Shown here one piece after another: positions 1 to 64,000 of a stretch of 64,000 bases of DNA. The position numbers and the translations under genes are program-made. The stretch is from assembly GCF_053078305.1 (NCBI RefSeq), contig NZ_CP166879.1; one strand, written 5' to 3'. How positions within the stretch are numbered: position 1 is the stretch's first letter; every line of letters begins with the position of its first letter. The notes under the pieces are model-generated. The model saw only the letters and a list, made by a program, of their open reading frames with translations. It did not search any database and was not told where the DNA came from.

Positions 1-246
1 CAGTGGATCCGTCATTCCAGTATCAGCATTGCCCGGCTGGCGAAACCGGTTGACTGGCAGTCAGAAATGGGCGAAGTCGAACTGGTGATCATGCTGACGC
101 TGGGTGCTAACGAAGGGATGAATCATGTGAAAGTCTTCTCGCAGCTGGCGCGTAAACTGGTGAATAAAAACTTCCGCCAGTCGTTGTTTGCCGCGCAAGA
201 TGCACAAAGTATCCTGACGCTGCTGGAAACAGAATTAACCTTCTGA
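1..246 (+). CDS. fryA: PTS multiphosphoryl transfer protein, 3' end (partial at window edge)
   Basis: In-frame coding from position 1 to TGA at 244-246; convergent with ypdC as in K-12 synteny; product assigned from synteny and recall. Confidence 0.5.
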   Translation, partial: QWIRHSSISIARLAKPVDWQSEMGEVELVIMLTLGANEGMNHVKVFSQLARKLVNKNFRQSLFAAQDAQSILTLLETELTF

Positions 247-248
247 CG

Positions 249-1106
249 TTAGCCCTGAAAACGGGCGCTGTACTCTCCCGGCGTCAGACCAAACTGACGC
301 CGGAAAACGCGACAAAAATAGTCGCTATCCGGAAAACCGCAACGCTGTGCCACTTCATGAATTGACAGATGATATTTCTGCAAAATCATCCTCGCCTTCG
401 CCATTCGCACCCAACGCACATATTCGATAAAACGCATTGTTCCATGCTGAGCAAACAGTTTTGACAGATGATTGGGCGTGATATTAAAAAACTGTGCCAC
501 GCTCTCGCGGGTGAGCTGCTGGGCATAATTATCCTGAACCCAGTTACAAATGCTGTGATAGAGAAAATCGCCGCGCGGCTGCGAATTGCCCGGTGGCATA
601 TTCACCACGTTGCGGCAAAGATGCAGCAAACTTAACACCAGTGGCTGAATGATATTCTGCTCCAGCGGCGAACGGCTAAGATGGGTGAGGGCGGTAAGTA
701 TCGCTTCACCTTCACCGCGTTGCAGGCTGGGAAGCTGGATCTGGCGGGCTGGATGCAACAACGACGTGGTGCGGCTATCGTAAAACGATAACCCAAGCCA
801 GGTCGGTGCGAACACCAGACTTAACAGCATCACCGGTTTGTTGTTGATCGGTAAATTAGCCGCGCGCGCCGGAATAAACAGCATTTCTCCTTCCACCAAA
901 CGTTGCTGCTTTGCTTCCAGCAGATTGCCGTATTCGCCGCGCAGCACGATATCCAGACGGGGAAAATCAATACATAAACTGCCCACCGGCAACGAGGCAG
1001 GCTGGCTGGCAAACCAGACGCGCCCCAGTAGTTGCGGGTTAAGCACCAGGCCGCTGAACAGATCGGCGAAAAATTGTTGATCGGCGGGCAAGCCTGGTGC
1101 TTTCAT
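249..1106 (-). CDS. ypdC: AraC-family transcriptional regulator
   Basis: 285-aa ORF with C-terminal AraC-type HTH region; K-12 synteny next to ypdAB. Confidence 0.8.
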   Translation of the reverse strand: MKAPGLPADQQFFADLFSGLVLNPQLLGRVWFASQPASLPVGSLCIDFPRLDIVLRGEYGNLLEAKQQRLVEGEMLFIPARAANLPINNKPVMLLSLVFAPTWLGLSFYDSRTTSLLHPARQIQLPSLQRGEGEAILTALTHLSRSPLEQNIIQPLVLSLLHLCRNVVNMPPGNSQPRGDFLYHSICNWVQDNYAQQLTRESVAQFFNITPNHLSKLFAQHGTMRFIEYVRWVRMAKARMILQKYHLSIHEVAQRCGFPDSDYFCRVFRRQFGLTPGEYSARFQG

Positions 1107-1118
1107 GAAAGTTCCCGA

Positions 1119-1853
1119 TTAAAGATGCATTAACTGGCGAAATTCTTTTACTTTGCTGCGGCTGACTGGCACTTCAAAATCCAGATCTTTCAGCCGCAGA
1201 ATATAGGTGTTATTAAACCACGGTTCGATCTCGCGGATTTTGTTCAGATTGACACAAAATGAGCGATGGCAGCGGAAAAAATGCGACGGCGGCAGTTTGC
1301 TGCAAAATTCGGTAATGTTCATCGGCATTACGTAGGATTCACGCCGCGTATAAACAAAGGTCATTTTCTCGTGCGCTTCGGCGTAATAGATATCGTTAAT
1401 GGGGGTGACGATTATTCGCTCATCTTTCACCAGATTAATGGTGTCATTCTCACGCGTTACCGTCGCGGCAGGCGTGCTGCTGGTCTGCTGTTGTTGCCAG
1501 GCCGCTTCCAGTTTTTGCAGCATCCCGGTAATGCGTGACTCCTGATACGGTTTGAGAATGTAGTCAAACGCCTCCAGTTCGAACGCTTCTACCGCATGTT
1601 CTTTCCACGCGGTGATGAACACAATAAACGGTTTATGGGCGAACTGGCTGATGTTTTGTGCCAGCAACACACCATCCAGCGACGGAATATTGATATCCAG
1701 AAAAATGGCGTCGACGCGGTTATGCTGCAAAAACTTCAACACGTCCAGACCGTCGTCAAAGGTGCCGACAATCTCCATCTGGCTGTGCTCTTTAATTAGC
1801 CAGCTCAGTTCCTGTTGTGCCAGGAATTCGTCTTCAACAATGATGACTTTCAC
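1119..1853 (-). CDS. ypdB: LytTR-family response regulator
   Basis: ORF 1119-1871; receiver domain plus LytTR C-terminus; likely GTG start at 1853 giving MKVIIVEDE (ORF track extends to a TTG). Confidence 0.8.
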   Translation of the reverse strand: MKVIIVEDEFLAQQELSWLIKEHSQMEIVGTFDDGLDVLKFLQHNRVDAIFLDINIPSLDGVLLAQNISQFAHKPFIVFITAWKEHAVEAFELEAFDYILKPYQESRITGMLQKLEAAWQQQQTSSTPAATVTRENDTINLVKDERIIVTPINDIYYAEAHEKMTFVYTRRESYVMPMNITEFCSKLPPSHFFRCHRSFCVNLNKIREIEPWFNNTYILRLKDLDFEVPVSRSKVKEFRQLMHL

Positions 1854-1867
1854 AATATCACTCCGGC

Positions 1868-3565
1868 TCAAAGCAATAACGTAGCCTGTGAGGCGACTGG
1901 GGTGCGTTGGTTAGGAATGTAAAACGCAATTTCCGTTCCTGGTTCCAGGCGGCGGATATGCAGCCCCTCGCCATACAATAACTTCACGCGATGATGAACA
2001 TTCAGCAGGCCAATTTTATTGCCCGGCATTTCATTCGCTTCGACCCGCTCAATCACCTTTGGATCGATGCCGTGCCCGGTATCCCGCACCGCAATGCGTA
2101 CCCGATTGCCGCACTCTGCAACGCTGATGGTGACAACGCCTTTACCTTTGCAAGGCTGGATACCGTGGACAATGGCATTCTCCACCAACGGCTGGATCAG
2201 CAGGCTGGGAATGCAGCAATTCACCTCTTCATCAATATCATAGATAACCGTGAGCTTGTCGCCAAAGCGGGCCTGCTCAATGGCAATATAGTCTTTAATT
2301 TGATACAGCTCTTTTTTGATATCGATTTGCTCATCGTCTTTTAATTCAATGTTATAGCGCAGATAACGCGACAGATTAAAGATCAGCTGGCGAGCGGTAT
2401 CCGGATTCAGACGGATCGACGATGAAATAGCGTTCAGAGCGTTAAACAGAAAATGGGGATTAATTTTGCTTTGCAGGGCGCGAAGCTCTGCCTTATTTGC
2501 CATTTCACGTAGCTGCTCGGCGCGTGAAACCTCCAGTTGCGTGGAGATGATTTGCGACAGACCAACCGCCATTTCCTGTAATGACGAGGTTATCTGATGC
2601 GCGTGGCAGTAGTAAATTTTCAGCGTTCCGGTCACAACGCCTTTCTCCCACAATGGGATCACCAGCATGGAATGAATCTCTGGTGTGCGGTGGGCTTCAT
2701 CATTGTTTTTAATGATGATTTTTCCGTAATTCATCGCCTGACGGGTAGTCGGGCTAATGAAGTCATCGCCATTCTGATAGTTATGTTCACCCACGCCAAC
2801 ATAGGCCAGCACATGATCGGTATTGGTAATCGCCACCGCATCGGCGTGAATGTCATCGCGAATAATTTCACAAACTTTGCGTAATGACTCGCTATTGACA
2901 TGGCGAAACAGAGGTAGCGTTTTGTTGGCGATATCCAGCGCCAACTTGGCCTGCCGCGCGGCGCTGGCCTCTTTTTCGCCCTCAACGCTTTGCACCAGAA
3001 GCACAATAAAGCCGATACAGACGCTGCCGAGGATCATTGGAATCCCGATTTTAGAGACGATATCGATCCCCAACGCGGTAGTTGGTGCCCAGACAATCAC
3101 CAGAATCATGGTCAACGTTTCACACAACATGCCGCCGAGAATACCGACGCGCCAGCGCTGTGCTTTGGGGATTTTCAGGTTGATCCAGCCCGATATACAA
3201 CCAGCCAGAATGCTGGTGATAAAGCAGGGGATCGCCGTCACGCCACCGATATCAATTAAATAACGATGAATACCCGCAATCACGCCGGTAATGATGCCCA
3301 CCCACGGGCCAAACAGAATCCCGCCGGACATCACCGCGATAATACGTACGTTCACCAGCGAGCCTTCTACGGGAACGCCGGACCAGGTGCTGAAGAGGGC
3401 GAACAGCGAGAAAATGGCGGTAACGGCGAGCAACTCTTTCGGTGAGTGTGCCGACTTGTGCAACAGTTCGCGAAACAGGCGGATACGGATGAGAAAGAAC
3501 AGGCAGATAAGCATTAACGCTGCCCGATCGAAGACCGCCAGCAGCATGTTGAATATTTCGTGCAC
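1868..3565 (-). CDS. ypdA: Sensor histidine kinase (LytS-type, GAF plus HATPase)
   Basis: 565-aa ORF with multiple N-terminal TM helices and histidine kinase motifs; overlaps ypdB start. Confidence 0.85.
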
Positions 3566-3941
3566 GGGTGACTCTGAATAAGGATTAAACCTCTATGATA
3601 GGTAACCTGAAGGCTGATGACCAGCAGGCCGTTTTTGAGGAAAAACCACAATTTTAAAAGGGGATTGATAGATAAATGGTGTATTAGCAATGCATCTCTT
3701 GATAATGCACTTCTGGTTAGTAAATTTATTGAAATTATTATGTTAATAAAATGAGTGGTAATTTTCTTGTTAGCGCAGATAATTTTCCTGTTTTTAAAGC
3801 AGAGTTCCTCATTTAACGTCATTAATAAAAATGTTCTAAAACGCTGGACAGACAGAAATTAATCAGGCTATTTTCAAAACAGCCACCATCGTGGCAGCGT
3901 CGCTCGGACGGTCCGGGCGCTAACGTTAATCTGAGGAAATT

Positions 3942-5180
3942 ATGGCTGACACTCGCCCTGAACGTCGCTTTACGCGCATTGATCGTCTCCCGCCCTATGT
4001 TTTTAACATTACCGCTGAACTGAAAATGGCTGCGCGTCGGCGCGGCGAAGATATTATCGATTTCAGTATGGGTAACCCGGACGGTGCGACTCCGCCGCAT
4101 ATCGTCGAAAAATTATGTACTGTGGCCCAGCGCCCGGACACGCATGGTTACTCCACTTCACGCGGTATTCCGCGGCTACGTCGCGCCATTTCCCGCTGGT
4201 ATCAGGATCGCTACGACGTTGAAATCGACCCGGAATCAGAAGCCATCGTCACTATTGGTTCGAAAGAGGGCCTGGCGCATCTGATGCTGGCGACACTGGA
4301 TCACGGTGACACAGTGCTGGTGCCGAATCCAAGTTACCCCATTCATATTTACGGCGCGGTGATTGCCGGGGCTCAGGTACGCTCAGTGCCGCTGGTGGAA
4401 GGTGTCGATTTCTTCAACGAACTGGAGCGCGCCATTCGTGAAAGTTATCCGAAACCGAAGATGATGATCCTCGGCTTCCCGTCGAACCCAACCGCGCAAT
4501 GCGTGGAACTGGAGTTCTTCGAAAAGGTTGTGGCGCTGGCGAAACGCTACGATGTGCTGGTGGTCCATGACCTGGCCTATGCCGATATCGTCTACGATGG
4601 CTGGAAAGCGCCGTCAATCATGCAGGTGCCGGGTGCACGCGATGTGGCGGTCGAGTTCTTTACGCTGTCGAAAAGCTACAACATGGCGGGCTGGCGTATC
4701 GGCTTTATGGTTGGCAACAAAACGCTGGTCAGCGCCCTGGCACGTATTAAAAGCTATCACGATTACGGCACCTTTACGCCGTTGCAGGTGGCGGCGATTG
4801 CGGCACTCGAGGGCGATCAACAGTGCGTGCGCGACATTGCCGAACAGTACAAACGCCGCCGTGATGTATTGGTTAAAGGGCTGCATGAAGCGGGCTGGAT
4901 GGTCGAAATGCCGAAGGCTTCGATGTATGTCTGGGCGAAAATACCGGAACCGTATGCTGCCATGGGCTCGCTGGAATTTGCCAAGAAATTGCTTAACGAA
5001 GCGAAGGTCTGTGTCTCTCCGGGGATTGGCTTTGGCGACTATGGTGATACGCATGTGCGCTTTGCACTGATTGAAAACCGCGACCGTATTCGTCAGGCGA
5101 TTCGTGGGATTAAAGCGATGTTCCGTGCCGACGGTTTACTACCCGCCAGCAGCAAACATATTCACGAAAACGCGGAATAA
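3942..5180 (+). CDS. alaC: Glutamate-pyruvate aminotransferase (class I aminotransferase)
   Basis: 412-aa ORF with PLP-lysine motif [13 protein letters not shown]-12 synteny. Confidence 0.9.
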
Positions 5181-5202
5181 ACACCGACCTCAGAAATGCA
5201 AA

Positions 5203-5228
5203 CAGGAGCCTGATGGCTCCTGTTTTTC
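5203..5228 (+). terminator. Rho-independent terminator downstream of alaC
   Basis: Hairpin caggagcc-tgat-ggctcctg followed by T-run. Confidence 0.6.
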
Positions 5229-5244
5229 ATTGCACAGTTTGCTT

Positions 5245-5316
5245 TTAGATCATCAGGGCAAAAGTACCGGCCCAAACGATGACCATAAAAGAAATGCCCA
5301 TAAAGAAATATTTCAC
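5245..5316 (-). CDS. ypdK: Small membrane protein (23 aa, MKYFFMGISFMVIVWAGTFALMI)
   Basis: Short minus-strand ORF with GTG start, recognised by hand translation; below ORF-track size cutoff. Confidence 0.45.
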   Translation of the reverse strand: MKYFFMGISFMVIVWAGTFALMI

Positions 5317-5671
5317 TTTACATCTCTCCGCGTAATTGCTGTTACGCCTGAATGACTTCATTACACCTGATACAGTGAGTTGACACCGGGCAAAACGACC
5401 TTAAAAGTCCTGTATTTTACCGTGGGCATCACCCCAGAATTCTGAGCTAAACTGCTCGAGACGGCGCTAATGTACGCCTAAAACTGAAACGAGACAAGAG
5501 GCATTTTCTTATTTACTTTTAGTAACTTACAGGTGTCTCATATCGGCGACAGTTTAATTTCTGACGGTAATAATTAGATATTCAGCGAAGGAAAAAACCT
5601 TAAGAAAAAAGCCATAAAAACCATGAGGTTATTATGGCTTATGTGAGGAGGTAAAGAGTCAGAGCAGTTTG

Positions 5672-6592
5672 TTAAATGTATAACGACGATTCTCCCACCG
5701 GGCGCGTTTTAAAGCGACGGTGGATCCAGAGGTACTGCTCCGGTGCGCGCATGATTTCTTTCTCGATAATCTTGTTCATATAGGCAGCGGCTTGATTTTC
5801 ATCTGTCGGGTAGCCTTCCATCTCTGGGGTGATGAACAAACGATATCCGCTGTAATCCGCTTTTCTTACCATCGTTACGGTCAACATGGCTGCGCCAGAG
5901 AGACGGGAGAGAACATAGGTGCCATTGGTTGTGGCGACATTTTCTACCGCAAAGAACGGCGCGAAGGAGCTGCCTTTACGACCATAATCCTGATCGGGAG
6001 CAAACCATACCGCTTCACCTTTCTTCAGTGCACTGACAATGCCGCGCAGATTATTTCTGCCGATCATCGCTTTGTTAGAGCGCATGCGACCACGGGTCTG
6101 CACCCATTCCATCAGCTGATTATTATGTGGACGATAGGTAGCCATCATTGGCTGACAAAGTCCCATCACGCGGCCGCCCAGTTCCAGCGACATAAAATGG
6201 ACGCCGACAACCATTACGCCGCGATTTTGCATTTGTGCGCGTTTAAGGTTATCCAGCCCTTCAACATCAAACCATTTACGTACGCGACTGTCGGGCCAGA
6301 ACCACGCCATGCCGGTTTCTACCAGCGCCATGCCGAGTGAACGAAAGTTTTCGGCAATCATCTTCTCGCGTTCTTCCGCAGAATGCTGCGGGAAGCAAAG
6401 TTCCAGGTTTTTACGGGCGATAGATTCACGCCGTTTCAGGAATGGTCGCGCCATTGCGCCAATACGCGTGCCGAGAAAGCAGAGAACAGGATAAGGAAGC
6501 TGTACCCAAAGCCAGAGTACACCAAGCCCAAACCATGTGAGCCAGTAGCGAGGATGCAGAAACTCGCGGGAAAATTTGCATTGTGGAAACAT
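5672..6592 (-). CDS. lpxP: Lipid A palmitoleoyl acyltransferase
   Basis: ORF 5672-6658; protein matches LpxP/LpxL family from internal Met MFPQCKFSREFLHPRYW (about 306 aa). Confidence 0.85.
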   Translation of the reverse strand: MFPQCKFSREFLHPRYWLTWFGLGVLWLWVQLPYPVLCFLGTRIGAMARPFLKRRESIARKNLELCFPQHSAEEREKMIAENFRSLGMALVETGMAWFWPDSRVRKWFDVEGLDNLKRAQMQNRGVMVVGVHFMSLELGGRVMGLCQPMMATYRPHNNQLMEWVQTRGRMRSNKAMIGRNNLRGIVSALKKGEAVWFAPDQDYGRKGSSFAPFFAVENVATTNGTYVLSRLSGAAMLTVTMVRKADYSGYRLFITPEMEGYPTDENQAAAYMNKIIEKEIMRAPEQYLWIHRRFKTRPVGESSLYI

Positions 6593-6944
6593 AGTTACCT
6601 TCTGTAGATACGAATTGTTGTATCGCAGAAGATTCCATGTCGACAGCGGTACACTCAATTGATTAGGCCATCATGTACGACAATGGTTCCTGTAAAGAGT
6701 GTAAAGACTAGTCAGGACATAACCACGAGGAGCATGAATGCGGTGGCTCTACTTTATCACTGGCTGACTGCTTTCAGCTACTGATTATTAATCGTGCAAA
6801 GTAAAAAATTTTCCGTATGCAATAGTGTTGCATTTAACATGCTGTTTTCATTGATGCTTAGCAAAAATTGCCAGAGGTTAAGGATTGTCTTACTATTAAA
6901 GTGACTGAAGTTACAGGTTTTTTAGCGCGGCAGGAGGTTGAGCT

Positions 6945-7187
6945 ATGATTTATTTATGGATGTTTCTCGCCCTGTGTATTGTCTGCGTAAGCGGCTACAT
7001 CGGTCAGGTACTGAACGTGGTATCGGCGGTCTCTTCTTTCTTCGGCATGGTGATCCTCGCTGCACTCATTTATTACTTCACCATGTGGTTAACAGGCGGT
7101 AATGAACTGGTGACGGGGATATTTATGTTTCTTGCCCCGGCTTGTGGCTTGATGATTCGCTTTATGGTGGGGTATGGCAGGCGGTAG
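6945..7187 (+). CDS. yfdY: Small inner-membrane protein
   Basis: 80-aa hydrophobic ORF; K-12 synteny. Confidence 0.65.
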   Translation: MIYLWMFLALCIVCVSGYIGQVLNVVSAVSSFFGMVILAALIYYFTMWLTGGNELVTGIFMFLAPACGLMIRFMVGYGRR

Positions 7188-7263
7188 TGGGTCAGGATGG
7201 CTCATTTGGGCAGGTGTTCACATCAGCATCAGACATGATTGCTCACCTGCCATGTGACAGACG

Positions 7264-7539
7264 CTATCGCACAGGATGAATAAGATAACTCGCCTTTGTC
7301 GGATAAGTGGGCGTGGTTTCTTCTGTGAGGTTTAATGGTGGCGCATCTTCTCTCATCTTAAACAAAATCGCCTGTGATGGCTGAAATTTTGTAGAGTGAG
7401 TTGTCGTCATCGCTGACGTTTTTTCCGTCTCTTTATAGCTCGCCTCACTACCACCACCAGAAATAGAAAATGCAAAAACATTGCATGCCATAATAGAGAC
7501 CAATAAAAATAAGCTAAAAAGCATTAAGTTTACTTTCAT
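7264..7539 (-). CDS. ypdI: Small lipoprotein
   Basis: 91-aa ORF with signal peptide and lipobox-like MAC; K-12 synteny. Confidence 0.6.
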   Translation of the reverse strand: MKVNLMLFSLFLLVSIMACNVFAFSISGGGSEASYKETEKTSAMTTTHSTKFQPSQAILFKMREDAPPLNLTEETTPTYPTKASYLIHPVR

Positions 7540-7834
7540 AGAAAGTTATCCTGAAAATGGTTCACTGAAAACCTACGACGTTATGGCTGTATTTACATAT
7601 AATTAATCAGTATTTACATCGATATAATAAATGACATCTCTTTGTGGTATATAAGAATAGTTCTCTGTGACAGGAAGCAGATTCCTACAACTGTAAGATT
7701 AAAATACTTCTTGCGATAATAACTACAAGTGTAAGATAACCCTTTCAAAATGACCGTTGCTCTCTGATTTCTCATTTCATGCTCACCCAATATGATGGCG
7801 GCGTTTTCTAAAACTGTTAAAGAATGAGGTAAGT

Positions 7835-8467
7835 ATGAAACGTTTAATTATGGCTACGATGGTCACAGCTATTCTGGCATCTTCAACTGTATGGGCTGCT
7901 GATAATGCACCGGTAGCGGCACAACAGCAAACTCAGCAAGTTCAGCAAACCCAGAAAACGGCAGCAGCAGAGCGTATCTCTGAACAAGGTTTATATGCGA
8001 TGCGTGACGTGCAGGTAGCGCGCCTGGCTCTGTTTCATGGCGATCCGGAAAAGGCAAAAGAACTGACCAATGAAGCTTCCGCTTTGTTGTCAGATGACAG
8101 TACCGAATGGGCAAAGTTCGCTAAGCCAGGTAAAAAGACCAATCTCAATGATGACCAATATATTGTCATTAATGCATCTGTCGGAATTTCTGAGAGTTAT
8201 GTAGCGACACCCGAAAAAGAAGCCGCGATAAAAATTGCCAATGAAAAAATGGCGAAAGGGGATAAAAAGGGCGCAATGGAAGAGCTTCGCCTGGCCGGTG
8301 TTGGTGTAATGGAAAACCAATATCTGATGCCGCTTAAACAGACTCGTAATGCACTTGCTGATGCGCAGAAACTGCTTGATAAAAAGCAATACTACGAGGC
8401 AAACCTGGCGCTTAAAGGTGCGGAAGATGGAATCATCGTCGATAGCGAAGCACTGTTTGTGAACTAA
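7835..8467 (+). CDS. yfdX: Periplasmic protein YfdX (EvgA regulon)
   Basis: 210-aa ORF with signal peptide; position upstream of frc. Confidence 0.8.
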
Positions 8468-8978
8468 TGCTGACAGGCAGTATATTGAGGTAAAGGATTT
8501 AACTCCCTCCAGCCGACAATTTTTTATGACCACAATACGACAGGTTGTGGTCATAAAATTATTTGGCGCTCGCTGTTCTATAAACTCGCATTTTATATTC
8601 CTCAAAGTAAACCGCAATAATCCCGTGTCATCACAAATTATTTAATATGTTATATTTTATGGTACGCTTTAAAAAGCGTAATCATACCCTTACTTGTAAA
8701 TCACCGGCGCTTCTTACAGTTGTAAGAATAACATCACAAATGTCGCGACTCTCTCTGATTACCACGAACCAATATTTATCATATTCTTCTTTTCGTCCTC
8801 ACTACTTACCATGCAGAAAGGAATTGGAAGTAGCGATGAAATGATTTTCAGTACTTGATACAGGAATGTAAAAATATCGAGTGCCGCTACGACGATATTT
8901 TGCGGATTATTTATAGAGGCGTTACGCCTTAAATAAACGCTAAATTAACACATATTTAATTAACTAATAGGTATTGCT

Positions 8979-10229
8979 ATGTCAACTCCACTTCAAGGAA
9001 TTAAAGTTCTCGATTTCACCGGTGTGCAATCTGGCCCATCTTGTACTCAAATGCTGGCCTGGTTTGGCGCTGACGTCATTAAAATTGAACGCCCCGGCGT
9101 TGGTGACGTAACGCGTCACCAGCTGCGAGATATTCCTGATATCGATGCGCTTTACTTCACCATGCTTAACAGTAACAAACGTTCTATTGAGTTAAATACC
9201 AAAACAGCGGAAGGCAAAGAGGTAATGGAAAAGCTGATCCGCGAAGCTGATATCTTAGTCGAGAACTTTCATCCAGGGGCCATTGATCACATGGGTTTCA
9301 CCTGGGAGCATATTCAAGAAATCAATCCACGTCTGATTTTTGGTTCGATCAAAGGGTTTGATGAGTGTTCGCCTTATGTGAATGTAAAAGCCTATGAAAA
9401 CGTTGCTCAGGCAGCGGGTGGCGCGGCATCCACTACGGGTTTTTGGGACGGTCCGCCGCTGGTAAGCGCTGCAGCGTTGGGTGACAGCAACACCGGAATG
9501 CATTTACTGATCGGTTTACTTGCTGCTTTGCTGCATCGCGAAAAAACGGGGCGTGGGCAACGAGTCACCATGTCAATGCAGGATGCCGTATTGAACCTTT
9601 GCCGCGTGAAATTACGCGACCAGCAGCGTCTCGATAAATTGGGTTATCTGGAAGAATACCCGCAGTATCCGAATGGCACATTTGGTGATGCAGTTCCCCG
9701 CGGAGGTAATGCGGGTGGTGGCGGTCAGCCTGGCTGGATCCTGAAATGTAAAGGTTGGGAAACCGATCCTAACGCCTATATTTATTTCACTATTCAGGAG
9801 CAAAACTGGGAAAACACCTGTAAAGCCATCGGCAAACCAGATTGGATTACCGATCCGGCATACAGTACAGCCCATGCCCGACAGCCACATATTTTCGATA
9901 TTTTTGCTGAAATCGAAAAATACACTGTCACTATTGATAAACATGAAGCGGTGGCCTATTTGACTCAATTTGATATTCCTTGTGCACCGGTTTTAAGTAT
10001 GAAAGAAATTTCACTTGATCCCTCTTTACGCCAAAGTGGCAGTGTTGTCGAAGTGGAACAACCGTTGCGTGGAAAATATCTGACAGTTGGTTGTCCAATG
10101 AAATTCTCTGCCTTTACGCCAGATATTAAAGCTGCGCCGCTATTAGGTGAACATACCGCTGCTGTATTGCAGGAGCTGGGTTATAGCGACGATGAAATTG
10201 CTGCAATGAAGCAAAACCACGCCATCTGA
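8979..10229 (+). CDS. frc: Formyl-CoA:oxalate CoA-transferase
   Basis: 416-aa ORF, CoA-transferase family III; K-12 synteny. Confidence 0.9.
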
Positions 10230-10282
10230 TATTAACGGGGGCTTCTGGCTCCCAATTTATAAAAATTTCGAGGTTATTAATC

Positions 10283-11977
10283 ATGTCAGATCAACTTCAA
10301 ATGACAGATGGTATGCATATCATCGTTGAAGCATTAAAACAGAATAATATTGACACTATTTATGGTGTTGTAGGTATTCCTGTGACGGATATGGCGCGCC
10401 ATGCCCAGGCGGAAGGCATTCGTTATATTGGTTTTCGTCATGAGCAGTCGGCAGGCTATGCCGCTGCGGCAAGCGGTTTTCTTACCCAAAAACCGGGGAT
10501 CTGCCTGACAGTGTCTGCGCCAGGATTCCTCAATGGTTTGACCGCATTGGCCAACGCAACGGTAAATGGTTTTCCGATGATCATGATTAGCGGCTCCAGC
10601 GACCGCGCGATCGTTGACCTACAGCAAGGTGATTATGAAGAGCTGGACCAAATGAATGCGGCAAAACCGTATGCCAAAGCAGCATTTCGCGTTAATCAGC
10701 CGCAGGATCTTGGCATTGCATTGGCACGCGCTATCCGGGTCTCCGTATCGGGTCGCCCTGGCGGAGTTTATCTTGATTTGCCAGCAAATGTCCTGGCCGC
10801 GACGATGGAAAAAGACGAAGCGTTAACCACGATTGTAAAAGTTGAAAATCCGTCGCCAGCATTATTGCCATGCCCGAAGTCAGTCACTAGCGCAATTTCG
10901 CTTTTAGCAAAAGCTGAACGGCCATTAATTATCCTTGGCAAAGGCGCGGCGTATTCACAAGCTGACGAACAGCTTCGTGAATTTATTGAAAGTGCCCAGA
11001 TTCCATTCCTGCCAATGTCTATGGCGAAAGGGATCCTCGAAGATACGCATCCACTTTCTGCGGCAGCTGCGCGTTCGTTTGCCCTGGCAAATGCTGACGT
11101 TGTCATGCTTGTTGGTGCACGACTGAATTGGTTACTGGCACACGGTAAAAAAGGATGGGCGGCAGATACACAGTTTATTCAACTGGATATTGAACCGCAG
11201 GAAATTGACAGCAACCGCCCCATTGCTGTGCCAGTCGTTGGCGATATTGCATCCAGTATGCAAGGTATGCTGGCAGAACTGAAACAAAACACATTTACGA
11301 CTCCACTGGTATGGCGCGATATTTTAAATATCCACAAGCAGCAAAATGCACAAAAAATGCATGAAAAATTAAGTACAGATACCCAACCATTAAATTACTT
11401 TAATGCATTAAGTGCTGTGCGCGATGTATTGCGTGAGAACCAGGATATTTATTTAGTTAATGAAGGTGCAAATACCCTGGATAATGCACGAAATATTATT
11501 GATATGTATAAACCACGTCGTCGTCTGGATTGTGGTACCTGGGGTGTCATGGGCATCGGTATGGGCTATGCCATCGGTGCTAGCGTGACCTCTGGTTCTC
11601 CGGTTGTCGCCATTGAAGGTGATAGTGCTTTTGGTTTCAGTGGGATGGAGATTGAAACGATTTGTCGATATAACCTGCCGGTGACGATCGTTATTTTTAA
11701 TAATGGCGGCATCTACAGAGGAGACGGTGTTGATCTCAGTGGCGCTGGTGCACCATCACCAACAGATCTGTTGCACCATGCAAGGTATGACAAATTAATG
11801 GATGCGTTTCGTGGCGTTGGCTATAACGTCACCACGACAGATGAACTTCGTCATGCTTTAACCACCGGTATTCAGTCGCGCAAACCGACCATTATTAATG
11901 TGGTCATCGACCCTGCAGCAGGAACTGAAAGTGGCCATATTACCAAACTTAACCCAAAACAAGTCGCTGGTAATTAA
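10283..11977 (+). CDS. oxc: Oxalyl-CoA decarboxylase (ThDP-dependent)
   Basis: 564-aa ORF with ThDP-binding motif region. Confidence 0.9.
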   Translation: MSDQLQMTDGMHIIVEALKQNNIDTIYGVVGIPVTDMARHAQAEGIRYIGFRHEQSAGYAAAASGFLTQKPGICLTVSAPGFLNGLTALANATVNGFPMIMISGSSDRAIVDLQQGDYEELDQMNAAKPYAKAAFRVNQPQDLGIALARAIRVSVSGRPGGVYLDLPANVLAATMEKDEALTTIVKVENPSPALLPCPKSVTSAISLLAKAERPLIILGKGAAYSQADEQLREFIESAQIPFLPMSMAKGILEDTHPLSAAAARSFALANADVVMLVGARLNWLLAHGKKGWAADTQFIQLDIEPQEIDSNRPIAVPVVGDIASSMQGMLAELKQNTFTTPLVWRDILNIHKQQNAQKMHEKLSTDTQPLNYFNALSAVRDVLRENQDIYLVNEGANTLDNARNIIDMYKPRRRLDCGTWGVMGIGMGYAIGASVTSGSPVVAIEGDSAFGFSGMEIETICRYNLPVTIVIFNNGGIYRGDGVDLSGAGAPSPTDLLHHARYDKLMDAFRGVGYNVTTTDELRHALTTGIQSRKPTIINVVIDPAAGTESGHITKLNPKQVAGN

Positions 11978-12046
11978 ATACTGACATCGTCTCCTCTTGC
12001 CAACTCATTATGCGATGGTGAGGGGACCCTTATCGGAAATACTATT

Positions 12047-12991
12047 ATGCTAACATTTTTTATTGGCGATTTATTGCCTATTATCGTAATCATGCTGTTG
12101 GGTTATTTTAGCGGCAGACGAGAAACTTTTTCAGAAGATCAAGCTCGGGCATTTAATAAACTGGTATTAAACTACGCTCTTCCTGCGGCTCTATTTGTAT
12201 CTATTACCCGGGCAAACAGGGAAATGATTTTTGCGGACACTCGTCTGACCCTTGTATCACTTGTGGTTATTGTCGGATGTTTCTTTTTCTCCTGGTTTGG
12301 TTGCTACAAATTTTTTAAACGTACCCATGCAGAAGCAGCTGTATGTGCATTAATTGCAGGTTCACCTACCATTGGATTCCTGGGGTTTGCAGTTCTCGAT
12401 CCTATTTATGGTGATTCCGTATCAACAGGTTTAGTGGTAGCAATTATTTCTATTATTGTTAACGCAATTACTATTCCTATTGGTCTGTATTTGCTGAATC
12501 CTTCCTCAGGAGCGGATGGTAAGAAGAATAGTAATCTGAGCGCATTAATTTCTGCGGCAAAGGAGCCAGTTGTATGGGCACCTGTTCTGGCAACGATCCT
12601 GGTGTTGGTTGGGGTAAAAATTCCGGCAGCATGGGACCCAACCTTTAATCTGATTGCGAAGGCTAACTCAGGGGTAGCGGTATTCGCTGCGGGGTTGACT
12701 CTGGCTGCACATAAATTCGAGTTCAGTGCCGAAATTGCTTATAACACCTTCCTGAAGCTGATTCTGATGCCACTGGCGCTGCTTCTCGTTGGTATGGCAT
12801 GTCATTTGAACAGCGAACATTTGCAGATGATGGTACTGGCAGGCGCATTACCGCCGGCATTCTCCGGAATCATTATTGCCAGCCGGTTTAATGTCTACAC
12901 CCGCACTGGTACAGCGTCATTGGCTGTGAGCGTACTGGGCTTTGTCGTCACGGCTCCCTTGTGGATTTATGTCAGTCGACTGGTTTCATAA
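12047..12991 (+). CDS. yfdV: AEC-family membrane transporter
   Basis: 314-aa polytopic membrane protein; synteny. Confidence 0.8.
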
Positions 12992-13020
12992 TTAATCATG
13001 TTATTGATTTTACATAAATG

Positions 13021-13051
13021 CCGAAGTGTCTTTTCACCTTCGGCTTTTTTC
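13021..13051 (+). terminator. Rho-independent terminator after yfdV
   Basis: Hairpin ccgaagtgtc...cttcgg followed by TTTTTT; lies inside the 5' extension of ORF 13026-14210, arguing the real yfdE start is at 13065. Confidence 0.55.
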
Positions 13052-13064
13052 AAGGCATAAGCAA

Positions 13065-14210
13065 ATGACAAATAATGAAAGCAAAGGGCCGTTTGAAGGC
13101 TTATTAGTTATCGATATGACACATGTCCTTAATGGACCTTTCGGAACTCAACTTCTTTGTAATATGGGCGCAAGGGTAATTAAAGTTGAGCCACCAGGTC
13201 ATGGTGATGATACCCGCACATTTGGTCCCTATGTGGATGGACAGTCACTCTATTACAGTTTTATTAATCATGGTAAAGAGAGTGTGGTTCTTGATTTAAA
13301 GAATGATCACGATAAAAGTATATTTATAAATATGCTTAAACAAGCTGATGTATTAGCTGAGAATTTTCGCCCAGGTACAATGGAAAAACTGGGGTTTTCA
13401 TGGGAAAGGTTACAAGAAATCAACCCGCGCCTCATATATGCTTCATCGTCAGGTTTCGGACATACCGGTCCGCTAAAAGATGCTCCTGCCTACGATACCA
13501 TCATTCAGGCAATGAGCGGGATAATGATGGAAACGGGATACCCTGATGCTCCGCCAGTGCGCGTTGGCACTTCTCTTGCGGATCTATGTGGCGGTGTCTA
13601 TTTATTCAGTGGAATAGTGAGTGCACTTTATGGCCGCGAAAAGAGCCAGAGAGGGGCGCATGTCGATATAGCGATGTTTGATGCCACGCTGAGTTTTCTG
13701 GAGCACGGGCTGATGGCATATATCGCGACTGGGAAGTCACCACAACGTTTGGGAAATCGCCACCCCTACATGGCACCTTTTGATGTTTTCGATACTCAGG
13801 ATAAGCCGATTACGATTTGTTGTGGTAATGACAAGCTTTTCTCTGCGTTATGCCAGGCACTGGAGCTTACGGAACTGGTTAATGATCCCAGATTTAGCAG
13901 CAATATTTTACGCGTACAAAACCAGGCTATTCTTAAACAATATATTGAGCGGACGTTAAAAACACAGGCAGCTGAAGTTTGGTTAGCCAGAATACATGAA
14001 GTTGGTGTGCCCGTCGCGCCGTTATTAAGTGTGGCTGAGGCCATTAATTTGCCACAAACTCAGGCGAGAAATATGTTGATTGAAGCCGGGGGAATAATGA
14101 TGCCGGGTAATCCGATAAAAATCAGTGGCTGCGCGGACCCGCATGTTATGCCGGGAGCGGCAACGCTCGACCAGCATGGGGAACAAATTCGCCAGGAGTT
14201 CTCATCATAA
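13065..14210 (+). CDS. yfdE: Acetyl-CoA:oxalate CoA-transferase (CaiB/BaiF family)
   Basis: ORF 13026-14210; likely start at ATG 13065 (MTNNESKGPFEG), after the terminator hairpin. Confidence 0.8.
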   Translation: MTNNESKGPFEGLLVIDMTHVLNGPFGTQLLCNMGARVIKVEPPGHGDDTRTFGPYVDGQSLYYSFINHGKESVVLDLKNDHDKSIFINMLKQADVLAENFRPGTMEKLGFSWERLQEINPRLIYASSSGFGHTGPLKDAPAYDTIIQAMSGIMMETGYPDAPPVRVGTSLADLCGGVYLFSGIVSALYGREKSQRGAHVDIAMFDATLSFLEHGLMAYIATGKSPQRLGNRHPYMAPFDVFDTQDKPITICCGNDKLFSALCQALELTELVNDPRFSSNILRVQNQAILKQYIERTLKTQAAEVWLARIHEVGVPVAPLLSVAEAINLPQTQARNMLIEAGGIMMPGNPIKISGCADPHVMPGAATLDQHGEQIRQEFSS

Positions 14211-14265
14211 ATGTAAGATGTGCTGGTAAATAGCTCCCACATTTGAACATTGTGGGAGCCGCTAT

Positions 14266-17200
14266 TTAGTCATTTTGTTGACAGAAAACAGCAATCTCCT
14301 GGTCCAGCTCTGCAATGTGTTCTTTTACAGAGTTCAGCAACTGAAGAATTTCAGGTTTACTGTCATCTGAAACAGGTGTTATTTCTAACTGATGGCTAAT
14401 ATTAATCAACTTTTGCAAATTCAGGATGTTAGCCGCACCGTGGATGCGATGAATACATTGATGGAAAGTTCTGTTATCGCCAGCTTCTAGTGCATGAAAC
14501 GCAGCGGGTAGATCTTTATGGGTTTCATGCTGGAAAGTCATGAGAATCTCCTGCATCAGTTGTAGATCGTTCGCCGTATTATTTTTCAGGGCTTCGATAT
14601 CAAGGTGGCGATACTGAGGTGCAATATGCACAACCTGGTGTAACTGACTTAAATGTGTTTTCAGTACATCCAGGGTCAACGGTTTGAACAAACATAAGTT
14701 CATGCCGCAATTTAACCCTTTTTCACGTTCGTTAGCCTGTGCGTTGGCTGTAAGCCCCCAGATGGGTAAGGACGAATTTTGCTCACGGAGTTTGCGAGTC
14801 AACTCAAAACCATCCATATTCGGCATATTAACGTCAGTAATAAGCAGATCATAATGTTGCATACTGACTTTGTGTAACGCTTGCACACCATCAGTGGCTT
14901 CGTCAACATCATATCCTAATAGATTTAGCTGGCGTTTGAGTAATAGCCTGTTGGTCGGATGATCATCCGCGATTAATATGCTCAACTTTTCAGGTAGTGT
15001 GATAGGTTGTTCTGCTTTTGCCTCGACAGCCGCCACTTGTTGGGTAATTTCTACCGGGATTGTGATCGTAAATGTTGTTCCTATGCCTGGATGACTTTCT
15101 AATGACAAATCACCCTGCATGTTTTTAATTAATTCTTTGCAGATCATTAAGCCTAAACCAGAACCTGTTTGCTGACGACCTGCACTTGTTTGGCTATAAC
15201 GTTTAAACAGTTGTTGTTGTTCTTCCTGTGATAATCCACTTCCAGAATCCATAATCGTCATTTTGATTACAGCGTGGTTGTCATCAATGTGAACCAGGGA
15301 GGTCGTAATTTTTACTGCCCCCTCGGTGGTAAATTTGAGAGCATTGCTCAGTAAATTAGATAAGACCTGCTTAAACGCCTGAGGGTCGATCTTAACCAGG
15401 TAATGTTCAGGAAACGTACTGCTGCAACTTAATGCGATCGATTTGCTTGCAGCAATCGCACCGAAAGAGTGACAAGTGTTCTGGACTAAAGTAGGGATAT
15501 CGACCCATTGTGGTTGAAGTTGATAGTTACCCGATTCAATTTTGTCGACATCAAGGATTTCACCAATTAAGCCGAGGAGTGATTGTCCGGTGGCGTAGGC
15601 AAGTGAAATCGCCTCCACACGTTGCTCCTTGCTAAGACCAGAACCCGACAGAAGTTCCAGGAAGCCCATAATGGAGCTAATTGGTGTTCTTATTTCGTGA
15701 CTCATTGTTGCCAGAAACTGGCTTTTTGCGACAGTTGCATTGATCGCTTTATTTCTCTCTACTTCGAGTGCATGAATTAAATCACGCGTCTCGGTAATAT
15801 CTTGCCAACCACAAATATAAACAGCATGATCGCTGGCTGGCAGATTGCATAATGTATGCCAGTGATTAATGCATCTTTTCTCGATGCCATTATCAATTTC
15901 AAATACCTGTGTGTATATTGTTCGATTTTCTTTCGTTTCTGCTGTGACTTCATGCGCATTAGAAAAAACATCTTTAAAGGGGGAGTCACTGTTTTCTAAT
16001 GGTAACATTGCATTTTTGTAGTAATCCGCAGTGAAATAATGTTCAAAAGCACTATTATGACTAATGACATTACCTTGCCAGTTTACAACATAAGTTGGAT
16101 TCGGTAAGGAATCCGAGAGTGCTTTCCGGAATGATATTTGGTTTTCTAAATCACCCTGAATGACTTTACGACGACGAACTGAGCGTAACAGGTAGAATCC
16201 CCATAAAAGGCTACTGCCAACTAATAAAACGGATAATGTCGTAACAATATAAAATTGCTCGCTATAGAGGTCCCATGTGTCAATGGTCACATTGGGCATT
16301 TTAATCCATTTTTCGGTCAGGCGCAGAACTTCGCTTGGGGGGATTGCATTCAGTGCTTTATTAATAATATCCTTAAGTTCCGGTTCTCCGCGAGGAAAAG
16401 CGAACGAAAGCGATGCATTCGGAACGCCGGGAATAAGAAAATGATAAAGTTCATTAGGATAGTAATGGTCGATCATGTAACGTGAATTTAACTGTGTCGC
16501 GACCAGAGCATCAAGTTCGCCTTCCTTGACCTTGTGAAATGCAGCGCTGGCGTTATCGACTTTTATCCACTCTACCTCCGGATACATCTCTTTTAATTGC
16601 GAATGAAGCTCATAATAATATGGAATGGCAACTTTCATTCCTTTTTTTAATGTTTGTTCACTGTCAGGCGCTTTTTGCATGACAAAAACGTAAGGCGTTG
16701 TTATGAAGGCTTCAGCAAATAAAACATTATTTTCTCTATCTTCACTATAAATAGCACCGGGTAATATATCCCATCCGCCGGGATTCAGCTGTGTTCCAGC
16801 ATGGATATTGTGTGAAACGGTGATCGGAGAAAAATTTAAACCTGTTTGCAAGGTAATAATATTAAGAATGTCCCCCATAACGCCCCGAACCGAGCCATTT
16901 TCATCCGTCATAGAATAGGGGGGCGAGTAAGGATTTTCCAGCACCTTTAAATCGGGATGCTGCTTAATCCACTGTTTTTCATGTTCAGTGAGTTCTAATG
17001 GTTTGTTCAGAAAGGCCAGGTTTCCTGTATCAAGCCAATTTTGTGATACTTCATAGCGAACTTCATTTGTCAAAGCATCAACAAATCGATTGAGTACTTC
17101 ATTAAGAACGACAGATTCTTTTCTGGTCAAGAAAAAATTATATTGACGCGGTGAGTTATAATATTTCACTACATTTAAGGAGTGAGTGAAATAGCGGGAA

Positions 17201-17859
17201 ATCATACTGCTGGTAATGATGTTACTACCAATAAAGTAATCATTCTGTCCGGCTGAGACGGATGCTAATGCCTGATATAAATTTGTAAAAGAGATAATTG
17301 TTGCTTTTGGAAATGATTGATGAATTACCTCGTCAGGGGGATAATTTGCTACTCGAGCAATATTTACTGGTTTTGATGAGGTAAGCGGTCGCATTGAATC
17401 GTGAAGGGTGGTGACCAGCGCCGGAAAGGTAATTATCAGTGGTTTGGTTGCAGCAATGTCATCATTAAGAGGCGGCGAAGCAACTAAATGTGATAACACT
17501 ATATCGACTTCACCTTCTTCCAGCGCGTCCATTGCTTTTTGATGATCGGCGTATTCCCGGAGTGTTAATTTGATATTTAACGCTCTTTTTAAAAGATTTA
17601 AATAATCAGCATTAATACCACGAACCCGTTGCTGCGAATCGGTATGCAACAACGTAGCCGTTTGGGACTTATGTACTGCAATCACAAGATTTTTTTTGCT
17701 CGCTAACCAACGTAATTCCTTGTTGCTCAGACGTAGTGGATCAAGTGTGACACGGTTGTTACTACTGATGCCACGATATTCGATGTAATCTTCGTCTGCG
17801 AAACTTATGGTCGACCAAAGACCACAACAGAGAAGAAAAATATAGGGTAAAAACTTCAT
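14266..17859 (-). CDS. evgS: Hybrid sensor histidine kinase EvgS
   Basis: 1197-aa ORF with periplasmic binding domains, HisKA/HATPase, receiver and HPt domains. Confidence 0.9.
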   Translation of the reverse strand: MKFLPYIFLLCCGLWSTISFADEDYIEYRGISSNNRVTLDPLRLSNKELRWLASKKNLVIAVHKSQTATLLHTDSQQRVRGINADYLNLLKRALNIKLTLREYADHQKAMDALEEGEVDIVLSHLVASPPLNDDIAATKPLIITFPALVTTLHDSMRPLTSSKPVNIARVANYPPDEVIHQSFPKATIISFTNLYQALASVSAGQNDYFIGSNIITSSMISRYFTHSLNVVKYYNSPRQYNFFLTRKESVVLNEVLNRFVDALTNEVRYEVSQNWLDTGNLAFLNKPLELTEHEKQWIKQHPDLKVLENPYSPPYSMTDENGSVRGVMGDILNIITLQTGLNFSPITVSHNIHAGTQLNPGGWDILPGAIYSEDRENNVLFAEAFITTPYVFVMQKAPDSEQTLKKGMKVAIPYYYELHSQLKEMYPEVEWIKVDNASAAFHKVKEGELDALVATQLNSRYMIDHYYPNELYHFLIPGVPNASLSFAFPRGEPELKDIINKALNAIPPSEVLRLTEKWIKMPNVTIDTWDLYSEQFYIVTTLSVLLVGSSLLWGFYLLRSVRRRKVIQGDLENQISFRKALSDSLPNPTYVVNWQGNVISHNSAFEHYFTADYYKNAMLPLENSDSPFKDVFSNAHEVTAETKENRTIYTQVFEIDNGIEKRCINHWHTLCNLPASDHAVYICGWQDITETRDLIHALEVERNKAINATVAKSQFLATMSHEIRTPISSIMGFLELLSGSGLSKEQRVEAISLAYATGQSLLGLIGEILDVDKIESGNYQLQPQWVDIPTLVQNTCHSFGAIAASKSIALSCSSTFPEHYLVKIDPQAFKQVLSNLLSNALKFTTEGAVKITTSLVHIDDNHAVIKMTIMDSGSGLSQEEQQQLFKRYSQTSAGRQQTGSGLGLMICKELIKNMQGDLSLESHPGIGTTFTITIPVEITQQVAAVEAKAEQPITLPEKLSILIADDHPTNRLLLKRQLNLLGYDVDEATDGVQALHKVSMQHYDLLITDVNMPNMDGFELTRKLREQNSSLPIWGLTANAQANEREKGLNCGMNLCLFKPLTLDVLKTHLSQLHQVVHIAPQYRHLDIEALKNNTANDLQLMQEILMTFQHETHKDLPAAFHALEAGDNRTFHQCIHRIHGAANILNLQKLINISHQLEITPVSDDSKPEILQLLNSVKEHIAELDQEIAVFCQQND

Positions 17860-17863
17860 GTGG

Positions 17864-18478
17864 TTAGCCGATTTTGTTACGTTGTGCGAATGTGTAAAGA
17901 TCCATCAGTGATTTACATTCTAATTTTTCCATCAGGCGACTTTTATAAGTGCTGACAGTTTTGTTGCTGATGAACATTTTTTCAGCAATGTCATTATTAT
18001 CCTTGCCATCAAGAATATAGCGCATGACACTAATTTCTTGTTTCGATAAGGAGTCGAGTTTTTGCTGGTCGGACGTTAAACTTCCAACAAACCGGTTGAG
18101 AGAGAAGGGGAAATAGCAGTAGCCATTTTTTGCAGCTTCAATAGCCGCAATGATATTGTTCATGCCTTCTTTTTTACTCACGAAACCATTAGCGCCAGCA
18201 TCAGCACAATGTTTCCCGTAAAAATGGTCATTTTTAGCGGAGACGATAATAATAATTCCGCTATATTGGCGCTTCCTCAGCGTTTCTAACACCTGGATAC
18301 CGTTAACTCCGGGGATATCGACATCAATGATGACGATATCAGGCTTAAGTGTTTCCACCCGCTGAACGGCACTTCCGCCTTCAGTCAACTCTGCTAAGAT
18401 TTCAATATCGTTTTTGATCAATAAATTACGAATTGCTGCGATAGCAAGAGGATGGTCATCAATAATTATTGCGTTCAT
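17864..18478 (-). CDS. evgA: Response regulator EvgA (LuxR/FixJ family)
   Basis: 204-aa ORF, receiver plus LuxR HTH. Confidence 0.9.
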   Translation of the reverse strand: MNAIIIDDHPLAIAAIRNLLIKNDIEILAELTEGGSAVQRVETLKPDIVIIDVDIPGVNGIQVLETLRKRQYSGIIIIVSAKNDHFYGKHCADAGANGFVSKKEGMNNIIAAIEAAKNGYCYFPFSLNRFVGSLTSDQQKLDSLSKQEISVMRYILDGKDNNDIAEKMFISNKTVSTYKSRLMEKLECKSLMDLYTFAQRNKIG

Positions 18479-18701
18479 AGATTATTCCCTTTGCAATGAA
18501 GCATCTCCCTTCTCCCTGTAGTAATACAGACATAAGGCATCATCTCATTTTCTCAATAAAAATAAGAAAATTTGAGCTTCCTTTAAGATAATTCGACAAG
18601 TATACCATATAAATAGTCGGCATATATGAAATGTCAACAATAAAATCAGGGATTATACCGATGATTTATAGTTTCAAGTTAGCACTATAAGTCTTCTCAC
18701 T

Positions 18702-18721
18702 AATCCTACAGGCGTAAGAAT
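18702..18721. promoter_or_regulatory. Putative EvgA box in evgA-emrK intergenic region
   Basis: Imperfect inverted repeat tcctaca-ggc-gtaagaa resembling the recalled EvgA consensus; from memory only. Confidence 0.3.
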
Positions 18722-18893
18722 TGTATTGCAAAAGCCACGGTTTAGTCCTCTGTTGTTTTTTTTGCACCTCATTTAAATTAGGCCTCCAACGTTCCTGGGA
18801 TAATGTGCAACACATGCACTGTGTTTGATATGAAGAATGAATACTCTTTTCATTCAATTCATAAATTTCATCTATGCGAAATGAGAGATAATA

Positions 18894-20057
18894 GTGGAAC
18901 AGATTAATTCAAATAAAAAACATTCTAACAGAAGAAAATACTTTTCTTTATTGGCGATAGTTTTATTTATTGCGTTTTCAGGTGCTTATGCCTATTGGTC
19001 AATGGAATTAGAAGACATGATTAGTACAGATGACGCCTATGTCACGGGGAATGCAGATCCAATTTCTGCACAAGTCTCAGGTAGTGTCACTGTAGTTAAT
19101 CATAAAGATACGAACTACGTTCGACAGGGTGACATTTTAGTTTCACTGGATAAAACTGATGCCACTATCGCACTCAATAAAGCTAAAAATAATCTGGCAA
19201 ATATTGTTCGGCAAACGAATAAACTGTACTTACAGGATAAACAATACAGTGCCGAAGTCGCTTCAGCACGTATTCAGTATCAACAATCTTTAGAAGATTA
19301 TAACCGTCGTGTGCCTTTAGCGAAGCAGGGGGTTATTTCAAAAGAAACGCTGGAGCATACCAAAGATACGTTAATAAGTAGCAAAGCGGCATTGAATGCC
19401 GCTATCCAGGCTTATAAAGCGAATAAAGCTTTAGTAATGAACACACCATTAAACCGTCAGCCACAAGTCGTTGAAGCTGCGGATGCAACCAAAGAAGCCT
19501 GGTTGGCGCTTAAACGTACGGATATTAAGAGTCCGGTTACCGGCTATATTGCCCAGAGAAGTGTTCAGGTCGGCGAAACAGTGAGCCCCGGACAATCGTT
19601 AATGGCTGTCGTACCGGCACGTCAAATGTGGGTTAATGCCAACTTTAAAGAAACACAACTCACGGATGTACGGATTGGTCAATCGGTCAATATTATCAGC
19701 GATCTTTATGGTGAAAATGTTGTGTTTCATGGCCGGGTGACAGGGATCAATATGGGAACCGGCAATGCGTTCTCCTTATTACCTGCACAAAATGCGACAG
19801 GGAACTGGATCAAAATCGTTCAGCGTGTACCGGTTGAAGTTTCTCTTGATCCAAAAGAACTCATGGAACACCCCTTGCGCATTGGTTTATCGATGACTGC
19901 AACTATTGATACGAAGGACGAAGACATTGCTGAGATGCCTGATCTGGCTTCAACCGTGACCTCCATGCCTGCTTATACCAGTAAGGCTTTAGTTATCGAT
20001 ACCAGTCCGATAGAAAAAGAAATTAGCAACATTATTTCGCATAATGGACAACTTTAA
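18894..20057 (+). CDS. emrK: Multidrug efflux membrane fusion protein
   Basis: 387-aa ORF (GTG start), HlyD-family; synteny. Confidence 0.85.
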   Translation: MEQINSNKKHSNRRKYFSLLAIVLFIAFSGAYAYWSMELEDMISTDDAYVTGNADPISAQVSGSVTVVNHKDTNYVRQGDILVSLDKTDATIALNKAKNNLANIVRQTNKLYLQDKQYSAEVASARIQYQQSLEDYNRRVPLAKQGVISKETLEHTKDTLISSKAALNAAIQAYKANKALVMNTPLNRQPQVVEAADATKEAWLALKRTDIKSPVTGYIAQRSVQVGETVSPGQSLMAVVPARQMWVNANFKETQLTDVRIGQSVNIISDLYGENVVFHGRVTGINMGTGNAFSLLPAQNATGNWIKIVQRVPVEVSLDPKELMEHPLRIGLSMTATIDTKDEDIAEMPDLASTVTSMPAYTSKALVIDTSPIEKEISNIISHNGQL

Positions 20058-21595
20058 TGGCAATCACTAAATCAACTCCAGCACCATTAACCGGTGGGAC
20101 GTTATGGTGCGTCACTATTGCATTGTCATTAGCGACGTTTATGCAAATGTTGGATTCCACTATTTCTAACGTCGCAATACCGACAATATCTGGCTTTCTG
20201 GGAGCATCAACAGACGAAGGCACCTGGGTTATCACCTCGTTTGGCGTAGCAAATGCCATTGCGATCCCTGTTACCGGCAGGCTGGCACAAAGAATAGGCG
20301 AATTAAGGTTATTTTTACTTTCAGTCACTTTTTTTTCGCTGTCTTCCTTAATGTGTAGTTTATCGACCAATCTTGATGTGTTGATATTTTTTAGAGTCGT
20401 TCAGGGGTTAATGGCAGGGCCGTTAATTCCACTGTCACAGAGTTTATTATTAAGGAATTATCCACCAGAAAAAAGAACATTTGCTCTGGCATTATGGTCA
20501 ATGACCGTGATTATAGCTCCGATATGTGGGCCGATATTAGGCGGATATATTTGCGATAACTTTAGCTGGGGTTGGATATTTTTAATCAATGTCCCTATGG
20601 GTATTATCGTCCTGACATTATGCTTAACCTTACTTAAAGGAAGAGAAACTGAGACTTCACCGGTCAAAATGAATCTACCAGGACTGACCCTGTTAGTGCT
20701 CGGTGTTGGTGGCTTGCAAATTATGCTTGATAAAGGGCGCGATCTGGATTGGTTCAACTCGAGTACAATAATAATATTAACAGTAGTATCAGTTATTTCT
20801 CTGATCTCTTTAGTCATTTGGGAGTCGACCTCAGAGAACCCGATTCTTGATCTCAGTTTGTTTAAGTCCCGTAATTTCACCATTGGTATAGTGAGTATCA
20901 CATGCGCGTATTTATTTTACTCTGGAGCGATCGTCCTTATGCCGCAGTTACTCCAGGAAACGATGGGGTATAATGCGATATGGGCCGGACTTGCTTATGC
21001 GCCCATCGGCATCATGCCACTATTAATTTCACCTTTGATAGGACGTTATGGCAACAAAATAGACATGCGGTTGTTAGTGACATTTAGTTTTTTGATGTAT
21101 GCGGTTTGCTATTACTGGCGTTCTGTGACATTTATGCCAACGATTGATTTTACAGGCATCATTTTGCCACAGTTTTTCCAGGGGTTCGCCGTTGCCTGTT
21201 TCTTTTTACCCTTAACAACGATTTCGTTTTCAGGGTTGCCAGATAATAAATTTGCCAATGCCTCGAGTATGAGTAATTTTTTTCGTACCTTGTCAGGATC
21301 AGTTGGTACGTCGTTGACAATGACGCTGTGGGGGCGACGCGAATCGTTACACCATAGTCAGTTGACAGCAACCATCGATCAATTTAACCCTGTGTTTAAT
21401 TCATCGTCACAAATTATGGATAAATACTATGGTTCGCTTTCAGGAGTTCTTAATGAAATTAATAATGAAATAACCCAGCAGTCACTTTCTATTTCTGCAA
21501 ATGAGATTTTCCGTATGGCGGCTATTGCTTTTATCTTACTTACGGTTTTGGTTTGGTTTGCGAAACCGCCGTTTACAGCGAAAGGCGTTGGGTGA
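20057..21595 (+). CDS. emrY: MFS multidrug efflux pump
   Basis: 512-aa polytopic ORF overlapping emrK stop. Confidence 0.9.
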   Translation: MAITKSTPAPLTGGTLWCVTIALSLATFMQMLDSTISNVAIPTISGFLGASTDEGTWVITSFGVANAIAIPVTGRLAQRIGELRLFLLSVTFFSLSSLMCSLSTNLDVLIFFRVVQGLMAGPLIPLSQSLLLRNYPPEKRTFALALWSMTVIIAPICGPILGGYICDNFSWGWIFLINVPMGIIVLTLCLTLLKGRETETSPVKMNLPGLTLLVLGVGGLQIMLDKGRDLDWFNSSTIIILTVVSVISLISLVIWESTSENPILDLSLFKSRNFTIGIVSITCAYLFYSGAIVLMPQLLQETMGYNAIWAGLAYAPIGIMPLLISPLIGRYGNKIDMRLLVTFSFLMYAVCYYWRSVTFMPTIDFTGIILPQFFQGFAVACFFLPLTTISFSGLPDNKFANASSMSNFFRTLSGSVGTSLTMTLWGRRESLHHSQLTATIDQFNPVFNSSSQIMDKYYGSLSGVLNEINNEITQQSLSISANEIFRMAAIAFILLTVLVWFAKPPFTAKGVG

Positions 21596-21702
21596 TGGTA
21601 AAAGCAGGGGGTTATAGCGGGTAAGACCGGGGATCTTAAGTCTGCGCCATCGGCAGCATCGCTCACCCAGGGAAAGGATGGCGATGCTGCGTTGAAATGT
21701 TA

Positions 21703-23031
21703 TTAACGGCCTTTTGCCAGATATTGCTCCATCTCTTCTTCCGGCACCATTCCACCTCCCGTCGCCCACACCAGATGAGTGGTATTACGCAGTTGTTCTG
21801 CGCTGAAACCGTGCATCTGTTGGTAACTTACTGATGCACACACGCGCTGAGGTCCGGCCATACCCGCCAGTGCCGAAGGTTCAAGACGAATACCTTCTTC
21901 CTGCGCCAGCCAGCCAAGCATGTCATACATGGTTTGATCGCTAAGGGTATAGAAGCCATCCAGCAGACGCTCCATTGCCCGCCCGACAAAGCCTGATGCG
22001 CGACCAACTGCAAGGCCATCCGCTGCGGTAAGGTTGTCGATACCAATATCCTGAACAGAAATCTGATCGTGTAATCCTGTATGGACGCCTAACAACATAC
22101 AAGGGGAGTGCGTTGGTTCGGCAAAAAAGCAGTGAACATGATCGCCAAACGCCAGTTTAAGCCCGAATGCGACGCCACCAGGACCACCGCCAACACCACA
22201 CGGCAGATAGACAAACAGAGGGTTATCAGCATCGACGATACGGCCTTGCTGGGCAAATTGCGCTTTAAGACGCTGGCCAGCGACGGAATACCCAAGGAAC
22301 AACGTGCGGGAATTTTCGTCATCAATAAAGAAACAGTTCGGGTCAGACTGCGCTGCTTTACGTCCTTCCTCGACGGCAACACCATAATCTTGCTCATATT
22401 CCACGACCGTAACGCCATGGCTGCGCAGTTTCGCTTTTTTCCATGCCCGGGCATCAGCAGACATATGCACTGTCACCTTAAAGCCAATGCGGGCGCTCAT
22501 AATGCCGATTGATAACCCCAGATTTCCGGTTGAGCCCACAGCAATGCTGTATTGGCTAAAGAACTGTTTAAACTCCGGAGAAAGCAGTTTGCTGTAGTCA
22601 TCATCAAGCGTCAGCAACCCCGCTTCCAGAGCCAGTTTTTCTGCGTGTGCCAGGACTTCATAAATCCCGCCGCGTGCTTTTATGGAGCCGGAAATGGGCA
22701 AATGGCTATCTTTTTTCAGTAACAGTTGCCCGCTGATCGGTTGTTGATATTCCTTTTCCAGCCGTTTTTGCATAGCCGGAATGGCAACCAGTTCTGATTC
22801 AATAATCCCCCCAGTGGCAGCAGTTTCAGGAAATGCTTTTGCCAGATAGGGTGCAAAACGGGATAAGCGCGCATGGGCGTCCTGAACATCCTGTTCGGTC
22901 AGGCCAACATAAGGTAAACCTTCAGCCAATGAGGTCGTGCCAGGATTAAACCAGGTGGTTTCTTTAAGAGCAACCAGATCCTTTACCAACGGATACTGGG
23001 CGATGAGCGAGTTCATTTTAGCGTTTTCCAT
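21703..23031 (-). CDS. dsdA: D-serine dehydratase
   Basis: 442-aa ORF with PLP motif SGSIKARGG. Confidence 0.9.
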
Positions 23032-23048
23032 AGTACGTCTCTTTGCGC

Positions 23049-23267
23049 TTAGATGATAAATGACAGCAGGAATGTGCCCGCCAGAGCGACGACTGAAGCG
23101 ATAAATGTCGCTGTCGTATAGTATTTAAATGTTTCATTGAGCGTAGCGCCGCAATATTGCTTCACCAGCCAGAAAAGCGAGTCCGTAACGATCGTGCAGC
23201 CAATCGCGCCTGAACCGATAGCAATCGCAATAATTTCCGGGCTGATGTCGGGATACAGCGGCAGCAC
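23049..23267 (-). pseudogene. dsdX: 3' remnant of D-serine permease gene (GntP family C-terminus)
   Basis: 72-aa ORF is only a hydrophobic C-terminal fragment; the rest of dsdX and dsdC are replaced by csc genes. Confidence 0.55.
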
Positions 23268-23497
23268 AATGATCCATATTTATATTTTCTTCTCCAGGTT
23301 GGCGATGCCAGTTGGCATGTTTTACTTACTTGCCTATATGGTTACTCGTTGGCGAGAACAGAGGCGGAATTGGGGACAATTGTCCGGGAATTATTGTTAT
23401 TTTTTATTGTATTGCCGTGTCAGGTGATAGGGCGTTGGATCTCGCCAGTGACGTCTGTTTCTGCTACAGTGCCCGTTTTACGGCAAACGGCTTGGGT

Positions 23498-24493
23498 ATG
23501 GCTTCATTAAAGGATGTCGCACGCCTGGCGGGAGTGTCGATGATGACAGTCTCCCGGGTGATGCATAATGCAGAATCTGTGCGTCCTGCAACGCGTGACC
23601 GCGTATTGCAGGCAATCCAGACCCTGAATTATGTTCCTGATCTTTCCGCCCGTAAGATGCGCGCTCAAGGACGTAAGCCGTCGACTCTCGCCGTGCTGGC
23701 GCAGGACACTGCTACCACTCCTTTCTCTGTTGATATTCTGCTTGCCATTGAGCAAACCGCCAGCGAGTTCGGCTGGAATAGTTTTTTAATCAATATTTTT
23801 TCTGAAGATGACGCTGCCCGCGCGGCACGTCAGCTGCTTGCCCACCGTCCGGATGGCATTATCTATACTACAATGGGGCTGCGACATATCACGCTACCTG
23901 AGTCTCTGTATGGTGAAAATATTGTATTGGCGAACTGTGTGGCGGATGACCCAGCGTTACCCAGTTATATCCCTGATGATTACACTGCACAATATGAATC
24001 AACACAGCATTTGCTCGCGGCGGGCTATCGTCAACCGTTATGCTTCTGGCTACCGGAAAGTGCGTTGGCAACAGGGTATCGTCGGCAGGGATTTGAGCAG
24101 GCCTGGCGTGATGCTGGACGAGATCTGGCTGAGGTGAAACAATTTCACATGGCAACAGGTGATGATCACTACACCGATCTCGCAAGTTTACTCAATGACC
24201 ACTTCAAATCGGGCAAACCAGATTTTGATGTTCTGATATGTGGTAACGATCGCGCAGCCTTTGTGGCTTATCAGGTTCTCCTGGCTAAGGGGGTACGTAT
24301 CCCGCAGGATGTCGCCGTAATGGGCTTTGATAATCTGGTTGGCGTCGGGCATCTGTTTTTACCGCCGCTGACCACAATTCAGCTTCCACATGACATTATC
24401 GGGCGGGAAGCTGCATTGCATATTATTGAAGGTCGTGAAGGGGGAAGTGTGACGCGGATCCCTTGCCCGCTGTTGATCCGTTGTTCCACCTGA
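23498..24493 (+). CDS. cscR: Sucrose operon repressor (LacI family)
   Basis: ORF 23312-24493; true start ATG 23498 (MASLKDVARLAGVS... HTH); 331 aa. Confidence 0.85.
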   Translation: MASLKDVARLAGVSMMTVSRVMHNAESVRPATRDRVLQAIQTLNYVPDLSARKMRAQGRKPSTLAVLAQDTATTPFSVDILLAIEQTASEFGWNSFLINIFSEDDAARAARQLLAHRPDGIIYTTMGLRHITLPESLYGENIVLANCVADDPALPSYIPDDYTAQYESTQHLLAAGYRQPLCFWLPESALATGYRRQGFEQAWRDAGRDLAEVKQFHMATGDDHYTDLASLLNDHFKSGKPDFDVLICGNDRAAFVAYQVLLAKGVRIPQDVAVMGFDNLVGVGHLFLPPLTTIQLPHDIIGREAALHIIEGREGGSVTRIPCPLLIRCST

Positions 24494-24500
24494 TATTATG

Positions 24501-25934
24501 TTAACCCAGTTGCCAGAGTGCTCCATGTTGCACCACAGCCACTCCGTGGGAGGCATAAAGCGACAGTTCCCGTTCTTCTGGCTGCGGATAGATTCGACTA
24601 CTCATCACCGCTTCCCCGTCGTTAATAAATACTTCCACGGATGATGTATCGATAAATATCCTTAGGGCGAGCGTGTCACGCTGCGGGAGGGGAATACTAC
24701 GGTAGCCGTCTAAATTCTCGTGTGGGTAATACCGCCACAAAACAAGTCGCTCAGATTGGTTATCAATATACAGCCGCATTCCAATGCCGAGCTGTAATCC
24801 GTAATGTTCGGCATCACTGTTCTTCAGCGCCCACTGCAACTGAATCTCAACTGCTTGCGCGTTTTCCTGCAAAACATATTTATTGCTGATTGTGCGGGGA
24901 GAGATAGATTGATGCTGCTGGCGTAACGACTCAGCTTCGTGTACCGGGCGTTGTAGGAGTTTGCCATTGCTCTCTGATAGCTCGCGCGCCAGCGTCATGC
25001 AGCCTGCCCAGCCTTCACGTTTTGAGGGCATTGGCGATTCCCACATATCCATCCAGCCGATAACAATACGCCGACCATCCTTCGCTACAAAGCTTTGTGG
25101 TGCATAAAAGTCATGCCCGTTATCAAGTTCAGTAAAATGCCCGGATTGTGCAAAAAGTCGTCCTGGCGACCACATTCCGGGTATTACGCCACTTTGAAAG
25201 CGATTTCGGTAACTGTATCCCTCGGCATTCATTCCCTGCGGGGAAAACATCAGATAATGCTGATCGCCAAGGCTGAAAAAGTCCGGACATTCCCACATAT
25301 AGCTTTCACCCGCATCAGCGTGGGCCAGTACGCGATCGAAAGTCCATTCACGTAATGAACTGCCGCGATAAAGCAGGATCTGCCCCGTGTTGCCTGGGTC
25401 TTTCGCCCCGACTACCATCCACCATGTGTCGGCTTCACGCCACACTTTAGGATCGCGGAAGTGCATGATTCCTTCTGGTGGAGTGAGGATCACACCCTGT
25501 TTCTCGAAATGAATACCATCCCGACTGGTAGCCAGACATTGTACTTCGCGAATTGCATCGTCATTACCTGCACCATCGAGCCAGACGTGTCCGGTGTAGA
25601 TAAGTGAGAGGACACCATTGTCATCGACAGCACTACCTGAAAAACACCCGTCTTTGTCATTATCGTCTCCTGGCGCTAGCGCAATAGGCTCATGCTGCCA
25701 GTGGATCATATCGTCGCTGGTGGCATGTCCCCAGTGCATTGGCCCCCAGTGTTCGCTCATTGGGTGATGTTGATAAAACGCGTGATAACGATCGTTAAAC
25801 CAGATCAGGCCGTTTGGATCGTTCATCCACCCGGCAGGAGGCGCGAGGTGAAAATGGGGATAGAAAGTGTTACCCCGGTGCTCATGAAGTTTTGCTAGTG
25901 CGTTTTGCGCCGCATGCAATCGAGATTGCGTCAT
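24501..25934 (-). CDS. cscA: Sucrose-6-phosphate hydrolase / invertase (GH32)
   Basis: GH32 motifs NDPNG and WECPD; start at MTQSR. Confidence 0.85.
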   Translation of the reverse strand: MTQSRLHAAQNALAKLHEHRGNTFYPHFHLAPPAGWMNDPNGLIWFNDRYHAFYQHHPMSEHWGPMHWGHATSDDMIHWQHEPIALAPGDDNDKDGCFSGSAVDDNGVLSLIYTGHVWLDGAGNDDAIREVQCLATSRDGIHFEKQGVILTPPEGIMHFRDPKVWREADTWWMVVGAKDPGNTGQILLYRGSSLREWTFDRVLAHADAGESYMWECPDFFSLGDQHYLMFSPQGMNAEGYSYRNRFQSGVIPGMWSPGRLFAQSGHFTELDNGHDFYAPQSFVAKDGRRIVIGWMDMWESPMPSKREGWAGCMTLARELSESNGKLLQRPVHEAESLRQQHQSISPRTISNKYVLQENAQAVEIQLQWALKNSDAEHYGLQLGIGMRLYIDNQSERLVLWRYYPHENLDGYRSIPLPQRDTLALRIFIDTSSVEVFINDGEAVMSSRIYPQPEERELSLYASHGVAVVQHGALWQLG

Positions 25935-26149
25935 TTTAATCATCCTGGTTAAGCAAATTTGGTGAATTGTTAACGTTAACTTTTATAAAAATAAAGTCCC
26001 TTACTTTCATAAATGCGATGAATATCACAAATGTTAACGTTAACTATGACATTTTGTGATCGAATATGCATGTTTTAGTAAATCCATGACGATTTTGCGA
26101 AAAAGAGGTTTATCACTATGCGTAAGTCAGATGAATTTAAGGGAAAAAA

Positions 26150-27064
26150 ATGTCAGCCAAAGTATGGGTTTTAGGGGATGCGGTAGTAGATCTCTTGCCA
26201 GAATCAGACGGGCGCCTACTGCCTTGTCCTGGCGGCGCGCCAGCTAACGTTGCGGTGGGAATCGCCAGATTAGGCGGAATAAGTGGGTTTATAGGTCGGG
26301 TCGGTGATGATCCTTTTGGTGCGTTAATGCAAAGAACGCTGCTAACTGAGGGAGTCGATATCACGTATCTGAAGCAAGATGAATGGCACCGGACATCCAC
26401 GGTGCTTGTCGATCTGAACGATCAAGGGGAACGTTCATTTACGTTTATGGTCCGCCCCAGTGCCGATCTTTTTTTAGAGACGACAGACTTGCCCTGCTGG
26501 CGACATGGCGAATGGTTACATCTCTGTTCAATTGCGTTGTCTGCCGAGCCTTCGCGTACCAGCGCATTTACTGCGATGACTGCGATCCGGCATGCCGGAG
26601 GTTTTGTCAGCTTCGATCCCAATATTCGTGAAGATCTATGGCAAGACGAGCATTTGCTCCGCTTGTGTTTGCGGCAGGCGCTACAACTGGCGGATGTCGT
26701 CAAGCTCTCGGAAGAAGAATGGCGACTTATCAGTGGAAAAACACAGAACGATCGGAATATATGCGCCCTGGCAAAAGAGTATGAGATCGCCATGCTGTTG
26801 GTGACTAAAGGTGCAGAAGGGGTGGTGGTCTGTTATCGAGGACAAGTTCACCATTTTGCTGGAATGTCTGTGAATTGTGTCGATAGCACGGGGGCGGGAG
26901 ATGCGTTCGTTGCCGGGTTACTCACAGGTCTGTCCTCTACGGGATTATCTACAGATGAGAGAGGAATGCGACGAATTATCGATCTCGCTCAACGTTGCGG
27001 AGCGCTTGCAGTAACGGCGAAAGGGGCAATGACAGCGCTGCCATGTCGACAAGAACTGGAATAG
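26150..27064 (+). CDS. cscK: Fructokinase (PfkB family)
   Basis: 304-aa ORF with ribokinase-like GAGD motif. Confidence 0.85.
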   Translation: MSAKVWVLGDAVVDLLPESDGRLLPCPGGAPANVAVGIARLGGISGFIGRVGDDPFGALMQRTLLTEGVDITYLKQDEWHRTSTVLVDLNDQGERSFTFMVRPSADLFLETTDLPCWRHGEWLHLCSIALSAEPSRTSAFTAMTAIRHAGGFVSFDPNIREDLWQDEHLLRLCLRQALQLADVVKLSEEEWRLISGKTQNDRNICALAKEYEIAMLLVTKGAEGVVVCYRGQVHHFAGMSVNCVDSTGAGDAFVAGLLTGLSSTGLSTDERGMRRIIDLAQRCGALAVTAKGAMTALPCRQELE

Positions 27065-27135
27065 TGAGAAGTAAACGGCGAAGTCGCTCTTATCTCTAAA
27101 TAGGACGTGAATTTTTTAACGACAGGCAGGTAATT

Positions 27136-28383
27136 ATGGCACTGAATATCCCATTCAGAAATGCGTACTATCGTTTTGCATCCAGTTACTCATTTCTCTT
27201 TTTTATTTCCTGGTCGCTGTGGTGGTCGTTATACGCTATTTGGCTGAAAGGACATCTAGGGTTGACAGGGACGGAATTAGGTACACTTTATTCGGTCAAC
27301 CAGTTTACCAGCATTCTATTTATGATGTTCTACGGCATCGTTCAGGATAAACTCGGTCTGAAGAAACCGCTCATCTGGTGTATGAGTTTTATCCTGATCT
27401 TGACCGGACCGTTTATGATTTACGTTTATGAACCGTTACTGCAAAGCAATTTTTCTGTAGGTTTAATTCTGGGGGCGCTCTTTTTTGGCCTGGGGTATCT
27501 GGCGGGATGCGGTTTGCTTGACAGCTTCACCGAAAAAATGGCGCGAAATTTTCATTTCGAATATGGAACAGCGCGCGCCTGGGGATCTTTTGGCTATGCT
27601 ATTGGCGCGTTCTTTGCCGGCATATTTTTTAGTATCAGTCCCCATATTAACTTCTGGTTGGTCTCGCTATTTGGCGCTGTATTTATGATGATCAACATGT
27701 GTTTTAAAGATAAGGATCACCAGTGCGTAGCGGCGGATGCGGGAGGGGTAAAAAAAGAGGATTTTATCGCAGTTTTCAAGGATCGAAACTTCTGGGTTTT
27801 CGTCATATTTATTGTTGGGACGTGGTCTTTCTATAACATTTTTGATCAACAACTTTTTCCTGTCTTTTATGCAGGTTTATTCGAATCACACGATGTAGGA
27901 ACGCGCCTGTATGGTTATCTCAACTCATTCCAGGTGGTACTCGAAGCGCTGTGCATGGCGATTATTCCGTTCTTTGTGAATCGGGTAGGGCCAAAAAATG
28001 CATTACTTATCGGTGTTGTGATTATGGCGTTGCGTATCCTTTCCTGCGCGCTGTTCGTTAACCCCTGGATTATTTCATTAGTGAAGCTGTTACATGCCAT
28101 TGAGGTTCCACTTTATGTCATATCCGTCTTCAAATACAGCGTGGCAAACTTTGATAAGCGCCTGTCGTCGACGATCTTTCTGATTGGTTTTCAAATTGCC
28201 AGTTCGCTTGGGATTGTGCTGCTTTCAACGCCGACTGGGATACTCTTTGACCACGCAGGCTACCAGACAGTTTTCTTCGCAATTTCGGGTATTGTCTGCC
28301 TGATGTTGCTATTTGGCATTTTCTTCCTGAGTAAAAAACGCGAGCAAATAGTTATGGAAACGCCTGTACCTTCAGCAATATAG
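27136..28383 (+). CDS. cscB: Sucrose:H+ symporter (MFS, LacY-like)
   Basis: 415-aa 12-TM ORF. Confidence 0.85.
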   Translation: MALNIPFRNAYYRFASSYSFLFFISWSLWWSLYAIWLKGHLGLTGTELGTLYSVNQFTSILFMMFYGIVQDKLGLKKPLIWCMSFILILTGPFMIYVYEPLLQSNFSVGLILGALFFGLGYLAGCGLLDSFTEKMARNFHFEYGTARAWGSFGYAIGAFFAGIFFSISPHINFWLVSLFGAVFMMINMCFKDKDHQCVAADAGGVKKEDFIAVFKDRNFWVFVIFIVGTWSFYNIFDQQLFPVFYAGLFESHDVGTRLYGYLNSFQVVLEALCMAIIPFFVNRVGPKNALLIGVVIMALRILSCALFVNPWIISLVKLLHAIEVPLYVISVFKYSVANFDKRLSSTIFLIGFQIASSLGIVLLSTPTGILFDHAGYQTVFFAISGIVCLMLLFGIFFLSKKREQIVMETPVPSAI

Positions 28384-28825
28384 ACGTAAACTTTTTCCGG
28401 TTGTTGTCGATATCTCCATATCCTTCAACCGGAAAATAATAATACTAAAATGCTTAGCCCTGCTAATAATCGCCTAATCCAAACACCTCATTCATGTTCT
28501 GGTACAGTCGCTCAAATGTACTCCGGATACACGGTTCGCTGATTTCCAGGACATTGTCGTCATTCAGCGACCTGTCGCGTGTATCACGGGCCTGCGAATT
28601 CATCAAGGAATGCATTGCGGAGTGAAGTATCGAGTCACGCCATATTTCGCTATCAGGATTCTGTGTGATGGTTACATCGCCCGGCCCAAGGCTGTTTAGT
28701 CATCAGCGCTTTCTGACAGTGCTGAGATTTCAACCTGTTGCAGTAAAAATGAGTAGATATAGGGCAAGTGTGCTGCCAAACCCATCGTTTACGGGATGAA
28801 GGTAGATTTGGTTTGAAGGGTATCT

Positions 28826-28842
28826 GGTGTCCCCTGCAGACA
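28826..28842 (-). repeat. att-core-like fragment matching the 3' end of tRNA-Arg (argW)
   Basis: ctggtgtcccctgcaga is the reverse complement of the recalled argW 3' end CTGCAGGGGACACCA; no tRNA body follows. Confidence 0.4.
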
Positions 28843-28912
28843 TCTACTTGAAGCGGCAGGGGATTGATTGGAATGGTGTTTTTTAGATGTGAAAAATATT
28901 TTACCCGCTATT

Positions 28913-29113
28913 TTACCCATTGGCGCGGCTTAAGAGCTTATTTTTGAATTCACAATGGTCACGATATAACCATCTTGCTCGCCCGTGGATAACTTTGGCT
29001 TTAGGTAGGTCTCCGGACTTAATCCGGTCATAGATGAAGGTCTTACCGAAGCCAGTATCAGCCATGATGAATTTCAAATCAACCAGTGAATCAGGTTGTA
29101 GTTCGTGTTGCAT
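28913..29113 (-). CDS. Excisionase-like / AlpA-family DNA-binding protein
   Basis: 66-aa ORF with AlpA/Xis-like pattern (DTGFGKTFIYDRIKSGDLP); adjacent to att remnant. Confidence 0.5.
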   Translation of the reverse strand: MQHELQPDSLVDLKFIMADTGFGKTFIYDRIKSGDLPKAKVIHGRARWLYRDHCEFKNKLLSRANG

Positions 29114-29217
29114 GAGTGCTATCTCCGAATAGGGAATCGAACCTGCAAATCAGGCAATAAAAAAACCGCATTGATGCGGCGATGGTAGGTCTGGATATCT
29201 TGATAAATGAAAATGCC

Positions 29218-29496
29218 TCATCGAGTGTGAGGCGGTGTGATTCCATGGTTACCTCTGCTTTTTGAACGCATGTCACGTAACTTCTTAATGTGTTCTGCCG
29301 TTTCGATCTCTTCTGCTATCCGATCTGCATCAGCTTTATTCACAGGTTCAAAGTCATGATTAAAGCGGAACATGCTGGCGATACATGTTCTGCCTTTTCG
29401 GATGTAGTGAACTTTGTTGTGGTTAGAACGCAGGATTTTGCAGGGAGTGCCGTGGTGGTCGACGTACCAGGTGTTAGGCAAAATGATTCTGAACAT
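29218..29496 (-). CDS. Hypothetical phage protein
   Basis: 92-aa ORF in early-left region. Confidence 0.35.
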   Translation of the reverse strand: MFRIILPNTWYVDHHGTPCKILRSNHNKVHYIRKGRTCIASMFRFNHDFEPVNKADADRIAEEIETAEHIKKLRDMRSKSRGNHGITPPHTR

Positions 29497-29543
29497 TTTT
29501 ACACCTCAGTTGGACGATGTTGAAATTTGCTCCTTTGAGGTCA

Positions 29544-29762
29544 TCACAATCCCCATTGTTTGTTCTTAAGTTCGATCTCCTCCTGGCAACTTGCACAAGT
29601 CCGACAACCCTGAACGGCTAGGCGTCTTCGCTTATCTATGGGATCGCCACACTCACAACAATGAGTGGCAGATATAGCCTGGTGGTTCAGGCGGCGCATT
29701 TTTATTGCTGTGTTGCGCTGTAATTCTTCAATTTCTGATGCTGAATCAATGATGTCTGCCAT
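29544..29762 (-). CDS. TraR/DksA-family C4 zinc-finger protein
   Basis: CxxC...CxxC motif (CCECGDPI...CRTCASC) in 72-aa ORF. Confidence 0.55.
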   Translation of the reverse strand: MADIIDSASEIEELQRNTAIKMRRLNHQAISATHCCECGDPIDKRRRLAVQGCRTCASCQEEIELKNKQWGL

Positions 29763-29860
29763 CTTTCATTAATCCCTGAATTGTTGGTTAATACGCTTGA
29801 GGGTGAATGCGAATAATAAAAAAGGAGCCTGTAGCTCCATGAAGATTTTGCTTTTCATGT

Positions 29861-30142
29861 TCACCGTTCCTTAAAGACGCCGTTTAACATACCGATTGCC
29901 AGACTTAAGTGAGTCGGTGTGAATCCCATCAGCGTTACCGTTTCGCGGTGCTTCTTCAGTACGCTACGGCAAATGTCATCGACGTTTTTATCCGGAAACT
30001 GCTGTCTGGCTTTTTTGATTTCAGAATTAGCCTGACGGGCAATACTGCGAAGGGCGTTTTCTTGCTGAGGTGTCATTGAACAAGTCCCATGTCGGCAAGC
30101 ATAAGCACACAGAATATGAAGCCCGCTGCCAGAAAAATGCAT
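29861..30142 (-). CDS. Hypothetical phage protein
   Basis: 93-aa ORF. Confidence 0.3.
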   Translation of the reverse strand: MHFSGSGLHILCAYACRHGTCSMTPQQENALRSIARQANSEIKKARQQFPDKNVDDICRSVLKKHRETVTLMGFTPTHLSLAIGMLNGVFKER

Positions 30143-30152
30143 TCAGTGGTTG

Positions 30153-30344
30153 TCATACCTGGTCTCTCTCATCTGCTTCTGCTTTCGCCACCATCATTTC
30201 CAGCTTTTGTGAAAGGGATGTGGCTAACGTATGAAATTCTTCGTCTGTTTCTGCTGGTATTGGCACAAACCTGACTCCAATTTGAGCAAGGCTATGTGCC
30301 ATCTCAATGCTCGTTCTTAACTCAACAGGAGATGCTTTGTGCAT
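30153..30344 (-). CDS. Hypothetical phage protein
   Basis: 63-aa ORF. Confidence 0.25.
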   Translation of the reverse strand: MHKASPVELRTSIEMAHSLAQIGVRFVPIPAETDEEFHTLATSLSQKLEMMVAKAEADERDQV

Positions 30345-30495
30345 ACAGCCCCTCGTTTATTATTTATCTCCTCAGCCAGCCGCTGGGCTTTCAGTGGATT
30401 TTGGATAACAGAAAGGCCGGGAAATACCCAGCCTCGCTTTGTAACGGAGTAGACGAAAGTGATCGCACCTACCCGGATATTATCGTGAGGATGCT

Positions 30496-31176
30496 TCATC
30501 GCCATTGCTCCCCAAATACAAAACCAATTTCAGCCAGTGCCTCGTCCATTTTTTCGATGAACTCCGGCACCATCTCGTCAAAACTCGCCATGTAATTTTC
30601 ATCCCGCTCAACCACGACATAATGCAGGCCTTCACGCTTCATGCGTGGGTCATAGTTGGCAAAGTACCAGGCATCTTTTCGCGTCACCCACATGCTGTAC
30701 TGCACCTGGGCCATGTAAGCCGACTTTATGGCCTCGAAACCACCGAGCCGGAACTTCATGAAATCCCGGGAGGTAAACGGGCATTTCAGCTCAAGACCAT
30801 TGCCGTCACTGCATAAACCATCGGGAGAGCAGGCGGTGCGCATACTTTCGTCGCGATAGATGATCGGGGATTCAGTAACATTCACGCCGGAAGTGAATTC
30901 AAACAGGGTTCTGGCGTCGTTCTCGTACTGTTTTCCCCAGGCCAGCGCCTTAGCATTAACTTCCGGAGCCACACCGGTGCAAACCTCAGCCAGCAGGGTG
31001 TGGAAGTAGGACATTTTCATGTCAGGCCATTTCTTTCCGGAGCGGGGTTTTGCTATCACGTTGTGAACTTCTGAAGCTGTGATGACGCCGAGCCGTAATT
31101 TGTGCCACGCATCATCCCCCTGCTCGACAGCTCTCACGTCGATCCCGGTACGCTGCAGGATAATGTCTGGTGTCAT
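30496..31176 (-). CDS. exo: Lambda exonuclease (Red alpha)
   Basis: 226-aa protein matching lambda Exo along its length ([26 protein letters not shown]...). Confidence 0.9.
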
Positions 31177-31958
31177 GCTGCCACCTTCTGCTCAGTGGCT
31201 TTTTGTTTCAGGAATCCAAGAGCTTTCACTGCTTCGGCCTGTGTCAGTTCTGACGATGCACGAATGTCGCGGCGAAATATCTGGGAACAGAGCGGCAATA
31301 AGTCGTCATCCCATGTTTTATCCAGGGCGATCAGCAGAGTGTTAATCTCCTGCATGGTTTCATCGTTAACCGGAGTGATGTCGCGTTCCGGCTGGCGTTC
31401 TGCAGTGTATGCGGTATTTTCGACAATGCGCTCGGCTTCATCCTTGTCATAGATACCAGCAAATCCGAAGGCCAGGCGGGCACACTGAATCATGGCTTTA
31501 TGCCGTAACATCCGTTTGGGATGCGACTGCCACGGGCCGGTGATTTCTCTGCCTTCGCGGGTTTTGAATGGTTCGCGTCGGCATTCATCCATCCACTCGG
31601 TAACGCAGATCGGATGATTACGGTCTTTGCGGTAAATCCGGCATGTACAGGATTCATTGTCCTGCTCAAAGTCCATGCCATCAAACTGCTGGTTTTCATT
31701 GATGATGCGGGACCAGCCATCAACGCCCACCACCGGAACGATGCCGTTCTGCTTATCAGGGAAGGCGTAAATTTCTTTCGTCCACGGATTAAGGCCGTAC
31801 TGGTTGGCGACGATCAACAATGCGATGAACTGCGCATCGCTGGCATCGCCTTTAAATGCTGTCTGGCGAAGAGTGGTGATCAGTTCCTGTGGGTCGACAG
31901 AATCCATGCCGACACGTTCAGCCAGCTTCCCTGCCAGCGTTGCGAGTGCTGTACTCAT
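31173..31958 (-). CDS. bet: Lambda Bet single-strand annealing protein (Red beta)
   Basis: 261-aa protein matching lambda Bet ([36 protein letters not shown]...). Confidence 0.9.
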
Positions 31959-31963
31959 CCGTT

Positions 31964-32260
31964 TTATACCTCTGAATCAATATCAACCTGGTGGTGAGCA
32001 ATGGTTTCAACCATGTACCGGATGTGTTCTGCCATGCGCTCCTGAAACTCAACATCGTCATCAAACGCACGGGTAATGGCTTTTTTGCTGGCCCCGTGGC
32101 GTTGCAAATGATCGATGCATAGCGATTCAAACAGGTGCTGGGGCAGGCCTTTTTCCATGTCGTCTGCCAGTTCTGCCTCTTTCTCTTCACGGGCGATCTG
32201 CTGGTAGTGACGCGCCCAGCTCTGAGCCTCAAGACGATCCTGAATGTAATAAGCGTTCAT
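31964..32260 (-). CDS. gam: Gam (RecBCD inhibitor), short form
   Basis: 98-aa protein matching lambda GamS ([21 protein letters not shown]...). Confidence 0.85.
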
Positions 32261-32335
32261 GGCTGAACTCCTGAAAATGGCTGTGAAAAAATCGCCCGCG
32301 GAATGCCAGGCTGATTCGGAAAACAGGAAAGGGGA

Positions 32336-32626
32336 TTAGTGATTCAGACCGTTGCCGCGTCCGTCGAGAAAAACTTCCACGAGCAAGTCACGGGTATAAG
32401 TGCGCTCAATGCCGCGATGCAGATAAAGTCGTCCGCGTAAATTAGCTGATGCAGTCCAGGTACCATCTTTGCGTTTGACCAGCATTCCTGGCATGACCGC
32501 ACCGCGATTAACGGTCTGCGTTCCGTAATGTTGATGAACCATAAAAACTCCTGCCCGTAAGCTGGGCTGCTGAACATATAAAGACTTCTGCGCGTATTCA
32601 GGCGGTGGATGGCCGCCGGTTGTCAT
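32336..32626 (-). CDS. Hypothetical early-left protein (kil/cIII region)
   Basis: 96-aa ORF downstream of putative OL/pL; function not assignable. Confidence 0.3.
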   Translation of the reverse strand: MTTGGHPPPEYAQKSLYVQQPSLRAGVFMVHQHYGTQTVNRGAVMPGMLVKRKDGTWTASANLRGRLYLHRGIERTYTRDLLVEVFLDGRGNGLNH

Positions 32627-32825
32627 AACTAAGCCGCCTCGTTGAAGCGACTAAGGTATGAAATGTTGAGTTGATTTCAGCTGGTCACACCGACGTTCAC
32701 GCGTCCGTTTCATCCCTCGCACTCCCCGAAGCCTGCTGAAATTCAAGCTGCGGATCTAAGCGGTCATCGCAACGGTGAATCAGGTGGTTGCCGTATCGTT
32801 GTGTTGTTGCGATATGGTGATAATA

Positions 32826-32863
32826 GCTATTGCTATTGGTAATATCAATACTTATTGCTATTA
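32826..32863. promoter_or_regulatory. Putative OL operator region
   Basis: Motifs GCTATTGCTAT and ATTGCTATTA, each also present between cI and cro. Confidence 0.4.
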
Positions 32864-32986
32864 GTTGATGTGTTTTGATATTAAATGTTTGATAGCAAAA
32901 AGAATTAATTTTGTGACTTGCATCGCATAGCGATAACTGAAGTGAGGTCGTGGTGGTTTTTTGAACGGTGTGTGATGAGGGGAGGG

Positions 32987-33011
32987 CAAAAGAAAACCCG
33001 GCAAGGCCGGG
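32987..33011 (-). terminator. Rho-independent terminator ending the cI-proximal operon
   Basis: cccggc-aag-gccggg hairpin; on minus strand followed by TTTTCTTTT; about 40 bp past the stop of the 33047 gene. Confidence 0.5.
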
Positions 33012-33046
33012 TTGTTGATAAGGTATGTCACATACAATAATAAATT

Positions 33047-33874
33047 TTAGACTTGAGGAAGTATTTTTTTTGCAAAATCAATAGTTTCTTTGTGGCTGGA
33101 TGCAGGTATATGATTTATTTTCTTAGCATCCATAGTTCTCTTTATGATGTCAATAACTTTGCTTTGGCCTGAGTTTGGTGATTCAGGGGTTTCAATTGTG
33201 AATAGAATGTCATCAAGTGAAAGCAGGTTTTCTTCTGCTGCTCGAGTTATTCTCATCACCCAAGTATCACTATGCTCCATCATTTTTCCGGGTTCAGTTT
33301 GAGTGAATGCCAGAGGTTTGATGGCACATTGGATCCTGTCGTGCTTCTTGGCGACCAATGGCATTGAGAACTTTGCGAAATACCCATCAATAGTTGCTTG
33401 TTTGAAGACGTTCTTCAATCCATCTATTCTATCGATACTGCGTTTTAGCTCTCTAGCTAGGACATCTTCACGGCGCTCTTTTGTGTAGTCAGCGTGGTTT
33501 ACATATTTATTGTAAATGCGAGCCAACTCTTCTTTCGGGTTTTCACTGAGGATAACTCTCGTAGAGCTGAACTGAAAAATTGATTCTTTTTTGTTTGTAA
33601 AATATCTGAAGAATTGTGCAAGTTGTTGATGTCCAACAATCTGGGTAGCATGCATTTTTGCGAACTGGAGTTCTCTTTGTATTGAGTCTTTTGCTACGGG
33701 AAAAATGCAATCATCATGGAAGAAATTCTTTACACGAGAGTCATTTCGCTTTGTGAGATGGAAGTCAAAGTAATTTTCTTTTGGCGCGCACAGAAGTACG
33801 CCTATGTTTGCGAACTCTTCAGTCTCCGCATAAGGCGCATAGCGAACGATGCTATATAGGCATGGAGTTGTCAT
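33047..33874 (-). CDS. Hypothetical protein, possibly DUF3037-like; second gene of rexAB-position operon
   Basis: ORF 33047-33889; likely ATG at 33874 overlapping upstream stop (ATGA); N-terminal YSIVRYAPYAETEEFANIGVLLC reminiscent of DUF3037 (from memory, needs HMM). Confidence 0.5.
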   Translation of the reverse strand: MTTPCLYSIVRYAPYAETEEFANIGVLLCAPKENYFDFHLTKRNDSRVKNFFHDDCIFPVAKDSIQRELQFAKMHATQIVGHQQLAQFFRYFTNKKESIFQFSSTRVILSENPKEELARIYNKYVNHADYTKERREDVLARELKRSIDRIDGLKNVFKQATIDGYFAKFSMPLVAKKHDRIQCAIKPLAFTQTEPGKMMEHSDTWVMRITRAAEENLLSLDDILFTIETPESPNSGQSKVIDIIKRTMDAKKINHIPASSHKETIDFAKKILPQV

Positions 33875-34620
33875 TCTATTGCGCTCCAAAATTCATCACA
33901 ATCACCTTTGCCTAGCGTAGTGCAGACAAAAGGTAAAAACTCATCATCTACTATCCACTCCTCTGGAATTTCGTCAAGGATAGCAGGAAGTTTGTGTAAA
34001 CTGTCAACGACCCTCTGGCGGTACTCTACGCGATCCACTAAATCATACTGCCATTTGCGGTTACCCGGGCCGTACACGTGTACAGAAAAATCTTCAGGCC
34101 CAGCATTCTGATCAAATGATAGATTATGGTCAATCAGATAATACTTATCGTTACTGATGTCATAAAGGATATTGACGTTTCCGCCTTTATCAGTAAGCGT
34201 TCTGTCTGCATTTAATATCCACTTATCAAAAGCATAGATTAATTTTTGCTGTTCGACTGGGATGATCATTTCGTTTCTTGACTGCGTAAACGTTAACGCG
34301 ATTGCACCGTCTATGAACAATGAAGCAAAAGCATACCCTGTACAAATTTGTTGCTGCAGATCAGGTGTGTACTCTACAAGTTCCTCTGGTACAAATACGA
34401 TTTTAAAGTCAGGTAAAGGAAGGCCGATATCATTAGCCAGGCACGCCGAAATGAACTCAGCTAAGAGATTTTTCGGGGGCATTGATGGTTTAGATTTCAA
34501 AACATACAACTGCCCATCATCACATTTGCAAAGAAATGGCTGAGTGGAACCTTCATTGATGCGACGTATTACTTCAACGACATTAGGTATTGCACTACTG
34601 CTGCTTGCTTCGCGCTCCAT
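33871..34620 (-). CDS. Hypothetical kinase-like protein (HipA / PI3-4 kinase-like motifs); first gene of rexAB-position operon
   Basis: ORF 33871-34623; motifs ILNADRTLTDKGGNVNIL and YYLIDHNLSFD resemble catalytic and metal-binding loops of HipA-type kinases; tentative. Confidence 0.5.
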   Translation of the reverse strand: MEREASSSSAIPNVVEVIRRINEGSTQPFLCKCDDGQLYVLKSKPSMPPKNLLAEFISACLANDIGLPLPDFKIVFVPEELVEYTPDLQQQICTGYAFASLFIDGAIALTFTQSRNEMIIPVEQQKLIYAFDKWILNADRTLTDKGGNVNILYDISNDKYYLIDHNLSFDQNAGPEDFSVHVYGPGNRKWQYDLVDRVEYRQRVVDSLHKLPAILDEIPEEWIVDDEFLPFVCTTLGKGDCDEFWSAIE

Positions 34621-34758
34621 CACTAACCCTTACGTGATTCAAGTCTTCCACCTCATTACTCCGCATCTCAAAGAGCGGTTCTACACAGCGTGTTTAAAGA
34701 AAAACAACAGGCTTCATTGCTGTAGCTGTTTTTCCGTAATGTCACTTTTGGTCTCGTT

Positions 34759-35451
34759 TTAACCATGCTTCCTGTACGTCTGAGGCATGCTCCCGATGAC
34801 CTTACCGAAGATGAATACACGGTTCATCTCGTCTTTCTCGATTGGGTCCCATGGTGAATAGCTCTTGTTGTCAGAGATAACCAGCAGCTTATCCTTCATC
34901 ATTTGAAGGCGCTTAACATGGGCCGTATCGTCGTAAAGGAACGCATAAATCCCGTCGCCGTCGAAAGATTTGATGGCGATATCGACGAACAGCAAGTCAC
35001 CCGGTTCGATCGTTCCTGACATGCTGTCACCGCGTACGTTAATGATGCGGATATTTTCTGCCTTCCTGCCATCGAACATGTGACGAGCATCGTCAAACGA
35101 GTACTCAACCGAGCGTAGGACTTCTACAAACTCACGGTTGATGACACCCGGCCCAGCACTGACTTCTATATCAAGAACGTCAATCTTGAAGTATTTGGAA
35201 TGGTTGACAGTAGGCTTCCCTGATTGTTGACCGTCATTTCTCATCGGGCCTATGCCTGATGAGAGCCACTCTGTTCGAACACCCAATGCATTAGCTATTT
35301 CAACAATTTTTGTTGAGCCGCGCGCGTTGCCGCTTGTCAGTCTCCAGATTGTGGGTTGAGCTACGCCAGACGCCTTTGCAAGAGCGCCTTGAGACATTCC
35401 AGATTGTTCCATCGCTAGGTTTAAGCGATCAGCAAGAGTTTCTTTTTTCAT
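34759..35451 (-). CDS. CI-type prophage repressor (HTH plus S24 LexA-like peptidase)
   Basis: ORF 34759-35487; N-terminal HTH, C-terminal S24 domain with GDSM; likely leaderless ATG at 35451. Confidence 0.8.
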   Translation of the reverse strand: MKKETLADRLNLAMEQSGMSQGALAKASGVAQPTIWRLTSGNARGSTKIVEIANALGVRTEWLSSGIGPMRNDGQQSGKPTVNHSKYFKIDVLDIEVSAGPGVINREFVEVLRSVEYSFDDARHMFDGRKAENIRIINVRGDSMSGTIEPGDLLFVDIAIKSFDGDGIYAFLYDDTAHVKRLQMMKDKLLVISDNKSYSPWDPIEKDEMNRVFIFGKVIGSMPQTYRKHG

Positions 35452-35497
35452 AAGTTTTAATTTATACGCTTGCGTATTGATGGTCAAAACACGTTTT

Positions 35498-35529
35498 GCT
35501 ATTGCTATGGTTAATACGCATTGCTATTA
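35498..35529. promoter_or_regulatory. Putative OR operator region between cI and cro
   Basis: GCTATTGCTAT and ATTGCTATTA motifs shared with OL. Confidence 0.4.
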
Positions 35530-35558
35530 TTTATTTGTTGTAATACCAATAGGAATTG

Positions 35559-35789
35559 ATGATGACAAATCAAACCATTCAACTCGCAATCAGTATTACA
35601 GGTAGTCAAAAACGACTGGCAGATCTATGCGGTGTAGCCCAGCCCACTGTTTGGCGTTGGCTACACGGTGGCGGAATTGATGCCCGCTATGTAATGAAAA
35701 TTGTCTCAGCCACTGGTGGAAAGATTAAGCCAGCAGATATTCGTCCCGACCTCGCACCATTGTTTAACGCGAGTAATTCTGCCGCCTAA
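35559..35789 (+). CDS. Cro-like HTH regulator (YdaS-like)
   Basis: Small HTH protein divergent from cI. Confidence 0.6.
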   Translation: MMTNQTIQLAISITGSQKRLADLCGVAQPTVWRWLHGGGIDARYVMKIVSATGGKIKPADIRPDLAPLFNASNSAA

Positions 35790-35813
35790 TCTGCGGCGTT
35801 AACTGATAAGGCA

Positions 35814-36359
35814 ATGATTATGCAACCACTTACATACCAACAGACTAGCGGATTTAGCCCGACTGCGGTGATAAATCGTTCTCAAACAAAACAGGCGCCA
35901 GGCCACGAAAAAATCCGTGATGCCGTCCGCGCCTGGTCGGCTGCAGATAATCAGGATGTTGTTGCCGCACTCATTGTGAATGAGTATCGGGAGCAGGGCG
36001 GCGGCACCATCGATTTCCCTGATGATGTCAGCCGTGCACGCCAGAAGCTGTTCCGCTTCCTCGATAACAAATTCGATTCTGAAAAATACCGAAATAACGT
36101 GCGTGAACTGACCCCGGCAATTCTGGCGGTACTACCGCTGGAATATCGCGGCCACCTGGTTGTGCAGGATAGCTTCATGGCTCGGCTGGCTGAAATGGAA
36201 AAGGAACTCAGTGAGGCAAAACAGGCTGTCATTCTCAACGCACCACGCCACCAGAAACTGAAGGAGATGAGTGAAGGCATTGTGTCGATGTTTCGTGTGG
36301 ACCCGGATCTGGCTGGTCCACTGATGGCGATGGTCACCACCATGCTGGGGGTAATATGA
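35814..36359 (+). CDS. YdaT-like protein (cII position)
   Basis: 181-aa ORF resembling Rac YdaT (EYREQGGG, LTPAILAVLPLEYRGHL). Confidence 0.45.
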   Translation: MIMQPLTYQQTSGFSPTAVINRSQTKQAPGHEKIRDAVRAWSAADNQDVVAALIVNEYREQGGGTIDFPDDVSRARQKLFRFLDNKFDSEKYRNNVRELTPAILAVLPLEYRGHLVVQDSFMARLAEMEKELSEAKQAVILNAPRHQKLKEMSEGIVSMFRVDPDLAGPLMAMVTTMLGVI

Positions 36360-36445
36360 CAGGTTCAGAAATGGCGAAAGCCGGTCTGCGCGAACATAAC
36401 CGACTTTCAGGTGCAAATCGTAACACACTCATTGCGGGAGGAATT

Positions 36446-37375
36446 ATGGCAAACACTGCTGAGATATTCAATTTTCCAGTGCCGGATGTGGCACAAAAGG
36501 AGCCGCGCGTGGCAGATCTCGATGATGGTTATACGCGCATTGCAAATGAGTTGCTGGAAGCTGTAATGCTGGCCGGATTAACACAGCACCAGCTTCTGGT
36601 CTTCCTGGCTGTCATGCGCAAAACATATGGCTTTAATAAAAAACTGGATTGGGTGAGCAACGAGCAACTTTCCGAATTGACCGGGATATTGCCGCACAAG
36701 TGTTCTGCTGCAAAAAGCGTTCTGGTAAAGCGTGGGATTCTTATTCAGAGCGGGCGGAATATCGGCATCAATAATGTGGTCAGTGAATGGTCAACATTAC
36801 CCGAATCAGGTAAGAAAAATAAAGTTTACCTGAAAGAGGTAAATTTACCTGAATTAGGTAAGAAAAGTTTACCCAAATCAGGTAAAGGCACTTACCCGAA
36901 TCAGGTAAACACAAAAGACAAACTAACAAAAGACAATATAAAACCTTTTTCGTCCGAGAATTCTGACGAATCCTCTGACCAGCCAGAAAATGCCCTTCCT
37001 GTGGTGAAACCGGATGCTGCGATTCAGAGCGGCAGCAAGTGGGGGACAGCAGAAGACCTGACCGCCGCAGAGTGGATGTTTGACATGGTGAAGACCATCG
37101 CGCCATCAGCCAGAAAACCGAATTTTGCAGGGTGGGCTAACGATATCCGCCTGATGCGTGAACGTGACGGACGTAACCACCGCGACATGTGCGTGCTGTT
37201 CCGCTGGGCATGCCAGGACAACTTCTGGTCCGGTAACGTGCTAAGTCCGGCCAAACTCCGCGACAAGTGGACCCAACTCGAAATCAACCGTAACAAGCAA
37301 CAGGCAGGCGTGACAGCTAGCAAACCAAAACTCGACCTGACAAACACAGACTGGATTTACGGGGTGGATCTATGA
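36446..37375 (+). CDS. Replication initiator O-like protein
   Basis: ORF 36356-37375; N-terminal domain resembles lambda O (ADLDDGYTRIANELLEA); internal iterons; likely start ATG 36446. Confidence 0.75.
   Translation: MANTAEIFNFPVPDVAQKEPRVADLDDGYTRIANELLEAVMLAGLTQHQLLVFLAVMRKTYGFNKKLDWVSNEQLSELTGILPHKCSAAKSVLVKRGILIQSGRNIGINNVVSEWSTLPESGKKNKVYLKEVNLPELGKKSLPKSGKGTYPNQVNTKDKLTKDNIKPFSSENSDESSDQPENALPVVKPDAAIQSGSKWGTAEDLTAAEWMFDMVKTIAPSARKPNFAGWANDIRLMRERDGRNHRDMCVLFRWACQDNFWSGNVLSPAKLRDKWTQLEINRNKQQAGVTASKPKLDLTNTDWIYGVDL
36797..36912. repeat. Phage replication origin iterons inside the O gene
   Basis: Four to five direct repeats of about 16 bp (tacccgaatcaggtaa and variants). Confidence 0.55.
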
Positions 37376-38073
37376 AAAACATCGCCGCACAGATGATTAA
37401 CTTTGACCGTGAGCAGATGCGTCGGATCGCCAACAACATGCCGGAACAGTACGACGAAAAGCCGCAGGTACAGCAGGTAGCGCAGATCATCAATGGTGTG
37501 TTCAGCCAGTTACTGGCAACTTTCCCGGCGAGCCTGGCTAACCGGGACCAGAACGAACTGAACGAAATCCGCCGCCAGTGGGTTCTGGCTTTCCGGGAAA
37601 ACGGGATCACCACAATGGAACAGGTTAACGCAGGAATGCGCGTAGCCCGTCGGCAGAATCGACCATTCCTGCCATCACCCGGGCAGTTTGTTGCCTGGTG
37701 CCGGGAAGAAGCATCCGTTACTGCCGGGCTGCCAAACGCCAGCGAGCTGGTTGATATGGTTTACGAGTATTGCCGGAAGCGTGGCCTGTATCCGGATGCA
37801 GAGTCTTATCCATGGAAATCAAACGCGCACTACTGGTTGGTTACCAACCTGTATCAGAACATGCGGGCCAATGCGTTGACTGACGCGGAATTACGGCGCA
37901 AGGCTGCCGATGAACTGTCCTGTATGACCGTGCGAATTAACCGTGGTGAGGCTATACCTGAACCAGTAAAACAACTTCCTGTCATGGGCGGTAGACCTCT
38001 AAATCGTGCACAGGCTCTGGCGAAGATCGCAGAAATCAAAGCTAAGTTTGGGCTGAAAGGAGCAAGTGTATGA
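37372..38073 (+). CDS. Replication protein P (helicase loader)
   Basis: 233-aa protein matching lambda P along its length. Confidence 0.9.
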   Translation: MKNIAAQMINFDREQMRRIANNMPEQYDEKPQVQQVAQIINGVFSQLLATFPASLANRDQNELNEIRRQWVLAFRENGITTMEQVNAGMRVARRQNRPFLPSPGQFVAWCREEASVTAGLPNASELVDMVYEYCRKRGLYPDAESYPWKSNAHYWLVTNLYQNMRANALTDAELRRKAADELSCMTVRINRGEAIPEPVKQLPVMGGRPLNRAQALAKIAEIKAKFGLKGASV

Positions 38074-38243
38074 CGGGCAAAGAGGCAATTATTCATTATC
38101 TGGAGACGCACAAGAGCTTCTGTGCGCCGGACGTTGTTGCGACAACAGGTGTGACATTAACCAGCATAAATCAGGCTGCGGCAAAAATGGCGCGGGCAGG
38201 AATCCTGGTCATTGATGGTAAGGTCTGGCGAACGTTTGTTTAA
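38070..38243 (+). CDS. Ren-like protein, C-terminally truncated (57 aa)
   Basis: Hand-translated ORF overlapping P stop: MTGKEAIIHYLETHKSFCAPDV... matches lambda Ren N-terminus, ends where the AT-rich cargo island begins. Confidence 0.45.
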   Translation: MTGKEAIIHYLETHKSFCAPDVVATTGVTLTSINQAAAKMARAGILVIDGKVWRTFV

Positions 38244-38389
38244 CGGTTAGCTACTCAGGATGATAGGGCGGGGCAAGTGAGTATGAAGCGGATTTTCAGG
38301 AATGCCGTCAGAGTTTGGAAATAAAGTGGGTTTTCTAGTGGCAAGAGACTTGATAATATTTAGTTCTTTAAATCCAAGGAGATAGGGTT

Positions 38390-38884
38390 ATGAGAAAATT
38401 TATTTTAGCCTTTGTCATAAGTGCCTCGTTTACAGCAAATGCTGGTGTAGAGAAGTTAGGGCCGTGGATAACAAAGTCTGAGATAAATAAAATGACTGAC
38501 CAGACTGACTTTGTGGCTCTTAATTTATCACCAGATTCATATAACAAAGCAGGTACTGATCGTGCAACTTCACTGGTGTTGCGTTGTAGTGATAACAAAA
38601 CAGATGCCTATTTATCATTCAATGATTATATGGGTTCGGACAACCCAAGAATTACAGTGCGGTTAGATGGCGGAAAGCCGGTCAAGAGTGTTTGGGGAGG
38701 TGGGGAAGGCGGTGATTCTGCATTTGCTCCACAACCAATACAATTTATAAAGACCTTGGCTAAGCATAAAAAAGCTATTTTTGGGTTTGAACCTTATGGA
38801 TCAACTATGCAAGTAGTTGAGTTTGACTTGTCTGAGATTGATAAGGTTGTGGAAAAAATTTCACAGTCTTGCAATTGGAAATGA
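38390..38884 (+). CDS. Secreted/periplasmic protein of unknown function (nin-region cargo)
   Basis: 164-aa ORF with N-terminal signal peptide, good RBS aaggag, low GC. Confidence 0.5.
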   Translation: MRKFILAFVISASFTANAGVEKLGPWITKSEINKMTDQTDFVALNLSPDSYNKAGTDRATSLVLRCSDNKTDAYLSFNDYMGSDNPRITVRLDGGKPVKSVWGGGEGGDSAFAPQPIQFIKTLAKHKKAIFGFEPYGSTMQVVEFDLSEIDKVVEKISQSCNWK

Positions 38885-38902
38885 CAAAAAAATTTCATAT
38901 GA

Positions 38903-38926
38903 ACCCAGTTGGCGCTGGGTTTTTTA
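38903..38926 (+). terminator. Rho-independent terminator
   Basis: cccag...ctggg hairpin followed by TTTTTT. Confidence 0.5.
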
Positions 38927-39255
38927 TTTCAGTAGCCAATAATGCATTCAAAATCTCTTACTTGAGAAACGGCCTATTTGAGATTTCAGTCGTGGCAGGA
39001 TGATCAGTTGATTCGAGTATTGACGCATTTGCGTCATAATAGATTGCAGTAATTTCATTGCACTACGTGAACTGGTCATGACTCGTCACCGATTTTGTAG
39101 GATGCTTAGAAGGAAAACTATTGAATGCCACTGCAGCAGCACAACAGCTGGAGGTAAAATGAAGAACAAATTGACGGGAATTAGCATAGATACAAATCAA
39201 AGCTCTTAGAGGGCTTTTATTCTATGATAAATGGACTTTGTTTGAGAGTGATATT

Positions 39256-39582
39256 ATGAAACCGAAGAAACTAAGAGCTGAGCAGCAGTACCATTTAGAC
39301 CTTGAATTAGTAAAGAAGAAGCCAGCGAACCGCACCGAGGCAAAAGCCCATTTGGCGGCACAATTACGGATTAGCAAGTACAAGACGCAGGCCTCTTCCA
39401 AAATTCGCGTTGGTAGTTTCAAGGGAAGAAAGAAGGTGCATTTTAGCCAGGCGGAAGAAGATGCTAGGAAGGCAATGGCTAAAGCTAATGCAGTTAGGTT
39501 TTCAGAAGGTGAGGTTGAATCCGTTGATACAGAAAGAATATCAGAAAGTAACAAACGCTGGCGCGGGAGAACCGCTGACTAA
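39256..39582 (+). CDS. Small lysine-rich basic protein of unknown function
   Basis: ORF 39238-39582 (TTG); likely ATG 39256 (MKPKKLRAEQQ...). Confidence 0.4.
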   Translation: MKPKKLRAEQQYHLDLELVKKKPANRTEAKAHLAAQLRISKYKTQASSKIRVGSFKGRKKVHFSQAEEDARKAMAKANAVRFSEGEVESVDTERISESNKRWRGRTAD

Positions 39583-39686
39583 TGTCTGATTTAGATATTG
39601 CAGCAAAGCTGTATGAAGAAAACACATTCATGGGCAGATGTGACATTACAGGGAGTTTTAGTTTTCAATTGCTGAAGACATCGAAT

Positions 39687-39710
39687 CATATTCATATTCA
39701 TATTCATATT
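39687..39710. repeat. Hexanucleotide tandem repeat (CATATT)x4
   Basis: Four perfect tandem copies 17 bp upstream of the ATG at 39728. Confidence 0.9.
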
Positions 39711-39727
39711 GTTTTGAGGGGTAATTT

Positions 39728-40273
39728 ATGGATGCAGGGATAGCCTCAGTTGTCGCCGCAATTATTGCCGCAGCTGCAGCTGGAGTGGGGCTTGTTATCA
39801 CTAAGGAGAATAAAACATCTGAGTTTCGGCAAGCGTGGATAGATGGTTTAAGGGAAGAGTTAGCCGAATTGATGGAGAACTTTTTACAATTACGCACGAC
39901 TCCGCCTGAGAAGCTCCCTGAGGTGGCTGGAAAAATTTATTTTCTTTCCGCAAAAGTGAAGCTTAGGTTATCCAGTAAAAACTTAACTAATGAAGAGTCT
40001 CAGCTTTTGAAAATCATTGAGGATTACATTTTAAAAATGGATCGCTCATCTAACATTACAGATGTGGTCAGACAGTATTTTGAATATAGTTCCAGTGTTC
40101 TTAAAACTGAGTGGGAGAGAGTGAAGCGAGGCGAGAAAAAATACAGAGTCGCTATCACGGTTTCGTACTCAATATTGGTTTTTTTGGGGCTCTATTTTGC
40201 TTCACGTTTCATTCCAGCGATAAGTGAAAAAATCTTAGAAATTATAGAGTTTTTAAATTATTCGTTGTTCTGA
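39728..40273 (+). CDS. Membrane protein of unknown function (TM helices at both termini)
   Basis: 181-aa ORF with RBS gagggg; hydrophobic N- and C-terminal segments flanking a charged central region. Confidence 0.5.
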   Translation: MDAGIASVVAAIIAAAAAGVGLVITKENKTSEFRQAWIDGLREELAELMENFLQLRTTPPEKLPEVAGKIYFLSAKVKLRLSSKNLTNEESQLLKIIEDYILKMDRSSNITDVVRQYFEYSSSVLKTEWERVKRGEKKYRVAITVSYSILVFLGLYFASRFIPAISEKILEIIEFLNYSLF

Positions 40274-40464
40274 TGACAAGCTTTGATTTTCCATAATCAA
40301 CTTGTCATAATTAAGTCACCGGAGCCTGAACAACTCCGGTGACTTCTGCGCTAAACGGGGACGTTTATGCGCACATACAATCCAAACTCTCTTCTCCCTT
40401 CACAGATGCAGAAATGTACCTGCGATTTTTTGCATCCAGCGTTTGACCTCTGCGGAGGTGAATC

Positions 40465-40920
40465 GTGAACCTCCTACAAGATGGCATCAAATTGCATCGC
40501 GGTAACTTCACCGCTATCGGCCAGCAGATCCAGCCTTATCTGGAGAACGGAAAATGCTTTCGCATGGTGCTTAAACCGTGGCGTGAGAAACGCAGTCTTT
40601 CCCAGAATGCACTCAGCCACATGTGGTACAGCGAAATCAGTGAATACCTCATCAGCAGGGGGAAATCGTTCGCTACTTCAGCATGGGTAAAAGATGCTCT
40701 CAAACACACATACCTCGGTTATGAAACCAAGGACCTGGTTGATGTCGTAACCGGCGAAATCACTACTATCCAGTCGTTACGCCATACCTCCGATCTTGAT
40801 ACCGGAGAGATGTATGTCTTCCTGTGTAAGGTTGAAGCCTGGGCGGTGAATATTGGCTGCCACCTGACTATTCCGCAGAGCTGCGAGTTCCAGCTGCTGC
40901 GCGACAAGCAGGAGGCGTAA
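40465..40920 (+). CDS. NinB-family recombination protein (DLP12 YbcN-like)
   Basis: 151-aa ORF with RSLSQN motif. Confidence 0.8.
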
Positions 40921-41090
40921 TGGCTACACCGCTTATTCGTGTCATGAACGGACACATCTACAGAGTACCAAATCGTCGTAAGCGTAAACCGGAGCTGAAG
41001 CCTTCCGAAATACCAACACTGCTCGGATATACCGCCAGCCTGGTTGATAAAAAATGGTTGCGACTGGCAGCAAGGAGGAATCATGGCTGA
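40920..41090 (+). CDS. NinE-like small protein
   Basis: 56-aa hand-translated ORF overlapping neighbours; position as in DLP12. Confidence 0.4.
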   Translation: MATPLIRVMNGHIYRVPNRRKRKPELKPSEIPTLLGYTASLVDKKWLRLAARRNHG

Positions 41091-41373
41091 TTTGAGAAAA
41101 GCAGCGCGTGGTCGGGAATGCCAGGTAAGAATCCCTGGCGTATGTAATGGCAACCCTGAAACGTCTGTACTGGCACATATCCGGCTGACTGGATTGTGCG
41201 GCACCGGTACCAAACCGCCAGACCTGATTGCCACCATTGCATGTTCTGCCTGCCACGACGAAATCGACCGCCGCACACATTTTGTCGATGCTGCATATGC
41301 AAAAGAATGCGCGCTGGAAGGTATGGCGAGAACACAGGTTATCTGGCTGAAAGAGGGGGTTATTAAGGCGTGA
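41083..41373 (+). CDS. YbcO-like nin-region protein (DUF1364, putative nuclease)
   Basis: ORF 41044-41373; start at [21 protein letters not shown]. Confidence 0.6.
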
Positions 41374-41732
41374 ATACCTACAGCATCACATTACCCTGGC
41401 CTCCGAGCAATAATCGCTATTACCGCCATAATCGCGGGCGCACGCACGTCAGCGCAGAGGGGCAGGCATACCGCGATAACGTCGCCCGAATCATTAAAAA
41501 CGCAATGCTGGATATCGGCCTGGCTATGCCTGTGAAAATCCGCATTGAGTGCCACATGCCGGATCGCCGTCGCCGTGACCTGGATAATCTGCAAAAAGCC
41601 GCTTTTGACACACTCACTAAAGCAGGTTTCTGGCTGGATGATGCTCAAGTCGTTGATTACCGCGTTGTGAAGATGCCTGTTACCAAAGGTGGGAGGCTGG
41701 AACTGACCATCACCGAAATGGGGAATGAATGA
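41370..41732 (+). CDS. rusA: Holliday junction resolvase RusA
   Basis: 120-aa protein matching RusA family. Confidence 0.85.
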
Positions 41733-41869
41733 TGTTTGAGTTTTATATGGCAGAACTTCTTCGCCACCGCTGGGGGCGTCTGCGCTTATATCGTTTCCCC
41801 GGTTCTGTTTTGACCGATTACCGAATACTGAAGAGTTACGCCAAAACCCTGACAGGAGCAGGAGTATGA
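41729..41869 (+). CDS. YlcG-like small protein
   Basis: 46-aa ORF ([28 protein letters not shown]...) overlapping rusA stop; position as in DLP12. Confidence 0.4.
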
Positions 41870-41954
41870 AGTCAGAGATAACAATCAACTAATACTGTTT
41901 TGTTGATTTTTGCTTGTAATTGGCGTTCTGGTCTGATTTTTGTGGAGTAAGTTG

Positions 41955-42338
41955 ATGCGTGATATTCAGATGGTTCTTGAGCGTTGGGGAGCGTGGGCGG
42001 CTAATAATCATGAAGATGTGACCTGGTCGTCCATTGCCGCCGGTTTTAAGGGATTAATTCCTTCAAAAGTAAAATCTCGCCCGCAATGTTGTGACGATGA
42101 CGCGATGATCATTTGCGGGTGCATGGCCCGTCTGAAAAAGAACAACAGCGATTTGCACGATTTATTAGTAGATTATTATGTAGTCGGTATGACATTCATG
42201 TCACTGGCAGGTAAGCATTGCTGCTCTGATGGTTATATCGGGAAAAGGTTACAGAAGGCTGAGGGTATAATTGAAGGGATGTTAATGGCATTAGATATCC
42301 GGTTAGAGATGGATATCGTTGTTAATAACTCTAATTAA
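41955..42338 (+). CDS. Late antiterminator Q (DLP12 QuuD-like)
   Basis: ORF 41940-42338; start at [18 protein letters not shown]. Confidence 0.7.
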
Positions 42339-42361
42339 TATGCCAGTTGTTTACTAAAAGT

Positions 42362-42379
42362 TATTAAAAATGGGGCGTT
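42362..42379. terminator. Palindromic hairpin (possible bidirectional terminator between Q and porin)
   Basis: Perfect 18-bp palindrome ggggcgttgcaacgcccc with A/T-rich flanks. Confidence 0.4.
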
Positions 42380-42527
42380 GCAACGCCCCCCAAAATAAAG
42401 GGTAATATATAACAGAAGGTTTATATAGTTAGAAGCAAGGTTGTGCTCCTAAAGGAAGTGGCTTGAGGGAGCCACTTATATGTTGGGGAGGCAAAGCCTC
42501 CCGCAACATATCTTTTTCGTAATCAGA

Positions 42528-54971: not shown

Positions 54972-56377
54972 AACTGGCACCGAACGTAAAACGATTACCG
55001 AAAGATAAATACACCGAAGCGGTTATTTTTGCGGGTATTGATGCTCACTCATTCGCAGAGCATTACATCATTGCACAGGCCAAAAAAGCAGGCGATCCAG
55101 TCCCTCCCGTTTATCTGGGGCGTTATCAGTTAAGCGAACTGGATAACCTCCAGATTGTTGATGATGGGCGATACAGGGCGACGGTGATACGCGCCGGAAA
55201 TATTGAAGAGCCGCAGCTGTTAACCATCGCCACGAAACTGGCGAGCGCCGGAGTCCAGGAGGCGCGGCTACTTTCTGAAAATTTCGAATTGCTGGAGGAA
55301 TGGAGCGACCAGCTTCCACGGCTTAGGGAGGCATGGGAACGCGGGGAAAGCCTGGTCATGAAAAAAATTCCCCAGCGAAAAACCACGCTACCGATGAGCG
55401 TTGGATCTACCGGATACGACACACAGCTTGATTACGTGGTAAAGGGGATTATTCCGGCATCGTCGCTTTGCAGCATATACGGGGCGAGCGGTTCCTATAA
55501 ATCATTCCTTGCCGGATCGTGGGCGTGTCACGTTTCCACGGGCCGCCAGTGGGGAGGCCGCAGGGTGGCGCATGGCGCTGTTCTCTATGTGGTTGGTGAA
55601 GGCGGTATCGGCGTTCCGCGTCGTGTAAAAGCCTGGGAGGTTGTGCACGGTGAGCAGGTGAAAAATCTGTATCTGGTAAACCGTCCCATCTTTCCGGCTG
55701 TCCCGCTTGATGTTGATGAACTGGTTATTGCTGCCAGTCAGGTGGAGAGGGAAACGGGTAAACCTGTTCGCATGATTATTCTGGACACGCTGGCGCGTTG
55801 CTTTGGCGGCAATGATGAAAATGACTCCCGCGACATGGGGGCATTTATCCGTGGTTGTGACGAGCTTAAACGGCGCACAGGGGCTACGGTGCTGGTGGTT
55901 CACCATTCCGGCAAGGATGAAACAAAGGGGGCGCGTGGTTCCAGTGCATTTCGTGCATCACTGGACGCTGAATACCGGATACGCAGGGAGGACGCAGGAA
56001 GCGAAGCGCTGGTTATCTCATGCACCAAAATGAAGGACGCGGAGGAACTCAAAGAGGCTGCCTATGATTTGCGGGTGGTGGAGCTTTTTACCGACGCTGA
56101 CGGGGAGTTAATTACGTCGCTGGTGGTGGTGGATAAGCCGCGCCCTCCCGTTGAACTGGAGCGCATCGAGGAGGCAGGCAACAAGACGGAAAACCATACC
56201 GCGCTATGGGGGTGCATCCGTTCACGCACACAGAACGGCGACAAGTGCACGATCCCGCTGTTACGTGACGATATGAAAAAGCTGGGGTATGACACAAAAC
56301 ACCTTAAACGATGGTTAGCCAAACTGGAAAAAGACGACGTGATCTACATTGACGGTGATGATGTAGGACCACTGTAA
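54968..56377 (+). CDS. Replication ATPase (RecA/DnaB-like P-loop, putative initiator/helicase)
   Basis: 469-aa ORF with Walker A GASGSYKS and Walker B IILDTLAR; followed directly by iterons. Confidence 0.65.
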   Translation: MKLAPNVKRLPKDKYTEAVIFAGIDAHSFAEHYIIAQAKKAGDPVPPVYLGRYQLSELDNLQIVDDGRYRATVIRAGNIEEPQLLTIATKLASAGVQEARLLSENFELLEEWSDQLPRLREAWERGESLVMKKIPQRKTTLPMSVGSTGYDTQLDYVVKGIIPASSLCSIYGASGSYKSFLAGSWACHVSTGRQWGGRRVAHGAVLYVVGEGGIGVPRRVKAWEVVHGEQVKNLYLVNRPIFPAVPLDVDELVIAASQVERETGKPVRMIILDTLARCFGGNDENDSRDMGAFIRGCDELKRRTGATVLVVHHSGKDETKGARGSSAFRASLDAEYRIRREDAGSEALVISCTKMKDAEELKEAAYDLRVVELFTDADGELITSLVVVDKPRPPVELERIEEAGNKTENHTALWGCIRSRTQNGDKCTIPLLRDDMKKLGYDTKHLKRWLAKLEKDDVIYIDGDDVGPL

Positions 56378-56580
56378 AAAGTGGGCATTAAAAGTGGGAA
56401 AGGTGGGCGATTTAACGTAATTTTAACAAAATCACCCACTTTCCCACGTGTATATATCCCAAAAAGTGGGCACTAAAAAAATACCTATGAAACAAGATGA
56501 TATAAATCCCAAACTTCCCACGTTGGACGAAGTGGGAAAACGTAAAAAGTGGGCGAAAAAAGTGGGTAGAGGTGGGCAAA
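56378..56580. repeat. Iteron-type replication origin of the satellite
   Basis: At least eight copies of AAGTGGG(C/A)A in both orientations within 200 bp. Confidence 0.6.
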
Positions 56581-56831
56581 TGACTCAAAAACACAGAGAC
56601 AGAACAGAGCCAAAATATAAAGCGTTAGACATGACAGAGCACGCTTTAAAGGTGGCAATCAGGGTAATAGACCGCCACACGCGGGAAGGATACGCGAAGG
56701 AACATCCCGACCTGATAAGCGCATTCATGACCACAGCGGCGGCAAACTTTGCCACGCTGACAGAACGGGAGATAGCCGAAGCGGAACAGGTAACAACCAT
56801 CAACGTTAAAACCGGAGAGGTGGAATCATGA
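56580..56831 (+). CDS. Hypothetical protein
   Basis: ORF 56448-56831 overlaps the iterons; likely start ATG 56580. Confidence 0.35.
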   Translation: MTQKHRDRTEPKYKALDMTEHALKVAIRVIDRHTREGYAKEHPDLISAFMTTAAANFATLTEREIAEAEQVTTINVKTGEVES

Positions 56832-57238
56832 CAGCACAGATAGCCGCTTACGGGCGGCTGGTGGACGACCCGCAGGTAAAACAAACCAGCAAGGGCACAC
56901 CGATGACGCTGGCGCGTATGGCGGTATCTCTGCCATGCAGCCAGGCACAGGACGGGCAGGCTACGTTATGGCTATCAGTGATGGCATTTGGTAAGCAGGC
57001 CGACTTCCTGGCTAAACATCAAAAAGGCGATGTTGCCAGCGTATCCGGCACGATGCAGGTAAGCCAGTGGACCAGACAGAACGGGGAAACGCGGCAGGGT
57101 TATCAGGTTATTGCAGACAGTGTAATCAGTGCCCGTGCTGCCCGTCCTGGCGGGAGCAGACGTACAACCACAGGCACACAGGGTAATCAGCCACCAGCGG
57201 GAGGCGATGACCCTTACGGTGACGGTATTCCGTTCTGA
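56828..57238 (+). CDS. ssb: Single-stranded DNA-binding protein
   Basis: 136-aa OB-fold-like protein with Gly/Pro-rich tail ending DDPYGDGIPF. Confidence 0.7.
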   Translation: MTAQIAAYGRLVDDPQVKQTSKGTPMTLARMAVSLPCSQAQDGQATLWLSVMAFGKQADFLAKHQKGDVASVSGTMQVSQWTRQNGETRQGYQVIADSVISARAARPGGSRRTTTGTQGNQPPAGGDDPYGDGIPF

Positions 57239-57248
57239 GGGGGTGACG

Positions 57249-57521
57249 ATGGTACATGACCGCATAGCGGAGGAACTCGAGGCAAAAGGCTTTTACCGGA
57301 GGGCGGCGGCGCGATGGGGTGAAGTTATGCAGCTGGTGGAGACAGACAAGGAACGGCATCAGGTTACGATGCGACGGCTGGAATGTTCCAGGAAGGCACA
57401 GAGGCCACCGGAGCCGCCGGATAACTTCGGAGACCTGAAAAAAGCAGTAGATCGCACTTATGCCGAAATGGGTATGGATGGTGTAAGCGATGAAATATGG
57501 CGTAATTACCCAGACAGCTAA
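57249..57521 (+). CDS. Hypothetical protein, possibly PerC-like activator
   Basis: 90-aa ORF (ATG 57249); N-terminal AEELEAKGFYRRAAARW resembles PerC family from memory. Confidence 0.35.
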   Translation: MVHDRIAEELEAKGFYRRAAARWGEVMQLVETDKERHQVTMRRLECSRKAQRPPEPPDNFGDLKKAVDRTYAEMGMDGVSDEIWRNYPDS

Positions 57522-57527
57522 TCAACA

Positions 57528-57549
57528 GCCGGAGAAATCCGGCTTTTTT
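57528..57549 (+). terminator. Rho-independent terminator
   Basis: gccgg-agaaat-ccggc hairpin plus TTTTTT; identical hairpin at 59802. Confidence 0.6.
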
Positions 57550-57562
57550 GTACCCAAAAAAA

Positions 57563-57598
57563 GCCCGATAAGTACAGGAGGCATCTTATCGGGCTTTT
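57563..57598 (+). terminator. Second tandem terminator hairpin
   Basis: gcccgataag ... cttatcgggc stem followed by TTTT. Confidence 0.5.
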
Positions 57599-57760
57599 GC
57601 ATATGAGGTTTTTTTGGTGCACTGACACACATGATCGGGGTAATCATTTCATAATTTGCAACACAACTCAACATCATTGCACAAAATGCAATCCTGATTA
57701 TAATCAGAGCTGGATGAACATCCAGTTCTGATTTTTTAAGTCAAAGAGGAATTTCTTACT

Positions 57761-57967
57761 ATGGCTGAAGAGAAAAAAGGCGGTGTTTCGGTGTACATAA
57801 GCCCCGAAATCGTGGAGGTGCTCAAGCAGCGCCACAAAAAAAACTATGAGGCTGGCGTAGCGGCTGGACTGGATCCGCTGATGACGCCGGAGCCGTCGAT
57901 AGGTTCACTTGTGCGCTCTTATTTACTTGCGGCGCTTGGGATGCATAAAAATTATGGTGGTGAATAA
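57761..57967 (+). CDS. Hypothetical protein
   Basis: 68-aa ORF with RBS agagga, immediately upstream of capsid-like gene. Confidence 0.4.
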   Translation: MAEEKKGGVSVYISPEIVEVLKQRHKKNYEAGVAAGLDPLMTPEPSIGSLVRSYLLAALGMHKNYGGE

Positions 57968-59022
57968 TGACAGTAAAAGCAATGGCACTTACAACTAACC
58001 AGCTTTTCGCGTACCTGAATCGCGGGGATATTGCAGAATTTAAATTCAGTCCGCTGTTTACCACGCTGTTTTTCCCGAACGTGGCGACCTTCAACACCCA
58101 GAACATCATGCTGGACACCCTGGACATTGAAGAGGTTACGATGTCAGCGTTCTGTTCGCCTATGGTGGGTAGTCAGGTCCAGCGCGATAAAGGGTACGAA
58201 ACCAGCACGATTAAACCAGGCTACATGAAACCCAAACACGAAATCGATCCAACAAAAACCATCATGCGCATGGCTGGAGAAGATCCGGCACAGCTTAACG
58301 ACCCTACCTACCGCCGTATGCGCCTGATTACTGGCAACATGCGCCGCCAGATAAACGCCATTAAAGCGCGCGTGGAATGGCTGGCGGTGAATGCGATAAC
58401 GACCGGAAAAAACATCATTGAGGGCGAAGGCATAGAACGCTATGAAATCGACTGGAAAATACCGGAAAACTGCATCATAGAGCAGGCCAAGGGTAAAAAA
58501 TGGTCCGAGCATGATAAAGATATTTACGATCCAATCTATGACATCGAACTATACGCAGATCAGGCAGGTTGCCCCGCCAACGTCATGATTATGGGCGCTG
58601 AGGTATGGCGCACGTTACGCAGCTTTAAAAAATTCCGCGAACTGTACGATCTTTCCCGTGGTTCAGAATCCGCCGCAGAACTGGCCTGTAAAAACCTGGG
58701 TGAAGTAGTGAGCTTTAAAGGCTATCTGGGCGATATTGCCCTTATCGTCTATTCCGGCAAATACACTGACAGCGACGGTACCGAAAAATATTTCCTTGAG
58801 CCTGATTTGCTGGTCCTGGGTAACACCAACAATAAAGGGCTGGTGGCCTATGGTGCGATTATGGATCAGGAAGCGGTAAGAACGGGCGCAACGCAAAACA
58901 TGTTCTACCCGAAAAACTGGATTGAAGACGGCGATCCGGCGATTGAGTACGTTCAGACGCACAGCGCACCGCAGCCGGTACCGGCAGATATTCGCAAATT
59001 TGTTACCGTCAAAATTGCTTAA
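57967..59022 (+). CDS. Major capsid protein homologue (lambda gpE-like)
   Basis: 351-aa protein sharing conserved blocks with lambda gpE (FxFxPLF, GYxKPKHE, DPxYRRxR, YDPxxDIExYA, VSxKGxxGDxAxxVYSG, YPKNW, GDPA, SAP); similarity judged from recalled gpE sequence. Confidence 0.65.
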   Translation: MTVKAMALTTNQLFAYLNRGDIAEFKFSPLFTTLFFPNVATFNTQNIMLDTLDIEEVTMSAFCSPMVGSQVQRDKGYETSTIKPGYMKPKHEIDPTKTIMRMAGEDPAQLNDPTYRRMRLITGNMRRQINAIKARVEWLAVNAITTGKNIIEGEGIERYEIDWKIPENCIIEQAKGKKWSEHDKDIYDPIYDIELYADQAGCPANVMIMGAEVWRTLRSFKKFRELYDLSRGSESAAELACKNLGEVVSFKGYLGDIALIVYSGKYTDSDGTEKYFLEPDLLVLGNTNNKGLVAYGAIMDQEAVRTGATQNMFYPKNWIEDGDPAIEYVQTHSAPQPVPADIRKFVTVKIA

Positions 59023-59033
59023 CGGGGGATTCT

Positions 59034-59369
59034 ATGGACACTCCATACATTGAGTTATTTGCAGGCAGTCAGCAGGTATCCACGACGCTGGTACATTTTG
59101 CCGCTGATGCTGGCGTTATTCAGGAATTTACCCCGCTGATGCTGGCGGACAATGGCGAGTTTAAGCCGTGGGATGGTCAGGAATCTGGCAAGGCTGTTTA
59201 TCTGACCTCGTACCCCGTGGACACGTCAAAGCAGAAATCAGCACAGTGTTACAAGACGGGGATATTTAATATCGCCGCCGTAAACTGGCCTGAGAGCGCC
59301 GACACTGACGCGAAAAAATGCGCCGCCTTTGCGGGTTCTGGCGTATCCGTTCAGCCGCTGGCGCGATAA
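59034..59369 (+). CDS. Head decoration protein homologue (lambda gpD-like)
   Basis: 111-aa protein aligning with gpD (TPLML, WDG, YKTGxF, WPE, AFAG), also with the bona fide D N-terminus at 63772. Confidence 0.6.
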   Translation: MDTPYIELFAGSQQVSTTLVHFAADAGVIQEFTPLMLADNGEFKPWDGQESGKAVYLTSYPVDTSKQKSAQCYKTGIFNIAAVNWPESADTDAKKCAAFAGSGVSVQPLAR

Positions 59370-59381
59370 GCAGGGGAAACG

Positions 59382-59795
59382 ATGGCAACGAATGAAAGCA
59401 TCATGGCGCTACCGCTGGCGAGTAAATTTAAAGCAGAAGCGCGGGCAATGGCTGACAGAGGTTTATCAACCTACGAGGCCGTATATCAACTCAACAAACT
59501 GGAAGAGCAGGACAAGCCGCGCGCTGATGCGATTATGGCGCTTCATGAACATAACGACTATCAGCCGCTGTTACGTGCAATGGCAAACGTGCCATGTATT
59601 AGCGTCGATAATGCTCGTGAAATCCTGAACATGACCATAGAGCAGGAGCGCCCAAAGGTTGCGCCGGAGCTTACCGCAGCCTTTGAAAACTTTATGGACA
59701 TGCACAGCCCGAAAGCCGTATCACCCGGCATGGCATACGACGGCAGAAACCAGGGCGATGAAGGCGACGTCGATCGCATACTGAAAACCATCTGA
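59382..59795 (+). CDS. Hypothetical protein
   Basis: 137-aa ORF between decoration-like gene and terminator. Confidence 0.4.
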   Translation: MATNESIMALPLASKFKAEARAMADRGLSTYEAVYQLNKLEEQDKPRADAIMALHEHNDYQPLLRAMANVPCISVDNAREILNMTIEQERPKVAPELTAAFENFMDMHSPKAVSPGMAYDGRNQGDEGDVDRILKTI

Positions 59796-59801
59796 CATAA
59801 G

Positions 59802-59824
59802 GCCGGAGAAATCCGGCTTTTTTT
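59802..59824 (+). terminator. Rho-independent terminator (duplicate of 57528 hairpin)
   Basis: gccgg-agaaat-ccggc plus TTTTTTT. Confidence 0.6.
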
Positions 59825-59856
59825 ACGGGTCCTTTCCGGCATATGGACCCGTTACG

Positions 59857-59868
59857 GGGCGGCGACCT
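59857..59868 (+). other. Satellite cos-like site (cosN GGGCGGCGACCT) in direct orientation
   Basis: About 60 bp (59825-59890) nearly identical to prophage cos 46155-46220, diverging in the cosB-proximal part. Confidence 0.7.
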
Positions 59869-60001
59869 CGCGGTTTTTCGCTATTTATGAGCTTTTTTCG
59901 GGTGCTGGTGGTGGTTTTGTTTTTCGCTCTATCTCTATGAATAAAAAGGGAAAGATAAAACCAATACACCAACCTGAAACATTACTTAAGTGGGGATATT
60001 G

Positions 60002-60544
60002 ATGAAATCGCACCTGATGAACAAAAAAAACATGGCGCAAAGCTGCCGTGTAAGTGCGACAGCGTTCGACAAGTGGGGAGTGACTCCCGTTGAACGTAAA
60101 GGACGCGAGGCTTTTTACGATGTTGCCAGCGTGATAGACAATCGGGTAAGCAATGCAATTAACCAGGTTACAAACGACAAAGGCGAGATTGATGATGATG
60201 AACTCTTACGAGTCAGGATCAGATTACTGACCGCCCAGGCTGAGGCGCAGGAACTTAAAAACGAGCGCGATCGCGGTGACGTAATTGATACTGAGTTTTG
60301 CCTGTACGCGCTTTCAAAGCTGGCGAGTCAGATTTCTTCAATCATGGACAGTTTGCCGCTTACCATGCAAAGGCGCTTCCCGCAGATTACTCCCGCTATG
60401 CTGGATGGGCTTAAAAGGGAAGTGGTTAAAGCCTGTAATGCCAGTGCCACAGTTGCCGACAACCTCCCGAAGATACTGGCTGATTACCTGATGGAAACTA
60501 CCGGAGACGTACCGGAGAAGTTGCTACAGAAGAAAGGCGAGTAA
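60002..60544 (+). CDS. Nu1-like small terminase / packaging-redirection protein
   Basis: ORF 59990-60544 (GTG); C-terminal region resembles lambda Nu1 (LTxAQAxAQELKNxRD, LSxxAxxIxSIxDxxPLxxQRRFP); N-terminal DNA-binding region differs. Confidence 0.6.
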   Translation: MKSHLMNKKNMAQSCRVSATAFDKWGVTPVERKGREAFYDVASVIDNRVSNAINQVTNDKGEIDDDELLRVRIRLLTAQAEAQELKNERDRGDVIDTEFCLYALSKLASQISSIMDSLPLTMQRRFPQITPAMLDGLKREVVKACNASATVADNLPKILADYLMETTGDVPEKLLQKKGE

Positions 60545-60724
60545 CAGACGCGCAATTATTGAACAAAAGTAAGGCCCGACATGAAATCACCCAAAAATGC
60601 CTTTTTCATGCGTTTGTATGTCTGACCTTTTACGGTTTCGATATTATAAAAAACAAATAGTTACGCTCGAGAGGTACCGACACGCATTTTTCAGGAAAAT
60701 TTTCATAAACAGATAAAAACCGCG

Positions 60725-60736
60725 AGGTCGCCGCCC
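60725..60736 (-). other. Second cos-like site in inverted orientation
   Basis: aggtcgccgccc is the reverse complement of cosN; flanks on the minus strand resemble cosQ/cosB. Confidence 0.6.
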
Positions 60737-60800
60737 CGTAACGGGCCATAATTCCAGGAAGGACCCGACGACACCAGGCTATCAGAACGATGAGGGCACA

Positions 60801-61082
60801 ATGACAGAAGCCGAACTACTGGGATTAATCCGCTACGTTACCGGAATCAGCCAGCAGCATGACGAACAGGCCACGCAGCCGGACAGCGTGACCGCTGAAA
60901 ATTATGCGCGTGTTGTTGCTGAGGTGATGCGCCGTGATGGTATCCAGCTTAATGATGCAGATATGCGCGACATACGGATCCGCGTTCTTGAAATGCTGGC
61001 CTACCGTCGCCGCGTGCAGACGTACAGGGAAAAAGCAAAAATAACGTACCAGTGGAAGAAGCCGGAGCGATTACGGCGGTAA
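60801..61082 (+). CDS. Hypothetical protein
   Basis: 93-aa ORF. Confidence 0.35.
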   Translation: MTEAELLGLIRYVTGISQQHDEQATQPDSVTAENYARVVAEVMRRDGIQLNDADMRDIRIRVLEMLAYRRRVQTYREKAKITYQWKKPERLRR

Positions 61083-61127
61083 CTTGCTGATATTCCCGAT
61101 AACGCAAAATTGCGCTCTGTCCTAACC

Positions 61128-61259
61128 CGTTGATATTTTCGGGAACAGCCAACGGCTGAGGCCGGAACAACGATTATCTTTCAGATAGTCAGAGCTACGA
61201 AATTTTCGTAGTTTAATTACTCGCCAGTTTATCGTTAACTCGTTGATATTTTCGGTAAC
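61128..61259. repeat. Two 19-bp direct repeats flanking a perfect 17-bp palindrome
   Basis: cgttgatattttcgggaac at 61128-61146 and cgttgatattttcggtaac at 61241-61259; palindrome ctacgaaattttcgtag at 61195-61211. Confidence 0.8.
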
Positions 61260-61587
61260 CTCAATTTGAGGAGATCGGAAACATAACCCTTCACATTCTG
61301 AATGGTTATAATGACCACTCAGACCATCAAGGCAACCATAACGAACATCGTTACGGTTGGAGCTTTTACCCCACTGGGGGGAAGGTGCACATCTGGATCA
61401 TCATTACCGTGATCAAGGGTATGTAAAACCCACCAGCCTGATTAACTGTTAACCGGAAAAAAGCCAGGTAGCCAATCTCGATATGGGGATCCCCATATCG
61501 ACATTAACGCCCCCTAGAACTGCGCATATCTGCATATAAAAACATCCACCAGCTTTATGACGGATGCCGCTCATCTGATAAATAATC

Positions 61588-61610
61588 GTGTATTGCAATG
61601 TGTATTGCGA
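61588..61610. repeat. Two direct copies of GTGTATTGC(A/G)A at the right end (putative integrase arm sites)
   Basis: Same 11-mer as the three copies at 49980-50032, same orientation. Confidence 0.6.
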
Positions 61611-61688
61611 CTCCTTTAAACGATAGGTTTGAGCATTCGTAATGTACTGTTTTTAAATTTTATTTTTTCCTGTCTTTTCATAAAAGCC

Positions 61689-62462
61689 ATGTATGCCGCC
61701 ACCATTGAGAGTGAGCTGGATACGCAGTCAGCGATGGATTTTATTCTGGGCGCGAACAGTCAGGAGCAGCGGGAAAGGCTGACCGGCTGGATTGGTGAAA
61801 TTGCCGCGTATTACGCCGCAGCACCGGTCCGTCTGGGAGGCGCAAAAGTGCCGCACCTGATGCCGGGGGACTCACTGAACCTGCAGACGGCTCAGGACAC
61901 GGATAACGGCTACTCCGTGTTTGAGCAGTCACTGTTGCGGTATATCGCTGCCGGGCTGGGTGTCTCGTATGAGCAGCTTTCCCGGAATTACGCCCAGATG
62001 AGCTACTCCACGGCACGGGCCAGTGCGAACGAGTCGTGGGCGTACTTTATGGGGCGGCGAAAATTCGTCGCATCCCGTCAGGCGAGCCAGATGTTTCTGT
62101 GCTGGCTGGAAGAGGCCATCGCTCGCCGCGTGGTGACGTTACCTTCAAAAGCACGCTTCAGTTTTCAGGAAGCCCGAAGTGCCTGGGGGAACTGCGACTG
62201 GATAGGCTCCGGTCGTATGGCCATCGATGGTCTGAAAGAAGTACAGGAAGCGGTGATGCTGATAGAAGCCGGACTGAGTACCTACGAGAAAGAGTGCGCA
62301 AAACGCGGTGACGACTATCAGGAAATTTTTGCCCAGCAGGTCCGTGAAACGATGGAGCGCCGTGCAGCCGGTCTTAAACCGCCCGCCTGGGCGGCTGCGG
62401 CATTTGAATCCGGGCTGCGACAATCAACAGAGGAGGAGAAGAGTGACAGCAGAGCTGCGTAA
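61689..62462 (+). pseudogene. Portal protein B, 3' portion (codons 277-533)
   Basis: From MYAATIESELDTQSAMDFILG... to the stop; joins the 49850 half in frame to give 533 aa; ORF-track N-terminal extension is satellite sequence. Confidence 0.85.
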
Positions 62463-63762
62463 TCTCCCGCATATTGCCAGCATGGCCTTTAATGAGCCGC
62501 TGATGCTTGAACCCGCCTATGCGCGGGTTTTCTTTTGTGCGCTTGCAGGCCAGCTTGGGATCAGCCGCCTGACGGATGCGGTGTCCGGCGACAGCCTGAC
62601 TGCCCAGGAGGCACTCGCGACGCTGGCATTATCCGGTGATGATGACGGACCACGACAGGCCCGCAGTTATCAGGTCATGAACGGCATCGCCGTGCTGCCG
62701 GTGTCCGGCACGCTGGTCAGCCGGACGCGGGCGCTGCAGCCGTACTCGGGGATGACCGGTTACAACGGCATTATCGCCCGTCTGCAACAGGCTGCCAGCG
62801 ATCCGATGGTGGACGGCATTCTGCTCGATATGGACACGCCCGGCGGGATGGTGGCGGGGGCATTTGACTGCGCTGACATCATCGCCCGTGTGCGTGACAT
62901 AAAACCGGTATGGGCGCTTGCCAACGACATGAACTGCAGTGCAGGTCAGTTGCTTGCCAGTGCCGCCTCCCGGCGTCTGGTCACGCAGACCGCCCGGACA
63001 GGCTCCATCGGCGTCATGATGGCTCACAGTAATTACGGTGCTGCGCTGGAGAAACAGGGTGTGGAAATCACGCTGATTTACAGCGGCAGCCATAAGGTGG
63101 ATGGCAACCCCTACAGCCATCTTCCGGATGACGTCCGGGAGACACTGCAGTCCCGGATGGACGCAACCCGCCAGATGTTTGCGCAGAAGGTGTCGGCATA
63201 TACCGGCCTGTCCGTGCAGGCTGTGCTGGATACCGAGGCTGCAGTGTACAGCGGTCAGGAGGCCATTGATGCCGGACTGGCTGATGAACTTGTTAACAGC
63301 ACCGATGCGATCACCGTCATGCGTGATGCACTGGATGCACGTAAATCCCGTCTCTCAGGAGGGCGAATGACCAAAGAGACTCAATCAACAACTGTTTCAG
63401 CCACTGCTTCGCAGGCTGACGTTACTGACGTGGTGCCAGCGACGGAGGGCGAGAACGCCAGCGCGGCGCAGCCGGACGTGAACGCGCAGATCACCGCAGC
63501 GGTTGCGGCAGAAAACAGCCGCATTATGGGGATCCTCAACTGTGAGGAGGCTCACGGACGCGAAGAACAGGCACGCGTGCTGGCAGAAACCCCCGGTATG
63601 ACCGTGAAAACGGCCCGCCGCATTCTGGCCGCAGCACCACAGAGTGCACAGGCGCGCAGTGACACTGCGCTGGATCGTCTGATGCAGGGGGCACCGGCAC
63701 CGCTGGCTGCAGGTAACCCGGCATCTGATGCCGTTAACGATTTGCTGAACACACCAGTGTAA
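62443..63762 (+). CDS. Minor capsid protein C (head protease/scaffold)
   Basis: ORF 62308-63762; gpC N-terminus MTAELRNLPHIAS from GTG at 62443, overlapping B 3' end. Confidence 0.85.
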   Translation: MTAELRNLPHIASMAFNEPLMLEPAYARVFFCALAGQLGISRLTDAVSGDSLTAQEALATLALSGDDDGPRQARSYQVMNGIAVLPVSGTLVSRTRALQPYSGMTGYNGIIARLQQAASDPMVDGILLDMDTPGGMVAGAFDCADIIARVRDIKPVWALANDMNCSAGQLLASAASRRLVTQTARTGSIGVMMAHSNYGAALEKQGVEITLIYSGSHKVDGNPYSHLPDDVRETLQSRMDATRQMFAQKVSAYTGLSVQAVLDTEAAVYSGQEAIDAGLADELVNSTDAITVMRDALDARKSRLSGGRMTKETQSTTVSATASQADVTDVVPATEGENASAAQPDVNAQITAAVAAENSRIMGILNCEEAHGREEQARVLAETPGMTVKTARRILAAAPQSAQARSDTALDRLMQGAPAPLAAGNPASDAVNDLLNTPV

Positions 63763-63771
63763 GGGATGTTT

Positions 63772-64000
63772 ATGACGAGCAAAGAAACCTTTACCCATTA
63801 CCAGCCGCAGGGCAACAGTGACCCGGCTCATACCGCAACCGCGCCCGGCGGATTGAGTGCGAAAGCGCCTGCAATGACCCCGCTGATGCTGGACACCTCC
63901 AGCCGTAAGCTGGTTGCGTGGGATGGCACCACCGACGGTGCTGCCGTTGGCATTCTTGCGGTTGCTGCTGACCAGACCAGCACCACGCTGACGTTCTACA
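63772..64000 (+). CDS. Head decoration protein D (5' partial at window end)
   Basis: [27 protein letters not shown]... matches lambda gpD. Confidence 0.85.

Follow-up and report, generated by a model that had tools for sequence, protein, structure and literature searches.

The block formed by a dsdX remnant, cscR, cscA, cscK, and cscB in the analyzed 64,000-nucleotide stretch of contig NZ_CP166879.1 (the window) is almost certainly the usual chromosomal csc regulon of E. coli, a non-PTS sucrose pathway located immediately downstream of the argW att site. The order in the window is dsdA, a 72-codon 3' remnant of dsdX, cscR, cscA, cscK, cscB, a copy of the argW att site, and torI. The cscA gene is divergent from cscKB, and cscR is convergent with cscA, which matches the published order and orientation. 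The features of the region are as follows.

21703..23031, minus strand: dsdA, D-serine ammonia-lyase, 442 aa, intact (TIGR02035 equivalog, 814 bits, cut-off 368)
23049..23266/7, minus strand: dsdX 3' remnant, homologous to K-12 over 218 nt (codons 374-445 and the stop)
23267..23497, no strand: 231-bp spacer preceding cscR at the left edge of the csc block, without K-12 homology
23498..24493, plus strand: cscR, LacI-family repressor of the csc genes, 331 aa (Pfam LacI, E 1e-21; Peripla_BP_1, E 2e-92)
24501..25934, minus strand: cscA, cytoplasmic GH32 invertase, 477 aa (Glyco_hydro_32N, E 2e-106; 32C, E 2e-22; TIGR01322, 477 bits)
25935..26149, no strand: divergent cscA/cscKB control region, two 12-bp palindromes with a CRP-like site between them
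26150..27064, plus strand: cscK, fructokinase, 304 aa (NF006957 equivalog, 503.8 bits, cut-off 450; Pfam PfkB)
27136..28383, plus strand: cscB, sucrose:H+ symporter of the LacY family, 415 aa (LacY_symp, PF01306, 639 bits, E 3e-192; TIGR00882, 590 bits)
28463..28663, minus strand: N-terminal fragment of a DUF4942 gene, a relic (Pfam DUF4942, E 4e-10, profile positions 5-62 of 190)
28825..28839, minus strand: 15-bp copy of the argW tRNA 3' end (pawZ in K-12), attR core, where K-12 homology resumes exactly
28913..29113, minus strand: torI, recombination directionality factor at the attR end of the argW prophage, aligning to K-12 torI

Borders and relatives of the replaced block

The initial annotation had placed the csc genes at the dsdC-dsdX position, between dsdA and a prophage, and had proposed alignments to K-12 dsdCXA and to E. 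coli W. The K-12 alignment confirmed this placement, with breakpoints at 23266/23267 (dsdX codon 374) and 28824/28825 (the 15-bp argW 3' core). The replaced block, 23267-28824, comprises 5,558 bp in place of 2,368 bp of K-12 DNA. On either side of it dsdA, the last 72 dsdX codons, and the flanks (emrY; pawZ and torI) are collinear with K-12 at ~98.5% identity, whereas dsdC, the dsdC-dsdX intergenic control region, and the 5' 1,120 nt of dsdX (codons 1-373 complete), all kept in K-12, are lost. A single ancestral event would have swapped this K-12 segment for csc. The interval originally delimited, 23049-28383, begins with the dsdX remnant, ends at the stop codon of cscB, and does not coincide with the replaced block proper.

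All four csc genes are full-length, without frameshift or stop, when compared with E. coli W. The PGAP annotations of the corresponding regions in E. coli W, NADC1036, A16, and ATCC 8739 list these genes as well, and chance similarity is therefore excluded. The spacer at 23267-23497, the presumed site of the cscR promoter, has the same sequence in A16 and nearly the same in W and NADC1036. The GC content was ~49-52% in cscR, cscA, and cscK and ~43-45% in cscB; the GC profile of the locus displayed no compositional anomaly and so gave no sign of foreign origin.

E. coli W (ATCC 9637) carries the csc regulon at argW-dsdA (NC_017635.1, 2,658,309-2,663,643) with the same order and orientations: argW-int-prophage-torI-cscB-cscK-cscA-cscR-dsdX'-dsdA. 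Its dsdX remnant (219 nt), its two operators, its DUF4942 relic, and its argW core match as well, and a prophage ending in torI lies beside cscB there too. The window and W were 98.7% identical over 7.6 kb, with 3-5 amino acid differences per Csc protein. The neighboring prophages differ, being P22-like in W as opposed to a lambda-like early region in the window. W has been shown to grow fast on sucrose when its concentration is high.

In the EC3132 csc locus, likened here by description, and in the cscBKAR/truncated dsd locus of O157:H7 EDL933, these four genes likewise stand in place of dsdC and leave dsdX truncated (PMC7486766, PMC3032704). With the identical architecture of W, this bears out the view that the window holds the known chromosomal arrangement; the replacement and its effects have been reported (PMC3032704, PMC7486766, PMC11251922). 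One O157:H7 genome has the same junction at 99%. The EC3132 regulon was reportedly described by Bockmann (1992) and Jahreis (2002), and the csc-for-dsdCX arrangement with its consequence is said to have been published by Jahreis (2002), Moritz and Welch (2006), Archer (2011), and O'Boyle (2020).

Two other systems are related by content. The scr regulon (scrKYABR) serves the same purpose and likewise combines a repressor of the LacI type with a GH32 hydrolase and a fructokinase, but it employs a PTS transporter and a porin and hydrolyzes sucrose-6-phosphate, whereas csc of the window has a LacY-type permease. Nothing scr-like was found at the csc locus of the window. Citrobacter freundii has four homologous csc genes with conserved operators (PMC11251922); its cscA and cscR are each inverted, and the window follows E. 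coli in this respect.

Among 5,426 complete E. coli genomes, the dsdX'/csc junction was found in 2,683, or about half, O157:H7 included, and the replaced dsdC-dsdX segment in 2,698. The two are nearly complementary states. The value for annotation is that the strain falls in the csc+/dsd- half of E. coli. Such strains use sucrose via csc, usually slowly, do not catabolize D-serine, and are inhibited by it, an inhibition that published work links to the restricted niches of attaching-effacing pathogens. A csc locus at the dsdCX position is long described, already known, and of low interest, and no outstanding research question hinges on it. The additions made here are small: the base-exact borders of the replaced block, the counts of the near-complementary junction and dsdC-dsdX segment, and the caution, taken up below, against reading sucrose use from csc alone.

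Regulation and sucrose phenotype

The roles of CscB, CscA, CscK, CscR, and CRP-cAMP are established knowledge of the csc system. CscB would import sucrose together with a proton, CscA would hydrolyze cytoplasmic sucrose to glucose and fructose, and CscK would phosphorylate the fructose. Annotation pipelines label cscA "sucrose-6-phosphate hydrolase," a name taken from its family.

The control region contains two perfect copies of the 12-bp palindrome GTTAACGTTAAC, at 25969-25980 and 26033-26044, as opposed to 0.18 matches expected in the window with at most one mismatch allowed. Both copies correspond to the published putative CscR operators, and by binding them CscR would keep cscA and cscKB off. 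Between them, at 26014-26029, lies the CRP-like site TGCGATGAATATCACA, with one mismatch, through which CRP-cAMP would add catabolite control. Window-wide, 28 matches to the CRP consensus were found versus 29.8 expected; because there is no enrichment, the assignment of this site rests on position and literature rather than on statistics. The csc operators and the CRP site are described in PMC11251922, which cites Jahreis 2002. A consensus scan insensitive to activator-dependent promoters detected no sigma-70-like promoter in the control region, and between 21.5 and 29.2 kb the same scan gave one promoter-like site versus 10 expected.

The cscR and cscA stop codons are 7 nt apart. CscR differs from that of W at three residues (A234D, P238S, and R317S) and is identical to that of A16; the exact protein occurs on at least 1000 contigs and is the commonest allele. 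CscA has no internal stops and differs from W at five residues, with T384I, in the C-terminal domain, absent from W, NADC1036, and A16. CscK differs from W at four residues and from A16 at none. CscB, which matches LacY structures at E 3e-63, differs from W at four residues (V88I, R189C, S246A, and C327Y). V88I and C327Y are absent from W, NADC1036, and A16, and the exact protein was found on only two contigs and is thus a rare allele.

The initial annotation had predicted a sucrose-positive strain. Its genetic basis stood, with the csc genes intact, but the prediction was too confident given the rare CscB allele and a 2024 survey in which csc-only isolates were slow or did not grow (PMC11251922). 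The presence of csc alone does not guarantee a sucrose-positive phenotype. A csc regulon would be expected to give sucrose-inducible, CscR-repressed growth on sucrose; published csc-only strains extend from slow growers to non-growers. It is possible, though rather doubtful, that the locus is instead intact but cryptic or very slow, leaving the strain sucrose-negative or late-positive, either through tight CscR repression at low sucrose or through poor transport by the V88I/C327Y protein.

The survey speaks for such a cryptic state: of the 29 isolates with csc and without scr, not one grew fast on sucrose; growth was slow or very slow in 23, and five were listed as non-growers, mostly without a recognizable csc defect, whereas scr gives fast growth (PMC11251922). 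E. coli W is efficient on sucrose only above about 1% (PMC3938415), and W was called the only "safe" sucrose-using strain (PMC3032704) even though csc of ATCC 8739 is apparently intact. The scarcity of the CscB allele and the position of C327Y, which aligns near a functional residue of LacY (see below), point the same way. Against it, every open reading frame is conserved, as are the two operators and the intergenic region; no CscR allele is commoner than this one; and nothing indicates that C327Y is harmful.

We doubt that V88I and C327Y make CscB a functional variant, one that may enhance, impair, or re-specify transport; if they do, the strain would not show the sucrose phenotype usual among csc strains. 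C327 corresponds in the alignment to LacY L329 and follows E323, the counterpart of LacY E325, by four residues. This glutamate is the essential proton-coupling residue of helix X, and C327Y is one helical turn away. A literature search on CscB helix X residues returned nothing on C327. Transport-enhancing CscB mutants were reportedly selected in EC3132 and offer a comparison for the V88I/C327Y allele.

The dsd genes and D-serine

DsdA differs from that of W at one residue and from that of A16 at none. The claim that only a 72-codon 3' remnant of dsdX survives held on two counts, since tblastn and the NCBIfam profile both returned DsdX residues 374-445 (98.6% identity to K-12 DsdX, E 6.8e-40; profile positions 374-445 of 445). 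A full-length 445-aa DsdX is not present at the locus. The GTG start given to the remnant by the ORF finder, at 23267-23265, arises at the junction, and PGAP labels the homologous remnants in W, NADC1036, A16, and ATCC 8739 "incomplete; missing N-terminus." DsdC, the LysR-type activator, is absent from the window, as had been claimed: a tblastn search of the whole 64 kb with the K-12 protein gave nothing better than E = 0.98.

Neither dsdC, which encodes its activator, nor the dsdX promoter is left to dsdA. In the csc/truncated-dsdX arrangement dsdA, deprived of DsdC, is silent, and D-serine still enters by other transporters and is bacteriostatic (PMC7486766). Loss of DsdC and DsdX would likewise leave the intact dsdA of the window transcriptionally silent because its activator is gone. 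The cell could then neither detoxify nor grow on D-serine, though other carriers would still import it. The phenotype expected from the literature is therefore no D-serine catabolism and D-serine toxicity. The initial annotation had foreseen altered D-serine uptake and regulation, which agrees with the loss of dsdC and dsdX, although its wording was weaker than the published silence of dsdA and toxicity (PMC7486766). A promoter/terminator scan of 21.5-29.2 kb revealed no convincing minus-strand terminator between cscA and dsdA.

This phenotype would be masked if a second, intact dsdCXA elsewhere in the genome kept D-serine catabolism, as in K1 strains, making the local loss inconsequential; we regard this as very improbable. 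Matches to dsdC-dsdX occur at 2,972 places in 2,772 genomes, so that some genomes have two, and "a few strains" have both loci complete (PMC11251922). Yet the csc junction and the dsdC-dsdX segment (2,683 and 2,698 of the 5,426 genomes) are almost complementary, the double dsdCXA is described for K1 strains while csc is uncommon in phylogroup B2 (PMC11251922), and Moritz & Welch are quoted in PMC11251922 for mutually exclusive D-serine and sucrose use. On the population counts, a second dsdC/dsdX copy is unlikely, and loss of D-serine catabolism is the preferred reading.

The right flank and the adjacent prophage

The csc block adjoins a prophage, as originally described. The 15 bp at 28825-28839, the right border of the block, are the attR core of whatever element occupies argW. 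They are followed by torI (28913-29113, minus strand), the first prophage gene in the window, which is annotated at the homologous position in NADC1036, W, and K-12. Beyond torI lie lambdoid early genes encoding exo/YqaJ, RecT, Gam, Kil, a cI-like repressor, O, and P.

That csc is cargo of this lambdoid prophage, and not an older chromosomal block, is exceedingly improbable: the block abuts the prophage, and four deposited coliphage records carry csc sequence at the record end, but csc lies outside the prophage because the attR core is between torI and the csc block, the same block and junctions occur beside a P22-like prophage (W), another integrative element (A16), and a CP4-type island (ATCC 8739), and the left junction is common to 2,683 genomes. 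We rejected a prophage-cargo origin on the position of attR and the different neighboring elements in other strains. Homology to A16 and ATCC 8739 stops at 28839, and each has a different element at argW.

The right-hand 441 bp of the csc block contain the DUF4942 relic, which is annotated in A16 and conserved in W, NADC1036, A16, and ATCC 8739. Members of the DUF4942 family characteristically sit at the distal end of integrative islands of the CP4 type.

Gene content and boundaries of the csc block

Genes were assigned from the ORF list and its translations together with NCBIfam and Pfam profiles. Together they place the sucrose-utilization genes cscR, cscA, cscK, and cscB between dsdA and the prophage, as the initial annotation had proposed.

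18894-20057, plus strand: emrK
20057-21595, plus strand: emrY
21703-23031, minus strand: dsdA (442 aa; D-serine ammonia-lyase equivalog, 814 bits)
23049-23267, minus strand: ORF of the dsdX 3' remnant (72 codons; DsdX profile positions 374-445 of 445 only)
23498-24493, plus strand: cscR (331 aa; LacI and Peripla_BP_1 domains)
24501-25934, minus strand: cscA (477 aa; GH32 N- and C-terminal domains)
26150-27064, plus strand: cscK (304 aa; fructokinase equivalog, 504 bits, cutoff 450)
27136-28383, plus strand: cscB (415 aa; LacY_symp, 639 bits)
28463-28663, minus strand: relic N-terminal fragment of a DUF4942 gene (Pfam E 4e-10)
28913-29113, minus strand: torI

For emrK through cscB, PGAP gives exactly this gene set in the corresponding regions of four complete genomes, with DsdX as a pseudogene labeled "incomplete; missing N-terminus."

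The breakpoints of the replaced block were defined by alignment to K-12 MG1655 and confirmed by blastn. On the left, K-12 homology spans dsdA and the 3' end of dsdX and stops at 23266. The K-12 position aligned there (locus coordinate 14968) is base 2 of dsdX codon 374, and the junction itself generates the GTG "start" of the 72-codon ORF. On the right, homology restarts at 28825 with 15 bp copied from the 3' end of argW (pawZ in K-12 and the attR core of the prophage) and extends past this argW core into torI. As a result, 5,558 bp (23267-28824) stand in place of 2,368 bp of K-12 (2,476,599-2,478,966), and the segment lost takes in the whole of dsdC, the control region between dsdC and dsdX, and dsdX up to nt 1,120. 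When K-12 DsdX was compared with the window by tblastn, residues 374-445 alone matched (98.6% identity, E 7e-40), and K-12 DsdC gave only chance-level matches across the whole window (best E = 0.98). The earlier statements that only a 72-codon remnant of dsdX survives and that dsdC is absent are thus upheld.

The block consists, in order, of a 231-bp spacer, cscR, cscA, a 215-bp divergent control region, cscK, cscB, and a further 441 bp. cscA and cscR are convergent, with 7 nt separating their stop codons. The 12-bp palindrome GTTAACGTTAAC occurs twice without mismatch in the control region, at 25969-25980 and 26033-26044 (0.18 matches with at most one mismatch expected in the window), and the interval between the copies holds a CRP-like site, TGCGATGAATATCACA, at 26014-26029. 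These three elements match the pair of putative CscR operators and the CRP site that PMC11251922 credits to Jahreis et al. 2002.

Distribution of the replacement and variation among strains

Of 5,426 complete E. coli genomes, 2,646 covered 80% or more of the csc interval. The junction between the dsdX remnant and csc, represented by a 200-bp probe, reached the same coverage in 2,683 of the 5,426, O157:H7 among them; the other genomes matched this probe by its dsdX half only. For the replaced K-12 dsdC-dsdX segment, 2,698 genomes reached 80% coverage or more, and 2,772 had any match. The junction and dsdC-dsdX states sum to 5,381 of 5,426 genomes and are therefore almost complementary. These totals, which give no exact overlap, fit one ancestral replacement followed by spread through recombination, with co-occurrence being rare.

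E. coli W (NC_017635.1) has the same architecture as the window, in the order argW-intS-prophage-torI-cscB-cscK-cscA-cscR-dsdX remnant-dsdA-emrY, including a prophage whose torI end adjoins cscB. The locus had been said to match the known chromosomal csc arrangement, and the comparison with W, which the initial annotation had suggested as a check, bears that out. The two sequences are 98.7% identical across 7.6 kb, with no frameshift and no internal stop. From W to the window, CscR differs at three residues (A234D, P238S, and R317S) and CscB at four (V88I, R189C, S246A, and C327Y); five differences are found in CscA and four in CscK. A16 is almost identical over dsdA-cscK, with one nucleotide differing within 21600-27140, and contig JPQG01000003.1 of GCA_000736735.1 is 100% identical to the window over 21 kb.

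CscA T384I, in the C-terminal domain, and CscB V88I and C327Y occur in none of W, NADC1036, and A16. The exact CscB protein was present in only 2 contigs of a 15-billion-protein collection, as opposed to 17 for CscA, 209 for CscK, and at least 1,000 for CscR. Alignment to LacY structures (E 3e-63) equates CscB H320 and E323 with LacY H322 and E325, and C327 with LacY L329, one helical turn past the essential proton-coupling Glu (E323). We consider it quite improbable that this allele is functionally distinct. The rare allele makes the sucrose phenotype less certain.

Predicted sucrose and D-serine phenotypes

The functions of the csc genes are established (Bockmann 1992, Jahreis 2002; summaries in PMC3032704 and PMC11251922). 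On that basis, CscB would take up sucrose by proton symport, CscA would act as an invertase in the cytoplasm, and CscK would phosphorylate the released fructose. CscR would repress cscA and cscKB via both putative operators, and CRP-cAMP would exert additional catabolite control.

The genes needed for the sucrose-positive phenotype predicted by the initial annotation are present, but the prediction was too firm. Among 29 isolates with csc and without scr, the PTS-dependent sucrose regulon, none grew fast on sucrose and 23 grew slowly or very slowly; five isolates were named as nongrowing, with a visible lesion in one only (PMC11251922). For efficient use of sucrose, E. coli W needs concentrations above about 1% (PMC3938415). 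In ATCC 8739 (Crooks; NZ_CP043852.1, 2,154,963-2,160,297), cscRAKB appears intact and lies next to the same dsdX remnant, and yet the E. coli W genome paper names W as the only "safe" strain using sucrose (PMC3032704). ATCC 8739 illustrates that the phenotype cannot be read from the presence of csc alone, and these three lines of evidence led us to soften "sucrose-positive." Genetically, the strain is equipped for csc-type sucrose use, which is usually slow or requires high concentrations.

DsdC is the activator required for dsdXA expression. EHEC strains with the same arrangement have a silent dsdA, and D-serine inhibits their growth (O'Boyle et al. 2020, PMC7486766). The expectation of altered D-serine uptake and regulation falls short of the published effect (PMC7486766), and the predicted outcome is better described as lost D-serine catabolism and D-serine sensitivity. 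Tolerance has been reached in two ways, through lost uptake and through deletions giving read-through into dsdA from the cscA promoter, and loss of CscR gives further derepression (PMC7486766). In the window, cscA, the dsdX remnant, and dsdA all lie on the minus strand, with only the antisense cscR and 231 bp between, and a simple scan of that strand from cscA to dsdA found no convincing intrinsic terminator. With this geometry, deletions that bring dsdA under read-through from the cscA promoter are possible. Earlier publications already describe the csc arrangement and where it lies, as well as the mutual exclusion of csc and dsdCX and the physiological consequence.

The argW site and its occupants

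Homology to A16 and ATCC 8739 stops where the argW core ends, at 28839, and the right junction is as fixed as the left one. Past the core lie a different integrative element in A16, a CP4-type island in ATCC 8739, prophages in W (P22-like) and NADC1036, and a lambdoid prophage in the window. Since these occupants differ beyond a common junction, the csc block is placed immediately downstream of ancestral argW, a site then occupied by different mobile elements in different strains. The same diversity rules out csc as cargo of the adjoining prophage. The DUF4942 relic, from a family that typically occurs at the distal end of CP4-type islands, is located in the 441 bp that separate cscB from the argW core. 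Together with the loss of homology exactly at the core in strains that carry different elements there, it is a footprint of serial argW occupation.

No tRNA gene was found anywhere in positions 1-64000, which places both the intact argW and the prophage's int end past 64000. Prophage and embedded element together span more than 35 kb.

Four coliphage records (ON470594.1, ON470608.1, ON470622.1, and ON470589.1) include the csc block (98.2-98.6% identical), in each case at or near one record end. An argW prophage may have been aberrantly excised or packaged along with csc, or the placement may come from the choice of record boundaries.

The lambda-B-type portal gene of the lambdoid prophage (region 49021-63762) is interrupted by an 11.6-kb element.

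49021-49902: N-terminal part of the portal gene
about 49980-61608: 11.6-kb element
from about 61629: C-terminal part of the portal gene

The element is bordered by a 21-bp direct repeat, GTGTATTGCAATGTGTATTGC, at 49980 and 61588. It carries integrase, Bro/anti-repressor-like, primase/helicase, SSB, major capsid, head-decoration, and small terminase genes, as well as a stretch with 81% identity to the phage 21 terminase/cos region. The portal-integrase junction was found in 63 of 5,426 complete genomes. Helper-embedded PICIs target prophage late genes, portal-gene sites included (PMC10111431), and the element fits this already described class. A DUF3037 and HipA_2-domain gene pair (about 33047-34620, minus strand), located in the prophage early region between a kil-like gene and a cI-like repressor gene, could be an accessory toxin or defense module.

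Follow-up and report, generated by a model that had tools for sequence, protein, structure and literature searches.

A KplE1-type attR with torI, and intS at the opposite end, in a lambda-like argW prophage beside csc sucrose genes

Several phages, and several prophages of Escherichia coli, use the tRNA-Arg(CCU) gene argW as their attachment site. For KplE1 (CPS-53) of strain K-12, a recombination module has been described in which the genes for the integrase and for the recombination directionality factor (RDF) are uncoupled, and HK620 and Sf6 share this module (PMC2951348, PMC3509656). Within the prophage, the integrase gene intS comes first and torI last, and TorI is 100% identical to the RDFs of HK620 and Sf6 (PMC3509656). 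The KplE1 core was published as a duplicated sequence of 16 nt, CTGCAGGGGACACCAT (PMC2951348, Panis et al.). Biochemical work on K-12 and HK620 substrates established that IntS, TorI and IHF are required for excision, the products of which are attP and attB (PMC2951348, PMC3509656); the 135-bp attR of the in vitro excision assays is bounded by the primer attR-IHF2, CTCTTAAGCCGCGCCAATGG (PMC3509656). The K-12 annotation reads argW(+), intS(+) and, at the other end, torI(+), the 15-nt pseudogene pawZ and dsdC. The csc sucrose genes replace dsdCX beside argW, which is a known recombination hotspot (PMC4366372).

Like phage lambda, the prophage described here has a tyrosine recombinase with arm- and core-type sites, an RDF that is a small winged-helix protein, and recombination assisted by IHF; in both, xis follows the Red genes and closes the leftward early operon. 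In lambda, however, attP is separated from xis by int, which is transcribed together with xis, and both genes therefore remain at one prophage end, whereas the int gene of our prophage has a predicted autoregulated promoter in attL and lies at the opposite end from xis, as in KplE1 (PMC2951348). The lambda arrangement, with int directly downstream of xis at the same end, was not found at this locus.

The window, which is the whole 64,000-nt stretch analysed from contig NZ_CP166879.1 (assembly GCF_053078305.1), carries evgS, evgA, emrK, emrY, dsdA, a gene for a LacI-type regulator, cscA, cscK and cscB (27136-28383, plus strand), followed by phage genes. Its dsdA is 99.2% identical to that of K-12, which places the DNA in E. 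coli proper. We conclude that positions 28825-29113 almost certainly represent attR of a prophage that a KplE1/HK620/Sf6-type module has inserted in the 3' end of argW. This recombination module is complete and comprises attL with the intS promoter, intS, torI and attR.

The last gene of the prophage (28913-29113, minus strand) is transcribed towards attR and encodes 66 aa, all 66 of which are identical to K-12 TorI. The product matched PDB entry 1Z4H, 'Tor inhibition protein', over its full length (E 6.6e-43), and the gene is annotated as torI in all matching genomes. In Pfam the product gave no match to PF05930 (Phage_AlpA) at E≤0.01 and a sub-threshold one to HTH_17 (E 0.0079, 16.9 bits, cut-off 27), and none of the NCBIfam models matched TorI. 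Since no significant family match was obtained from Pfam or NCBIfam, the identification rests on identity to a characterised protein, by which 28913-29113 is torI, the predicted RDF (excisionase) of an IntS/TorI module. Upstream of torI, between it and a DUF4222 gene, a terminator-like hairpin with a T-run was found by consensus scan at 29165-29180 (minus strand); this hairpin is putative, as the scan gave two matches, a number within shuffle expectation. A promoter scan of 28350-29550 found no convincing torI promoter, and its lone promoter-like match, in the spacer, was below shuffle expectation.

The final 15 nt of K-12 argW, CTGCAGGGGACACCA, have a single exact match in the whole 64-kb window, at 28825-28839 on the minus strand. 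When up to 2 mismatches were allowed, this was still the sole match in the window, against a chance expectation of 0.09. The torI ORF lies 73 nt from this 15-mer. From torI as far as the core, the sequence has about 97% identity to the K-12 attR (torI-pawZ), a homology that stops exactly after ...ACACCA. These features, together with the switch of flanks described below, identify 28825-28839 as the attR core, that is, the crossover region and the counterpart of pawZ. With regard to the published 16-nt core, 15 of 16 nt are exact; the 16th base is G at this attR but T in K-12 and at the attL of the same prophage, and it is changed because the csc-type chromosomal flank differs. An earlier note on this DNA, made from the letters alone, had reported a match of 15-17 nt at 28826-28842 with an 'AlpA/Xis-like' gene 70 bp away. 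The match is real, although its start was off by one and its length is 15 rather than 17, as bases 28840-28841 are unlike argW. The neighbouring gene is indeed an excisionase gene at nearly that distance, and only the AlpA label was loose.

Alignment to K-12 torI-pawZ placed the P arm of attR, up to the attR-IHF2 primer site, at 28840-28936 (minus strand). It differs from the K-12 torI-pawZ spacer at 2 positions, and the primer sequence itself is present unaltered at 28917-28936. Two direct GGGTAAAAT repeats occur in the P arm in the minus-strand reading (28898-28906 and 28910-28918). Because the same motif overlaps the -10 box in attL, we read these repeats as candidate arm-type sites of IntS.

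The gap between the end of cscB (28383) and the core measures 441 bp (28384-28824). This sequence is chromosomal and single-copy, and it was found in 2623 of 5426 complete E. coli genomes. Strain 38 has an empty attachment site, in which cscB is followed by the 441-bp spacer, an intact argW, yfdC and mlaA. Because the spacer runs straight into intact argW in that strain, it is native chromosome, the B' flank that separates cscB from argW in csc+ E. coli, and neither prophage DNA nor a degraded integrase region. When the window was aligned with the strain 38 empty site and with attR and attL of K-12, this four-way comparison showed the classical flank exchange of attB, attL and attR at the core: on the left of the core the window equals the empty site and on the right the K-12 phage arm, and both argW-bearing sequences run on past the core into the tRNA body. 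The 15-mer at which the flanks are exchanged is therefore a genuine attR core (P-O-B').

A DUF4942 gene has left a relic in the spacer (28463-28615, minus strand; Pfam E 3e-6, profile positions 18-62 of 190); no NCBIfam model matched this relic, and many genomes have it annotated as a small CDS. It may perhaps be the final remnant of an older argW island that introduced the csc genes. We considered the spacer as the distal end of such an island, an idea with which the relic is in keeping. It has no bearing on the prophage integrase, because the spacer, fixed in about half of the E. coli genomes, belongs to the attB flank.

No integrase ORF or remnant was found between cscB and torI (28384-28912). 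A tblastn search of 28300-29000 with three IntS alleles, run also at word size 2 on this 700-bp stretch alone, gave best matches of only E~0.1, which we regard as noise. Among all ORFs of at least 40 aa in 28300-29000, Pfam detected the DUF4942 fragment only and no integrase. ARAGORN found no tRNA gene in the 64-kb window. The only integrase gene of the window, at 50051-51292, is carried by a satellite, and its product is 23% identical to IntS.

The far end of the prophage was sought outside the window. In the collection of 5426 complete E. coli genomes, coverage nowhere exceeded 75% for 27000-35000 or reached 80% for 52000-64000, and the matches had identities of about 97%; the far end can therefore not be read from that collection. 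Exactly one public contig, JPQG01000003.1 (assembly GCA_000736735.1), has the truncated portal ORF of 49021-49902 on record, and this contig is 99.995% identical to the window over 20.9 kb. The sole difference in this overlap is at window position 54207, within the satellite, where the window has G10 and the contig G9. Everything stated here about DNA beyond the window was read from this public draft contig, which was walked by means of rare protein alleles (a 93-aa satellite protein and tail proteins G and J). Its locus L036 begins at window position 63527 and is identical to the last 474 nt of the window.

The far end of the prophage lies about 22 kb past the end of the window. At window-equivalent positions 85532-86689 (L036 22006-23163, minus strand), intS encodes a 385-aa integrase that is identical to K-12 IntS at 382 of 385 residues; the three substitutions are S258N, A294S and E382G. 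A complete tRNA-Arg gene with the anticodon CCT, argW, follows at 86851-86925 (L036 23325-23399, minus strand). It repeats the core and lies on the same strand as intS, 161 bp from the intS start codon, which gives the module the 'STI' shape. The attL core, CTGCAGGGGACACCAT, was located in L036 by sequence match at window-equivalent 86851-86865. From attL to the ATG the region is nearly identical to that of K-12 and retains TTGACA, a spacing of 17 nt, TAAAAA and GGGTAAAA-type repeats. The intS promoter is thus predicted to be embedded in attL and to overlap IntS and TorI sites, whose roles are taken from the K-12 work (PMC2951348). From 28825 to about 86865, the prophage measures about 58.0 kb, which includes the satellite of 11.8 kb.

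The same layout was observed in all four prophages inspected, namely those of K-12 (cryptic, a 10-kb remnant), strain 1190 (P22-like), EF5-18-41 (P22-like) and NADC1036 (lambdoid). In each of them torI lies at one end, on the csc/dsd side, and intS with tRNA-Arg and yfdC at the other. The lambdoid early region of NADC1036 is 96-98% identical to that of the window, and the IntS proteins of K-12, 1190 and NADC1036 are 98-99% mutually identical across different phage bodies. The torI-attR arrangement was found in 1404 genomes and argW with intS in 1864, counts that are compatible with coupling of both ends without proving it for each genome.

The earlier note had reported no integrase between the att-like fragment, the xis-like gene and cscB, which our ORF, Pfam and tblastn searches confirm. 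It had described about 440 bp of non-coding or degraded sequence next to cscB, of which the length is right and the degradation is not, and it had taken the integrase to be either deleted or located at the other end. A deletion of the integrase together with att-xis sequence, leaving a prophage that is unable to excise, would agree with the missing gene between cscB and torI. It also has a precedent in strain 2012C-4227, where only an IntS N-terminal relic is retained beside argW: the csc-type spacer is followed by a frameshifted fragment of 206 bp (locus L018, 3926-4131) and then by argW. That site is the remainder of an almost wholly deleted IntS/TorI prophage, and decay at the argW site does occur. 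In our prophage, however, the P arm is contiguous and about 97% identical to the functional K-12 attR, with nothing missing from torI to the core, and the 441 bp that might have been the scar of a deletion are present at the empty site. Moreover, the same contig has at its other end a complete argW and, beside it, an intact gene for the cognate IntS, and this refutes the deletion reading unless JPQG01000003.1 is misassembled across the prophage. Loss of the integrase is therefore highly improbable; its seeming loss arose from the window boundary together with a lambda-centred expectation of int next to xis. Of the two possibilities in the earlier note, the far end is the one that stood.

It is also very unlikely that the prophage employs the integrase at 50051-51292 for its own integration and excision. 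This protein is an intact tyrosine recombinase with an arm-binding domain. Nevertheless, it is distant from IntS, the cognate IntS exists, and its gene is the first of an 11.8-kb satellite that has its own imperfect 13-bp repeats and, next in line, its own AlpA-family gene. Satellites with the same type of integrase were found at unrelated chromosomal sites, and this integrase is missing from the other argW prophages inspected. As for the possibility that the 15-mer is a chance match and no att site at all, the sequence is short and a search with 2 mismatches allowed gave at least one match in 9 of 100 shuffles, but we give this reading practically no credence, as the match is exact, lies at the same distance from torI as pawZ does in K-12, sits exactly at the switch from empty-site chromosome to phage arm and is repeated at the far end within the complete argW.

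Taken as an IntS/TorI module, the locus can be compared with its closest relatives. With KplE1 it shares an identical TorI, an attR P arm and core of about 97% identity, the argW 3'-end site, the orientation, the torI stop about 73 nt from the core, a 99% identical IntS beside argW and the conserved PintS/attL. KplE1 is, however, a 10-kb remnant with dsdC as its B' flank, whereas the present prophage is a lambda-like element of about 58 kb with Red, lambda-type head and tail genes and cargo, flanked by the csc-type spacer. In HK620 and Sf6 the DNA from xis/TorI to the P arm is 96-97% identical to that of the window, and their annotation places the attP core between int and the TorI homologue, the genes being all on one strand. 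HK620, Sf6 and CUS-3 are P22-like argW-integrating podoviruses with P22-like virion genes, unlike the window prophage, which carries lambda-like Nu1, A, W, B, C, D, E ... J, lom, stf and tfa. A shared module on different virion genes indicates a mosaic cassette on a different phage body.

We propose that in the free phage torI (xis), attP and intS would lie in this order and in the same orientation. Recombination of attP with the last ~15 nt of argW would then split torI from intS, since attP lies between xis and int: torI with the P arm would enter attR, beside the chromosome downstream of argW (the 441-bp spacer and the csc sucrose genes), and intS, with its own promoter within attL, would come to lie beside the regenerated argW at the far end. 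If the K-12 and HK620 experiments can be carried over, integration at the argW 3' end would be catalysed by IntS with IHF. In excision, TorI would bind cooperatively in attL and direct IntS to recombine attL with attR. Expression of intS would be repressed by both IntS and TorI, its promoter being inside attL. The prophage should be excision-competent, a prediction made from the K-12 work because the proteins are 99-100% identical.

The satellite within the prophage occupies 49843-61695 of the window and lies inside the lambda-type portal gene B, which is split into an N-part (49021-49902) and a C-part beginning at 61689. Besides its integrase gene (plus strand), it carries genes for AlpA, Bro-N, Ash, DUF4222, a RepA-like helicase, SSB and PerC, as well as for an E-like capsid protein, a D-like decoration protein and an Nu1-like small terminase. 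The satellite's own regulator does match PF05930. Imperfect 13-bp repeats, AAGGCGATTTATG and AAAGCCATGTATG, bound the element; the intact site reads AAGGCGATGTATG, and precise excision of the satellite would be expected to restore an in-frame portal gene. In exact-protein look-ups, a 257-aa portal C-fragment was on record in 529 blocks of the public collection, which indicates a common insertion site, and the prophage protease C in 4207 blocks; no record was found for either of the two forms tried of the 277-aa TTG-start C-fragment. The satellite is present in a second copy in the same genome (JPQG01000015.1, L024), just upstream of a lambda-like head protease gene, where it adjoins a second lambda-like head module. 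Another strain (CP018206.1, L007) has a lambda-like prophage whose major capsid gene E is interrupted by a related satellite. In general terms, the occurrence of satellites within prophages has been mentioned before (PMC10085698). One could imagine that virion production by the helper prophage is conditional on satellite excision, the satellite acting as a regulatory switch, but we consider this unlikely.

Other genes of the prophage were also noted. Past tail protein J, locus L036 encodes lom, a 1008-aa side tail fibre and tfa, and between the tail-fibre genes and intS (L036 17795-21633) it carries a cargo of a methyltransferase, a 494-aa alpha/beta hydrolase and an omptin-family outer-membrane protease. 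A gene pair for a DUF3037 protein and a HipA-family kinase lies in the early-left part of the prophage, at window positions 33047-34623 (minus strand). This pair is common to prophages at other loci, with 96-98% identity, and may be toxin-like or defence cargo. The tape-measure gene H is frameshifted in the draft contig (L036 5038-7598, window-equivalent ~68.6-71.1 kb), with residues 1-216 in one frame and 218-854 in another and no gene called; the frameshift could be a sequencing error or a real defect. Whether the prophage can make virions is doubtful, given its split portal gene and the frameshift of its tape-measure gene in the draft assembly.

The att/xis arrangement at this locus is a new instance of an already well-characterised module, with nothing novel in it, and has little import beyond correct annotation. 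A missing integrase beside xis is no evidence of a crippled argW prophage, because phages of the IntS/TorI type place the two genes at opposite ends. Beside the csc sucrose genes, the lambda-like prophage possesses a complete recombination module and, judged from its sequence, is probably excisable, which is of relevance wherever it is regarded as the helper of the satellite inside its portal gene.

Follow-up and report, generated by a model that had tools for sequence, protein, structure and literature searches.

In bacteriophage lambda the immunity region runs in the order OL - rexB - rexA - cI - OR - cro, while the operators of phage 434 are 14-bp sites of the type ACAA-N6-TTGT. HK022 and HK639 are, to our knowledge, lambdoid phages without an N gene. 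In prophage CP-933P of E. coli O157:H7 (the PaaR2/YdaS/YdaT system) the right operator region holds palindromes of 18 bp, four in number and evenly spaced according to the report, with OL1-3 at pL, and 5’ RACE showed the repressor mRNA to be leaderless (PMC8630535).

Here we describe a region from a 64-kb stretch of DNA (hereafter the window; contig NZ_CP166879.1) that is, with a probability of about 0.9, the lambda-like immunity region of an E. coli prophage, in which two short repeated motifs would be pieces of 18-bp operators, most likely bound by both cI and Cro. What could be read directly is where the sites lie, how they stand to the consensus promoters, how well they are conserved, and how they co-vary with the recognition helix of the two proteins.

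Organisation of the immunity region

The genes, predicted promoters and terminator of the region are as follows.

32820 to 32848, minus strand: predicted pL (promoter scan; -35 TTGATA, 17-bp spacer, -10 TATTAT; consensus 10/12)
32995 to 33013, minus strand: predicted intrinsic terminator of the cI-cargo unit, at the position of lambda t-imm (8-bp stem with 6 G-C pairs, T run)
33047 to 33874, minus strand: cargo gene 2, DUF3037 protein (Pfam PF11236, E 9e-24; PADLOC candidate PDC-M66B)
33871 to 34620, minus strand: cargo gene 1, HipA-like kinase (Pfam PF20613 HipA_2, E 2e-76; PADLOC candidate PDC-M66A)
34759 to 35451, minus strand: cI repressor, 230 aa, starting MKKETL, with the start kept in relatives
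35459 to 35487, minus strand: predicted pRM (promoter scan; -35 TTGACC, 17-bp spacer, -10 TAAATT)
35502 to 35530, plus strand: predicted pR (promoter scan; -35 TTGCTA, 17-bp spacer, -10 TATTAT)
35562 to 35789, plus strand: cro, 75 aa, YdaS family (Pfam PF15943, E 1e-14)
35814 to 36359: YdaT-family, cII-like gene (Pfam PF06254, E 2e-29)

This layout is that of lambda: pL with OL, accessory genes, cI, divergent pRM and pR with three phased operators, and cro. The likeness extends to a cI start that lacks a Shine-Dalgarno sequence and lies at the predicted pRM transcript start, to the S24 self-cleaving C-terminal domain of cI, and to a terminator after the accessory genes, which is kept in relatives with other cargo. 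The distance between OL and OR is about 2.7 kb here against 2.4 kb in lambda. In contrast to lambda, the N-terminal domain of cI is 434/XRE-like, Cro is YdaS-type, the cII position is taken by a YdaT-type gene, and the cargo is a HipA-like kinase with a DUF3037 protein instead of rexAB.

The cI protein matches Pfam HTH_3 and Peptidase_S24, and in the PDB the 434 repressor and UmuD. Its N-terminal domain carries a 434-like helix-turn-helix with the recognition helix region GVAQPTIWRL, and Ala99-Gly100, Ser143 and Lys180 are invariant among relatives. Cro, of which the ATG at 35562 is kept in relatives, has the recognition helix region GVAQPTVWRW and matches the N-terminal domain of cI at 40% identity across 48 aa, helix-turn-helix included; the two recognition helices thus share GVAQPT(I/V)WR. 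We placed the start of cI at the ATG at 35451, since both PGAP and protein alignment favour MKKETL. A TTG at 35487 was rejected as start for this reason, because it lies inside the pRM -35, and because the sequence just upstream of the ATG differs in related Salmonella and Klebsiella phages.

The divergent cI and cro genes are separated by 110 bp, in which pRM and pR stand back to back. The promoter scan gave 8 promoter-like sites in the region where 6.8 are expected, and is not significant by itself. The stretch containing pRM (35452-35486) is invariant save for one singleton among 30 distinct variants from 86 loci. The -35 of pL, which reads TATCAA on the plus strand at 32843-32848, varies in few of 34 distinct variants from 66 related loci, with one position reaching the 2-variant threshold; downstream of pL, on the minus strand, lies the leftward early operon with kil, gam, bet and exo. 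The consensus-predicted pR would direct cro, the cII-like gene, O and P, and its assignment rests on consensus matching since part of its -35 sits in a hypervariable spacer. Counted from the end of the pRM -10 TAAATT, the cI ATG begins at the 8th base, with 7 nt in between; this spacing, the lack of a Shine-Dalgarno sequence and the invariance of 35452-35486 would fit a probably leaderless cI mRNA made from pRM.

Unlike lambda, the window has no detectable N-like gene, nut or put element. An ORF at 32336-32626 has no Pfam match and is labelled a cell-division inhibitor by PGAP, and a search for nut- or put-type antitermination by pL and pR gave no Rfam match and no element common to both leaders, an HK022-like put repeat included. 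An N/nut or HK022-like put RNA within the pL leader was likewise rejected, as its fold is no better than that of shuffles (z = -0.15). Such antitermination is not a defining feature of the operator system.

Repeated motifs and operator sites

The original prediction had noted that an 11-mer, GCTATTGCTAT, and a 10-mer, ATTGCTATTA, occur together at 32826-32863 and 35498-35529. They do, and only there: across the whole 64-kb window, exact copies of the 11-mer are found at 32826-32836 and 35498-35508, those of the 10-mer at 32854-32863 and 35520-35529, and both are confined to these two clusters. Allowing up to one mismatch, the 11-mer has 7 matches against 1.29 expected (0 of 100 shuffles give 7), and the 10-mer 15 against 5.99, 6 of the 15 being within the OL/OR regions. 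The two intervals of about 100 bp have 15 8-mers in common, compared to 0.41 for random pairs of window segments, and their alignment reveals a 53-nt direct repeat with 74% identity.

Could these words simply reflect two alike, A+T-rich sigma-70 promoters, rather than sequence-specific repressor sites? Both regions are 23-30% G+C, pL and pR have the same -10 (TATTAT) and a -35 of the form TTGnTA, and at OR the 11-mer overlaps the pR -35. However, segment pairs matched for low G+C never attain the observed sharing (mean 0.83 common 8-mers, maximum 11; 0 of 20000 reach 15), and several of the sites described below, namely OR3, OL3, OL4 and 35541-35558, have no matching promoter hexamer. Furthermore, where the pR -35 extends into the spacer its positions are hypervariable, yet the 18-mers are invariant, and in phage PhiR5_1 the sites have been replaced along with the recognition helix. 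We give the promoter explanation very little credence.

The words themselves had been put forward as defining the putative operators. While the clusters do mark OL and OR, the conserved unit is an 18-bp site rather than the 10- or 11-mer. At OR, the 11-mer spans the right half of OR2 and the hypervariable spacer between OR2 and OR1 (35505-35511), and the window’s OR variant with the full 11-mer occurs in about 2 of 85 related loci; its identity between OL and OR is therefore partly coincidence. The evidence supports the motifs as fragments of putative 18-bp near-palindromic operators with the consensus tAATACgt·aTTGCTATTA and a half-site core sTATTA. Three such sites, starting at 35462, 35487 and 35512 and spaced 25 bp, overlap pRM and pR at OR, while four, starting at 32821, 32846, 32866 and 32890 with spacings of 25/20/24 bp, overlap pL at OL. 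A site matrix trained on the Salmonella and Klebsiella phages only has all of its top 8 window matches within OL/OR (scores 16.2-24.6). The best match elsewhere scores 13.6, against a mean maximum of 14.7 in simulated 64-kb sequence, and operator-like matches outside the two regions, e.g. at 8965-8982 (13.6), were rejected as lying within this simulated range. The putative operators are listed below.

32821 to 32838: OL1, TAATAGCTATTGCTATTG, overlapping the pL -10 and spacer; includes the 11-mer
32846 to 32863: OL2, CAATACTTATTGCTATTA, overlapping the pL -35 by 3 bp; includes the 10-mer; matrix score 23.4
32866 to 32883: OL3, TGATGTGTTTTGATATTA, with a weak left half, 20 bp from OL2
32890 to 32907: OL4, reverse complement TAATTCTTTTTGCTATCA, 24 bp from OL3; matrix score 19.5
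35462 to 35479: OR3, reverse complement CAATACGCAAGCGTATAA, over the pRM spacer and -10
35487 to 35504: OR2, AAACACGTTTTGCTATTG, abutting the pRM -35 and overlapping the pR -35 by 3 bp; matrix score 20.5
35512 to 35529: OR1, TAATACGCATTGCTATTA, overlapping the pR spacer and -10; includes the 10-mer
35541 to 35558: probable fourth right-hand site, reverse complement CAATTCCTATTGGTATTA, over the cro Shine-Dalgarno, at about +5 to +22 of the predicted pR transcript

As in lambda, OR1 lies over the pR -10, OR2 beside the pRM -35 and OR3 over pRM, and OL2 and OL3 are 20 bp apart in both. The sites differ from those of lambda in length (18 against 17 bp, with the half-site TAATAC/GCTATTA) and in number, with four at OL and a probable fourth at OR, downstream of pR.

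Among the left-hand sites, OL1 is the best match to the symmetric consensus in the window (13/14), scores 20.9 with the independent matrix and is nearly invariant among relatives. It stands 25 bp from OL2, and the 7-bp spacer between them (32839-32845) is variable among relatives. A pseudo-site at 32840-32857 with a score of 17.0 was rejected, as its TAATAT half lies in this variable spacer, where most relatives read TGATAT. OL3 is a weak match here (11.1) with a variable left half; its position is kept in the Salmonella and Klebsiella phages, the Klebsiella version being near-consensus (TGATAGCAATGGCTATTA), and it is better in some E. coli variants (TTGCTATTA). In OL4, 17 of the 18 positions are invariant among relatives, and the site falls within the segment that is swapped in the heteroimmune PhiR5_1.

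On the right, OR1 is the highest-scoring site of the window (24.6; 12/14 positions of the symmetric consensus), and OR3 includes a 14-bp perfect palindrome, ATACGCTTGCGTAT, and differs from its counterparts in the Salmonella and Klebsiella phages only at the outermost base, a C here and a T in those two. OR2 is identical across three host genera. A register centred on the 11-mer (35493-35510) was rejected for it, as 35505-35510 is hypervariable among relatives; 35487-35504 is preferred, as relatives do not vary in it and the Salmonella and Klebsiella phages carry it unchanged.

The site at 35541-35558 scores 21.1, the third in the window, with a matrix of which the training set lacked this class of site. 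It is 29 bp from OR1 and has a counterpart at the same distance in the Klebsiella and Salmonella phages. A fourth right-hand operator is probable, but the sequence could also have been conserved for the sake of the 5’ untranslated region of cro with its ribosome-binding site. A layout of 4 + 4 operators rather than lambda’s 3 + 3, kept in phages of three host genera, is as such a tentative proposal to which we give less than even odds. If true, the repressor would not only block pR but also cover the early transcribed region, and OL and OR could join in a larger looped complex.

Co-variation with the recognition helix

PhiR5_1 is 92.7% identical to the window over 32700-35211, including the HipA cargo and the C-terminal domain of cI, while its cI N-terminal domain and Cro differ in the recognition helix. 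Exactly 32813-32907 and the cI-cro intergenic region have been replaced in this phage, and the two share another motif set, of the AAAAC..GTTGTTT type. Conversely, the Salmonella P22-like phage Salfasec13b and the Klebsiella phage ST11-VIM1phi8.2, whose genomes are otherwise unrelated, encode a cI that is 82-86% identical (tblastn) with the same helix, and in both OR has three sites spaced 25 bp and OL four, at 25/20/24 bp. None of these sites is present in a Klebsiella phage whose recognition helix is different. Operator sequence thus co-varies with the cI/Cro recognition helix across phages, which is the pattern of heteroimmunity. Together with the promoter overlap, this upholds the original prediction of putative OL/pL and OR operators.

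Conservation within the footprints agrees with this. At OR (30 distinct variants, 86 loci), 2 of 72 columns inside the sites are variable against 11 of 38 outside (Fisher p = 1e-4), and at OL (34 distinct variants, 66 loci) 13 of 72 against 12 of 24 (p = 0.006), counts that do not represent independent events since many of these loci are closely akin to one another. Even where the OL flank is a different one, in an O157:H7 prophage, two strong sites at a spacing of 25 bp are present.

If another factor bound these sites, candidates would be the YdaT-type cII-like activator encoded downstream at 35814-36359, or a host nucleoid protein. In CP-933P, YdaT is reported to recognise an inverted repeat and to cross-regulate the promoters of the switch (PMC9986795, PMC8630535). 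The published YdaT site, TTGATTN6AATCAA, is however unlike the operators of the window, of which the sequence follows the recognition helix of cI and Cro, and the Salmonella phage has the same sites yet a different cII-like regulator of 93 aa. Since their positions over pR, pRM and pL are also those of repressor operators, binding by another factor is very unlikely, if the least so of the alternatives considered.

The repeats might also be sequences of recombination or mosaic junctions at module boundaries, without a regulatory role, as cargo variants lose their homology near OL and precisely at the stop codon of cI. These junctions, however, lie outside the site arrays, in flanks that are conserved on both sides, and OR is within a module rather than at a junction. 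The arrays are moreover near-palindromic and phased internally at 25/20/24 bp, which leaves this as the least probable explanation of all.

Relation to known immunity types

Among known immunity types, the half-sites differ from those of CP-933P, and the sites from those of 434 and lambda. The resemblance to CP-933P is nonetheless considerable. In that prophage, too, Cro belongs to the YdaS family and the cII equivalent to the YdaT family (PMC8630535, PMC9986795), and accessory genes stand behind the repressor, between OL and OR (PMC8630535). PaaR2 starts with MQKKE, and the cI of the window with MKKET. The half-site consensus is however GTTTAGTAA in CP-933P and TTGCTATTA in the window, so that the two differ in specificity; PaaR2 is 15 kDa by the mass given in the paper (PMC8630535), whereas the cI of the window has an S24 peptidase domain. 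The YdaT of the window is no more than a distant relative (E 4e-4 to 8bt1), and the probable fourth right-hand site of the window is 29 bp from OR1 against 25 in CP-933P.

Residues 4-63 of the 434 repressor align to the cI N-terminal domain (E about 1e-5) with the recognition helix in the same place and, as with 434 and P22 C2 (1per, 2or1, 1rpe), the operators are near-palindromes in which the outer bases would be the contacted ones and the centre varies. The helix itself reads QPTIWR in the window and QQSIEQ in 434, and because these residues differ, the specificity would be that of an immunity type other than 434. The closest named lambdoid repressors by tblastn are the cI proteins of HK022 and HK639, at 41-45% identity over the full length, which is too low for a shared specificity to be likely.

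Proposed switch and expression in lysogens

Taking lambda, 434 and CP-933P as models, we infer a mechanism that covers protein binding, the order in which the sites fill, looping, the starts of the transcripts, and cargo expression from pRM. Dimers of cI at OR1 and OR2 would block pR, and cI at OR2, beside the pRM -35, would activate pRM, which occupancy of OR3 would turn off. Likewise, cI at OL1 and OL2 would block pL, while OL3, OL4 and the probable operator over the ribosome-binding site of cro probably contribute to repression by cooperativity or looping between the clusters, 2.7 kb apart. Transcription in the lysogen would then be limited to cI, from a probably leaderless mRNA, and the cargo behind it, until RecA-stimulated self-cleavage of cI (Ala99-Gly100, Ser143, Lys180) would relieve repression.

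That lysogens express cI and the genes lying between the two operator regions, as originally proposed, is backed by RNA-seq of lysogens of Perceval, a prophage of the same immunity: cI reads 78 and the two cargo genes read 27 and 578, against a background of about 5-6 for kil, gam, cro and cII (PMC9928086). The background reads of kil and cro also lend indirect support to a putative repression of pL and pR. The cargo gene adjacent to cI is thus below cI, and the distal one about 7 times above it. Since these genes read unlike cI, a single operon driven from pRM is not the whole story for the cargo.

Distribution and cargo

Of 5426 complete E. coli genomes, 722 (~13%) carry this immunity type, among them UPEC 536, AIEC LF82 with its prophage Perceval, and O157:H7 strains, and it has close relatives in Salmonella and Klebsiella phages. 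No description of this DNA specificity was found in the searchable literature, where a search for the operator words returned unrelated primer and oligonucleotide matches only. The design of the switch is ordinary and well understood, and our understanding of how such switches work is unchanged. With the operators, promoters and recognition helix known, superinfection immunity groups become predictable, and virulent or inducible derivatives designable.

The counterpart of cargo gene 2 in PhiR5_1 is annotated as ‘HipD antitoxin’, and a literature search on ‘HipD’ found no papers. The layout of operators and promoters would account for the expression, in lysogens, of the variable cargo slot that lies between OL and cI, a slot that holds candidate defence genes, e.g. 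the HipA-like kinase with DUF3037, or SIR2.

Shared words and operator sites

To draw up the gene layout, we combined the listed ORFs with public annotations for near-identical prophages and with Pfam and PDB searches.

Layout of the immunity region (window coordinates, strand, feature)
30496-31176, minus, exo
31173-31958, minus, bet
31964-32260, minus, gam
32334-32540, minus, kil-like cell-division inhibitor
32813-32910, OL, left motif cluster
33013..32995, minus, predicted intrinsic terminator
33047-33874, minus, DUF3037 gene
33871-34620, minus, HipA-like kinase gene
34759-35451, minus, cI, 434-like helix-turn-helix and S24 peptidase
35452-35561, OR, right motif cluster
35562-35789, plus, cro, YdaS family
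35814-36359, plus, cII-like gene, YdaT family
36356-38073, plus, O and P replication genes

Exact copies of the 11-mer GCTATTGCTAT are confined to 32826 and 35498 in the 64-kb window, and those of the 10-mer ATTGCTATTA to 32854 and 35520; if one mismatch is tolerated, both are more frequent than in any dinucleotide shuffle. The two intervals of about 100 bp have 15 8-mers in common, against 0.4 for random segment pairs and 0.8 for pairs matched for low G+C (0/20000 reach 15), and align as a 53-nt direct repeat of 74% identity. The motif sharing on which the original prediction was built is thus real. Once aligned, the recurring words turn out to be 18-bp near-palindromes.

Putative operator sites (window position, sequence)
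OL1, 32821, TAATAGCTATTGCTATTG
OL2, 32846, CAATACTTATTGCTATTA
OL3, 32866, TGATGTGTTTTGATATTA
OL4, 32890, reverse complement TAATTCTTTTTGCTATCA
OR1, 35512, TAATACGCATTGCTATTA
OR2, 35487, AAACACGTTTTGCTATTG
OR3, 35462, reverse complement CAATACGCAAGCGTATAA
Candidate further right-hand site, 35541, reverse complement CAATTCCTATTGGTATTA

In both OL2 and OR1 the conserved right half is the 10-mer. The 11-mer does not represent a functional unit: at OL it falls within OL1, at OR it takes in the right half of OR2 and a further four bases from the hypervariable spacer, and the OR variant of the window, which has it in full, makes up about 2 of 85 related loci. The consensus from 21 pooled sites of three phages is tAATACgt·aTTGCTATTA; its TAT (positions 14-16) never varies and has a mirror image, ATA, at positions 3-5, which makes sTATTA the half-site core. 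Elsewhere in the window, the 18-mer CAATACACATTGCAATAC is present in two identical copies 11.6 kb apart (49982-49999 and 61590-61607); it scores 12.0 with the operator matrix, a weak match, and probably belongs to a longer repeat that has nothing to do with the immunity region.

Three of the promoters predicted by consensus scan overlap the motif clusters.

Predicted promoters (window coordinates, strand, hexamers and spacer)
32848..32820, minus, pL, TTGATA-17-TATTAT
35487..35459, minus, pRM, TTGACC-17-TAAATT
35502..35530, plus, pR, TTGCTA-17-TATTAT

Taken alone, the scan finds no significant excess in the region (8 promoter-like sites, 6.8 expected), and the assignments are based on position and conservation in relatives. 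The geometry is that of lambda: OR1 covers the -10 and spacer of pR, OR2 contacts both -35 hexamers, OR3 covers the spacer and -10 of pRM, and OL1/OL2 are placed on pL like OR1/OR2 on pR. The probable fourth right-hand site covers the cro ribosome-binding region. The pL leader upstream of kil (32541-32813, minus strand, ~270 nt) hardly varies, and this holds for the heteroimmune phage PhiR5_1 too; in this leader we found no N-like gene, nut box, put-like element or Rfam match, and it is predicted to fold no better than shuffled sequence.

Sites change together with the recognition helix

The cI N-terminal domain aligns to 434 repressor over its helix-turn-helix, and Cro is 40% identical to it over 48 residues, GVAQPT(I/V)WR included. 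Given this identity and common helix, cI and Cro would be expected to read the same sites. PhiR5_1 is 92.7% identical to window 32700-35211, a span in which both the cI C-terminal domain and the HipA/DUF3037 cargo lie. The phage differs from the window in Cro and in the cI N-terminal domain (helix GVSQAAIQKI versus GVAQPTIWRL in the window), and the replacement covers exactly 32813-32907 and the cI-cro intergenic region, with identical flanks on either side; its OL and OR have their own common motif set of AAAAC..GTTGTTT type. The reading of the words as putative OL and OR operators of one immunity type is essentially correct.

Among the footprint relatives (80 IMG/VR loci, named phages and E. 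coli genomes), the operator 18-mers are nearly invariant and variation is concentrated in the 7-bp spacers, most at 35505-35510 and 32863-32867 (Fisher tests inside versus outside sites, p = 1e-4 for OR and p = 0.006 for OL). Salmonella P22-like Salfasec13b and Klebsiella ST11-VIM1phi8.2, with otherwise different backbones, encode cI proteins 82-86% identical (tblastn) with the window's helix sequence, and each has three OR sites at 25-bp intervals, one more site 29 bp past OR1, and an OL of four sites at spacings of 25/20/24 bp. None of these sites was found in a Klebsiella phage with a different helix. With a weight matrix trained on the Salmonella and Klebsiella sites only, the top eight window matches all fall within OL or OR, and the best match outside (13.6) stays within what simulated sequences reach. 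Two strong sites 25 bp apart are retained in an O157:H7 prophage whose OL flank is different and whose cargo is SIR2.

The cI C-terminal (S24) domain (34759-35211) is nearly identical over at least three DNA-binding specificities and three host genera, with the exchange point in the linker near residue 80; this suggests that DNA-binding heads are swapped as modules onto one cleavage and oligomerisation domain.

Expression in lysogens

In published RNA-seq of LF82 with Perceval, a same-immunity prophage whose cI is about 98% identical to that of the window, cI reads 78 and the two cargo genes 27 and 578, with kil, gam, cro and cII at the background level of 5-6 (PMC9928086, supplementary table). 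OL and OR thus mark the limits of the expressed island, as had been predicted for lysogens. The distal cargo gene PERCE_42 reads ~7 times cI and the cI-adjacent PERCE_43 ~3 times below it, higher in other growth conditions (PMC9928086, table S1), which suggests an additional internal, separately regulated promoter in that cargo, analogous to lambda pLIT. In the window, 138 bp separate cI from the kinase gene, and scans predicted no terminator or strong promoter there. In prophages with different cargo, homology ends exactly at the cI stop codon. The cargo genes may plausibly be co-transcribed with cI.

The mRNA of lambda cI is leaderless. On the minus strand the window reads TTGACC-N17-TAAATT-AAAACTT-ATG, the A of the start codon being the eighth base past the -10, with no Shine-Dalgarno sequence upstream and 35452-35486 invariant among relatives; this geometry fits a predicted leaderless cI mRNA. 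The PaaR2 mRNA of CP-933P is leaderless by 5' RACE (PMC8630535).

Relation to known switches

The architecture is lambda's, and the closest characterised case is the PaaR2/YdaS/YdaT switch of CP-933P, with 18-bp palindromes, four reported at OR, and OL1-3 at its pL (PMC8630535). The half-sites (GTTTAGTAA in CP-933P, TTGCTATTA in the window) and specificities differ. We found no mention of the window's operator words in the searchable literature, and by tblastn none of the classical named lambdoid phages has this cI, the nearest being HK639 and HK022 (41-45% identity); the immunity type is common, in 722 of 5426 complete E. coli genomes. The window's immunity region is a new example of a kind of switch that is already well known; its modestly interesting points are an OL with four sites, the probable fourth site on the right and the cargo hotspot bracketed by operators.

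This hotspot is flanked by OL/terminator on one side and the cI stop codon on the other (33047-34620, minus strand). The window's HipA_2 kinase and DUF3037 genes correspond to the PADLOC candidate system PDC-M66A/B, and in PhiR5_1 they bear the annotation HipA/HipD. In other prophages of this immunity the slot holds SIR2 (O157:H7), ASCH with a hypothetical protein (UPEC 536) or a transmembrane protein with a hypothetical one (Perceval); in a Klebsiella relative it holds a ParA-like gene.

Across cI-OR-cro (551 bp), the window and E. coli isolate F467 share 100% identity, with several OL spacer differences (L006 2062-2157 against window 32813-32908; at 32813, 32841 and 32863-32866); either the window does not simply come from that strain, or its OL has recombined on its own. 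In O157:H7 copies (MB9-1, L004 4813-5035, and others), cro is frameshifted and annotated as a YdaS pseudogene, with intact OR sites and SIR2 cargo; such a prophage may be unable to leave the repressed state.

Follow-up and report, generated by a model that had tools for sequence, protein, structure and literature searches.

The 64,000-nucleotide stretch of contig NZ_CP166879.1 (RefSeq assembly GCF_053078305.1) analysed here, which will be referred to as the window, includes the immunity region of a prophage, and in it, directly downstream of a CI-type repressor gene, lie two co-oriented genes, hipA and hipD (Table 1). The extent that an earlier note on this DNA had given for the pair (33047-34620, with the stop and start codons overlapping in ATGA) proved exact, the strand (minus) having been left unstated there, and the overlap itself implies that both genes may be translationally coupled. 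An alternative start for hipA exists at a GTG codon at 34623, one codon upstream of the ATG, and the ATG is preferred because an AAGGG Shine-Dalgarno sequence sits 6 nt before it. The orthologues of the repressor are annotated in RefSeq and GenBank as XRE/S24 repressors or as cI, and the last base of the -10 element in the PRM-like promoter is 8 nt upstream of the cI ATG, which corresponds to a near-leaderless, lambda-like arrangement. At the other end of the region, the ATTGCTATT-type repeats that surround the PL-like promoter recur at OR (35487-35534).

Table 1. Coordinates in the window of the hipAD pair and of the features that accompany it.
Feature	Coordinates	Strand	Description
PRM-like promoter	35459..35487	minus	TTGACC-17-TAAATT; 9/12 in a consensus scan; consensus match only
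cI-type repressor gene	35451..34759	minus	230 aa, HTH + S24 peptidase; from ORF and translation; heads the presumed PRM operon
cI-hipA spacer	34621..34758	minus	138 nt; contains the hipA Shine-Dalgarno sequence AAGGG
hipA (gene 1)	34620..33871	minus	249 aa + stop, ATG start; HipA_2-family Ser/Thr kinase, toxin/effector
hipA/hipD stop/start overlap (ATGA)	33871..33874	minus	read from the sequence; tcat on the plus strand
hipD (gene 2)	33874..33047	minus	275 aa + stop; partner/antitoxin, N-terminal DUF3037 and C-terminal alpha/beta domain
Intrinsic-terminator-like hairpin	33013..32995	minus	AACCCGGCCTTGCCGGGTT, then T-rich tail TTCTTTTG; 34 nt past the hipD stop; from a scan
OL/PL region	32820..32883	minus	PL-like promoter within ATTGCTATT-type operator repeats
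PL-like promoter	32848..32820	minus	TTGATA-17-TATTAT; 10/12 consensus matches

In phage lambda, this is the place of rexA and rexB, whose products are made in the lysogen and exclude other phages. The comparison with the lambda annotation bears out the proposal that the pair occupies the rexA/rexB position: the lambda order (cI, 112 nt, rexA, rexB, OL) is that of the window, in which the two genes are likewise encoded on the cI strand, past the cI stop codon and before a terminator and OL. The likeness is one of layout, however, since the sequences are unrelated, as had also been anticipated (best BLASTP E value 0.8, in a three-sequence comparison of HipA and HipD with RexA and RexB), and the biochemistry differs as well, RexB being a membrane protein and the pair described here a kinase-based system.

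The product of the first gene matches the Pfam family HipA_2 (PF20613) along its whole length (positions 1-239 of the 240 in the model; E 2.6e-76), this being its sole Pfam match. Its AlphaFold2 model is confident (pLDDT 88.8, pTM 0.87) and, when compared with the PDB using Foldseek, retrieves as top hits PI4KII alpha (E 1.6e-6), CtkA from H. pylori (4.5e-6) and actin-fragmin kinase, in addition to kinases of the mTOR/ATR type, HipA from S. oneidensis (6e-4) and from E. coli, and HipT from Legionella (1.3e-3). A kinase fold is therefore supported, in agreement with the resemblance to HipA and PI3/PI4-type kinases that had been suspected from short motifs; the link comes from the fold comparison only, PDB sequence searches (with the single sequence and with a profile) having detected no relative of either HipA or HipD. 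The residues expected of such a kinase are in place: the catalytic D139 lies within an NADR motif and is accompanied by N148/N150 and by D164-H165-N166. In an alignment of 28 HipA_2 homologues, reaching down to 35% identity, K42, D139, R140, N148, N150, D164, H165 and N166 are among the invariant positions, and the window copy keeps D139 together with every other residue that is invariant in the family.

As for the second product, the suspicion that it belongs to the DUF3037 proteins was correct for its N-terminal part, with residues 7-125 matching DUF3037 (PF11236, E 2e-23), while Pfam gives nothing for the C-terminal 150 residues; no HTH match was obtained for the protein in the domain profile searches, and no solved structure related to the DUF3037 domain turned up. 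The AlphaFold2 model of HipD has high confidence at the level of single residues (pLDDT 90.9) and consists of two domains of uncertain mutual orientation (pTM 0.55), and the C-terminal alpha/beta domain of this predicted model weakly resembles the restriction-endonuclease fold, with which a published HHpred assignment to DUF1829 agrees, itself weak (probability 0.78; PMC13092281). An alignment of 39 DUF3037 homologues, down to 24% identity, has among its invariant positions P14, E17, T18, E20, F21, N23, G25, R47 and E136, as well as P172, I185, K186, P187, F190, Q192 and W205. Across these 39 homologues the acidic residues of a PD-(D/E)xK motif are absent (P172-L/F173 and A184-I185-K186 stand in their place, keeping the Pro and the Lys), and an active PD-(D/E)xK nuclease was therefore rejected. 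Because the canonical acidic residues are missing throughout the family, the domain may be read as a degenerate nuclease fold, which could possibly serve as a binding module. Both genes are taken as real, and not as chance open reading frames, because of the strength of the Pfam matches given above and of those to PHROGs 3162 and 5137 (E 5e-80 and 3e-125), families that are labelled as of unknown function; NCBIfam has no specific model for HipA or HipD.

Is this pair, then, a new system? The earlier note had not recognised it as a named one, and in this respect it has to be corrected, since the system is already known: it was predicted as PDC-M66 in PADLOC (2023) and has been validated and named as DS-6 and HipAD (2025-2026). 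PADLOC assigns the two genes to PDC-M66A and PDC-M66B, the components of a two-gene phage defence candidate system (E 4.7e-15 for HipA; E 9.4e-16 for HipD, over residues 7-271), and at E values up to 1 the only other match was a marginal one to HEC-01A (E 0.017). By megablast, the cassette is 94% identical in nucleotide sequence to that of coliphage PhiR5_1 (PV340545.1), which carries the pair between cI and kil, annotated as HipA toxin and HipD antitoxin, and the proteins share 239/249 (96%) and 271/275 (98.5%) residues, respectively. The PhiR5_1 proteins are, in turn, identical in sequence to DS-6A (WP_000389051.1) and DS-6B (WP_000210934.1) as listed in Table S8 of the DefensePredictor paper (PMC13092281). 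DS-6 stems from an E. coli ECOR prophage, and according to that paper Brenes and Laub found it independently (Cell Host Microbe 2025), the system being renamed HipAD. In every sequence-level feature of HipAD, DS-6 and PDC-M66 that was examined, the window pair agrees with them: a HipA_2 kinase gene comes first, a DUF3037 gene overlaps it in ATGA, the slot is beside cI, the proteins are nearly identical and D139 is present. It differs from them in 10 + 4 amino-acid substitutions, and the prophage that carries it differs from that of HipAD/DS-6 in its immunity type (N-terminal half of cI, OR and cro) and in its insertion site. A preprint, 10.1101/2024.01.29.577857, mentions neither HipA nor M66.

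The reading of the pair as a defence module, advanced from the sequence, is backed by experiments published for a pair whose proteins share 96% and 98.5% identity with those of the window (PMC13092281). In them, DS-6 cut the plating of Bas1 by about 10^4 to 10^5 (-log EOP of 3.9 and 5.2 for the wild type, Table S7), and the D139A mutant of the kinase catalytic residue lost protection (0.88), so that the point mutant of the DR motif that had been proposed for the window pair was already made for a near-identical allele, abolishing defence. These measurements were obtained with the commoner allele, borne on a plasmid (pCV1 vector, Table S11). In the same work, AlphaFold 3 predicts an interaction between DS-6 A and B (ipTM 0.76-0.79) and a weaker one between B and DNA, the DUF3037 protein scored high with the DefensePredictor classifier (log-odds 6.4), and abortive infection and a toxin-antitoxin logic are put forward solely as the authors' hypotheses (PMC13092281). 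A second line of evidence comes from Retron-Sda1, which contains the same combination of domains, working as a stand-alone defence: the kinase is required and the retron parts are not, deletion of HipA removes defence, deletion of the DUF3037 gene is toxic, and the PDC-M66 call is noted (PMC12548924). The pair in which this toxicity was seen is only distantly homologous, and it sits within a type III retron operon instead of a prophage immunity region (PMC12548924).

Despite its name, the pair is not canonical HipBA. It shares with HipBA of E. coli K-12 and with HipBST a HipA-like kinase fold with the catalytic Asp and the Mg-binding Asn and Asp, and also the principle of a kinase toxin neutralised by a partner protein. 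However, HipA of HipBA has about 440 aa, with HipA_N/Couple_hipA and HipA_C, whereas the kinase of the window has 249 aa and lacks the N-terminal subdomains, and a PDB search found no detectable sequence similarity between it and the solved HipA or HipT chains. The antitoxin HipB is an Xre-type HTH protein encoded upstream, whereas here the partner is a DUF3037 protein encoded downstream, the order being reversed, with the toxin first, and the place upstream is taken by the phage cI. Another relative in function is Stk of the Shiga-toxin phage 933W, a protein kinase of the prophage immunity region that excludes HK97. Like the present system, Stk provides a prophage-encoded kinase, expressed from the immunity region, against a particular superinfecting phage; the two differ in that Stk is of the eukaryotic type and acts as a single gene, whereas HipA of the window belongs to HipA_2 and is paired with a DUF3037 protein.

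The cassette has a G+C content of 40.8%, as opposed to 48% in cI and the flanks, a low value that is typical of acquired cargo. Its limits can be approximated by comparison with related phages that carry other cargo: on the repressor side, similarity resumes at window position 34760 (query base 1861), directly past the cI stop codon, and therefore the cI-hipA spacer travels with the cassette; on the opposite side, the terminator hairpin, conserved in all related phages, is invariant in an alignment of seven of them and similarity drops at once towards the cargo, so the hairpin marks the distal edge of the slot. Within the spacer, the consensus scan found neither a promoter-like nor a terminator-like site, and its predicted fold is no better than that of shuffled sequences (z -0.89). 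From this lack of consensus signals, which as evidence from a scan is weak, we infer that in the lysogen the transcript starting at PRM would run through cI into hipAD. One promoter-like match, at 33901..33873, would start transcription inside hipD; it was rejected because such matches are about as frequent in the region as chance predicts (8 against 6.7). In the PL leader (32627-32815), a put-like antitermination RNA was considered because no N gene is visible, and it received no support (fold no better than that of shuffles, z -0.44; nothing there in Rfam).

Regarding its distribution, of 5426 complete E. coli genomes 283 contain the cassette, where it is annotated by RefSeq, and each of them has a single, chromosomal copy. 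Nucleotide identity is about 96% in 282 of them and at least 99% in one, which makes the window allele a rare one; two inspected genomes among the 282 encode the DS-6 protein accessions, in the order kil-hipD-hipA-repressor-cro. The one genome with the window allele, at 99.9% identity, is that of strain F467, in which the prophage is located at the argU/DLP12 site, unlike the prophage of the window, which adjoins the csc sucrose locus. Outside E. coli, homologous pairs whose identity goes down to 24-48% retain the gene order and the ATGA junction in Gammaproteobacteria and Alphaproteobacteria (Proteus, Pseudomonas, Idiomarina and Sphingomonas). In the prophages of Proteus mirabilis the pair occupies the equivalent slot, flanked by the genes for an S24 repressor and an N peptide, and the pairs from Pseudomonas, Idiomarina and Sphingomonas are found in non-prophage contexts.

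Taken together, these data point, with a probability that we put at roughly 0.85, to the pair being a copy of the HipAD (DS-6, PDC-M66) anti-phage toxin-antitoxin system, which a lambdoid prophage carries in its equivalent of the rexAB slot, as cargo expressed in the lysogen. According to the mechanism that we propose, the PRM transcript would carry cI and hipAD in the lysogen, and coupled translation would keep HipD matched to HipA, so that the kinase would be held neutralised. Infection by a sensitive phage would then relieve the inhibition of HipA by HipD, and the freed HipA would phosphorylate a host factor that is essential, so that either the infected cell or the development of the phage would be arrested (abortive infection). 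By analogy with HipA, which targets GltX, and with HipT, that factor might be an aminoacyl-tRNA synthetase or another component of translation. The need for the kinase in defence has been published for DS-6 (PMC13092281) and for the Retron-Sda1 pair (PMC12548924), and so has the toxicity on loss of the partner (PMC12548924).

The alternative that keeps most weight, unlikely as we consider it, is that HipA excludes phages directly, without killing the cell, by phosphorylating one of their proteins or a host factor on which they depend, with HipD as a sensor or regulator instead of a classical antitoxin. Such a system would resemble Stk of 933W, and HipD is large for a simple antitoxin, with 275 aa and two domains, of which the nuclease-like one is conserved and has invariant residues (K186, Q192 and W205) that fit a sensing role; moreover, abortive infection has only been proposed (PMC13092281). 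Nevertheless, the toxicity of the DUF3037 deletion in the homologous system indicates that an unrestrained kinase harms the host (PMC12548924), and the HipA-family kinases whose targets are known hit host translation factors (PMC13092281). A sensing role of HipD is also conceivable within the toxin-antitoxin reading that we prefer: the degenerate nuclease-like domain could recognise a phage nucleic acid or protein, after which the DUF3037 domain would release the kinase. This is a tentative and rather doubtful suggestion, but, if true, it would turn HipAD into a kinase switch gated by a nuclease fold, with no described parallel among Hip systems.

Considerably less probable is that the pair serves mainly for addiction or persistence, stabilising the prophage or inducing dormancy, and that the anti-phage effect is a side product of overexpression from a plasmid. 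The pair is built like a type II toxin-antitoxin system, canonical HipBA is known for persistence, and defence was indeed measured from a plasmid clone (PMC13092281). However, the protection conferred by the pCV1 clone of DS-6 amounted to 4-5 logs and was kinase-dependent, the high score of the DUF3037 protein came from a classifier trained on defence (PMC13092281), and in related phages the slot holds other cargo of a defence or toxin-antitoxin-like kind, an example being the GevT/GevA pair of PhiR47_2, which corresponds to PADLOC PDC-M11 (E 2e-133 and 7e-52).

Finally, the allele of the window could be a decayed, non-functional copy, given its rarity among the E. coli genomes and its differences from the tested allele (10 in HipA, at positions 3, 4, 8, 82, 85, 118, 130, 206, 225 and 237; 4 in HipD, at positions 39, 128, 193 and 260), but this is the least credible of the readings, since both frames are intact and full length, the Shine-Dalgarno sequence and the ATGA junction are preserved, and none of the 10 + 4 substitutions falls at an invariant or nearly invariant column of the alignments of 28 HipA_2 and 39 DUF3037 homologues. 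Overall, the window pair is a real and probably functional toxin-antitoxin defence module, presumably expressed in the lysogen.

The survey of the cI-proximal slot in related phages, which had been suggested as a follow-up, reveals a site of variable cargo: apart from HipAD in PhiR5_1 and GevTA in PhiR47_2, there are two uncharacterised genes each in PhiR68_2 and Perceval, three genes in PhiR70_1 and a lipoprotein gene in PhiR26_1. The uncharacterised cargo of these sister phages is a better place to seek something new.

The hipAD cassette of this prophage, the HipA_2 kinase gene with its DUF3037 partner, is linked to an immunity specificity other than that of PhiR5_1, the coliphage that carries the same cassette beside its repressor gene. 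Similarity to PhiR5_1 ends within cI, and the N-terminal half of this gene, together with OR and cro, is of the Perceval / PhiR68_2 / 4A7 type and not of that of PhiR5_1, so that the repressor gene itself contains a mosaic junction. The prophage, bordered by the sucrose-utilisation csc locus (cscB, cscK), is a mosaic without a representative among the complete genomes of the collection, since the share of window 26000-40000 that any single one of them covers is at most 79%. Among these genomes, the only 99.9% identical copy of hipAD is that of strain F467, whose prophage occupies the argU/DLP12 site.

The cargo slot, which runs from the cI stop codon to the conserved terminator hairpin, differs in content among the related coliphages (L003, L004, L006, L007): PhiR68_2 and Perceval encode proteins of about 340 aa and 149-168 aa (the smaller one annotated as transmembrane in Perceval), three genes are present in PhiR70_1, and PhiR26_1 encodes a lipoprotein. 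PADLOC gives no significant match for any of this cargo, which is therefore regarded as a set of defence candidates.

Regarding leftward antitermination, no N-like ORF is found from the PL-like promoter to the kil-like gene, and the leader of roughly 190 nt that follows this promoter matches no Rfam family and shows no better folding than its shuffled versions. Elsewhere in the window, two small RNAs, both exceeding their Rfam gathering thresholds, are adjacent on the plus strand.

Features and intervals in window coordinates
Feature	Position	Strand	Rfam score (bits)
Border of prophage and csc locus	26000-28400		
kil-like gene	32626..32336		
PL-like promoter to kil-like gene	32627-32848		
Cargo slot	32995-34759		
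cI	34759-35451		
End of PhiR5_1 similarity	about 35211		
Small RNA pair	53558-53743	+	
isrK	53558-53634	+	66
C4 antisense RNA	53656-53743	+	77.6

In two Proteus mirabilis prophages (L013 and L014, 5500-6700), a second variable gene lies directly past the HipA_2/DUF3037 pair and an N-peptide gene. In L013 it encodes a ClpP-like protease, in L014 a protein with a RelA_SpoT domain, and its position may be another cargo hotspot. In Idiomarina (L009 and L010, 4911-8257), the pair adjoins a 608-aa AAA_22 / KAP-like NTPase and also a 488-aa protein with no Pfam match, surroundings that could represent a defence-island neighbourhood.

Follow-up and report, generated by a model that had tools for sequence, protein, structure and literature searches.

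A mosaic accessory-gene slot between ren and ybcN of a DLP12/phage-82-type lambdoid prophage, with a candidate membrane-anchored defence gene among its cargo

In 2026, lambdoid prophages were described as usually carrying their accessory genes 3' of the replication genes, the position at which HepS, a gene of validated defence function, lies in one of them, Gifsy-1 (PMC13043305). In phage lambda, the gap from ren to ninB measures only 73 bp, and in the DLP12 prophage of E. coli K-12 the slot between renD and ylcH-ybcN is filled by emrE, ylcJ, ybcK, ybcL, and ybcM. RexB and SieB of lambda, SieA of P22, gp15 of HK97, and Imm of T4 are single-gene, membrane-anchored exclusion or abortive-infection proteins.

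The locus described here lies within a window of 64,000 nucleotides (contig NZ_CP166879.1 of assembly GCF_053078305.1), by which the whole analysed stretch of DNA is meant, and its features are collected in Table 1. It shares with the renD-ylcH interval of DLP12 and the HepS region of Gifsy-1 its position (the replication genes or ren on one side, the ninB-position gene on the other), an aberrant base composition, a cargo that changes from sibling to sibling and is dispensable for phage growth, and the presence of a terminator (here that of gene A), whereas none of the cargo genes are held in common. The left sequence junction was placed at about 38315 by alignment to lambda ren and the right one at about 40283 by alignment with phage 82 and DLP12, so that the variable segment proper spans about 38315-40282 (~1.97 kb), between the end of the ren homology and the ylcH-ybcN block. 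A preliminary description had drawn the low-GC cargo island wider, at 38244-40460; the cargo is indeed there, but the last ~180 bp of that interval are part of the conserved ylcH/orf33-ybcN block. The lower GC content that it had reported was borne out, being 0.395 for 38315-40282 with flanking values of 0.506 (36356-38314) and 0.502 (40283-41900); the sliding-window profile is concordant rather than uniform, and by gene the values are 0.392 for A, 0.396 for C, and an intermediate 0.459 for B. Its proposal of a variable slot, occupied by unrelated cargo at the same junction in DLP12, also holds, given the short gap in lambda, the five DLP12 genes listed above, and the differing cargo of K-12, JX2, STEC409, 3PT, and the window; five other cargo states are known at this ren-ninB position. 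The three open reading frames it listed (164, 108, and 181 aa) are present with Shine-Dalgarno sequences, as are the terminator-like hairpins at 38901-38922 and 39199-39217.

Table 1. Features of the ren-ybcN interval and its margins, in window coordinates.
Feature	Position	Strand	Basis or remark
ren pseudogene	38070..38338	+	lambda ren alignment; RefSeq annotation
Gene A, secreted 164-aa protein	38390..38884	+	phrog_1848, Pfam VasI, AF2/Foldseek
Intrinsic terminator 3' of gene A	38901..38922	+	9-bp stem then T-run; terminator scan
Remnant of an antirepressor-type gene, 3' end only (P22AR C-terminal domain)	38964..39160	+	no intact ORF
Hairpin with T-run upstream of gene B	39185..39226	+	conserved in prophages; terminator scan (39199-39217)
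Gene B, 108-aa basic protein	39256..39582	+	phrog_14068, 3.5e-64
Decayed DNA polymerase III theta (HolE/HOT-like) gene	39582..39686	+	alignments to intact theta genes
(CATATT)4 hexamer repeat	39687..39710	+	ends 17 bp before gene C start codon
Gene C, predicted 181-aa inner-membrane protein	39728..40273	+	AF2 model, family alignment
Two hairpins	40273-40308, 40313-40345	+	pair folds at -33.2 kcal/mol, z = -6.5
Promoter-like site TTGATT-17-CATAAT	40283-40311	+	promoter scan
orf33/ylcH, 33 codons, not cargo	40367..40468	+	annotated in phage 82, K-12 DLP12, and RefSeq identical locus
ybcN (ninB-position gene)	40465-40920	+	start overlapped by orf33/ylcH

The segment carries three of the marks by which morons are recognised, namely an insertion between genes that are adjacent in relatives, a differing GC content, and a terminator of its own (clear for gene A). 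There is very little doubt that it constitutes an accessory-gene slot 3' of the replication genes of a DLP12/phage-82-type lambdoid prophage with a mosaic filling, separate modules of which would have been brought in by illegitimate and homologous exchanges. In sibling prophages, a HEPN protein takes the place of B and C and matches the PADLOC candidate PDC-M28A (1.8e-7). The idea that the HEPN cargo of STEC409 is HepS itself was rejected, as no sequence link between the two was found and no solved structure is a sequence relative. The interval is matched somewhere in 2,829 of 5,426 E. coli genomes, mostly at 90-95% identity, and these matches probably represent the conserved nin end or the ren part. 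Six terminator-like hairpin sites were counted in the region by the terminator scan (2.3 +/- 1.6 in shuffled sequences), and no Rfam family matched within 37900-40700. Porin and iss/bor genes are also carried by this prophage family, and a nearby porin gene is frameshifted.

At the left margin, the ren open reading frame (38070-38243) ends after 57 codons with TAA where lambda has TAC, in agreement with the truncation first described. Homology to lambda ren, interrupted by a 1-bp deletion, extends beyond this stop as far as about 38314, which puts the nonsense codon ~70 bp upstream of the true sequence junction. Between the stop, the 1-bp deletion, and the replacement of the last ~45 bp, an intact 96-codon Ren frame is lost, and RefSeq labels a 100%-identical locus 'protein ren, frameshifted; internal stop'. 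At the right margin, 40283-40460 consists of conserved nin DNA common to phage 82 and DLP12, with orf33/ylcH, an inverted repeat, and the promoter-like site. For this DNA, the phage 82 record X92588 lists -35 and -10 elements and a 'possible regulator-binding site'. Since this conserved nin block starts at about 40283, the second hairpin and the promoter-like site fall outside the island.

The first cargo gene, A, is a periplasmic VasI/IalB-fold protein of temperate phages that roams among them and often adjoins repressor genes. A Sec signal peptide is predicted, with cleavage after ANA at residue 18; two cysteines (C66 and C161) are invariant in the family alignment; and the match to phrog_1848 reaches 2.7e-70. 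Pfam VasI (PF11319) is matched at i-E 6.2e-6 by the C-terminal two thirds, over model positions 78-184 only. The AF2 model (pLDDT 87) is mostly beta, and its best Foldseek match in the PDB is Bartonella IalB (3DTD; E 7.6e-5, TM 0.57-0.68, identity ~10%); a PDB sequence search yielded chance-level matches only, and a search of PADLOC-DB v2.0 yielded no match. The likeness to VasI/TagO (PF11319, TIGR03360) and IalB thus consists of secretion, a mostly beta make-up, a C-terminal VasI match, and an IalB-like predicted fold. The differences from VasI/TagO are that A lies far below the equivalog cutoff (14.4 bits against TIGR03360, cutoff 124.2), is encoded by a phage, and has phage replication and nin genes for neighbours instead of a T6SS cluster. 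The designation 'type VI secretion system-associated protein TagO' that PGAP/RefSeq gives to it is a weak domain label only.

Homologues of gene A are found in lambdoid, P2-like, Brucella, and Pasteurella phages; in BiPBO1 (Brucella) and ST11-VIM1phi8.1 (Klebsiella) a repressor gene immediately precedes it, and a P2-like phage has it in a moron position. Among the 5,426 E. coli genomes, 83 carry it (80 of them at >=99% DNA identity), and the protein is identical across every gene-A locus retrieved. Its terminator folds at -12.2 kcal/mol (z = -3.2), and the promoter scan of the window recorded no sigma-70-like site scoring >=9/12 upstream of it. We infer that gene A would be expressed from the prophage and would act in the cell envelope, although a role in the envelope or in exclusion is put forward only tentatively. 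A broader proposal would make the whole cargo a case of lysogenic conversion towards the host environment (envelope, stress, serum, or competitor resistance) with A as the main actor, in keeping with the secretion of A, its likeness to an invasion-associated protein of Bartonella and to a domain of T6SS clusters, the envelope proteins EmrE and periplasmic YbcL in the DLP12 slot, and the porin and iss/bor genes of the family. Set against it are the lack of T6SS genes near A, the wide shortfall from the VasI equivalog cutoff, and the fact that the proteins matched by the fold of A have no assigned biochemical function; it is, moreover, silent on gene C, the relatives of which keep anti-phage company. 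It is regarded as rather improbable.

The stretch separating A from B holds the remains of an antirepressor-type gene, which over 38964-39160 match, at 75-84% identity, the 3' termini of genes annotated as P22AR_C in E. coli genomes by the hundred. Sequence common to other gene-A carriers stops within it, at about 39034, and strain JX2 has an antirepressor-gene context at the same slot. The hairpin that follows is kept, with compensatory changes in its stem, in prophages of Citrobacter, Klebsiella, and Raoultella; its fold z-score is only -1.85, and it is probably a tR2-type terminator.

Gene B encodes a strongly basic protein (27 K+R, net charge +13) with an invariant C-terminus, ...NKRWRGRTAD. 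Its family comprises 44 clusters, almost all from Enterobacterales, and its position in lambdoid prophages is fixed, before either DNA_pol3_theta or ninB. A Pfam search of the family was without match, PDB sequence and profile searches returned chance-level hits only, tblastn against 50,697 phage records found no match, and nothing in PADLOC-DB v2.0 was significant (best 0.013, Cas4). The stop codon of B overlaps the start of theta (TAATG), and such B-theta translational coupling occurs in most B contexts. In the window, the theta gene starts exactly like the P1 HOT-type homologues (PF06440) and overlaps the B stop just as in intact B-theta pairs; it differs from them in being a pseudogene, with the first ~12 codons intact, some 100 bp lost from its interior, and the 3' portion diverged by comparison with the intact genes of three other loci (L011, L013, and L020), so that the intact theta/HOT frame of about 76-85 codons is absent. 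Because the theta gene has decayed, B stands here without its usual partner. In two further loci (L059 and L060), alignment showed the same arrangement of theta followed by C. The pairing of B with theta is conserved in enterobacterial lambdoid phages and is apparently unstudied.

The preliminary description had taken A, B, and C for a single three-gene island, and this did not survive comparison: the distributions of the three genes are independent, and two wrecks (the antirepressor 3' end and theta) lie inside. The interval is a mosaic of separate modules, not one three-gene unit. The full island occurs in only 14 genomes, as against 83 for gene A, which has other neighbours in 69 further genomes. 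No relative of C stands beside B in the contexts examined (four B relatives and E. coli FDAARGOS_1277), and C relatives stand alone in more than 150 loci, with the single exception of L073, where a B-like fragment lies next to theta. A pairing of B with C was rejected on these distributions. The idea that C was acquired separately from B was softened, since the decayed theta shows B, theta, and C to have formed an unbroken run at one time.

That the three genes, or B and C, should work and move as one system, for instance a toxin-antitoxin or sensor-effector set, would accord with the order A-B-theta'-C that accompanies this C allele in 14 of 14 E. coli genomes and 12 of 12 IMG/VR contigs at 98-100% identity. 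This shared order, however, represents one recent haplotype, and the separate company kept by A, the B relatives examined, and the C relatives, together with the pseudogene wrecks between the genes, largely refutes such a system, which we consider most improbable. Much the same grade is given to the view that the interval is decaying junk and its three open reading frames functionless leftovers of a degrading prophage. The wrecks of ren, theta, and the antirepressor gene, the frameshifted porin, and IS1 insertions within the island in two strains speak for decay; against it, none of the three frames is shortened or has lost a residue invariant in its family, gene A is preserved to the degree given above, and the plaque-forming phage IdasGreatGrand has the same ren allele together with gene A.

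Likewise amended was the statement that none of the three proteins is recognisable, because A (VasI PF11319, IalB-like fold) and B (phrog_14068) can be assigned and only C is without any family. The supposition that these are not common conserved nin-region genes fails in part, namely for B, a common and positionally conserved nin gene of enterobacterial lambdoid prophages. No literature was found that names the RefSeq protein accessions of A, B, or C.

Attention is thus drawn to gene C. Its hydrophobic helices lie at about residues 3-25 and 141-165, and the AF2 model (pLDDT 90) places a bundle of four helices between two that span the membrane. Three motifs, KExKxSEFRQxW, LR, and LKxEWxRVKxGE, are invariant in the family alignment, and conservation is highest in the membrane-proximal segments of the bundle (3.9, 3.2, and 2.5 bits, against 1.0-1.8 in the distal ones). 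The family numbers 4,747 representatives at E <= 1e-3 (~4,700 clusters at 50% identity) and extends over Proteobacteria, Campylobacterota, Nitrospira, Acidobacteria, and Bacteroidota; relatives are found on 123 IMG/VR viral contigs, and C itself in 14 of the 5,426 E. coli genomes. No family in Pfam, NCBIfam, PADLOC, or PHROGs matches it. More specifically, neither C nor 48 of its relatives matched any Pfam family, those of superinfection exclusion such as SieB included, at E <= 0.001; the best score in PADLOC-DB v2.0 was a non-significant 0.029 (LeoBC); and both a PDB sequence search and an alignment-profile search gave chance-level matches only. One relative in the AlphaFold DB (33% identity) bears the label DUF4760, but C and the 48 relatives do not match that model even at E <= 0.1. 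The notion of longer relatives with additional domains was discarded, the extensions being low-complexity or Cys-rich tails only. It is this large and conserved membrane-protein family, overlooked by all four collections, to which the locus points and in which its value lies, the slot itself being ordinary.

The orientation of the protein was considered next to its structural look-alikes. Basic residues flank both helices on the side of the bundle and some relatives have Cys-rich C-terminal tails, from which we infer, by the positive-inside rule, that the bundle would be cytoplasmic and both short ends outside the cell. The best structural matches are sensor modules (NarQ/NarX, QseE, and 4HB_MCP), which have the same order of transmembrane helix, antiparallel four-helix bundle, and transmembrane helix (TM-scores 0.5-0.75). 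They differ in that the Foldseek E-values are 0.006 or worse and that their bundles, located in the periplasm, act on an output domain in the cytoplasm, whereas the bundle of C is predicted to be cytoplasmic and no output domain follows it. A periplasmic sensor of the NarQ or chemoreceptor type was, therefore, rejected on the charge distribution, the missing output domain, and the non-significant fold scores. In kind, C may rather be likened to RexB, SieB, SieA, HK97 gp15, and T4 Imm, as a small inner-membrane protein encoded by a stand-alone accessory gene of prophages at similar sites. It resembles none of them in sequence or by profile, however, and is set apart by one transmembrane helix at each end of a predicted cytoplasmic four-helix bundle.

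The genomic company of C relatives is in part that of defence genes. In Shewanella waksmanii, a relative lies exactly between OloA-OloB of Olokun and GajA-GajB of Gabija (E 1e-121 to 1e-265); in Marinobacter, one is found among genes for a TIR effector, ThsB, and SocA; and on metagenomic contigs relatives adjoin VapBC and ParE. A strong PADLOC match was present among the four nearest open reading frames in 5 of 12 systematically sampled species-representative genomes, an uncontrolled count in which the methyltransferase matches are generic. One relative has an ordinary metabolic neighbourhood. Just two kinds of neighbour recur, a theta homologue at 15 of 78 loci and, at 21 of the 78, a tyrosine integrase no more than 2.5 kb away, and there is a modest enrichment near prophage ends (35% within 5 kb, 22% expected; KS p = 0.013); relatives also occur in prophage early regions.

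Taken together, a defence or exclusion role for gene C is given a little under an even chance, and an even chance is about what we allow the best overall explanation, that of a mosaic accessory slot with C as a candidate single-gene membrane defence. Gene C would shield the lysogen, at its membrane, from infection by other phages. A cue of infection may be sensed by the bundle at its variable far end, upon which the invariant charged and aromatic site on the membrane side, together with the Ala/Gly-rich first helix, would alter membrane permeability (abortive infection) or block genome entry. The bolder generalisation, that C typifies a widespread and overlooked family of single-protein anti-phage defences with a two-helix membrane anchor, a cytoplasmic bundle, an infection-sensing variable tip, and a juxtamembrane site, made up of KExKxSEFRQxW and LKxEWxRVKxGE, that would set off permeabilisation of the membrane or bar DNA entry, is possible but doubtful. 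Should C prove to be a defence gene, a compact single-gene system, easily tested in E. coli, would be added to those described.

An alternative to protection of the lysogen is that C, and with it B, provides an early function of the lytic cycle, either as a replication-linked membrane protein or in the timing of takeover. In its favour are the location of the genes within the rightward early operon, 3' of terminator-like hairpins, the theta homologue beside C at the loci counted above, and the coupling of B to theta in most contexts. Moreover, the window holds no convincing promoter of C's own: the best promoter-like site upstream scores 8/12, and since none reaches 9/12, C may depend entirely on early transcription that has been antiterminated. 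This alternative does not sit well with C relatives in non-phage chromosomal islands, in the company of Olokun/Gabija and TIR/Thoeris genes, or with the integrase-adjacent relatives at prophage ends; nor does it fit the rarity of C, which is carried by only 14 of the 5,426 E. coli genomes and has a relative in 0 of 50,697 deposited phage genomes by tblastn. The theta gene beside C is, furthermore, decayed here and in its closest relatives, which argues that C is independent of theta. An early lytic function is hence judged unlikely, and C is retained as a candidate defence gene.

Two minor features of the C locus may be added. The hairpins that follow the gene are strong but devoid of a U-tract, whereas Klebsiella and Pantoea relatives do have U-tract terminators. 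The hexamer repeat preceding it varies in length, with four CATATT copies in the window and three in E. coli AR_0061, and the 14 carriers fall into length classes 6 bp apart.

The interval downstream of the broken ren gene belongs to a lambdoid prophage of the DLP12/phage-82 type in E. coli, preceded by the gene order cI-type repressor, cro, YdaT-domain gene, O, P and ren, and followed in turn by ylcH/orf33, ybcN (the ninB-position gene), ninE, ybcO, rusA, ylcG, quuD, a porin, and the lysis genes. It is firmly established as a known accessory slot 3' of the replication genes, filled with independent cassettes and gene wrecks. The ren-ninB gap spans 73 bp in lambda; the K-12 slot holds five unrelated genes (emrE, ylcJ, ybcK, ybcL, and ybcM), bearing out the claim of other cargo at the DLP12 junction; that of JX2 carries a GNAT acetyltransferase, an Arc/Arc/antirepressor module, and hypothetical genes; that of 3PT contains gene A with a 66-codon gene; and that of STEC409 has gene A together with a HEPN protein and a partner. 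The variable slot put forward in the preliminary description was hence correctly recognised, its variability being already known. In a 2026 Nature paper (PMC13043305), the Gifsy-1 defence gene hepS was chosen partly for its location, lambdoid accessory genes being often situated 3' of replication genes. The overlapping STEC409 pair (comparison locus L003, 4106-4902) comprises a 138-aa HEPN protein (phrog_5737), matching the PADLOC candidate PDC-M28A at 1.8e-7, and a 133-aa protein (phrog_5760), and probably serves either for defence or as a toxin-antitoxin module; in sibling prophages, it takes the sub-slot held here by genes B and C.

The region is of an ordinary kind, in which the individual features reported earlier were confirmed and their framing was partly wrong. 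The ren gene is truncated by a TAA after 57 codons, where lambda has TAC, and is a pseudogene in RefSeq; similarity to lambda ren runs past this stop codon, with a 1-bp deletion, and ends at about 38314. The lower GC content was also reproduced (0.395 over 38315-40282 versus 0.506 and 0.502 in the two flanks), as were the three open reading frames, each with a ribosome-binding site, and two terminator-like hairpins. The right boundary had been set too far at 40460, as the conserved block known in phage 82 and DLP12 already starts at about 40283; in phage 82, this block contains a putative -35 and -10, an inverted repeat, orf33, and orf151. Over the whole interval, 100% identity was seen in three complete genomes, one of them E. 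coli O112ab:H8, and identity of 99.3% or more in 14 of the 5,426 complete E. coli genomes.

Features of the accessory interval and its surroundings (window positions)
Feature	Position	Strand	Remark
cI-type repressor	ends at 35487	minus	upstream of the interval
cII-position gene	35814-36359		YdaT-domain protein between cro and O; RefSeq name 'toxin YdaT domain-containing', not lambda-type CII
P	37372-38073		upstream of the interval
Gene A	38390-38884	plus	164 aa
Antirepressor 3' end	38964-39160		gene wreck
Hairpin with T-run	39185-39226		5' of gene B
Gene B	39256-39582	plus	108 aa
Theta remnant	39582-39686		internal deletion of ~100 bp
(CATATT)n	39687-39710		17 bp before the gene C start codon
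Gene C	39728-40273	plus	181 aa
Promoter-like site and inverted repeat	40283-40345		directly before ylcH/orf33
nmpC-like porin	42528-43626	minus	3' of quuD

The promoter-like site at the start of the conserved block reads TTGATT-17-CATAAT with an upstream TG and precedes an inverted repeat with a 12-bp stem, both also being kept in phage 82, STEC409, and strain 3PT; the phage 82 record labels the repeat a 'possible regulator-binding site'. Further downstream, the nmpC-like porin gene has one inserted base compared with the intact 1098-bp gene of NZ_CP062910 and so is divided into two overlapping reading frames; it is a pseudogene unless the extra base is a sequencing error.

The single three-gene island proposed previously was instead found to be a mosaic. 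Gene A accompanies the ren pseudogene in 83 genomes, and the sequence common to these carriers stops at about 39034. The stretch 38964-39160 displays 75-84% identity to the 3' ends of annotated antirepressor genes (P22AR C-terminal domain) and is a gene wreck. From about 39130, the window aligns with lambdoid prophages of Citrobacter, Klebsiella, and Raoultella over the hairpin and its T-run, gene B, and the first ~12 codons of theta, a homologue of the DNA polymerase III theta subunit; the TAATG overlap of the B stop and theta start in those prophages is retained. The remainder of theta is decayed, as read from an alignment with the closest non-E. coli relatives of gene C (59% identity), where theta is likewise located 5' of C. 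The decayed theta stands directly before C, as in these relatives; B, theta, and C were therefore contiguous at one time, and theta has since decayed. IS1 insertions were seen within the island in two E. coli strains (NZ_CP084055.1 and NZ_CP104112.1), one of them within the stretch matching the gene A segment.

Two short elements of the mosaic were also noted. The hairpin 5' of gene B is conserved in divergent lambdoid prophages (counterparts at loci L011, L013, L020, and L022) with compensatory changes in its stems (AAGCTCT/AGGGCTT versus AGGCCC/GGGCCT), which hints at a terminator, or an RNA element, that has been maintained. The CATATT repeat is present in four copies in the window and three in E. 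coli AR_0061, the 6-bp-shorter form occurring in 8 of the 14 carrier genomes; its copy number could tune expression through promoter or leader spacing.

The gene A product matches phrog_1848 and carries a Sec signal peptide as well as a pair of invariant cysteines; its AlphaFold model is confident except for the signal peptide (pLDDT 87). Bartonella invasion-associated protein B was the sole significant PDB neighbour of this model (E 7.6e-5, TM ~0.6). Homologues were found in lambdoid, P2-like, Brucella, Pasteurella, and Acinetobacter phages, being directly 3' of the repressor gene in one Brucella phage and one Klebsiella phage, and beside a Hok/Mok-like gene in a P2-like phage. This pattern fits a lysogen-expressed gene acting in the envelope, where its likely role would be directed at phages or the host environment. 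As a family assignment, the RefSeq name 'TagO' is unsupported: gene A scored 14.4 bits against the VasI equivalog model, with a cutoff of 124.2 bits, and its match to Pfam VasI is weak and partial.

Gene B encodes a basic protein (net charge +13) matching phrog_14068, for which no relative was found in Pfam or PDB searches. Its family is narrow, with 44 clusters nearly all from Enterobacterales, and has an invariant C-terminus. One outcome named in the preliminary description as refuting, that the genes are common conserved genes of the nin region, applies in part to gene B, which has a fixed position there in lambdoid prophages, most often with theta immediately after it. Its partner is probably this theta homologue, which it has lost here.

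The gene C product was confidently modelled by AlphaFold (pLDDT 90) as an all-helical protein. Its first transmembrane segment is part of a long helix, two shorter helices come next, and another long helix runs into the second transmembrane segment at its end; together they form a four-helix bundle on a two-helix membrane anchor. Basic residues on the bundle side of both membrane helices, together with Cys-rich C-terminal tails in some relatives, argue for a cytoplasmic bundle with both termini outside. In the family alignment, K26, E27, K29, S31, E32, F33, R34, Q35, W37, and R42, which follow closely on the first membrane helix, are invariant, as are L79 (R80 nearly so) and, just before the second membrane helix, W129, V132, K133, G135, and E136 (L125, K126, E128, and R131 nearly so); information content is highest in these membrane-proximal segments, and the distal bundle end is variable. 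Gene C and 48 relatives had no match in Pfam, NCBIfam, PADLOC, or PHROGs, nor did gene C in the PDB, the structural neighbours of its model being generic sensor bundles with non-significant scores. A profile search recovered 4,747 representatives (50% clustering), 750 of them below 1e-30, and two strict peptide patterns located relatives in 143 species-representative genomes, with several phyla among the 80 listed. Family C is a very large, uncharacterised protein family worth direct experimental test.

Relatives of gene C are always single genes. Their prophage settings include the nin region of a lambdoid prophage in Klebsiella, a prophage of Pantoea, and a Limnobaculum prophage edge beside the integrase, and one in Rhodoferax lies in a small integrase islet. 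The Shewanella waksmanii relative (L027, 6001-6639; NZ_JAEH01000005.1) is placed exactly between a complete Olokun (OloA-OloB) and a complete Gabija (GajA-GajB) system, with gaps of 77 bp to the preceding OloB and 192 bp to the following GajA; another in Marinobacter resides among a TIR effector, ThsB, and SocA, a further one adjoins VapBC and ParE, and one has an ordinary metabolic neighbourhood. Of 12 genomes in a systematic, uncontrolled sample, five had a strong PADLOC match among the four nearest open reading frames (a type IIG restriction enzyme, an NsnB-like ATPase, a ThsB-like TIR protein, and two methyltransferases). Relatives are encoded by 123 viral contigs in IMG/VR and by none of 50,697 deposited phage genomes, and gene C itself by 14 of 5,426 E. 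coli genomes.

A membrane-level role in abortive infection or exclusion is tentatively proposed for gene C, at a little short of an even chance, because several of its features are typical of the defence or exclusion genes that prophages carry: its stand-alone habit, patchy distribution, and locations at prophage ends and in defence islands, along with the pairing of a conserved membrane-proximal site with a variable distal part, and the abundance of small residues in the first helix. The main rival, an early lytic function, is suggested by the operon position, by the adjacency to theta, and by the search of the window, where no convincing promoter was found. Only two neighbours recur in 78 loci, namely a tyrosine integrase within 2.5 kb (21 loci) and the theta homologue, which was immediately beside C, on either side, in 15 (L005, L007, L058-L059, L065-L066, L071-L077, L084, L091, and L104-L105), several of the thetas being truncated. 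The adjacency of C and theta may stem from insertion into a common hotspot or from a link in function.

Follow-up and report, generated by a model that had tools for sequence, protein, structure and literature searches.

A polymorphic CATATT hexanucleotide repeat in the leader of a membrane-protein gene cassette in a lambdoid prophage of Escherichia coli

Gene content of the prophage region and the replacement cassette

The window, that is, the whole 64-kb stretch of DNA that was analysed, represents a lambdoid prophage of E. coli of the phage 82 / DLP12-like type. The genes neighbouring the CATATT tract share their orientation with the replication genes O and P and with the antiterminator gene Q. 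The features of the region are as follows.

Upstream of the tract, + strand, in order: replication genes O and P; frameshifted ren
38390-38884, + strand: TagO/VasI-like secreted-protein gene
39256-39582, + strand: 108-aa gene, phrog_14068 (E = 4e-64), PGAP WP_001598055.1; it also precedes theta in the related prophage locus L003
39582-39620, + strand: 5' remnant, 13 codons, of a phage DNA polymerase III theta gene (HolE/Hot-like), MSDLDIAAKLYEE
39582-39743, + strand: hybrid ORF of 53 aa (51 aa in 3-copy alleles), which reads the repeat as HIHIHI(HI)
39621-40281, + strand: replacement cassette, comprising a 107-nt unique leader (with the repeat) and the 181-aa gene
39658-39897, - strand: 79-aa antisense ORF with YEYEYEY, spurious
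39687-39710, + strand: perfect (CATATT)x4 tract
39711-39727, + strand: 17-nt spacer from repeat to start codon, GTTTTGAGGGGTAATTT
39728-40273, + strand: 181-aa cargo gene, PGAP WP_021557039.1, two TM helices
Downstream of the 181-aa gene, + strand: orf33, ybcN (annotated here as 'DNA base-flipping protein YbcN'), ninE, ybcO, rusA, ylcG and antiterminator Q

The four tandem copies of CATATT are preceded by a T at position 39686, and the Tandem Repeats Finder entry for the tract consequently spans 39686-39710, with a period of 6, 4.2 copies and 100% matches. No second perfect array of at least four copies with a period of 4-9 was present in the 64-kb window. As 300 dinucleotide-preserving shuffles of the window gave an expectation of 0.007 such arrays per shuffle, a chance origin of the array was excluded. 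The spacer between the repeat and the ATG at 39728 carries a strong Shine-Dalgarno sequence, GAGGGG, at 39716-39721, 6 nt ahead of the start codon. The original prediction had described a perfect fourfold repeat ending 17 bp ahead of this ATG, and both points agree with the sequence, the first also with the Tandem Repeats Finder result. It had further regarded the YEYEYEY reading frame on the opposite strand as probably spurious, a judgement that was upheld because this ORF lies antisense to the part of the 181-aa gene that encodes its conserved N-terminus.

Comparative searches recovered 333 homologues of the 181-aa protein across Proteobacteria, with 17 residues invariant in 48 aligned family members, and close relatives compared at the DNA level use the same start, with ATG-GAC/T codons. 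On these comparisons, the 181-aa gene is genuine. Carriage of the gene was found in 14/5426 complete E. coli genomes, and the exact protein was indexed in 2,248 blocks of a larger assembly collection. No family for the protein was matched in Pfam, PHROGs or PADLOC. Among the more than 300 members of the family, the invariant motifs are KE.K.SEFRQ.W near TM1 and EW..VK.GE before TM2. The AlphaFold2 model (pLDDT 90.6) is all helical, with an N-terminal TM helix, a four-helix bundle and a C-terminal TM helix. A Foldseek search of this model against PDB returned nothing at E = 0.001 or better; the nearest PDB shapes were TM-flanked four-helix-bundle sensor domains, e.g. those of QseE and NarQ, a resemblance only and below significance. 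The predicted structure may be likened to a histidine kinase sensor module without the output domain.

The left end of the cassette was defined by comparison with prophages that carry an intact theta gene. The theta CDS of L003 begins at the base equivalent to 39582, as does the annotated theta of other prophages. Alignment to L003 showed about 84% identity across the 108-aa gene and the first 13 codons of theta, with homology ending at 39620, and the sequences H75-H83, in which theta is annotated, likewise match the window only as far as 39620. In a blastp search, residues 1-13 of the hybrid ORF were 69% identical to the L003 theta protein, with nothing matching beyond, and the theta domain (PF06440, about 75-85 aa) gave no Pfam match in the hybrid ORF. 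To judge from this homology, the hybrid ORF is a theta remnant and not a theta gene. On the right side, homology to phage 82, DLP12 and thousands of E. coli genomes was found only from 40282 onward. The segment 39621-40281, between the end of theta homology and the return of phage-82-type homology at 40282, is a cassette that replaced most of theta. The 107-nt leader at its left end had no other match in E. coli genomes, and it showed no similarity to theta past codon 13 or to the leaders of relatives. The locus records the replacement of a phage theta gene by a cassette, with a translatable 13-codon stub fused to a new leader.

The ATG of the hybrid ORF, which the original prediction had not mentioned, overlaps the TAA of the 108-aa gene (TAATG, 39580-84), and its stop codon lies 13 nt inside the 181-aa gene, giving an overlap of 16 nt (39728-43). 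The frame was open, as 51 or 53 aa, in 43/43 loci checked; it is left unannotated by PGAP and has been called as a 51- or 53-aa gene by other callers in several assemblies. The right junction lies 8 nt past the stop codon of the 181-aa gene. No terminator-like site was found between 39217 and 40185, the nearest being at 40185-40204, inside the 181-aa gene, or at 40407-40424, 130 nt downstream. The lack of a terminator between the 108-aa and 181-aa genes, together with the three overlapping frames, suggests that the 181-aa gene would be co-transcribed without a local promoter.

In Klebsiella, Pantoea, Citrobacter and Enterobacter, the family occurs in prophage early regions, usually adjoining theta genes. 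The leaders of relatives in Enterobacter and at locus L034 (both 72-76% identity) and in Citrobacter (59%) are unrelated to the E. coli leader and are without the repeat, and similarity to the Enterobacter and Citrobacter loci starts only at the Shine-Dalgarno sequence, (T)GAGGGG / GGAGGG. The E. coli leader is not a conserved version of the regulatory region of the relatives. Relatives of the gene keep an upstream gap of 60-240 bp, in which some have good promoter-like sites (11.8 bits in L030), and this suggests that the gene may normally carry its own regulatory region.

The cassette is present or absent among similar prophages, since L003 holds theta and another gene at the same position. 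In this respect, and in its location between conserved early genes and its small membrane-protein product, it resembles the morons or nin-region cassettes of lambdoid phages. Classic morons have their own promoter and terminator; in the present cassette no convincing promoter was found, and the right junction follows the stop codon after only 8 nt.

Several further observations were made in the region. Insertion of the 181-aa gene cassette into or next to phage DNA polymerase III theta genes seems to have recurred: theta genes adjoin the homologue in Klebsiella and Pantoea loci, and the homologue in a Citrobacter prophage lies between a truncated 65-aa theta on its upstream side (L035:2722-2919) and a full 85-aa theta on its downstream side (L035:4210-4467). 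Directly after the cassette, at 40283-40311, lies TTGATT-17-CATAAT with an upstream TG. The phage 82 record X92588.1 annotates this site as a putative -35/-10 and, after it, a repeat as a 'possible regulator-binding site' upstream of orf33/orf151 (ybcN). A second cargo unit, at 38390-38922, encodes a 164-aa signal-peptide protein annotated as TagO (type VI secretion-associated), for which the VasI Pfam match was marginal and the phrog_1848 match strong. The gene is followed by a good intrinsic-terminator-like hairpin at 38901-38922, and in strain X14-3 (L015) an IS1 lies just upstream of it and the gene is cut short by the insertion. The ren gene (38070-38338) is a pseudogene according to PGAP, being frameshifted with an internal stop in 14/14 complete genomes with the region, and only a 57-aa N-terminal ORF is left. 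Within the O replication gene, tandem repeats of period 19 (36820-36861) and period 7 (36907-36936) were present, which probably correspond to the iterons and the neighbouring AT-rich region of the lambdoid origin. Tandem Repeats Finder also reported (GTAGTTTTTC) x3.3, with 95% identity, at 52518-52550.

Copy number of the repeat among homologous loci

Copy number was determined in 44 E. coli-type loci, namely the window (1), complete RefSeq genomes (14), IMG/VR contigs (12), metagenome contigs (2) and assemblies (15). The 15 assembly loci were reached through exact protein variants, and the IMG/VR and metagenome loci were found with a pattern that permits 1-11 copies. A pattern scan for the locus in a genome-contig collection gave no match, and no copy of the cassette was found in a phage collection. 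The repeat was present in 3 copies in 33 loci and in 4 copies in the other 11, and no allele with 1, 2 or at least 5 copies occurred among the 44 loci. The copy number among homologous loci, which had been proposed as a check on the repeat, is thus variable and not invariant.

Haplotypes were defined over the 1020-bp cargo unit, which contains 17 SNP sites. Haplotype W, which includes the window, carried 3 copies in 8 loci and 4 copies in 9, so that both alleles sit on an identical core haplotype; a further 8 loci, one SNP away from W, all had 3 copies. Haplotype D had 3 copies in all of its loci (14/14), and haplotype E (L023, L052) had 4 copies in both. When longer flanks were included, the 4-copy alleles were found on two different P-gene backgrounds, and two 3-copy loci (L002, L042) differed from the 4-copy locus L001 at one site in 4.4 kb.

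A four-gamete argument gives no strict proof of recurrent slippage, since all four gametes are likewise present for the SNP pair 40324/41170; recombination is therefore active in the region and can shuffle alleles. The safe statement is that at least two independent length changes are indicated by these comparisons. This number follows from the separate standing of haplotype E, whose nearest distinguishing marker lies as close as 17 bp to the tract, so that its allele is unlikely to have been imported by recombination. Set against 17 SNP sites in 1020 bp, at least two events put change of the tract at about 100 times the single-site rate. The rate of change appears elevated but modest, as expected of a short microsatellite, and, to judge from these population counts, it would lie orders of magnitude below that of a contingency locus, where a tract long enough to be hypermutable, many length alleles and switching at 1e-5 to 1e-2 per division would be expected. 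Polymorphism in whole units, together with at least two changes, is the signature of slipped-strand mispairing and indicates that the tract is mutable by slippage. Of the mechanism put forward in the original prediction, copy-number change by slipped-strand mispairing was thus borne out by the 3- and 4-copy alleles and the two or more events, while the proposed shift in promoter spacing was not, as no respaced site was found (see below). In practical terms, the tract provides a clean two-allele length marker for the prophage lineage.

The P gene was observed to be mosaic. Between 37800 and 38137, comparison of the window with L001, L025 and others revealed at least three allele blocks, with clusters of 11-25 SNPs on cargo haplotypes that do not differ in other respects. 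Mosaic recombination has left a clear trace here, no more than a few hundred bases away from the cargo region.

Promoter candidates and predicted RNA structure of the leader

As the 17 nt downstream of the repeat are filled by the Shine-Dalgarno sequence and its spacer, the tract itself and the sequence upstream of it are the only places for a -10 element; with a -10 on the downstream side, transcription would start within the ribosome-binding site or beyond it. A sigma-70 consensus scan found no site at the repeat. A position weight matrix (PWM), a crude one built from consensus frequencies, was then run on synthetic alleles with 0-7 copies. The best sites were the same for the 3- and 4-copy alleles, namely TTCAAT-17-CATATT (6.3 bits) and TTGCTG-18-CATATT (6.1 bits). 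In both, a -35 in the left flank is paired with a -10 in repeat unit 1 or 2, and extra units at the opposite end of the tract therefore leave the spacing as it is. Sites of at least 6 bits numbered 924 in 128 kb (both strands), about 1 per 140 nt, or about 0.8 expected per 107-nt leader, and the two candidates accordingly score at background level. In the same PWM scan, no pair of hexamers flanking the tract scored for the 3- or 4-copy allele, and spacing-dependent combinations arose only at 2 or at least 5 copies, alleles that were never observed.

The original prediction had placed the repeat in a promoter, where copy-number change would reset the spacing of the elements. This is contradicted by the geometry of the Shine-Dalgarno sequence and finds no support in the consensus and PWM scans, and there is further evidence against such a promoter switch in the occurrence of two alleles only, in a tract far shorter than those of characterised repeat switches, and in the absence of the repeat alongside the gene in other genera. 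The sequence gave no support to a repeat that sits in a promoter or acts as an on/off switch. Real copy-number variation upstream of a gene need not mean a promoter switch.

Other possible effects of copy number on the leader were also considered. Partition-function folding gave a mean unpaired probability of 0.39-0.42 for the SD-AUG segment over 2-6 copies, and an effect on mRNA structure was rejected because the predicted accessibility of the ribosome site is flat over this range. A search of the leader against Rfam returned no RNA family at E = 1 or better. Phase variation at the level of translation requires a unit that is not a multiple of 3; the repeat lies inside an ORF but its unit is 6 nt, so the frame of the hybrid ORF is kept and switching of the frameshift type is impossible.

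Interpretation of the repeat and alternative explanations

The reading that we consider reasonably probable is that the tract is a short, mildly mutable and near-neutral microsatellite, situated in a recombination-junction leader, on the early-operon transcript and inside the theta-stub ORF. The cassette with the 181-aa membrane-protein gene replaced most of theta within the early-right (nin) region, and the repeat would be transcribed within the early-right operon. The hybrid ORF starts at the old theta start codon and is presumably translated. Replication slippage would add or remove one CATATT unit occasionally, and the two alleles, of 3 and 4 copies, are both present in the population. Each one-unit change would lengthen or shorten a peptide that is probably functionless by one His-Ile, and the leader by 6 nt, with the ribosome-binding site unchanged. 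Since the frame is kept and the ribosome-binding site is unaltered, the change in length is most likely neutral or nearly so and would not constitute a switch. Neutrality of the 3- and 4-copy alleles is what we infer, and a small effect on expression is possible.

Among known systems, the ordinary bacterial microsatellite or VNTR fits the CATATT tract best. Short tracts fall into the proto-mutable and mutable classes of simple-sequence repeat (SSR), and units in coding sequence that are multiples of a triplet do not switch expression (PMC4235727). In common with such loci, the tract has few units, indels of whole units and few alleles, and its rate of change is well above substitution and far below that of contingency loci, in keeping with composition and slippage and not with selected mutability. 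It is special in comparison with an ordinary microsatellite only in its position, at a recombination junction and within a theta-remnant ORF.

Several observations count against this reading. The alleles are both common and nearly 1:1 on haplotype W, and selection favouring switching could produce such mixing on near-identical backgrounds. The first unit of the repeat is itself -10-like (4/6, including the key A2 and T6) and lies 17 nt after TTCAAT, and this combination may act as a weak promoter with the other units in its 5'UTR. The upstream gap kept by relatives, with good promoter-like sites in some, also counts against it.

The leading functional rival is graded control of the type described for H. 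influenzae hmw, which we nevertheless regard as unlikely. Unit 1 or 2 would serve as the -10, with the other units in a very short 5'UTR, and an extra unit would move the distance from the transcription start to the Shine-Dalgarno sequence by 6 nt, thereby modulating the 181-aa gene in lysogens without a full on/off effect. In H. influenzae hmw1A and hmw2A, a heptanucleotide (ATCTTTC)n lies upstream in 13-24 or more units with many alleles (PMC8262952). In hmw1A, the 7-bp repeat forms part of the 5'UTR and extends over the -10 box of P2, the working promoter, and expression falls as copies are added (PMC8262952). The topology at the CATATT tract is that of hmw1A (PMC8262952), with a unit longer than 5 nt between the promoter region and the start codon, a first unit that overlaps a -10-like hexamer, and a polymorphic copy number that lengthens the 5' leader and not the -35/-10 spacer. 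Each unit matches TATAAT at 4/6 positions with A2 and T6, candidate -35 hexamers lie 17-18 nt away, and the relatives retain an upstream gap, some with strong promoter-like sites. Against this, the candidates (6.1-6.3 bits) are at background level and below the threshold of the consensus scan, the predicted accessibility of the Shine-Dalgarno sequence is unchanged, and the leader is not conserved with the gene. Unlike hmw, where promoters have been mapped, graded effects measured and 13-24 units with many alleles recorded, the present locus has 3-4 units, two alleles and no convincing promoter, and its unit is a multiple of 3 and lies inside an ORF. Modulation of the cargo gene by the repeat, were it real, would offer a handle on an uncharacterised and widespread family of prophage membrane proteins, and would represent an SSR switch both in E. 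coli and in a temperate phage.

Translational coupling, which we consider quite unlikely, would have ribosomes from the 108-aa gene enter the hybrid ORF and affect translation of the cargo gene by re-initiation or occlusion, with the length of the His-Ile run or the run of CAU-AUU codons tuning the number of arriving ribosomes. The two gene overlaps (TAATG at 39580-84 and 16 nt at 39728-43) are consistent with this, as is the start-stop overlap shared by relatives with intact theta. The integrity of the ORF in all 43 loci, across three haplotype groups and despite 4 substitutions, points the same way, but the approximately 40 open codons past the junction are only mildly unlikely by chance (about 0.1 by our own estimate). 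Of the substitutions in the hybrid ORF, 3/5 are non-synonymous, and this preponderance gives no sign of constraint on the peptide. The 181-aa gene, moreover, has its own strong Shine-Dalgarno sequence, and we know of no mechanism that would make one extra His-Ile matter.

Taken by itself, the proposition that the toggle between 3 and 4 copies is a functional low-amplitude switch, whether through an hmw-like 5'UTR length or through the hybrid ORF, is improbable. If it were correct, the near-even mixture of alleles on one haplotype would reflect selection for switching. To our knowledge, phase variation in E. coli proceeds by DNA inversion (fim) or Dam methylation (pap, agn43) and not by simple-sequence repeats, so a functional CATATT toggle would be unusual.

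An array of operators, in which the hexamers bind a regulator that reads hexamer arrays (Fur: at least 3 NATWAT units) and copy number sets the affinity, is very improbable. CATATT agrees with NATWAT at 5/6 positions, and the 4-copy tract scores 13/19 against the 19-bp Fur consensus and 10/14 against the 7-1-7 model. Fur control of a prophage gene has a precedent in iron-regulated stx1, which was counted in favour. The commoner 3-copy allele, however, scores 12/19, about 20 other places in the window reach at least 13/19, and the leaders of relatives score 10-13 with nothing conserved. A good score is to be expected of any AT-rich hexamer repeat, since the Fur consensus too is built of tandem hexamers. 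A Fur box or hexamer operator was accordingly rejected, the match being at window background and the site unconserved. In N. meningitidis nadA, a TAAA repeat alters the spacing of distal operators (PMC2791445). The CATATT tract would be similar as a repeat outside a core promoter whose length could change the phasing of flanking protein-binding sites. The nadA tract is flanked on both sides by defined NadR operators and an IHF site and lies upstream of the core promoter, whereas neither flanking operators nor a core promoter could be identified at the CATATT tract.

Promoter-spacer switches are known from the TA repeats of H. influenzae hifA/hifB and the homopolymer tracts of N. meningitidis opc and porA. 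Like the present locus, these have, ahead of a gene, a repeat that undergoes slipped-strand changes and varies in length among strains. Their tracts separate the -35 from the -10 element and change in steps of 1-2 bp, unlike the CATATT tract, which is directly followed by the Shine-Dalgarno sequence and changes by 6 bp. On/off phase variation by a repeat between -35 and -10, with 6-bp steps leaving or entering the 16-18 bp optimum, is therefore scarcely credible: the copy number does differ among strains and the repeat is AT-rich and directly upstream of the gene, but the -10 would have to fit into the 17 nt occupied by the Shine-Dalgarno sequence and its spacer, no flanking hexamer pair scores, spacing-dependent combinations are confined to unobserved copy numbers, and a 6-bp step overshoots the 16-18 bp window, so that at most one allele could be 'on'.

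One minor feature of the leader was noted in addition. The 12 nt at the left cassette junction (39620-39631, AAACACATTCAT) match the start of the repeat region (39684-39695, AATCATATTCAT) at 10/12 positions. This direct repeat is probably due to chance; it could also hint at how the tract or the junction arose.

Follow-up and report, generated by a model that had tools for sequence, protein, structure and literature searches.

A probable replication origin of short, opposed iterons directly downstream of a predicted RepA-type initiator-helicase gene in a Gram-negative PICI

The island and its insertion site

The window, by which we mean the whole 64-kb (64,000-nucleotide) stretch of DNA that was analysed, carries an element of about 11.8 kb (49856-61682, + strand) that, judged by a gene content matching that of the EcCICFT073-type PICIs, is a Gram-negative PICI of the EcCICFT073 family. 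Its tyrosine integrase gene, int (50051-51292, +; Pfam Arm-DNA-bind_3, Phage_int_M and Phage_integrase), is followed by alpA (51294-51551, +; Pfam Phage_AlpA, E = 5e-14), which encodes a member of the AlpA family, a hallmark of Gram-negative PICIs, whose role as a regulator is taken from published work (PMC6092414, PMC11773190). Further genes upstream of the replication gene rep encode a BRO-N protein, an Ash-domain protein and a DUF4222 protein. Rep is followed by an array of short repeats, beyond which lie genes for an 83-aa protein, SSB, PerC, a major capsid protein, a lambda-D-like decoration protein, a scaffold-like protein and the small terminase (terS; 59990-60544, +). Thus int, alpA, rep, ssb, perC, the major capsid and decoration genes and terS are all encoded on the + strand within 11.8 kb, inside the 8-15 kb range of Gram-negative PICIs, and they run in the characteristic order of int-alpA, replication genes and capsid and terS genes, and tail and lysis genes are absent. 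In gene order the island is collinear with EcCICFT073, with which it shares the series DUF4222, rep, ori, small ORF, ssb, perC, capsid and decoration, and with other E. coli islands listed in Table S1 of PMC6092414.

Two features of the coding region may be recorded here. The 464-aa ORF at 52595-53989 is unusually long, shows an Ash/regulator match in its C-terminal part only, and is represented by several short genes in sister islands; it may be a fusion or an over-extended call. In addition, a terminator-like hairpin, GCCGGAGAAATCCGGCTTTTTT, is present in two perfect 22-nt copies, one after perC (57528-57549) and the other after the 137-aa scaffold-like gene (59802-59823).

The ends of the island were placed by comparison with the intact portal gene of Lambda_2H10, to which homology stops at 49855 and resumes at 61683, giving junctions at 49855/49856 and 61682/61683. 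An imperfect 15-nt core is found at both of them (AAGGCGATTTATGTC and AAAGCCATGTATGCC). The insertion point is therefore the portal gene of a lambda-like prophage (window 49021-49902 and 61629-62462), an attachment site that is absent from Table S1 of PMC6092414. Upstream of the island the prophage carries lysis genes, nohD/terS, terL and gpW, and downstream it continues with the rest of the portal gene, an S49 protease, a decoration protein and a capsid gene. The satellite thereby interrupts a head gene that is essential to a phage of the likely helper type; a literature search for satellites inserted in portal genes found nothing relevant. The same junctions occur in about 46-54 complete E. 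coli genomes. Just upstream of int, the motif TGTGTATTGCAA occurs four times (49979-50034), and the right end of the island contains a further, perfect copy of 21 nt (61588-61612); these copies are candidate arm-type binding sites for the integrase.

Of 5426 complete E. coli genomes, 1501 (about 28%) contain DNA related to the rep gene and the array that follows it. Such DNA had no match in the phage collection, and the element is therefore not a known phage. Elements of this type that are buried in prophages should be annotated as satellites and not as prophage debris.

The Rep protein and the genes that bound the array

The rep gene (54968-56377, +) encodes a predicted initiator-helicase of 469 aa that matches Pfam AAA_25 (E = 6.5e-44). 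Its AF2 model (mean pLDDT 89.8, from a 53-sequence alignment) is composed of three parts: an alpha/beta N-terminal domain (residues 1-125), a RecA-type, RepA/SF4-like helicase core (about 150-390), and a C-terminal winged helix (about 405-469) formed by helices 408-422, 429-438 and 443-455 and a beta hairpin at 459-468. A Foldseek search with this model returned RSF1010 RepA (1g8y, 1nlf and 1olo; TMt 0.67-0.72), as well as T7 gp4 and Twinkle. At the sequence level, phmmer also detected RSF1010 RepA (1g8y, E = 0.01), and no similarity to PDB chains was found beyond this helicase core; the N-terminal 125 residues gave neither a Pfam match nor a significant PDB sequence match. No primase domain is recognisable in Rep. 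The winged helix is encoded by 56180-56374 (+), and its predicted recognition helix, residues 443-455, includes His445 (codon 56300-56302). In distant homologues of Rep, the recognition helix reads K(N/H)FSRW.

The initial annotation had placed the repeat array directly after a 469-aa P-loop ATPase gene and ahead of ssb. While the first of these boundaries stands, the rep stop codon lying at 56375-56377, the second needs correction: the gap that holds the array (56378-56579) ends at an ATG at 56580, from which an 83-aa ORF (56580-56831, +) intervenes before the gene for the PICI-encoded SSB of the replication module (56828-57238, +; Pfam SSB, E = 3e-17). This 83-aa ORF is the true extent of a 127-aa ORF (56448-56831) whose GTG start falls inside the array, after the first five iterons, and which spans the remaining six. 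The suspicion that the 127-aa ORF is over-extended is borne out by two lines of evidence: phrog_1231 aligns with residues 1-83 of 83, and in seven of seven related E. coli loci the RefSeq start of the homologous gene is the ATG equivalent to 56580.

An array of eleven GTGGG cores

Within the 202-nt gap, the pentanucleotide GTGGG occurs eleven times, eight times on the + strand and three times on the - strand, and it is the top enriched 5-mer of the gap region. The remaining 63.8 kb of the window contains 77 copies of GTGGG/CCCAC, both strands together, from which 0.24 cores would be expected per 202 nt (Poisson P(>=11) = 3.6e-15), and no other 202-nt stretch of the window holds more than 4. 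The earlier description of at least eight repeats in both orientations is thus upheld for the GTGGG core, although not in the form AAGTGGG(C/A)A in which it was given, as this literal motif has only 4 matches and is borderline relative to shuffled sequences. Because the literal motif undercounts the repeats, the GTGGG core is the more useful description. AAGTGGG itself is present in 7 copies, and the consensus taken over the array and its related arrays is roughly AAA(A/G)GTGGG(N)(A). A looser pattern, RSGTGGGNR, was dropped, showing no enrichment window-wide.

The array begins with a left set of three direct iterons on the + strand (56379-56409), whose cores, at 56381-56385, 56394-56398 and 56403-56407, are spaced by 13 and 9 nt; the first core lies 4 nt past the rep stop codon, a position that is the same in all related loci. 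An AT-rich stretch follows (56410-56433, 79% A+T), and across it the left set is opposed by two inverted iterons on the - strand (56435-56447; cores 56435-56439 and 56443-56447). After a conserved block, TGTATATA (56449-56456), there is a single central direct iteron (56466-56470, +) and a second AT-rich stretch (56473-56513, about 75% A+T). Beyond the latter lie a divergent pair (56517-56536; 56517-56521 on the - strand and 56532-56536 on the + strand) and a right set of three direct iterons on the + strand (56547-56578; cores 56549-56553, 56562-56566 and 56572-56576). The right triplet, with spacings of 13 and 10 nt, mirrors the left one (repeat families D1/D2), and its final iteron ends 3 nt ahead of the ATG at 56580. 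The order of cores across the gap is therefore +++ / AT-rich / -- / + / AT-rich / - + / +++, and it follows from this layout of sets and inverted copies that iterons oppose each other across both AT-rich stretches. These two stretches have the lowest nearest-neighbour duplex stability in the region and are candidate melting regions.

The gap contains no DnaA box, the closest site with one mismatch being at 56128, inside rep and at chance level. Similarly, a promoter and terminator scan found neither a sigma-70 promoter nor a terminator in the gap, and no Rfam family was matched there, with only sub-threshold hits to eukaryotic miRNA hairpins. These sub-threshold matches, along with an RNA fold z-score of -2.6, are explained by the inverted iterons.

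The TGTATATA block is near-invariant in the alignment of seven E. coli gaps and almost invariant in all E. coli arrays, and it can be recognised (as ctgtataca) in a related Klebsiella array. In sequence it is reminiscent of a LexA half-box or of an extended -10 element, and is a full match to neither.

This anatomy corresponds to that described for the origins of SaPIs and Gram-negative PICIs, in which iterons lie immediately 3' of rep and oppose each other on both sides of an AT-rich centre (PMC6092414 and PMC9371898). An arrangement of repeats could nevertheless serve as a set of operators, at which Rep or another island protein would regulate the 83-aa ORF, ssb and perC, and not as the start of replication. 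The faint likeness of the TGTATATA block to an extended -10 element and the 3-nt distance between the last iteron and the next ATG are in keeping with such a function. Moreover, the initiators of iteron plasmids, which bind iterons, often autoregulate through these same repeats. However, no promoter of the sigma-70 type was detected in the gap by the promoter scan, and an operator would need far fewer sites than the eleven that are arranged here in both orientations around AT-rich DNA. The protein predicted to bind them is, furthermore, a helicase, and Gram-negative PICIs have been described as a single rightward transcription unit (PMC6092414). A regulatory side-role would also be compatible with origin function and no replacement for it. 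We therefore consider it unlikely that the repeats act as operators instead of an origin.

Conservation of the array and its covariation with residue 445 of Rep

For comparison, the gap was aligned from seven E. coli genomes, and 80 further IMG/VR loci that encode relatives of Rep were then analysed. The gap is about 200 nt long in all seven RefSeq-annotated E. coli loci, and of the eleven iteron positions, seven are retained in 55-56 of the 56 distinct arrays that were aligned. Among these seven, the first two left iterons, the inverted iteron at 56435 and the central direct iteron are kept in 56 of 56 distinct relatives and the right set in 55-56 of 56, and the divergent pair occupies the least conserved positions. 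The mean majority-base fraction is 0.84 in the cores, even with their variable fourth base included, versus 0.75 in the spacers.

Where the iterons do vary, the copies in an array change in concert, so that nearly every position, whatever its orientation, reads GTGGG in some arrays and G(T/C)GAG in the others. This change is mirrored in Rep. The distinct pairings of a Rep C-terminus with an array number 57. The 33 that have His at residue 445 invariably show a GTGGG majority, the 24 that have Asn there invariably show a GTGAG majority, and none of the 57 is discordant (Fisher P = 1e-16, uncorrected for phylogeny). The switch between His and Asn is seen on recognition helices that are otherwise identical (LGYEMKxFRRWLYKLEK and LGYEMKxFSRWLRKLEK), and one Rep of the GTGAG type (L005) is 97% identical to the window protein, its differences being clustered C-terminally.

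A scan that took in every alignment column of Rep, the 83-aa ORF, DUF4222 and SSB identified column 445 of Rep as the only perfect partition by iteron class, with a mutual information of 0.99 against a class entropy of 0.99. The second-best column (mutual information 0.58) is one in the N-terminal part of the 83-aa ORF, next to the array. As iteron binders, the 83-aa ORF, DUF4222 and SSB were rejected, with no column in any of them following the iteron class.

The association at residue 445 is inflated, since its codon sits only about 80 nt from the array, and the independent His/Asn switches are few, having been seen on no fewer than two identical backgrounds and in about four contexts of the helix. 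Yet linkage alone fails to explain why all copies within one array change in concert. The covariation (33 combinations of His445 with GTGGG and 24 of Asn445 with GTGAG) thus points to cognate specificity between Rep and its iterons, as far as this can be read from sequence.

Three arrays found with Asn445 (L078, L081 and L083) are mixed, having 5-6 GTGAG and 2-3 GTGGG copies; their left halves are of the GTGAG type, and the GTGGG copies lie in the right half. Any recognition code is therefore either tolerant or has been blurred by recombination inside the origin.

Exchange of rep and array as a cassette

In EcCICFT073, the place of rep, with DUF4222 on one side and the small ORF and ssb on the other, is occupied by a gene for a 584-aa protein, of which only the first ~125 aa resemble the window Rep (47% identity). 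The rest of this protein matches D5_N, DUF5906 and Pox_D5, and is thus an SF3-type helicase, and the gap that follows its gene contains a different iteron, GGTAGAYA, in both orientations. A replacement of the same kind is found in L003, an island at the same insertion site as the window PICI, which nonetheless has an SF3-type Rep and a different intergenic array. Conversely, EcCI11368.1, catalogued in 2018 (Table S1 of PMC6092414), has a RepA-type rep, GTGGG iterons and His445. A more distant relative comes from Klebsiella pneumoniae CP018459.1 (L091; 16,971 bp, circular record), in which Rep is 62% identical to that of the window and has Ser at the position of His445. Here the array (L091 4867-5083, - strand) consists of about ten GTGCGGC repeats with the same layout of left set, AT-rich DNA, inverted copies and right set. 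From these comparisons it follows that Rep and the array travel and diverge as one unit, and that rep and the putative ori move jointly as an exchangeable cassette.

The Klebsiella record was deposited as a circular plasmid and includes integrase, capsid, head-tail adaptor and terminase genes, which suggests that it is an episomal form of a related satellite. The circular record gives an indirect hint that a rep-ori segment of this kind may drive autonomous replication.

The comparison with L003 also bears on whether the array might be a pac-like packaging site for the small terminase that the island itself encodes. Some pac sites do contain repeated short motifs. However, the array lies 3.4 kb from terS and travels with rep; L003 has a near-identical terS start, including two copies of AAGTGGGGA, but a different rep and array; and the iteron class covaries with a residue of Rep. 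Because the array follows rep and not terS, a packaging role is very improbable.

One further relative, L077 (IMGVR_UViG_2541047774_000008), has the two left-most iterons joined directly to the right-most, with the loss of ~170 nt after rep. This looks like a deletion produced by recombination between the left and right direct-repeat sets.

The existence of such natural origin-deletion variants, and the location of the island within a portal gene of the surrounding prophage, raise the question as to whether the window copy, while an origin by descent, is now a dead relic trapped in a disrupted prophage. Against this, the window copy has intact rep, int, alpA and ssb genes and a full complement of eleven intact iterons, and an identical Rep is present on two IMG/VR contigs (L010 and L011), although the names of these share one identifier. 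Additionally, any other lambdoid phage infecting the cell could serve as helper. A dead copy is accordingly judged to be quite unlikely. The window element itself probably replicates.

Relation to known replication systems

The closest tested counterpart is EcCICFT073, of which a rep-ori segment maintains a temperature-sensitive plasmid in a manner that depends on rep and is reduced without ori (PMC6092414). As in that island, the candidate origin of the window lies immediately 3' of rep and has iteron sets around AT-rich DNA. Unlike in EcCICFT073, in which the tested origin has GGTAGAYA iterons and is paired with a D5/SF3-type helicase, the window origin would be served by a RepA-type protein that shares only its first 125 aa with its counterpart. 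No experimentally tested RepA-type PICI origin was reported in the literature searched.

The SaPI system offers a second comparison, drawn from PMC9371898 and the work cited in it. SaPI Rep is described there as a self-loading helicase. Its recognition sites are penta- or hexanucleotide iterons, which are read by a C-terminal winged helix and of which six to twelve follow directly after rep. The window module resembles this system, as presented there, in its predicted initiator-helicase with a C-terminal winged helix, its short iterons directly after rep and its AT-rich centre. It also resembles it in an origin specificity that differs between allelic Reps, which in the present case is indicated by covariation. 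With a putative origin 3' of the initiator gene, at least six short, opposed iterons around AT-rich DNA and a helicase modelled with a C-terminal winged helix, the module has the composition of the PICI/SaPI type. Conversely, whereas SaPI Rep is described in the same source as an AAA+/SF3 helicase of 3'-5' polarity, the core of the window Rep is RecA-type, like that of RSF1010 RepA. The features of an AAA+/SF3 helicase core (D5_N, DUF5906/Pox_D5 or the SaPI Rep ATPase) are not found in it. By its sequence, the window Rep is thus outside the SF3/AAA+ Rep protein family, though it would work like those initiators.

The similarity to RSF1010 extends to the helicase core, of which RSF1010 RepA is the closest solved relative, and to a dependence of replication on iterons, which for the window is likely. 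The IncQ plasmid RSF1010 encodes a separate RepC initiator, a RepA helicase and a RepB' primase, and has direct iterons of about 20 bp. In the window, by contrast, the helicase and the predicted DNA-reading domain form a single protein, and the iterons are far shorter, with a 5-nt core, and are found in both orientations. The island ORFs that were scanned included no homologue of RepC or RepB, and the module is not an IncQ replicon.

The alpha protein of P4 provides a further precedent, in that both elements are enterobacterial satellites with one multifunctional replication protein, in which a C-terminal domain is responsible (in the window Rep, by prediction) for short origin repeats. In P4 alpha, the sites bound by this domain are short octamers that recur at the origin (PMC6092414 and established knowledge). 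The two systems differ in that alpha combines a primase with an SF3 helicase, and in that P4 requires a distant second cluster, crr, while the island is without a second cluster. The only other AAGTGGG motifs in the island, at 59988 and 60071, belong to the AAGTGGGGA copies at the start of terS, and these were considered as a second cis site and rejected. They are also present in L003, which has a different Rep, and are therefore unrelated to Rep specificity and do not constitute a P4-like second site.

Finally, classical iteron plasmids such as pSC101, F, R6K and P1 employ a dual winged-helix Rep without a helicase, tandem direct iterons of 17-22 bp, and DnaA boxes next to them. Having a gap without a DnaA box, short bidirectional iterons and a predicted helicase as initiator, the window module does not belong with them.

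A proposed model for initiation

Together, the position of the array 3' of rep, the opposed iterons around AT-rich DNA, the conserved iteron positions, the covariation with Rep and the replacement of rep and array as a cassette argue that the array is the ori of an EcCICFT073-family PICI and is served by the adjacent Rep. We assign this reading a probability of roughly 0.85 on the basis of these comparative data, which also favour the iteron-origin arrangement proposed in the initial annotation. Such an origin is of a kind already described for PICIs and leaves the current picture of PICI replication unchanged. It would show where replication starts, and where the initiator probably contacts the DNA, in a satellite family carried by about 28% of complete E. 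coli genomes.

A possible sequence of events can be outlined as follows. A helper phage, on which the island probably depends, would trigger AlpA-driven rightward transcription, leading to excision of the island and production of Rep. The C-terminal winged helix of Rep would then read the 5-nt GTGGG cores, with His445, at the start of the recognition helix, reading the fourth base. Oligomers of Rep would gather on the opposed iteron sets flanking the AT-rich stretches at 56410-56433 and 56473-56513, where the duplex would melt and RecA-type, RepA-like rings may self-load on the exposed strands. The single strands would be coated by the island SSB. As Rep is without a recognisable primase domain, synthesis would presumably be carried out by the host primase and DNA polymerase III.

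Beyond the location of the origin, these observations raise the possibility that the combination of a RepA-type (RecA-fold, SF4-like) helicase with an Orc/Cdc6-like winged helix represents a distinct, uncharacterised class of self-loading initiators in phage satellites. This class would be interchangeable with the SF3-type as a cassette, and its specificity would be set largely by residue 445, with His reading GTGGG, Asn reading GTGAG, and Ser accompanying the GTGCGGC repeats of Klebsiella. Taken jointly, we regard the class and its code as having even odds of being correct. The one-residue, one-base specificity switch that is offered here is the most interesting by-product of the analysis; if true, it would amount to a simple protein-DNA recognition code, and could define replication-specificity groups among co-resident satellites.

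A last observation concerns the opposite end of Rep. The N-terminal ~125 aa (window 54968-55345; L002 5242-5620) are common to the RepA-type and D5/SF3-type helicases, at the 47% identity given above. This shared domain may dock a common partner, such as the host primase, a host loader or the protein encoded by the upstream DUF4222 gene.
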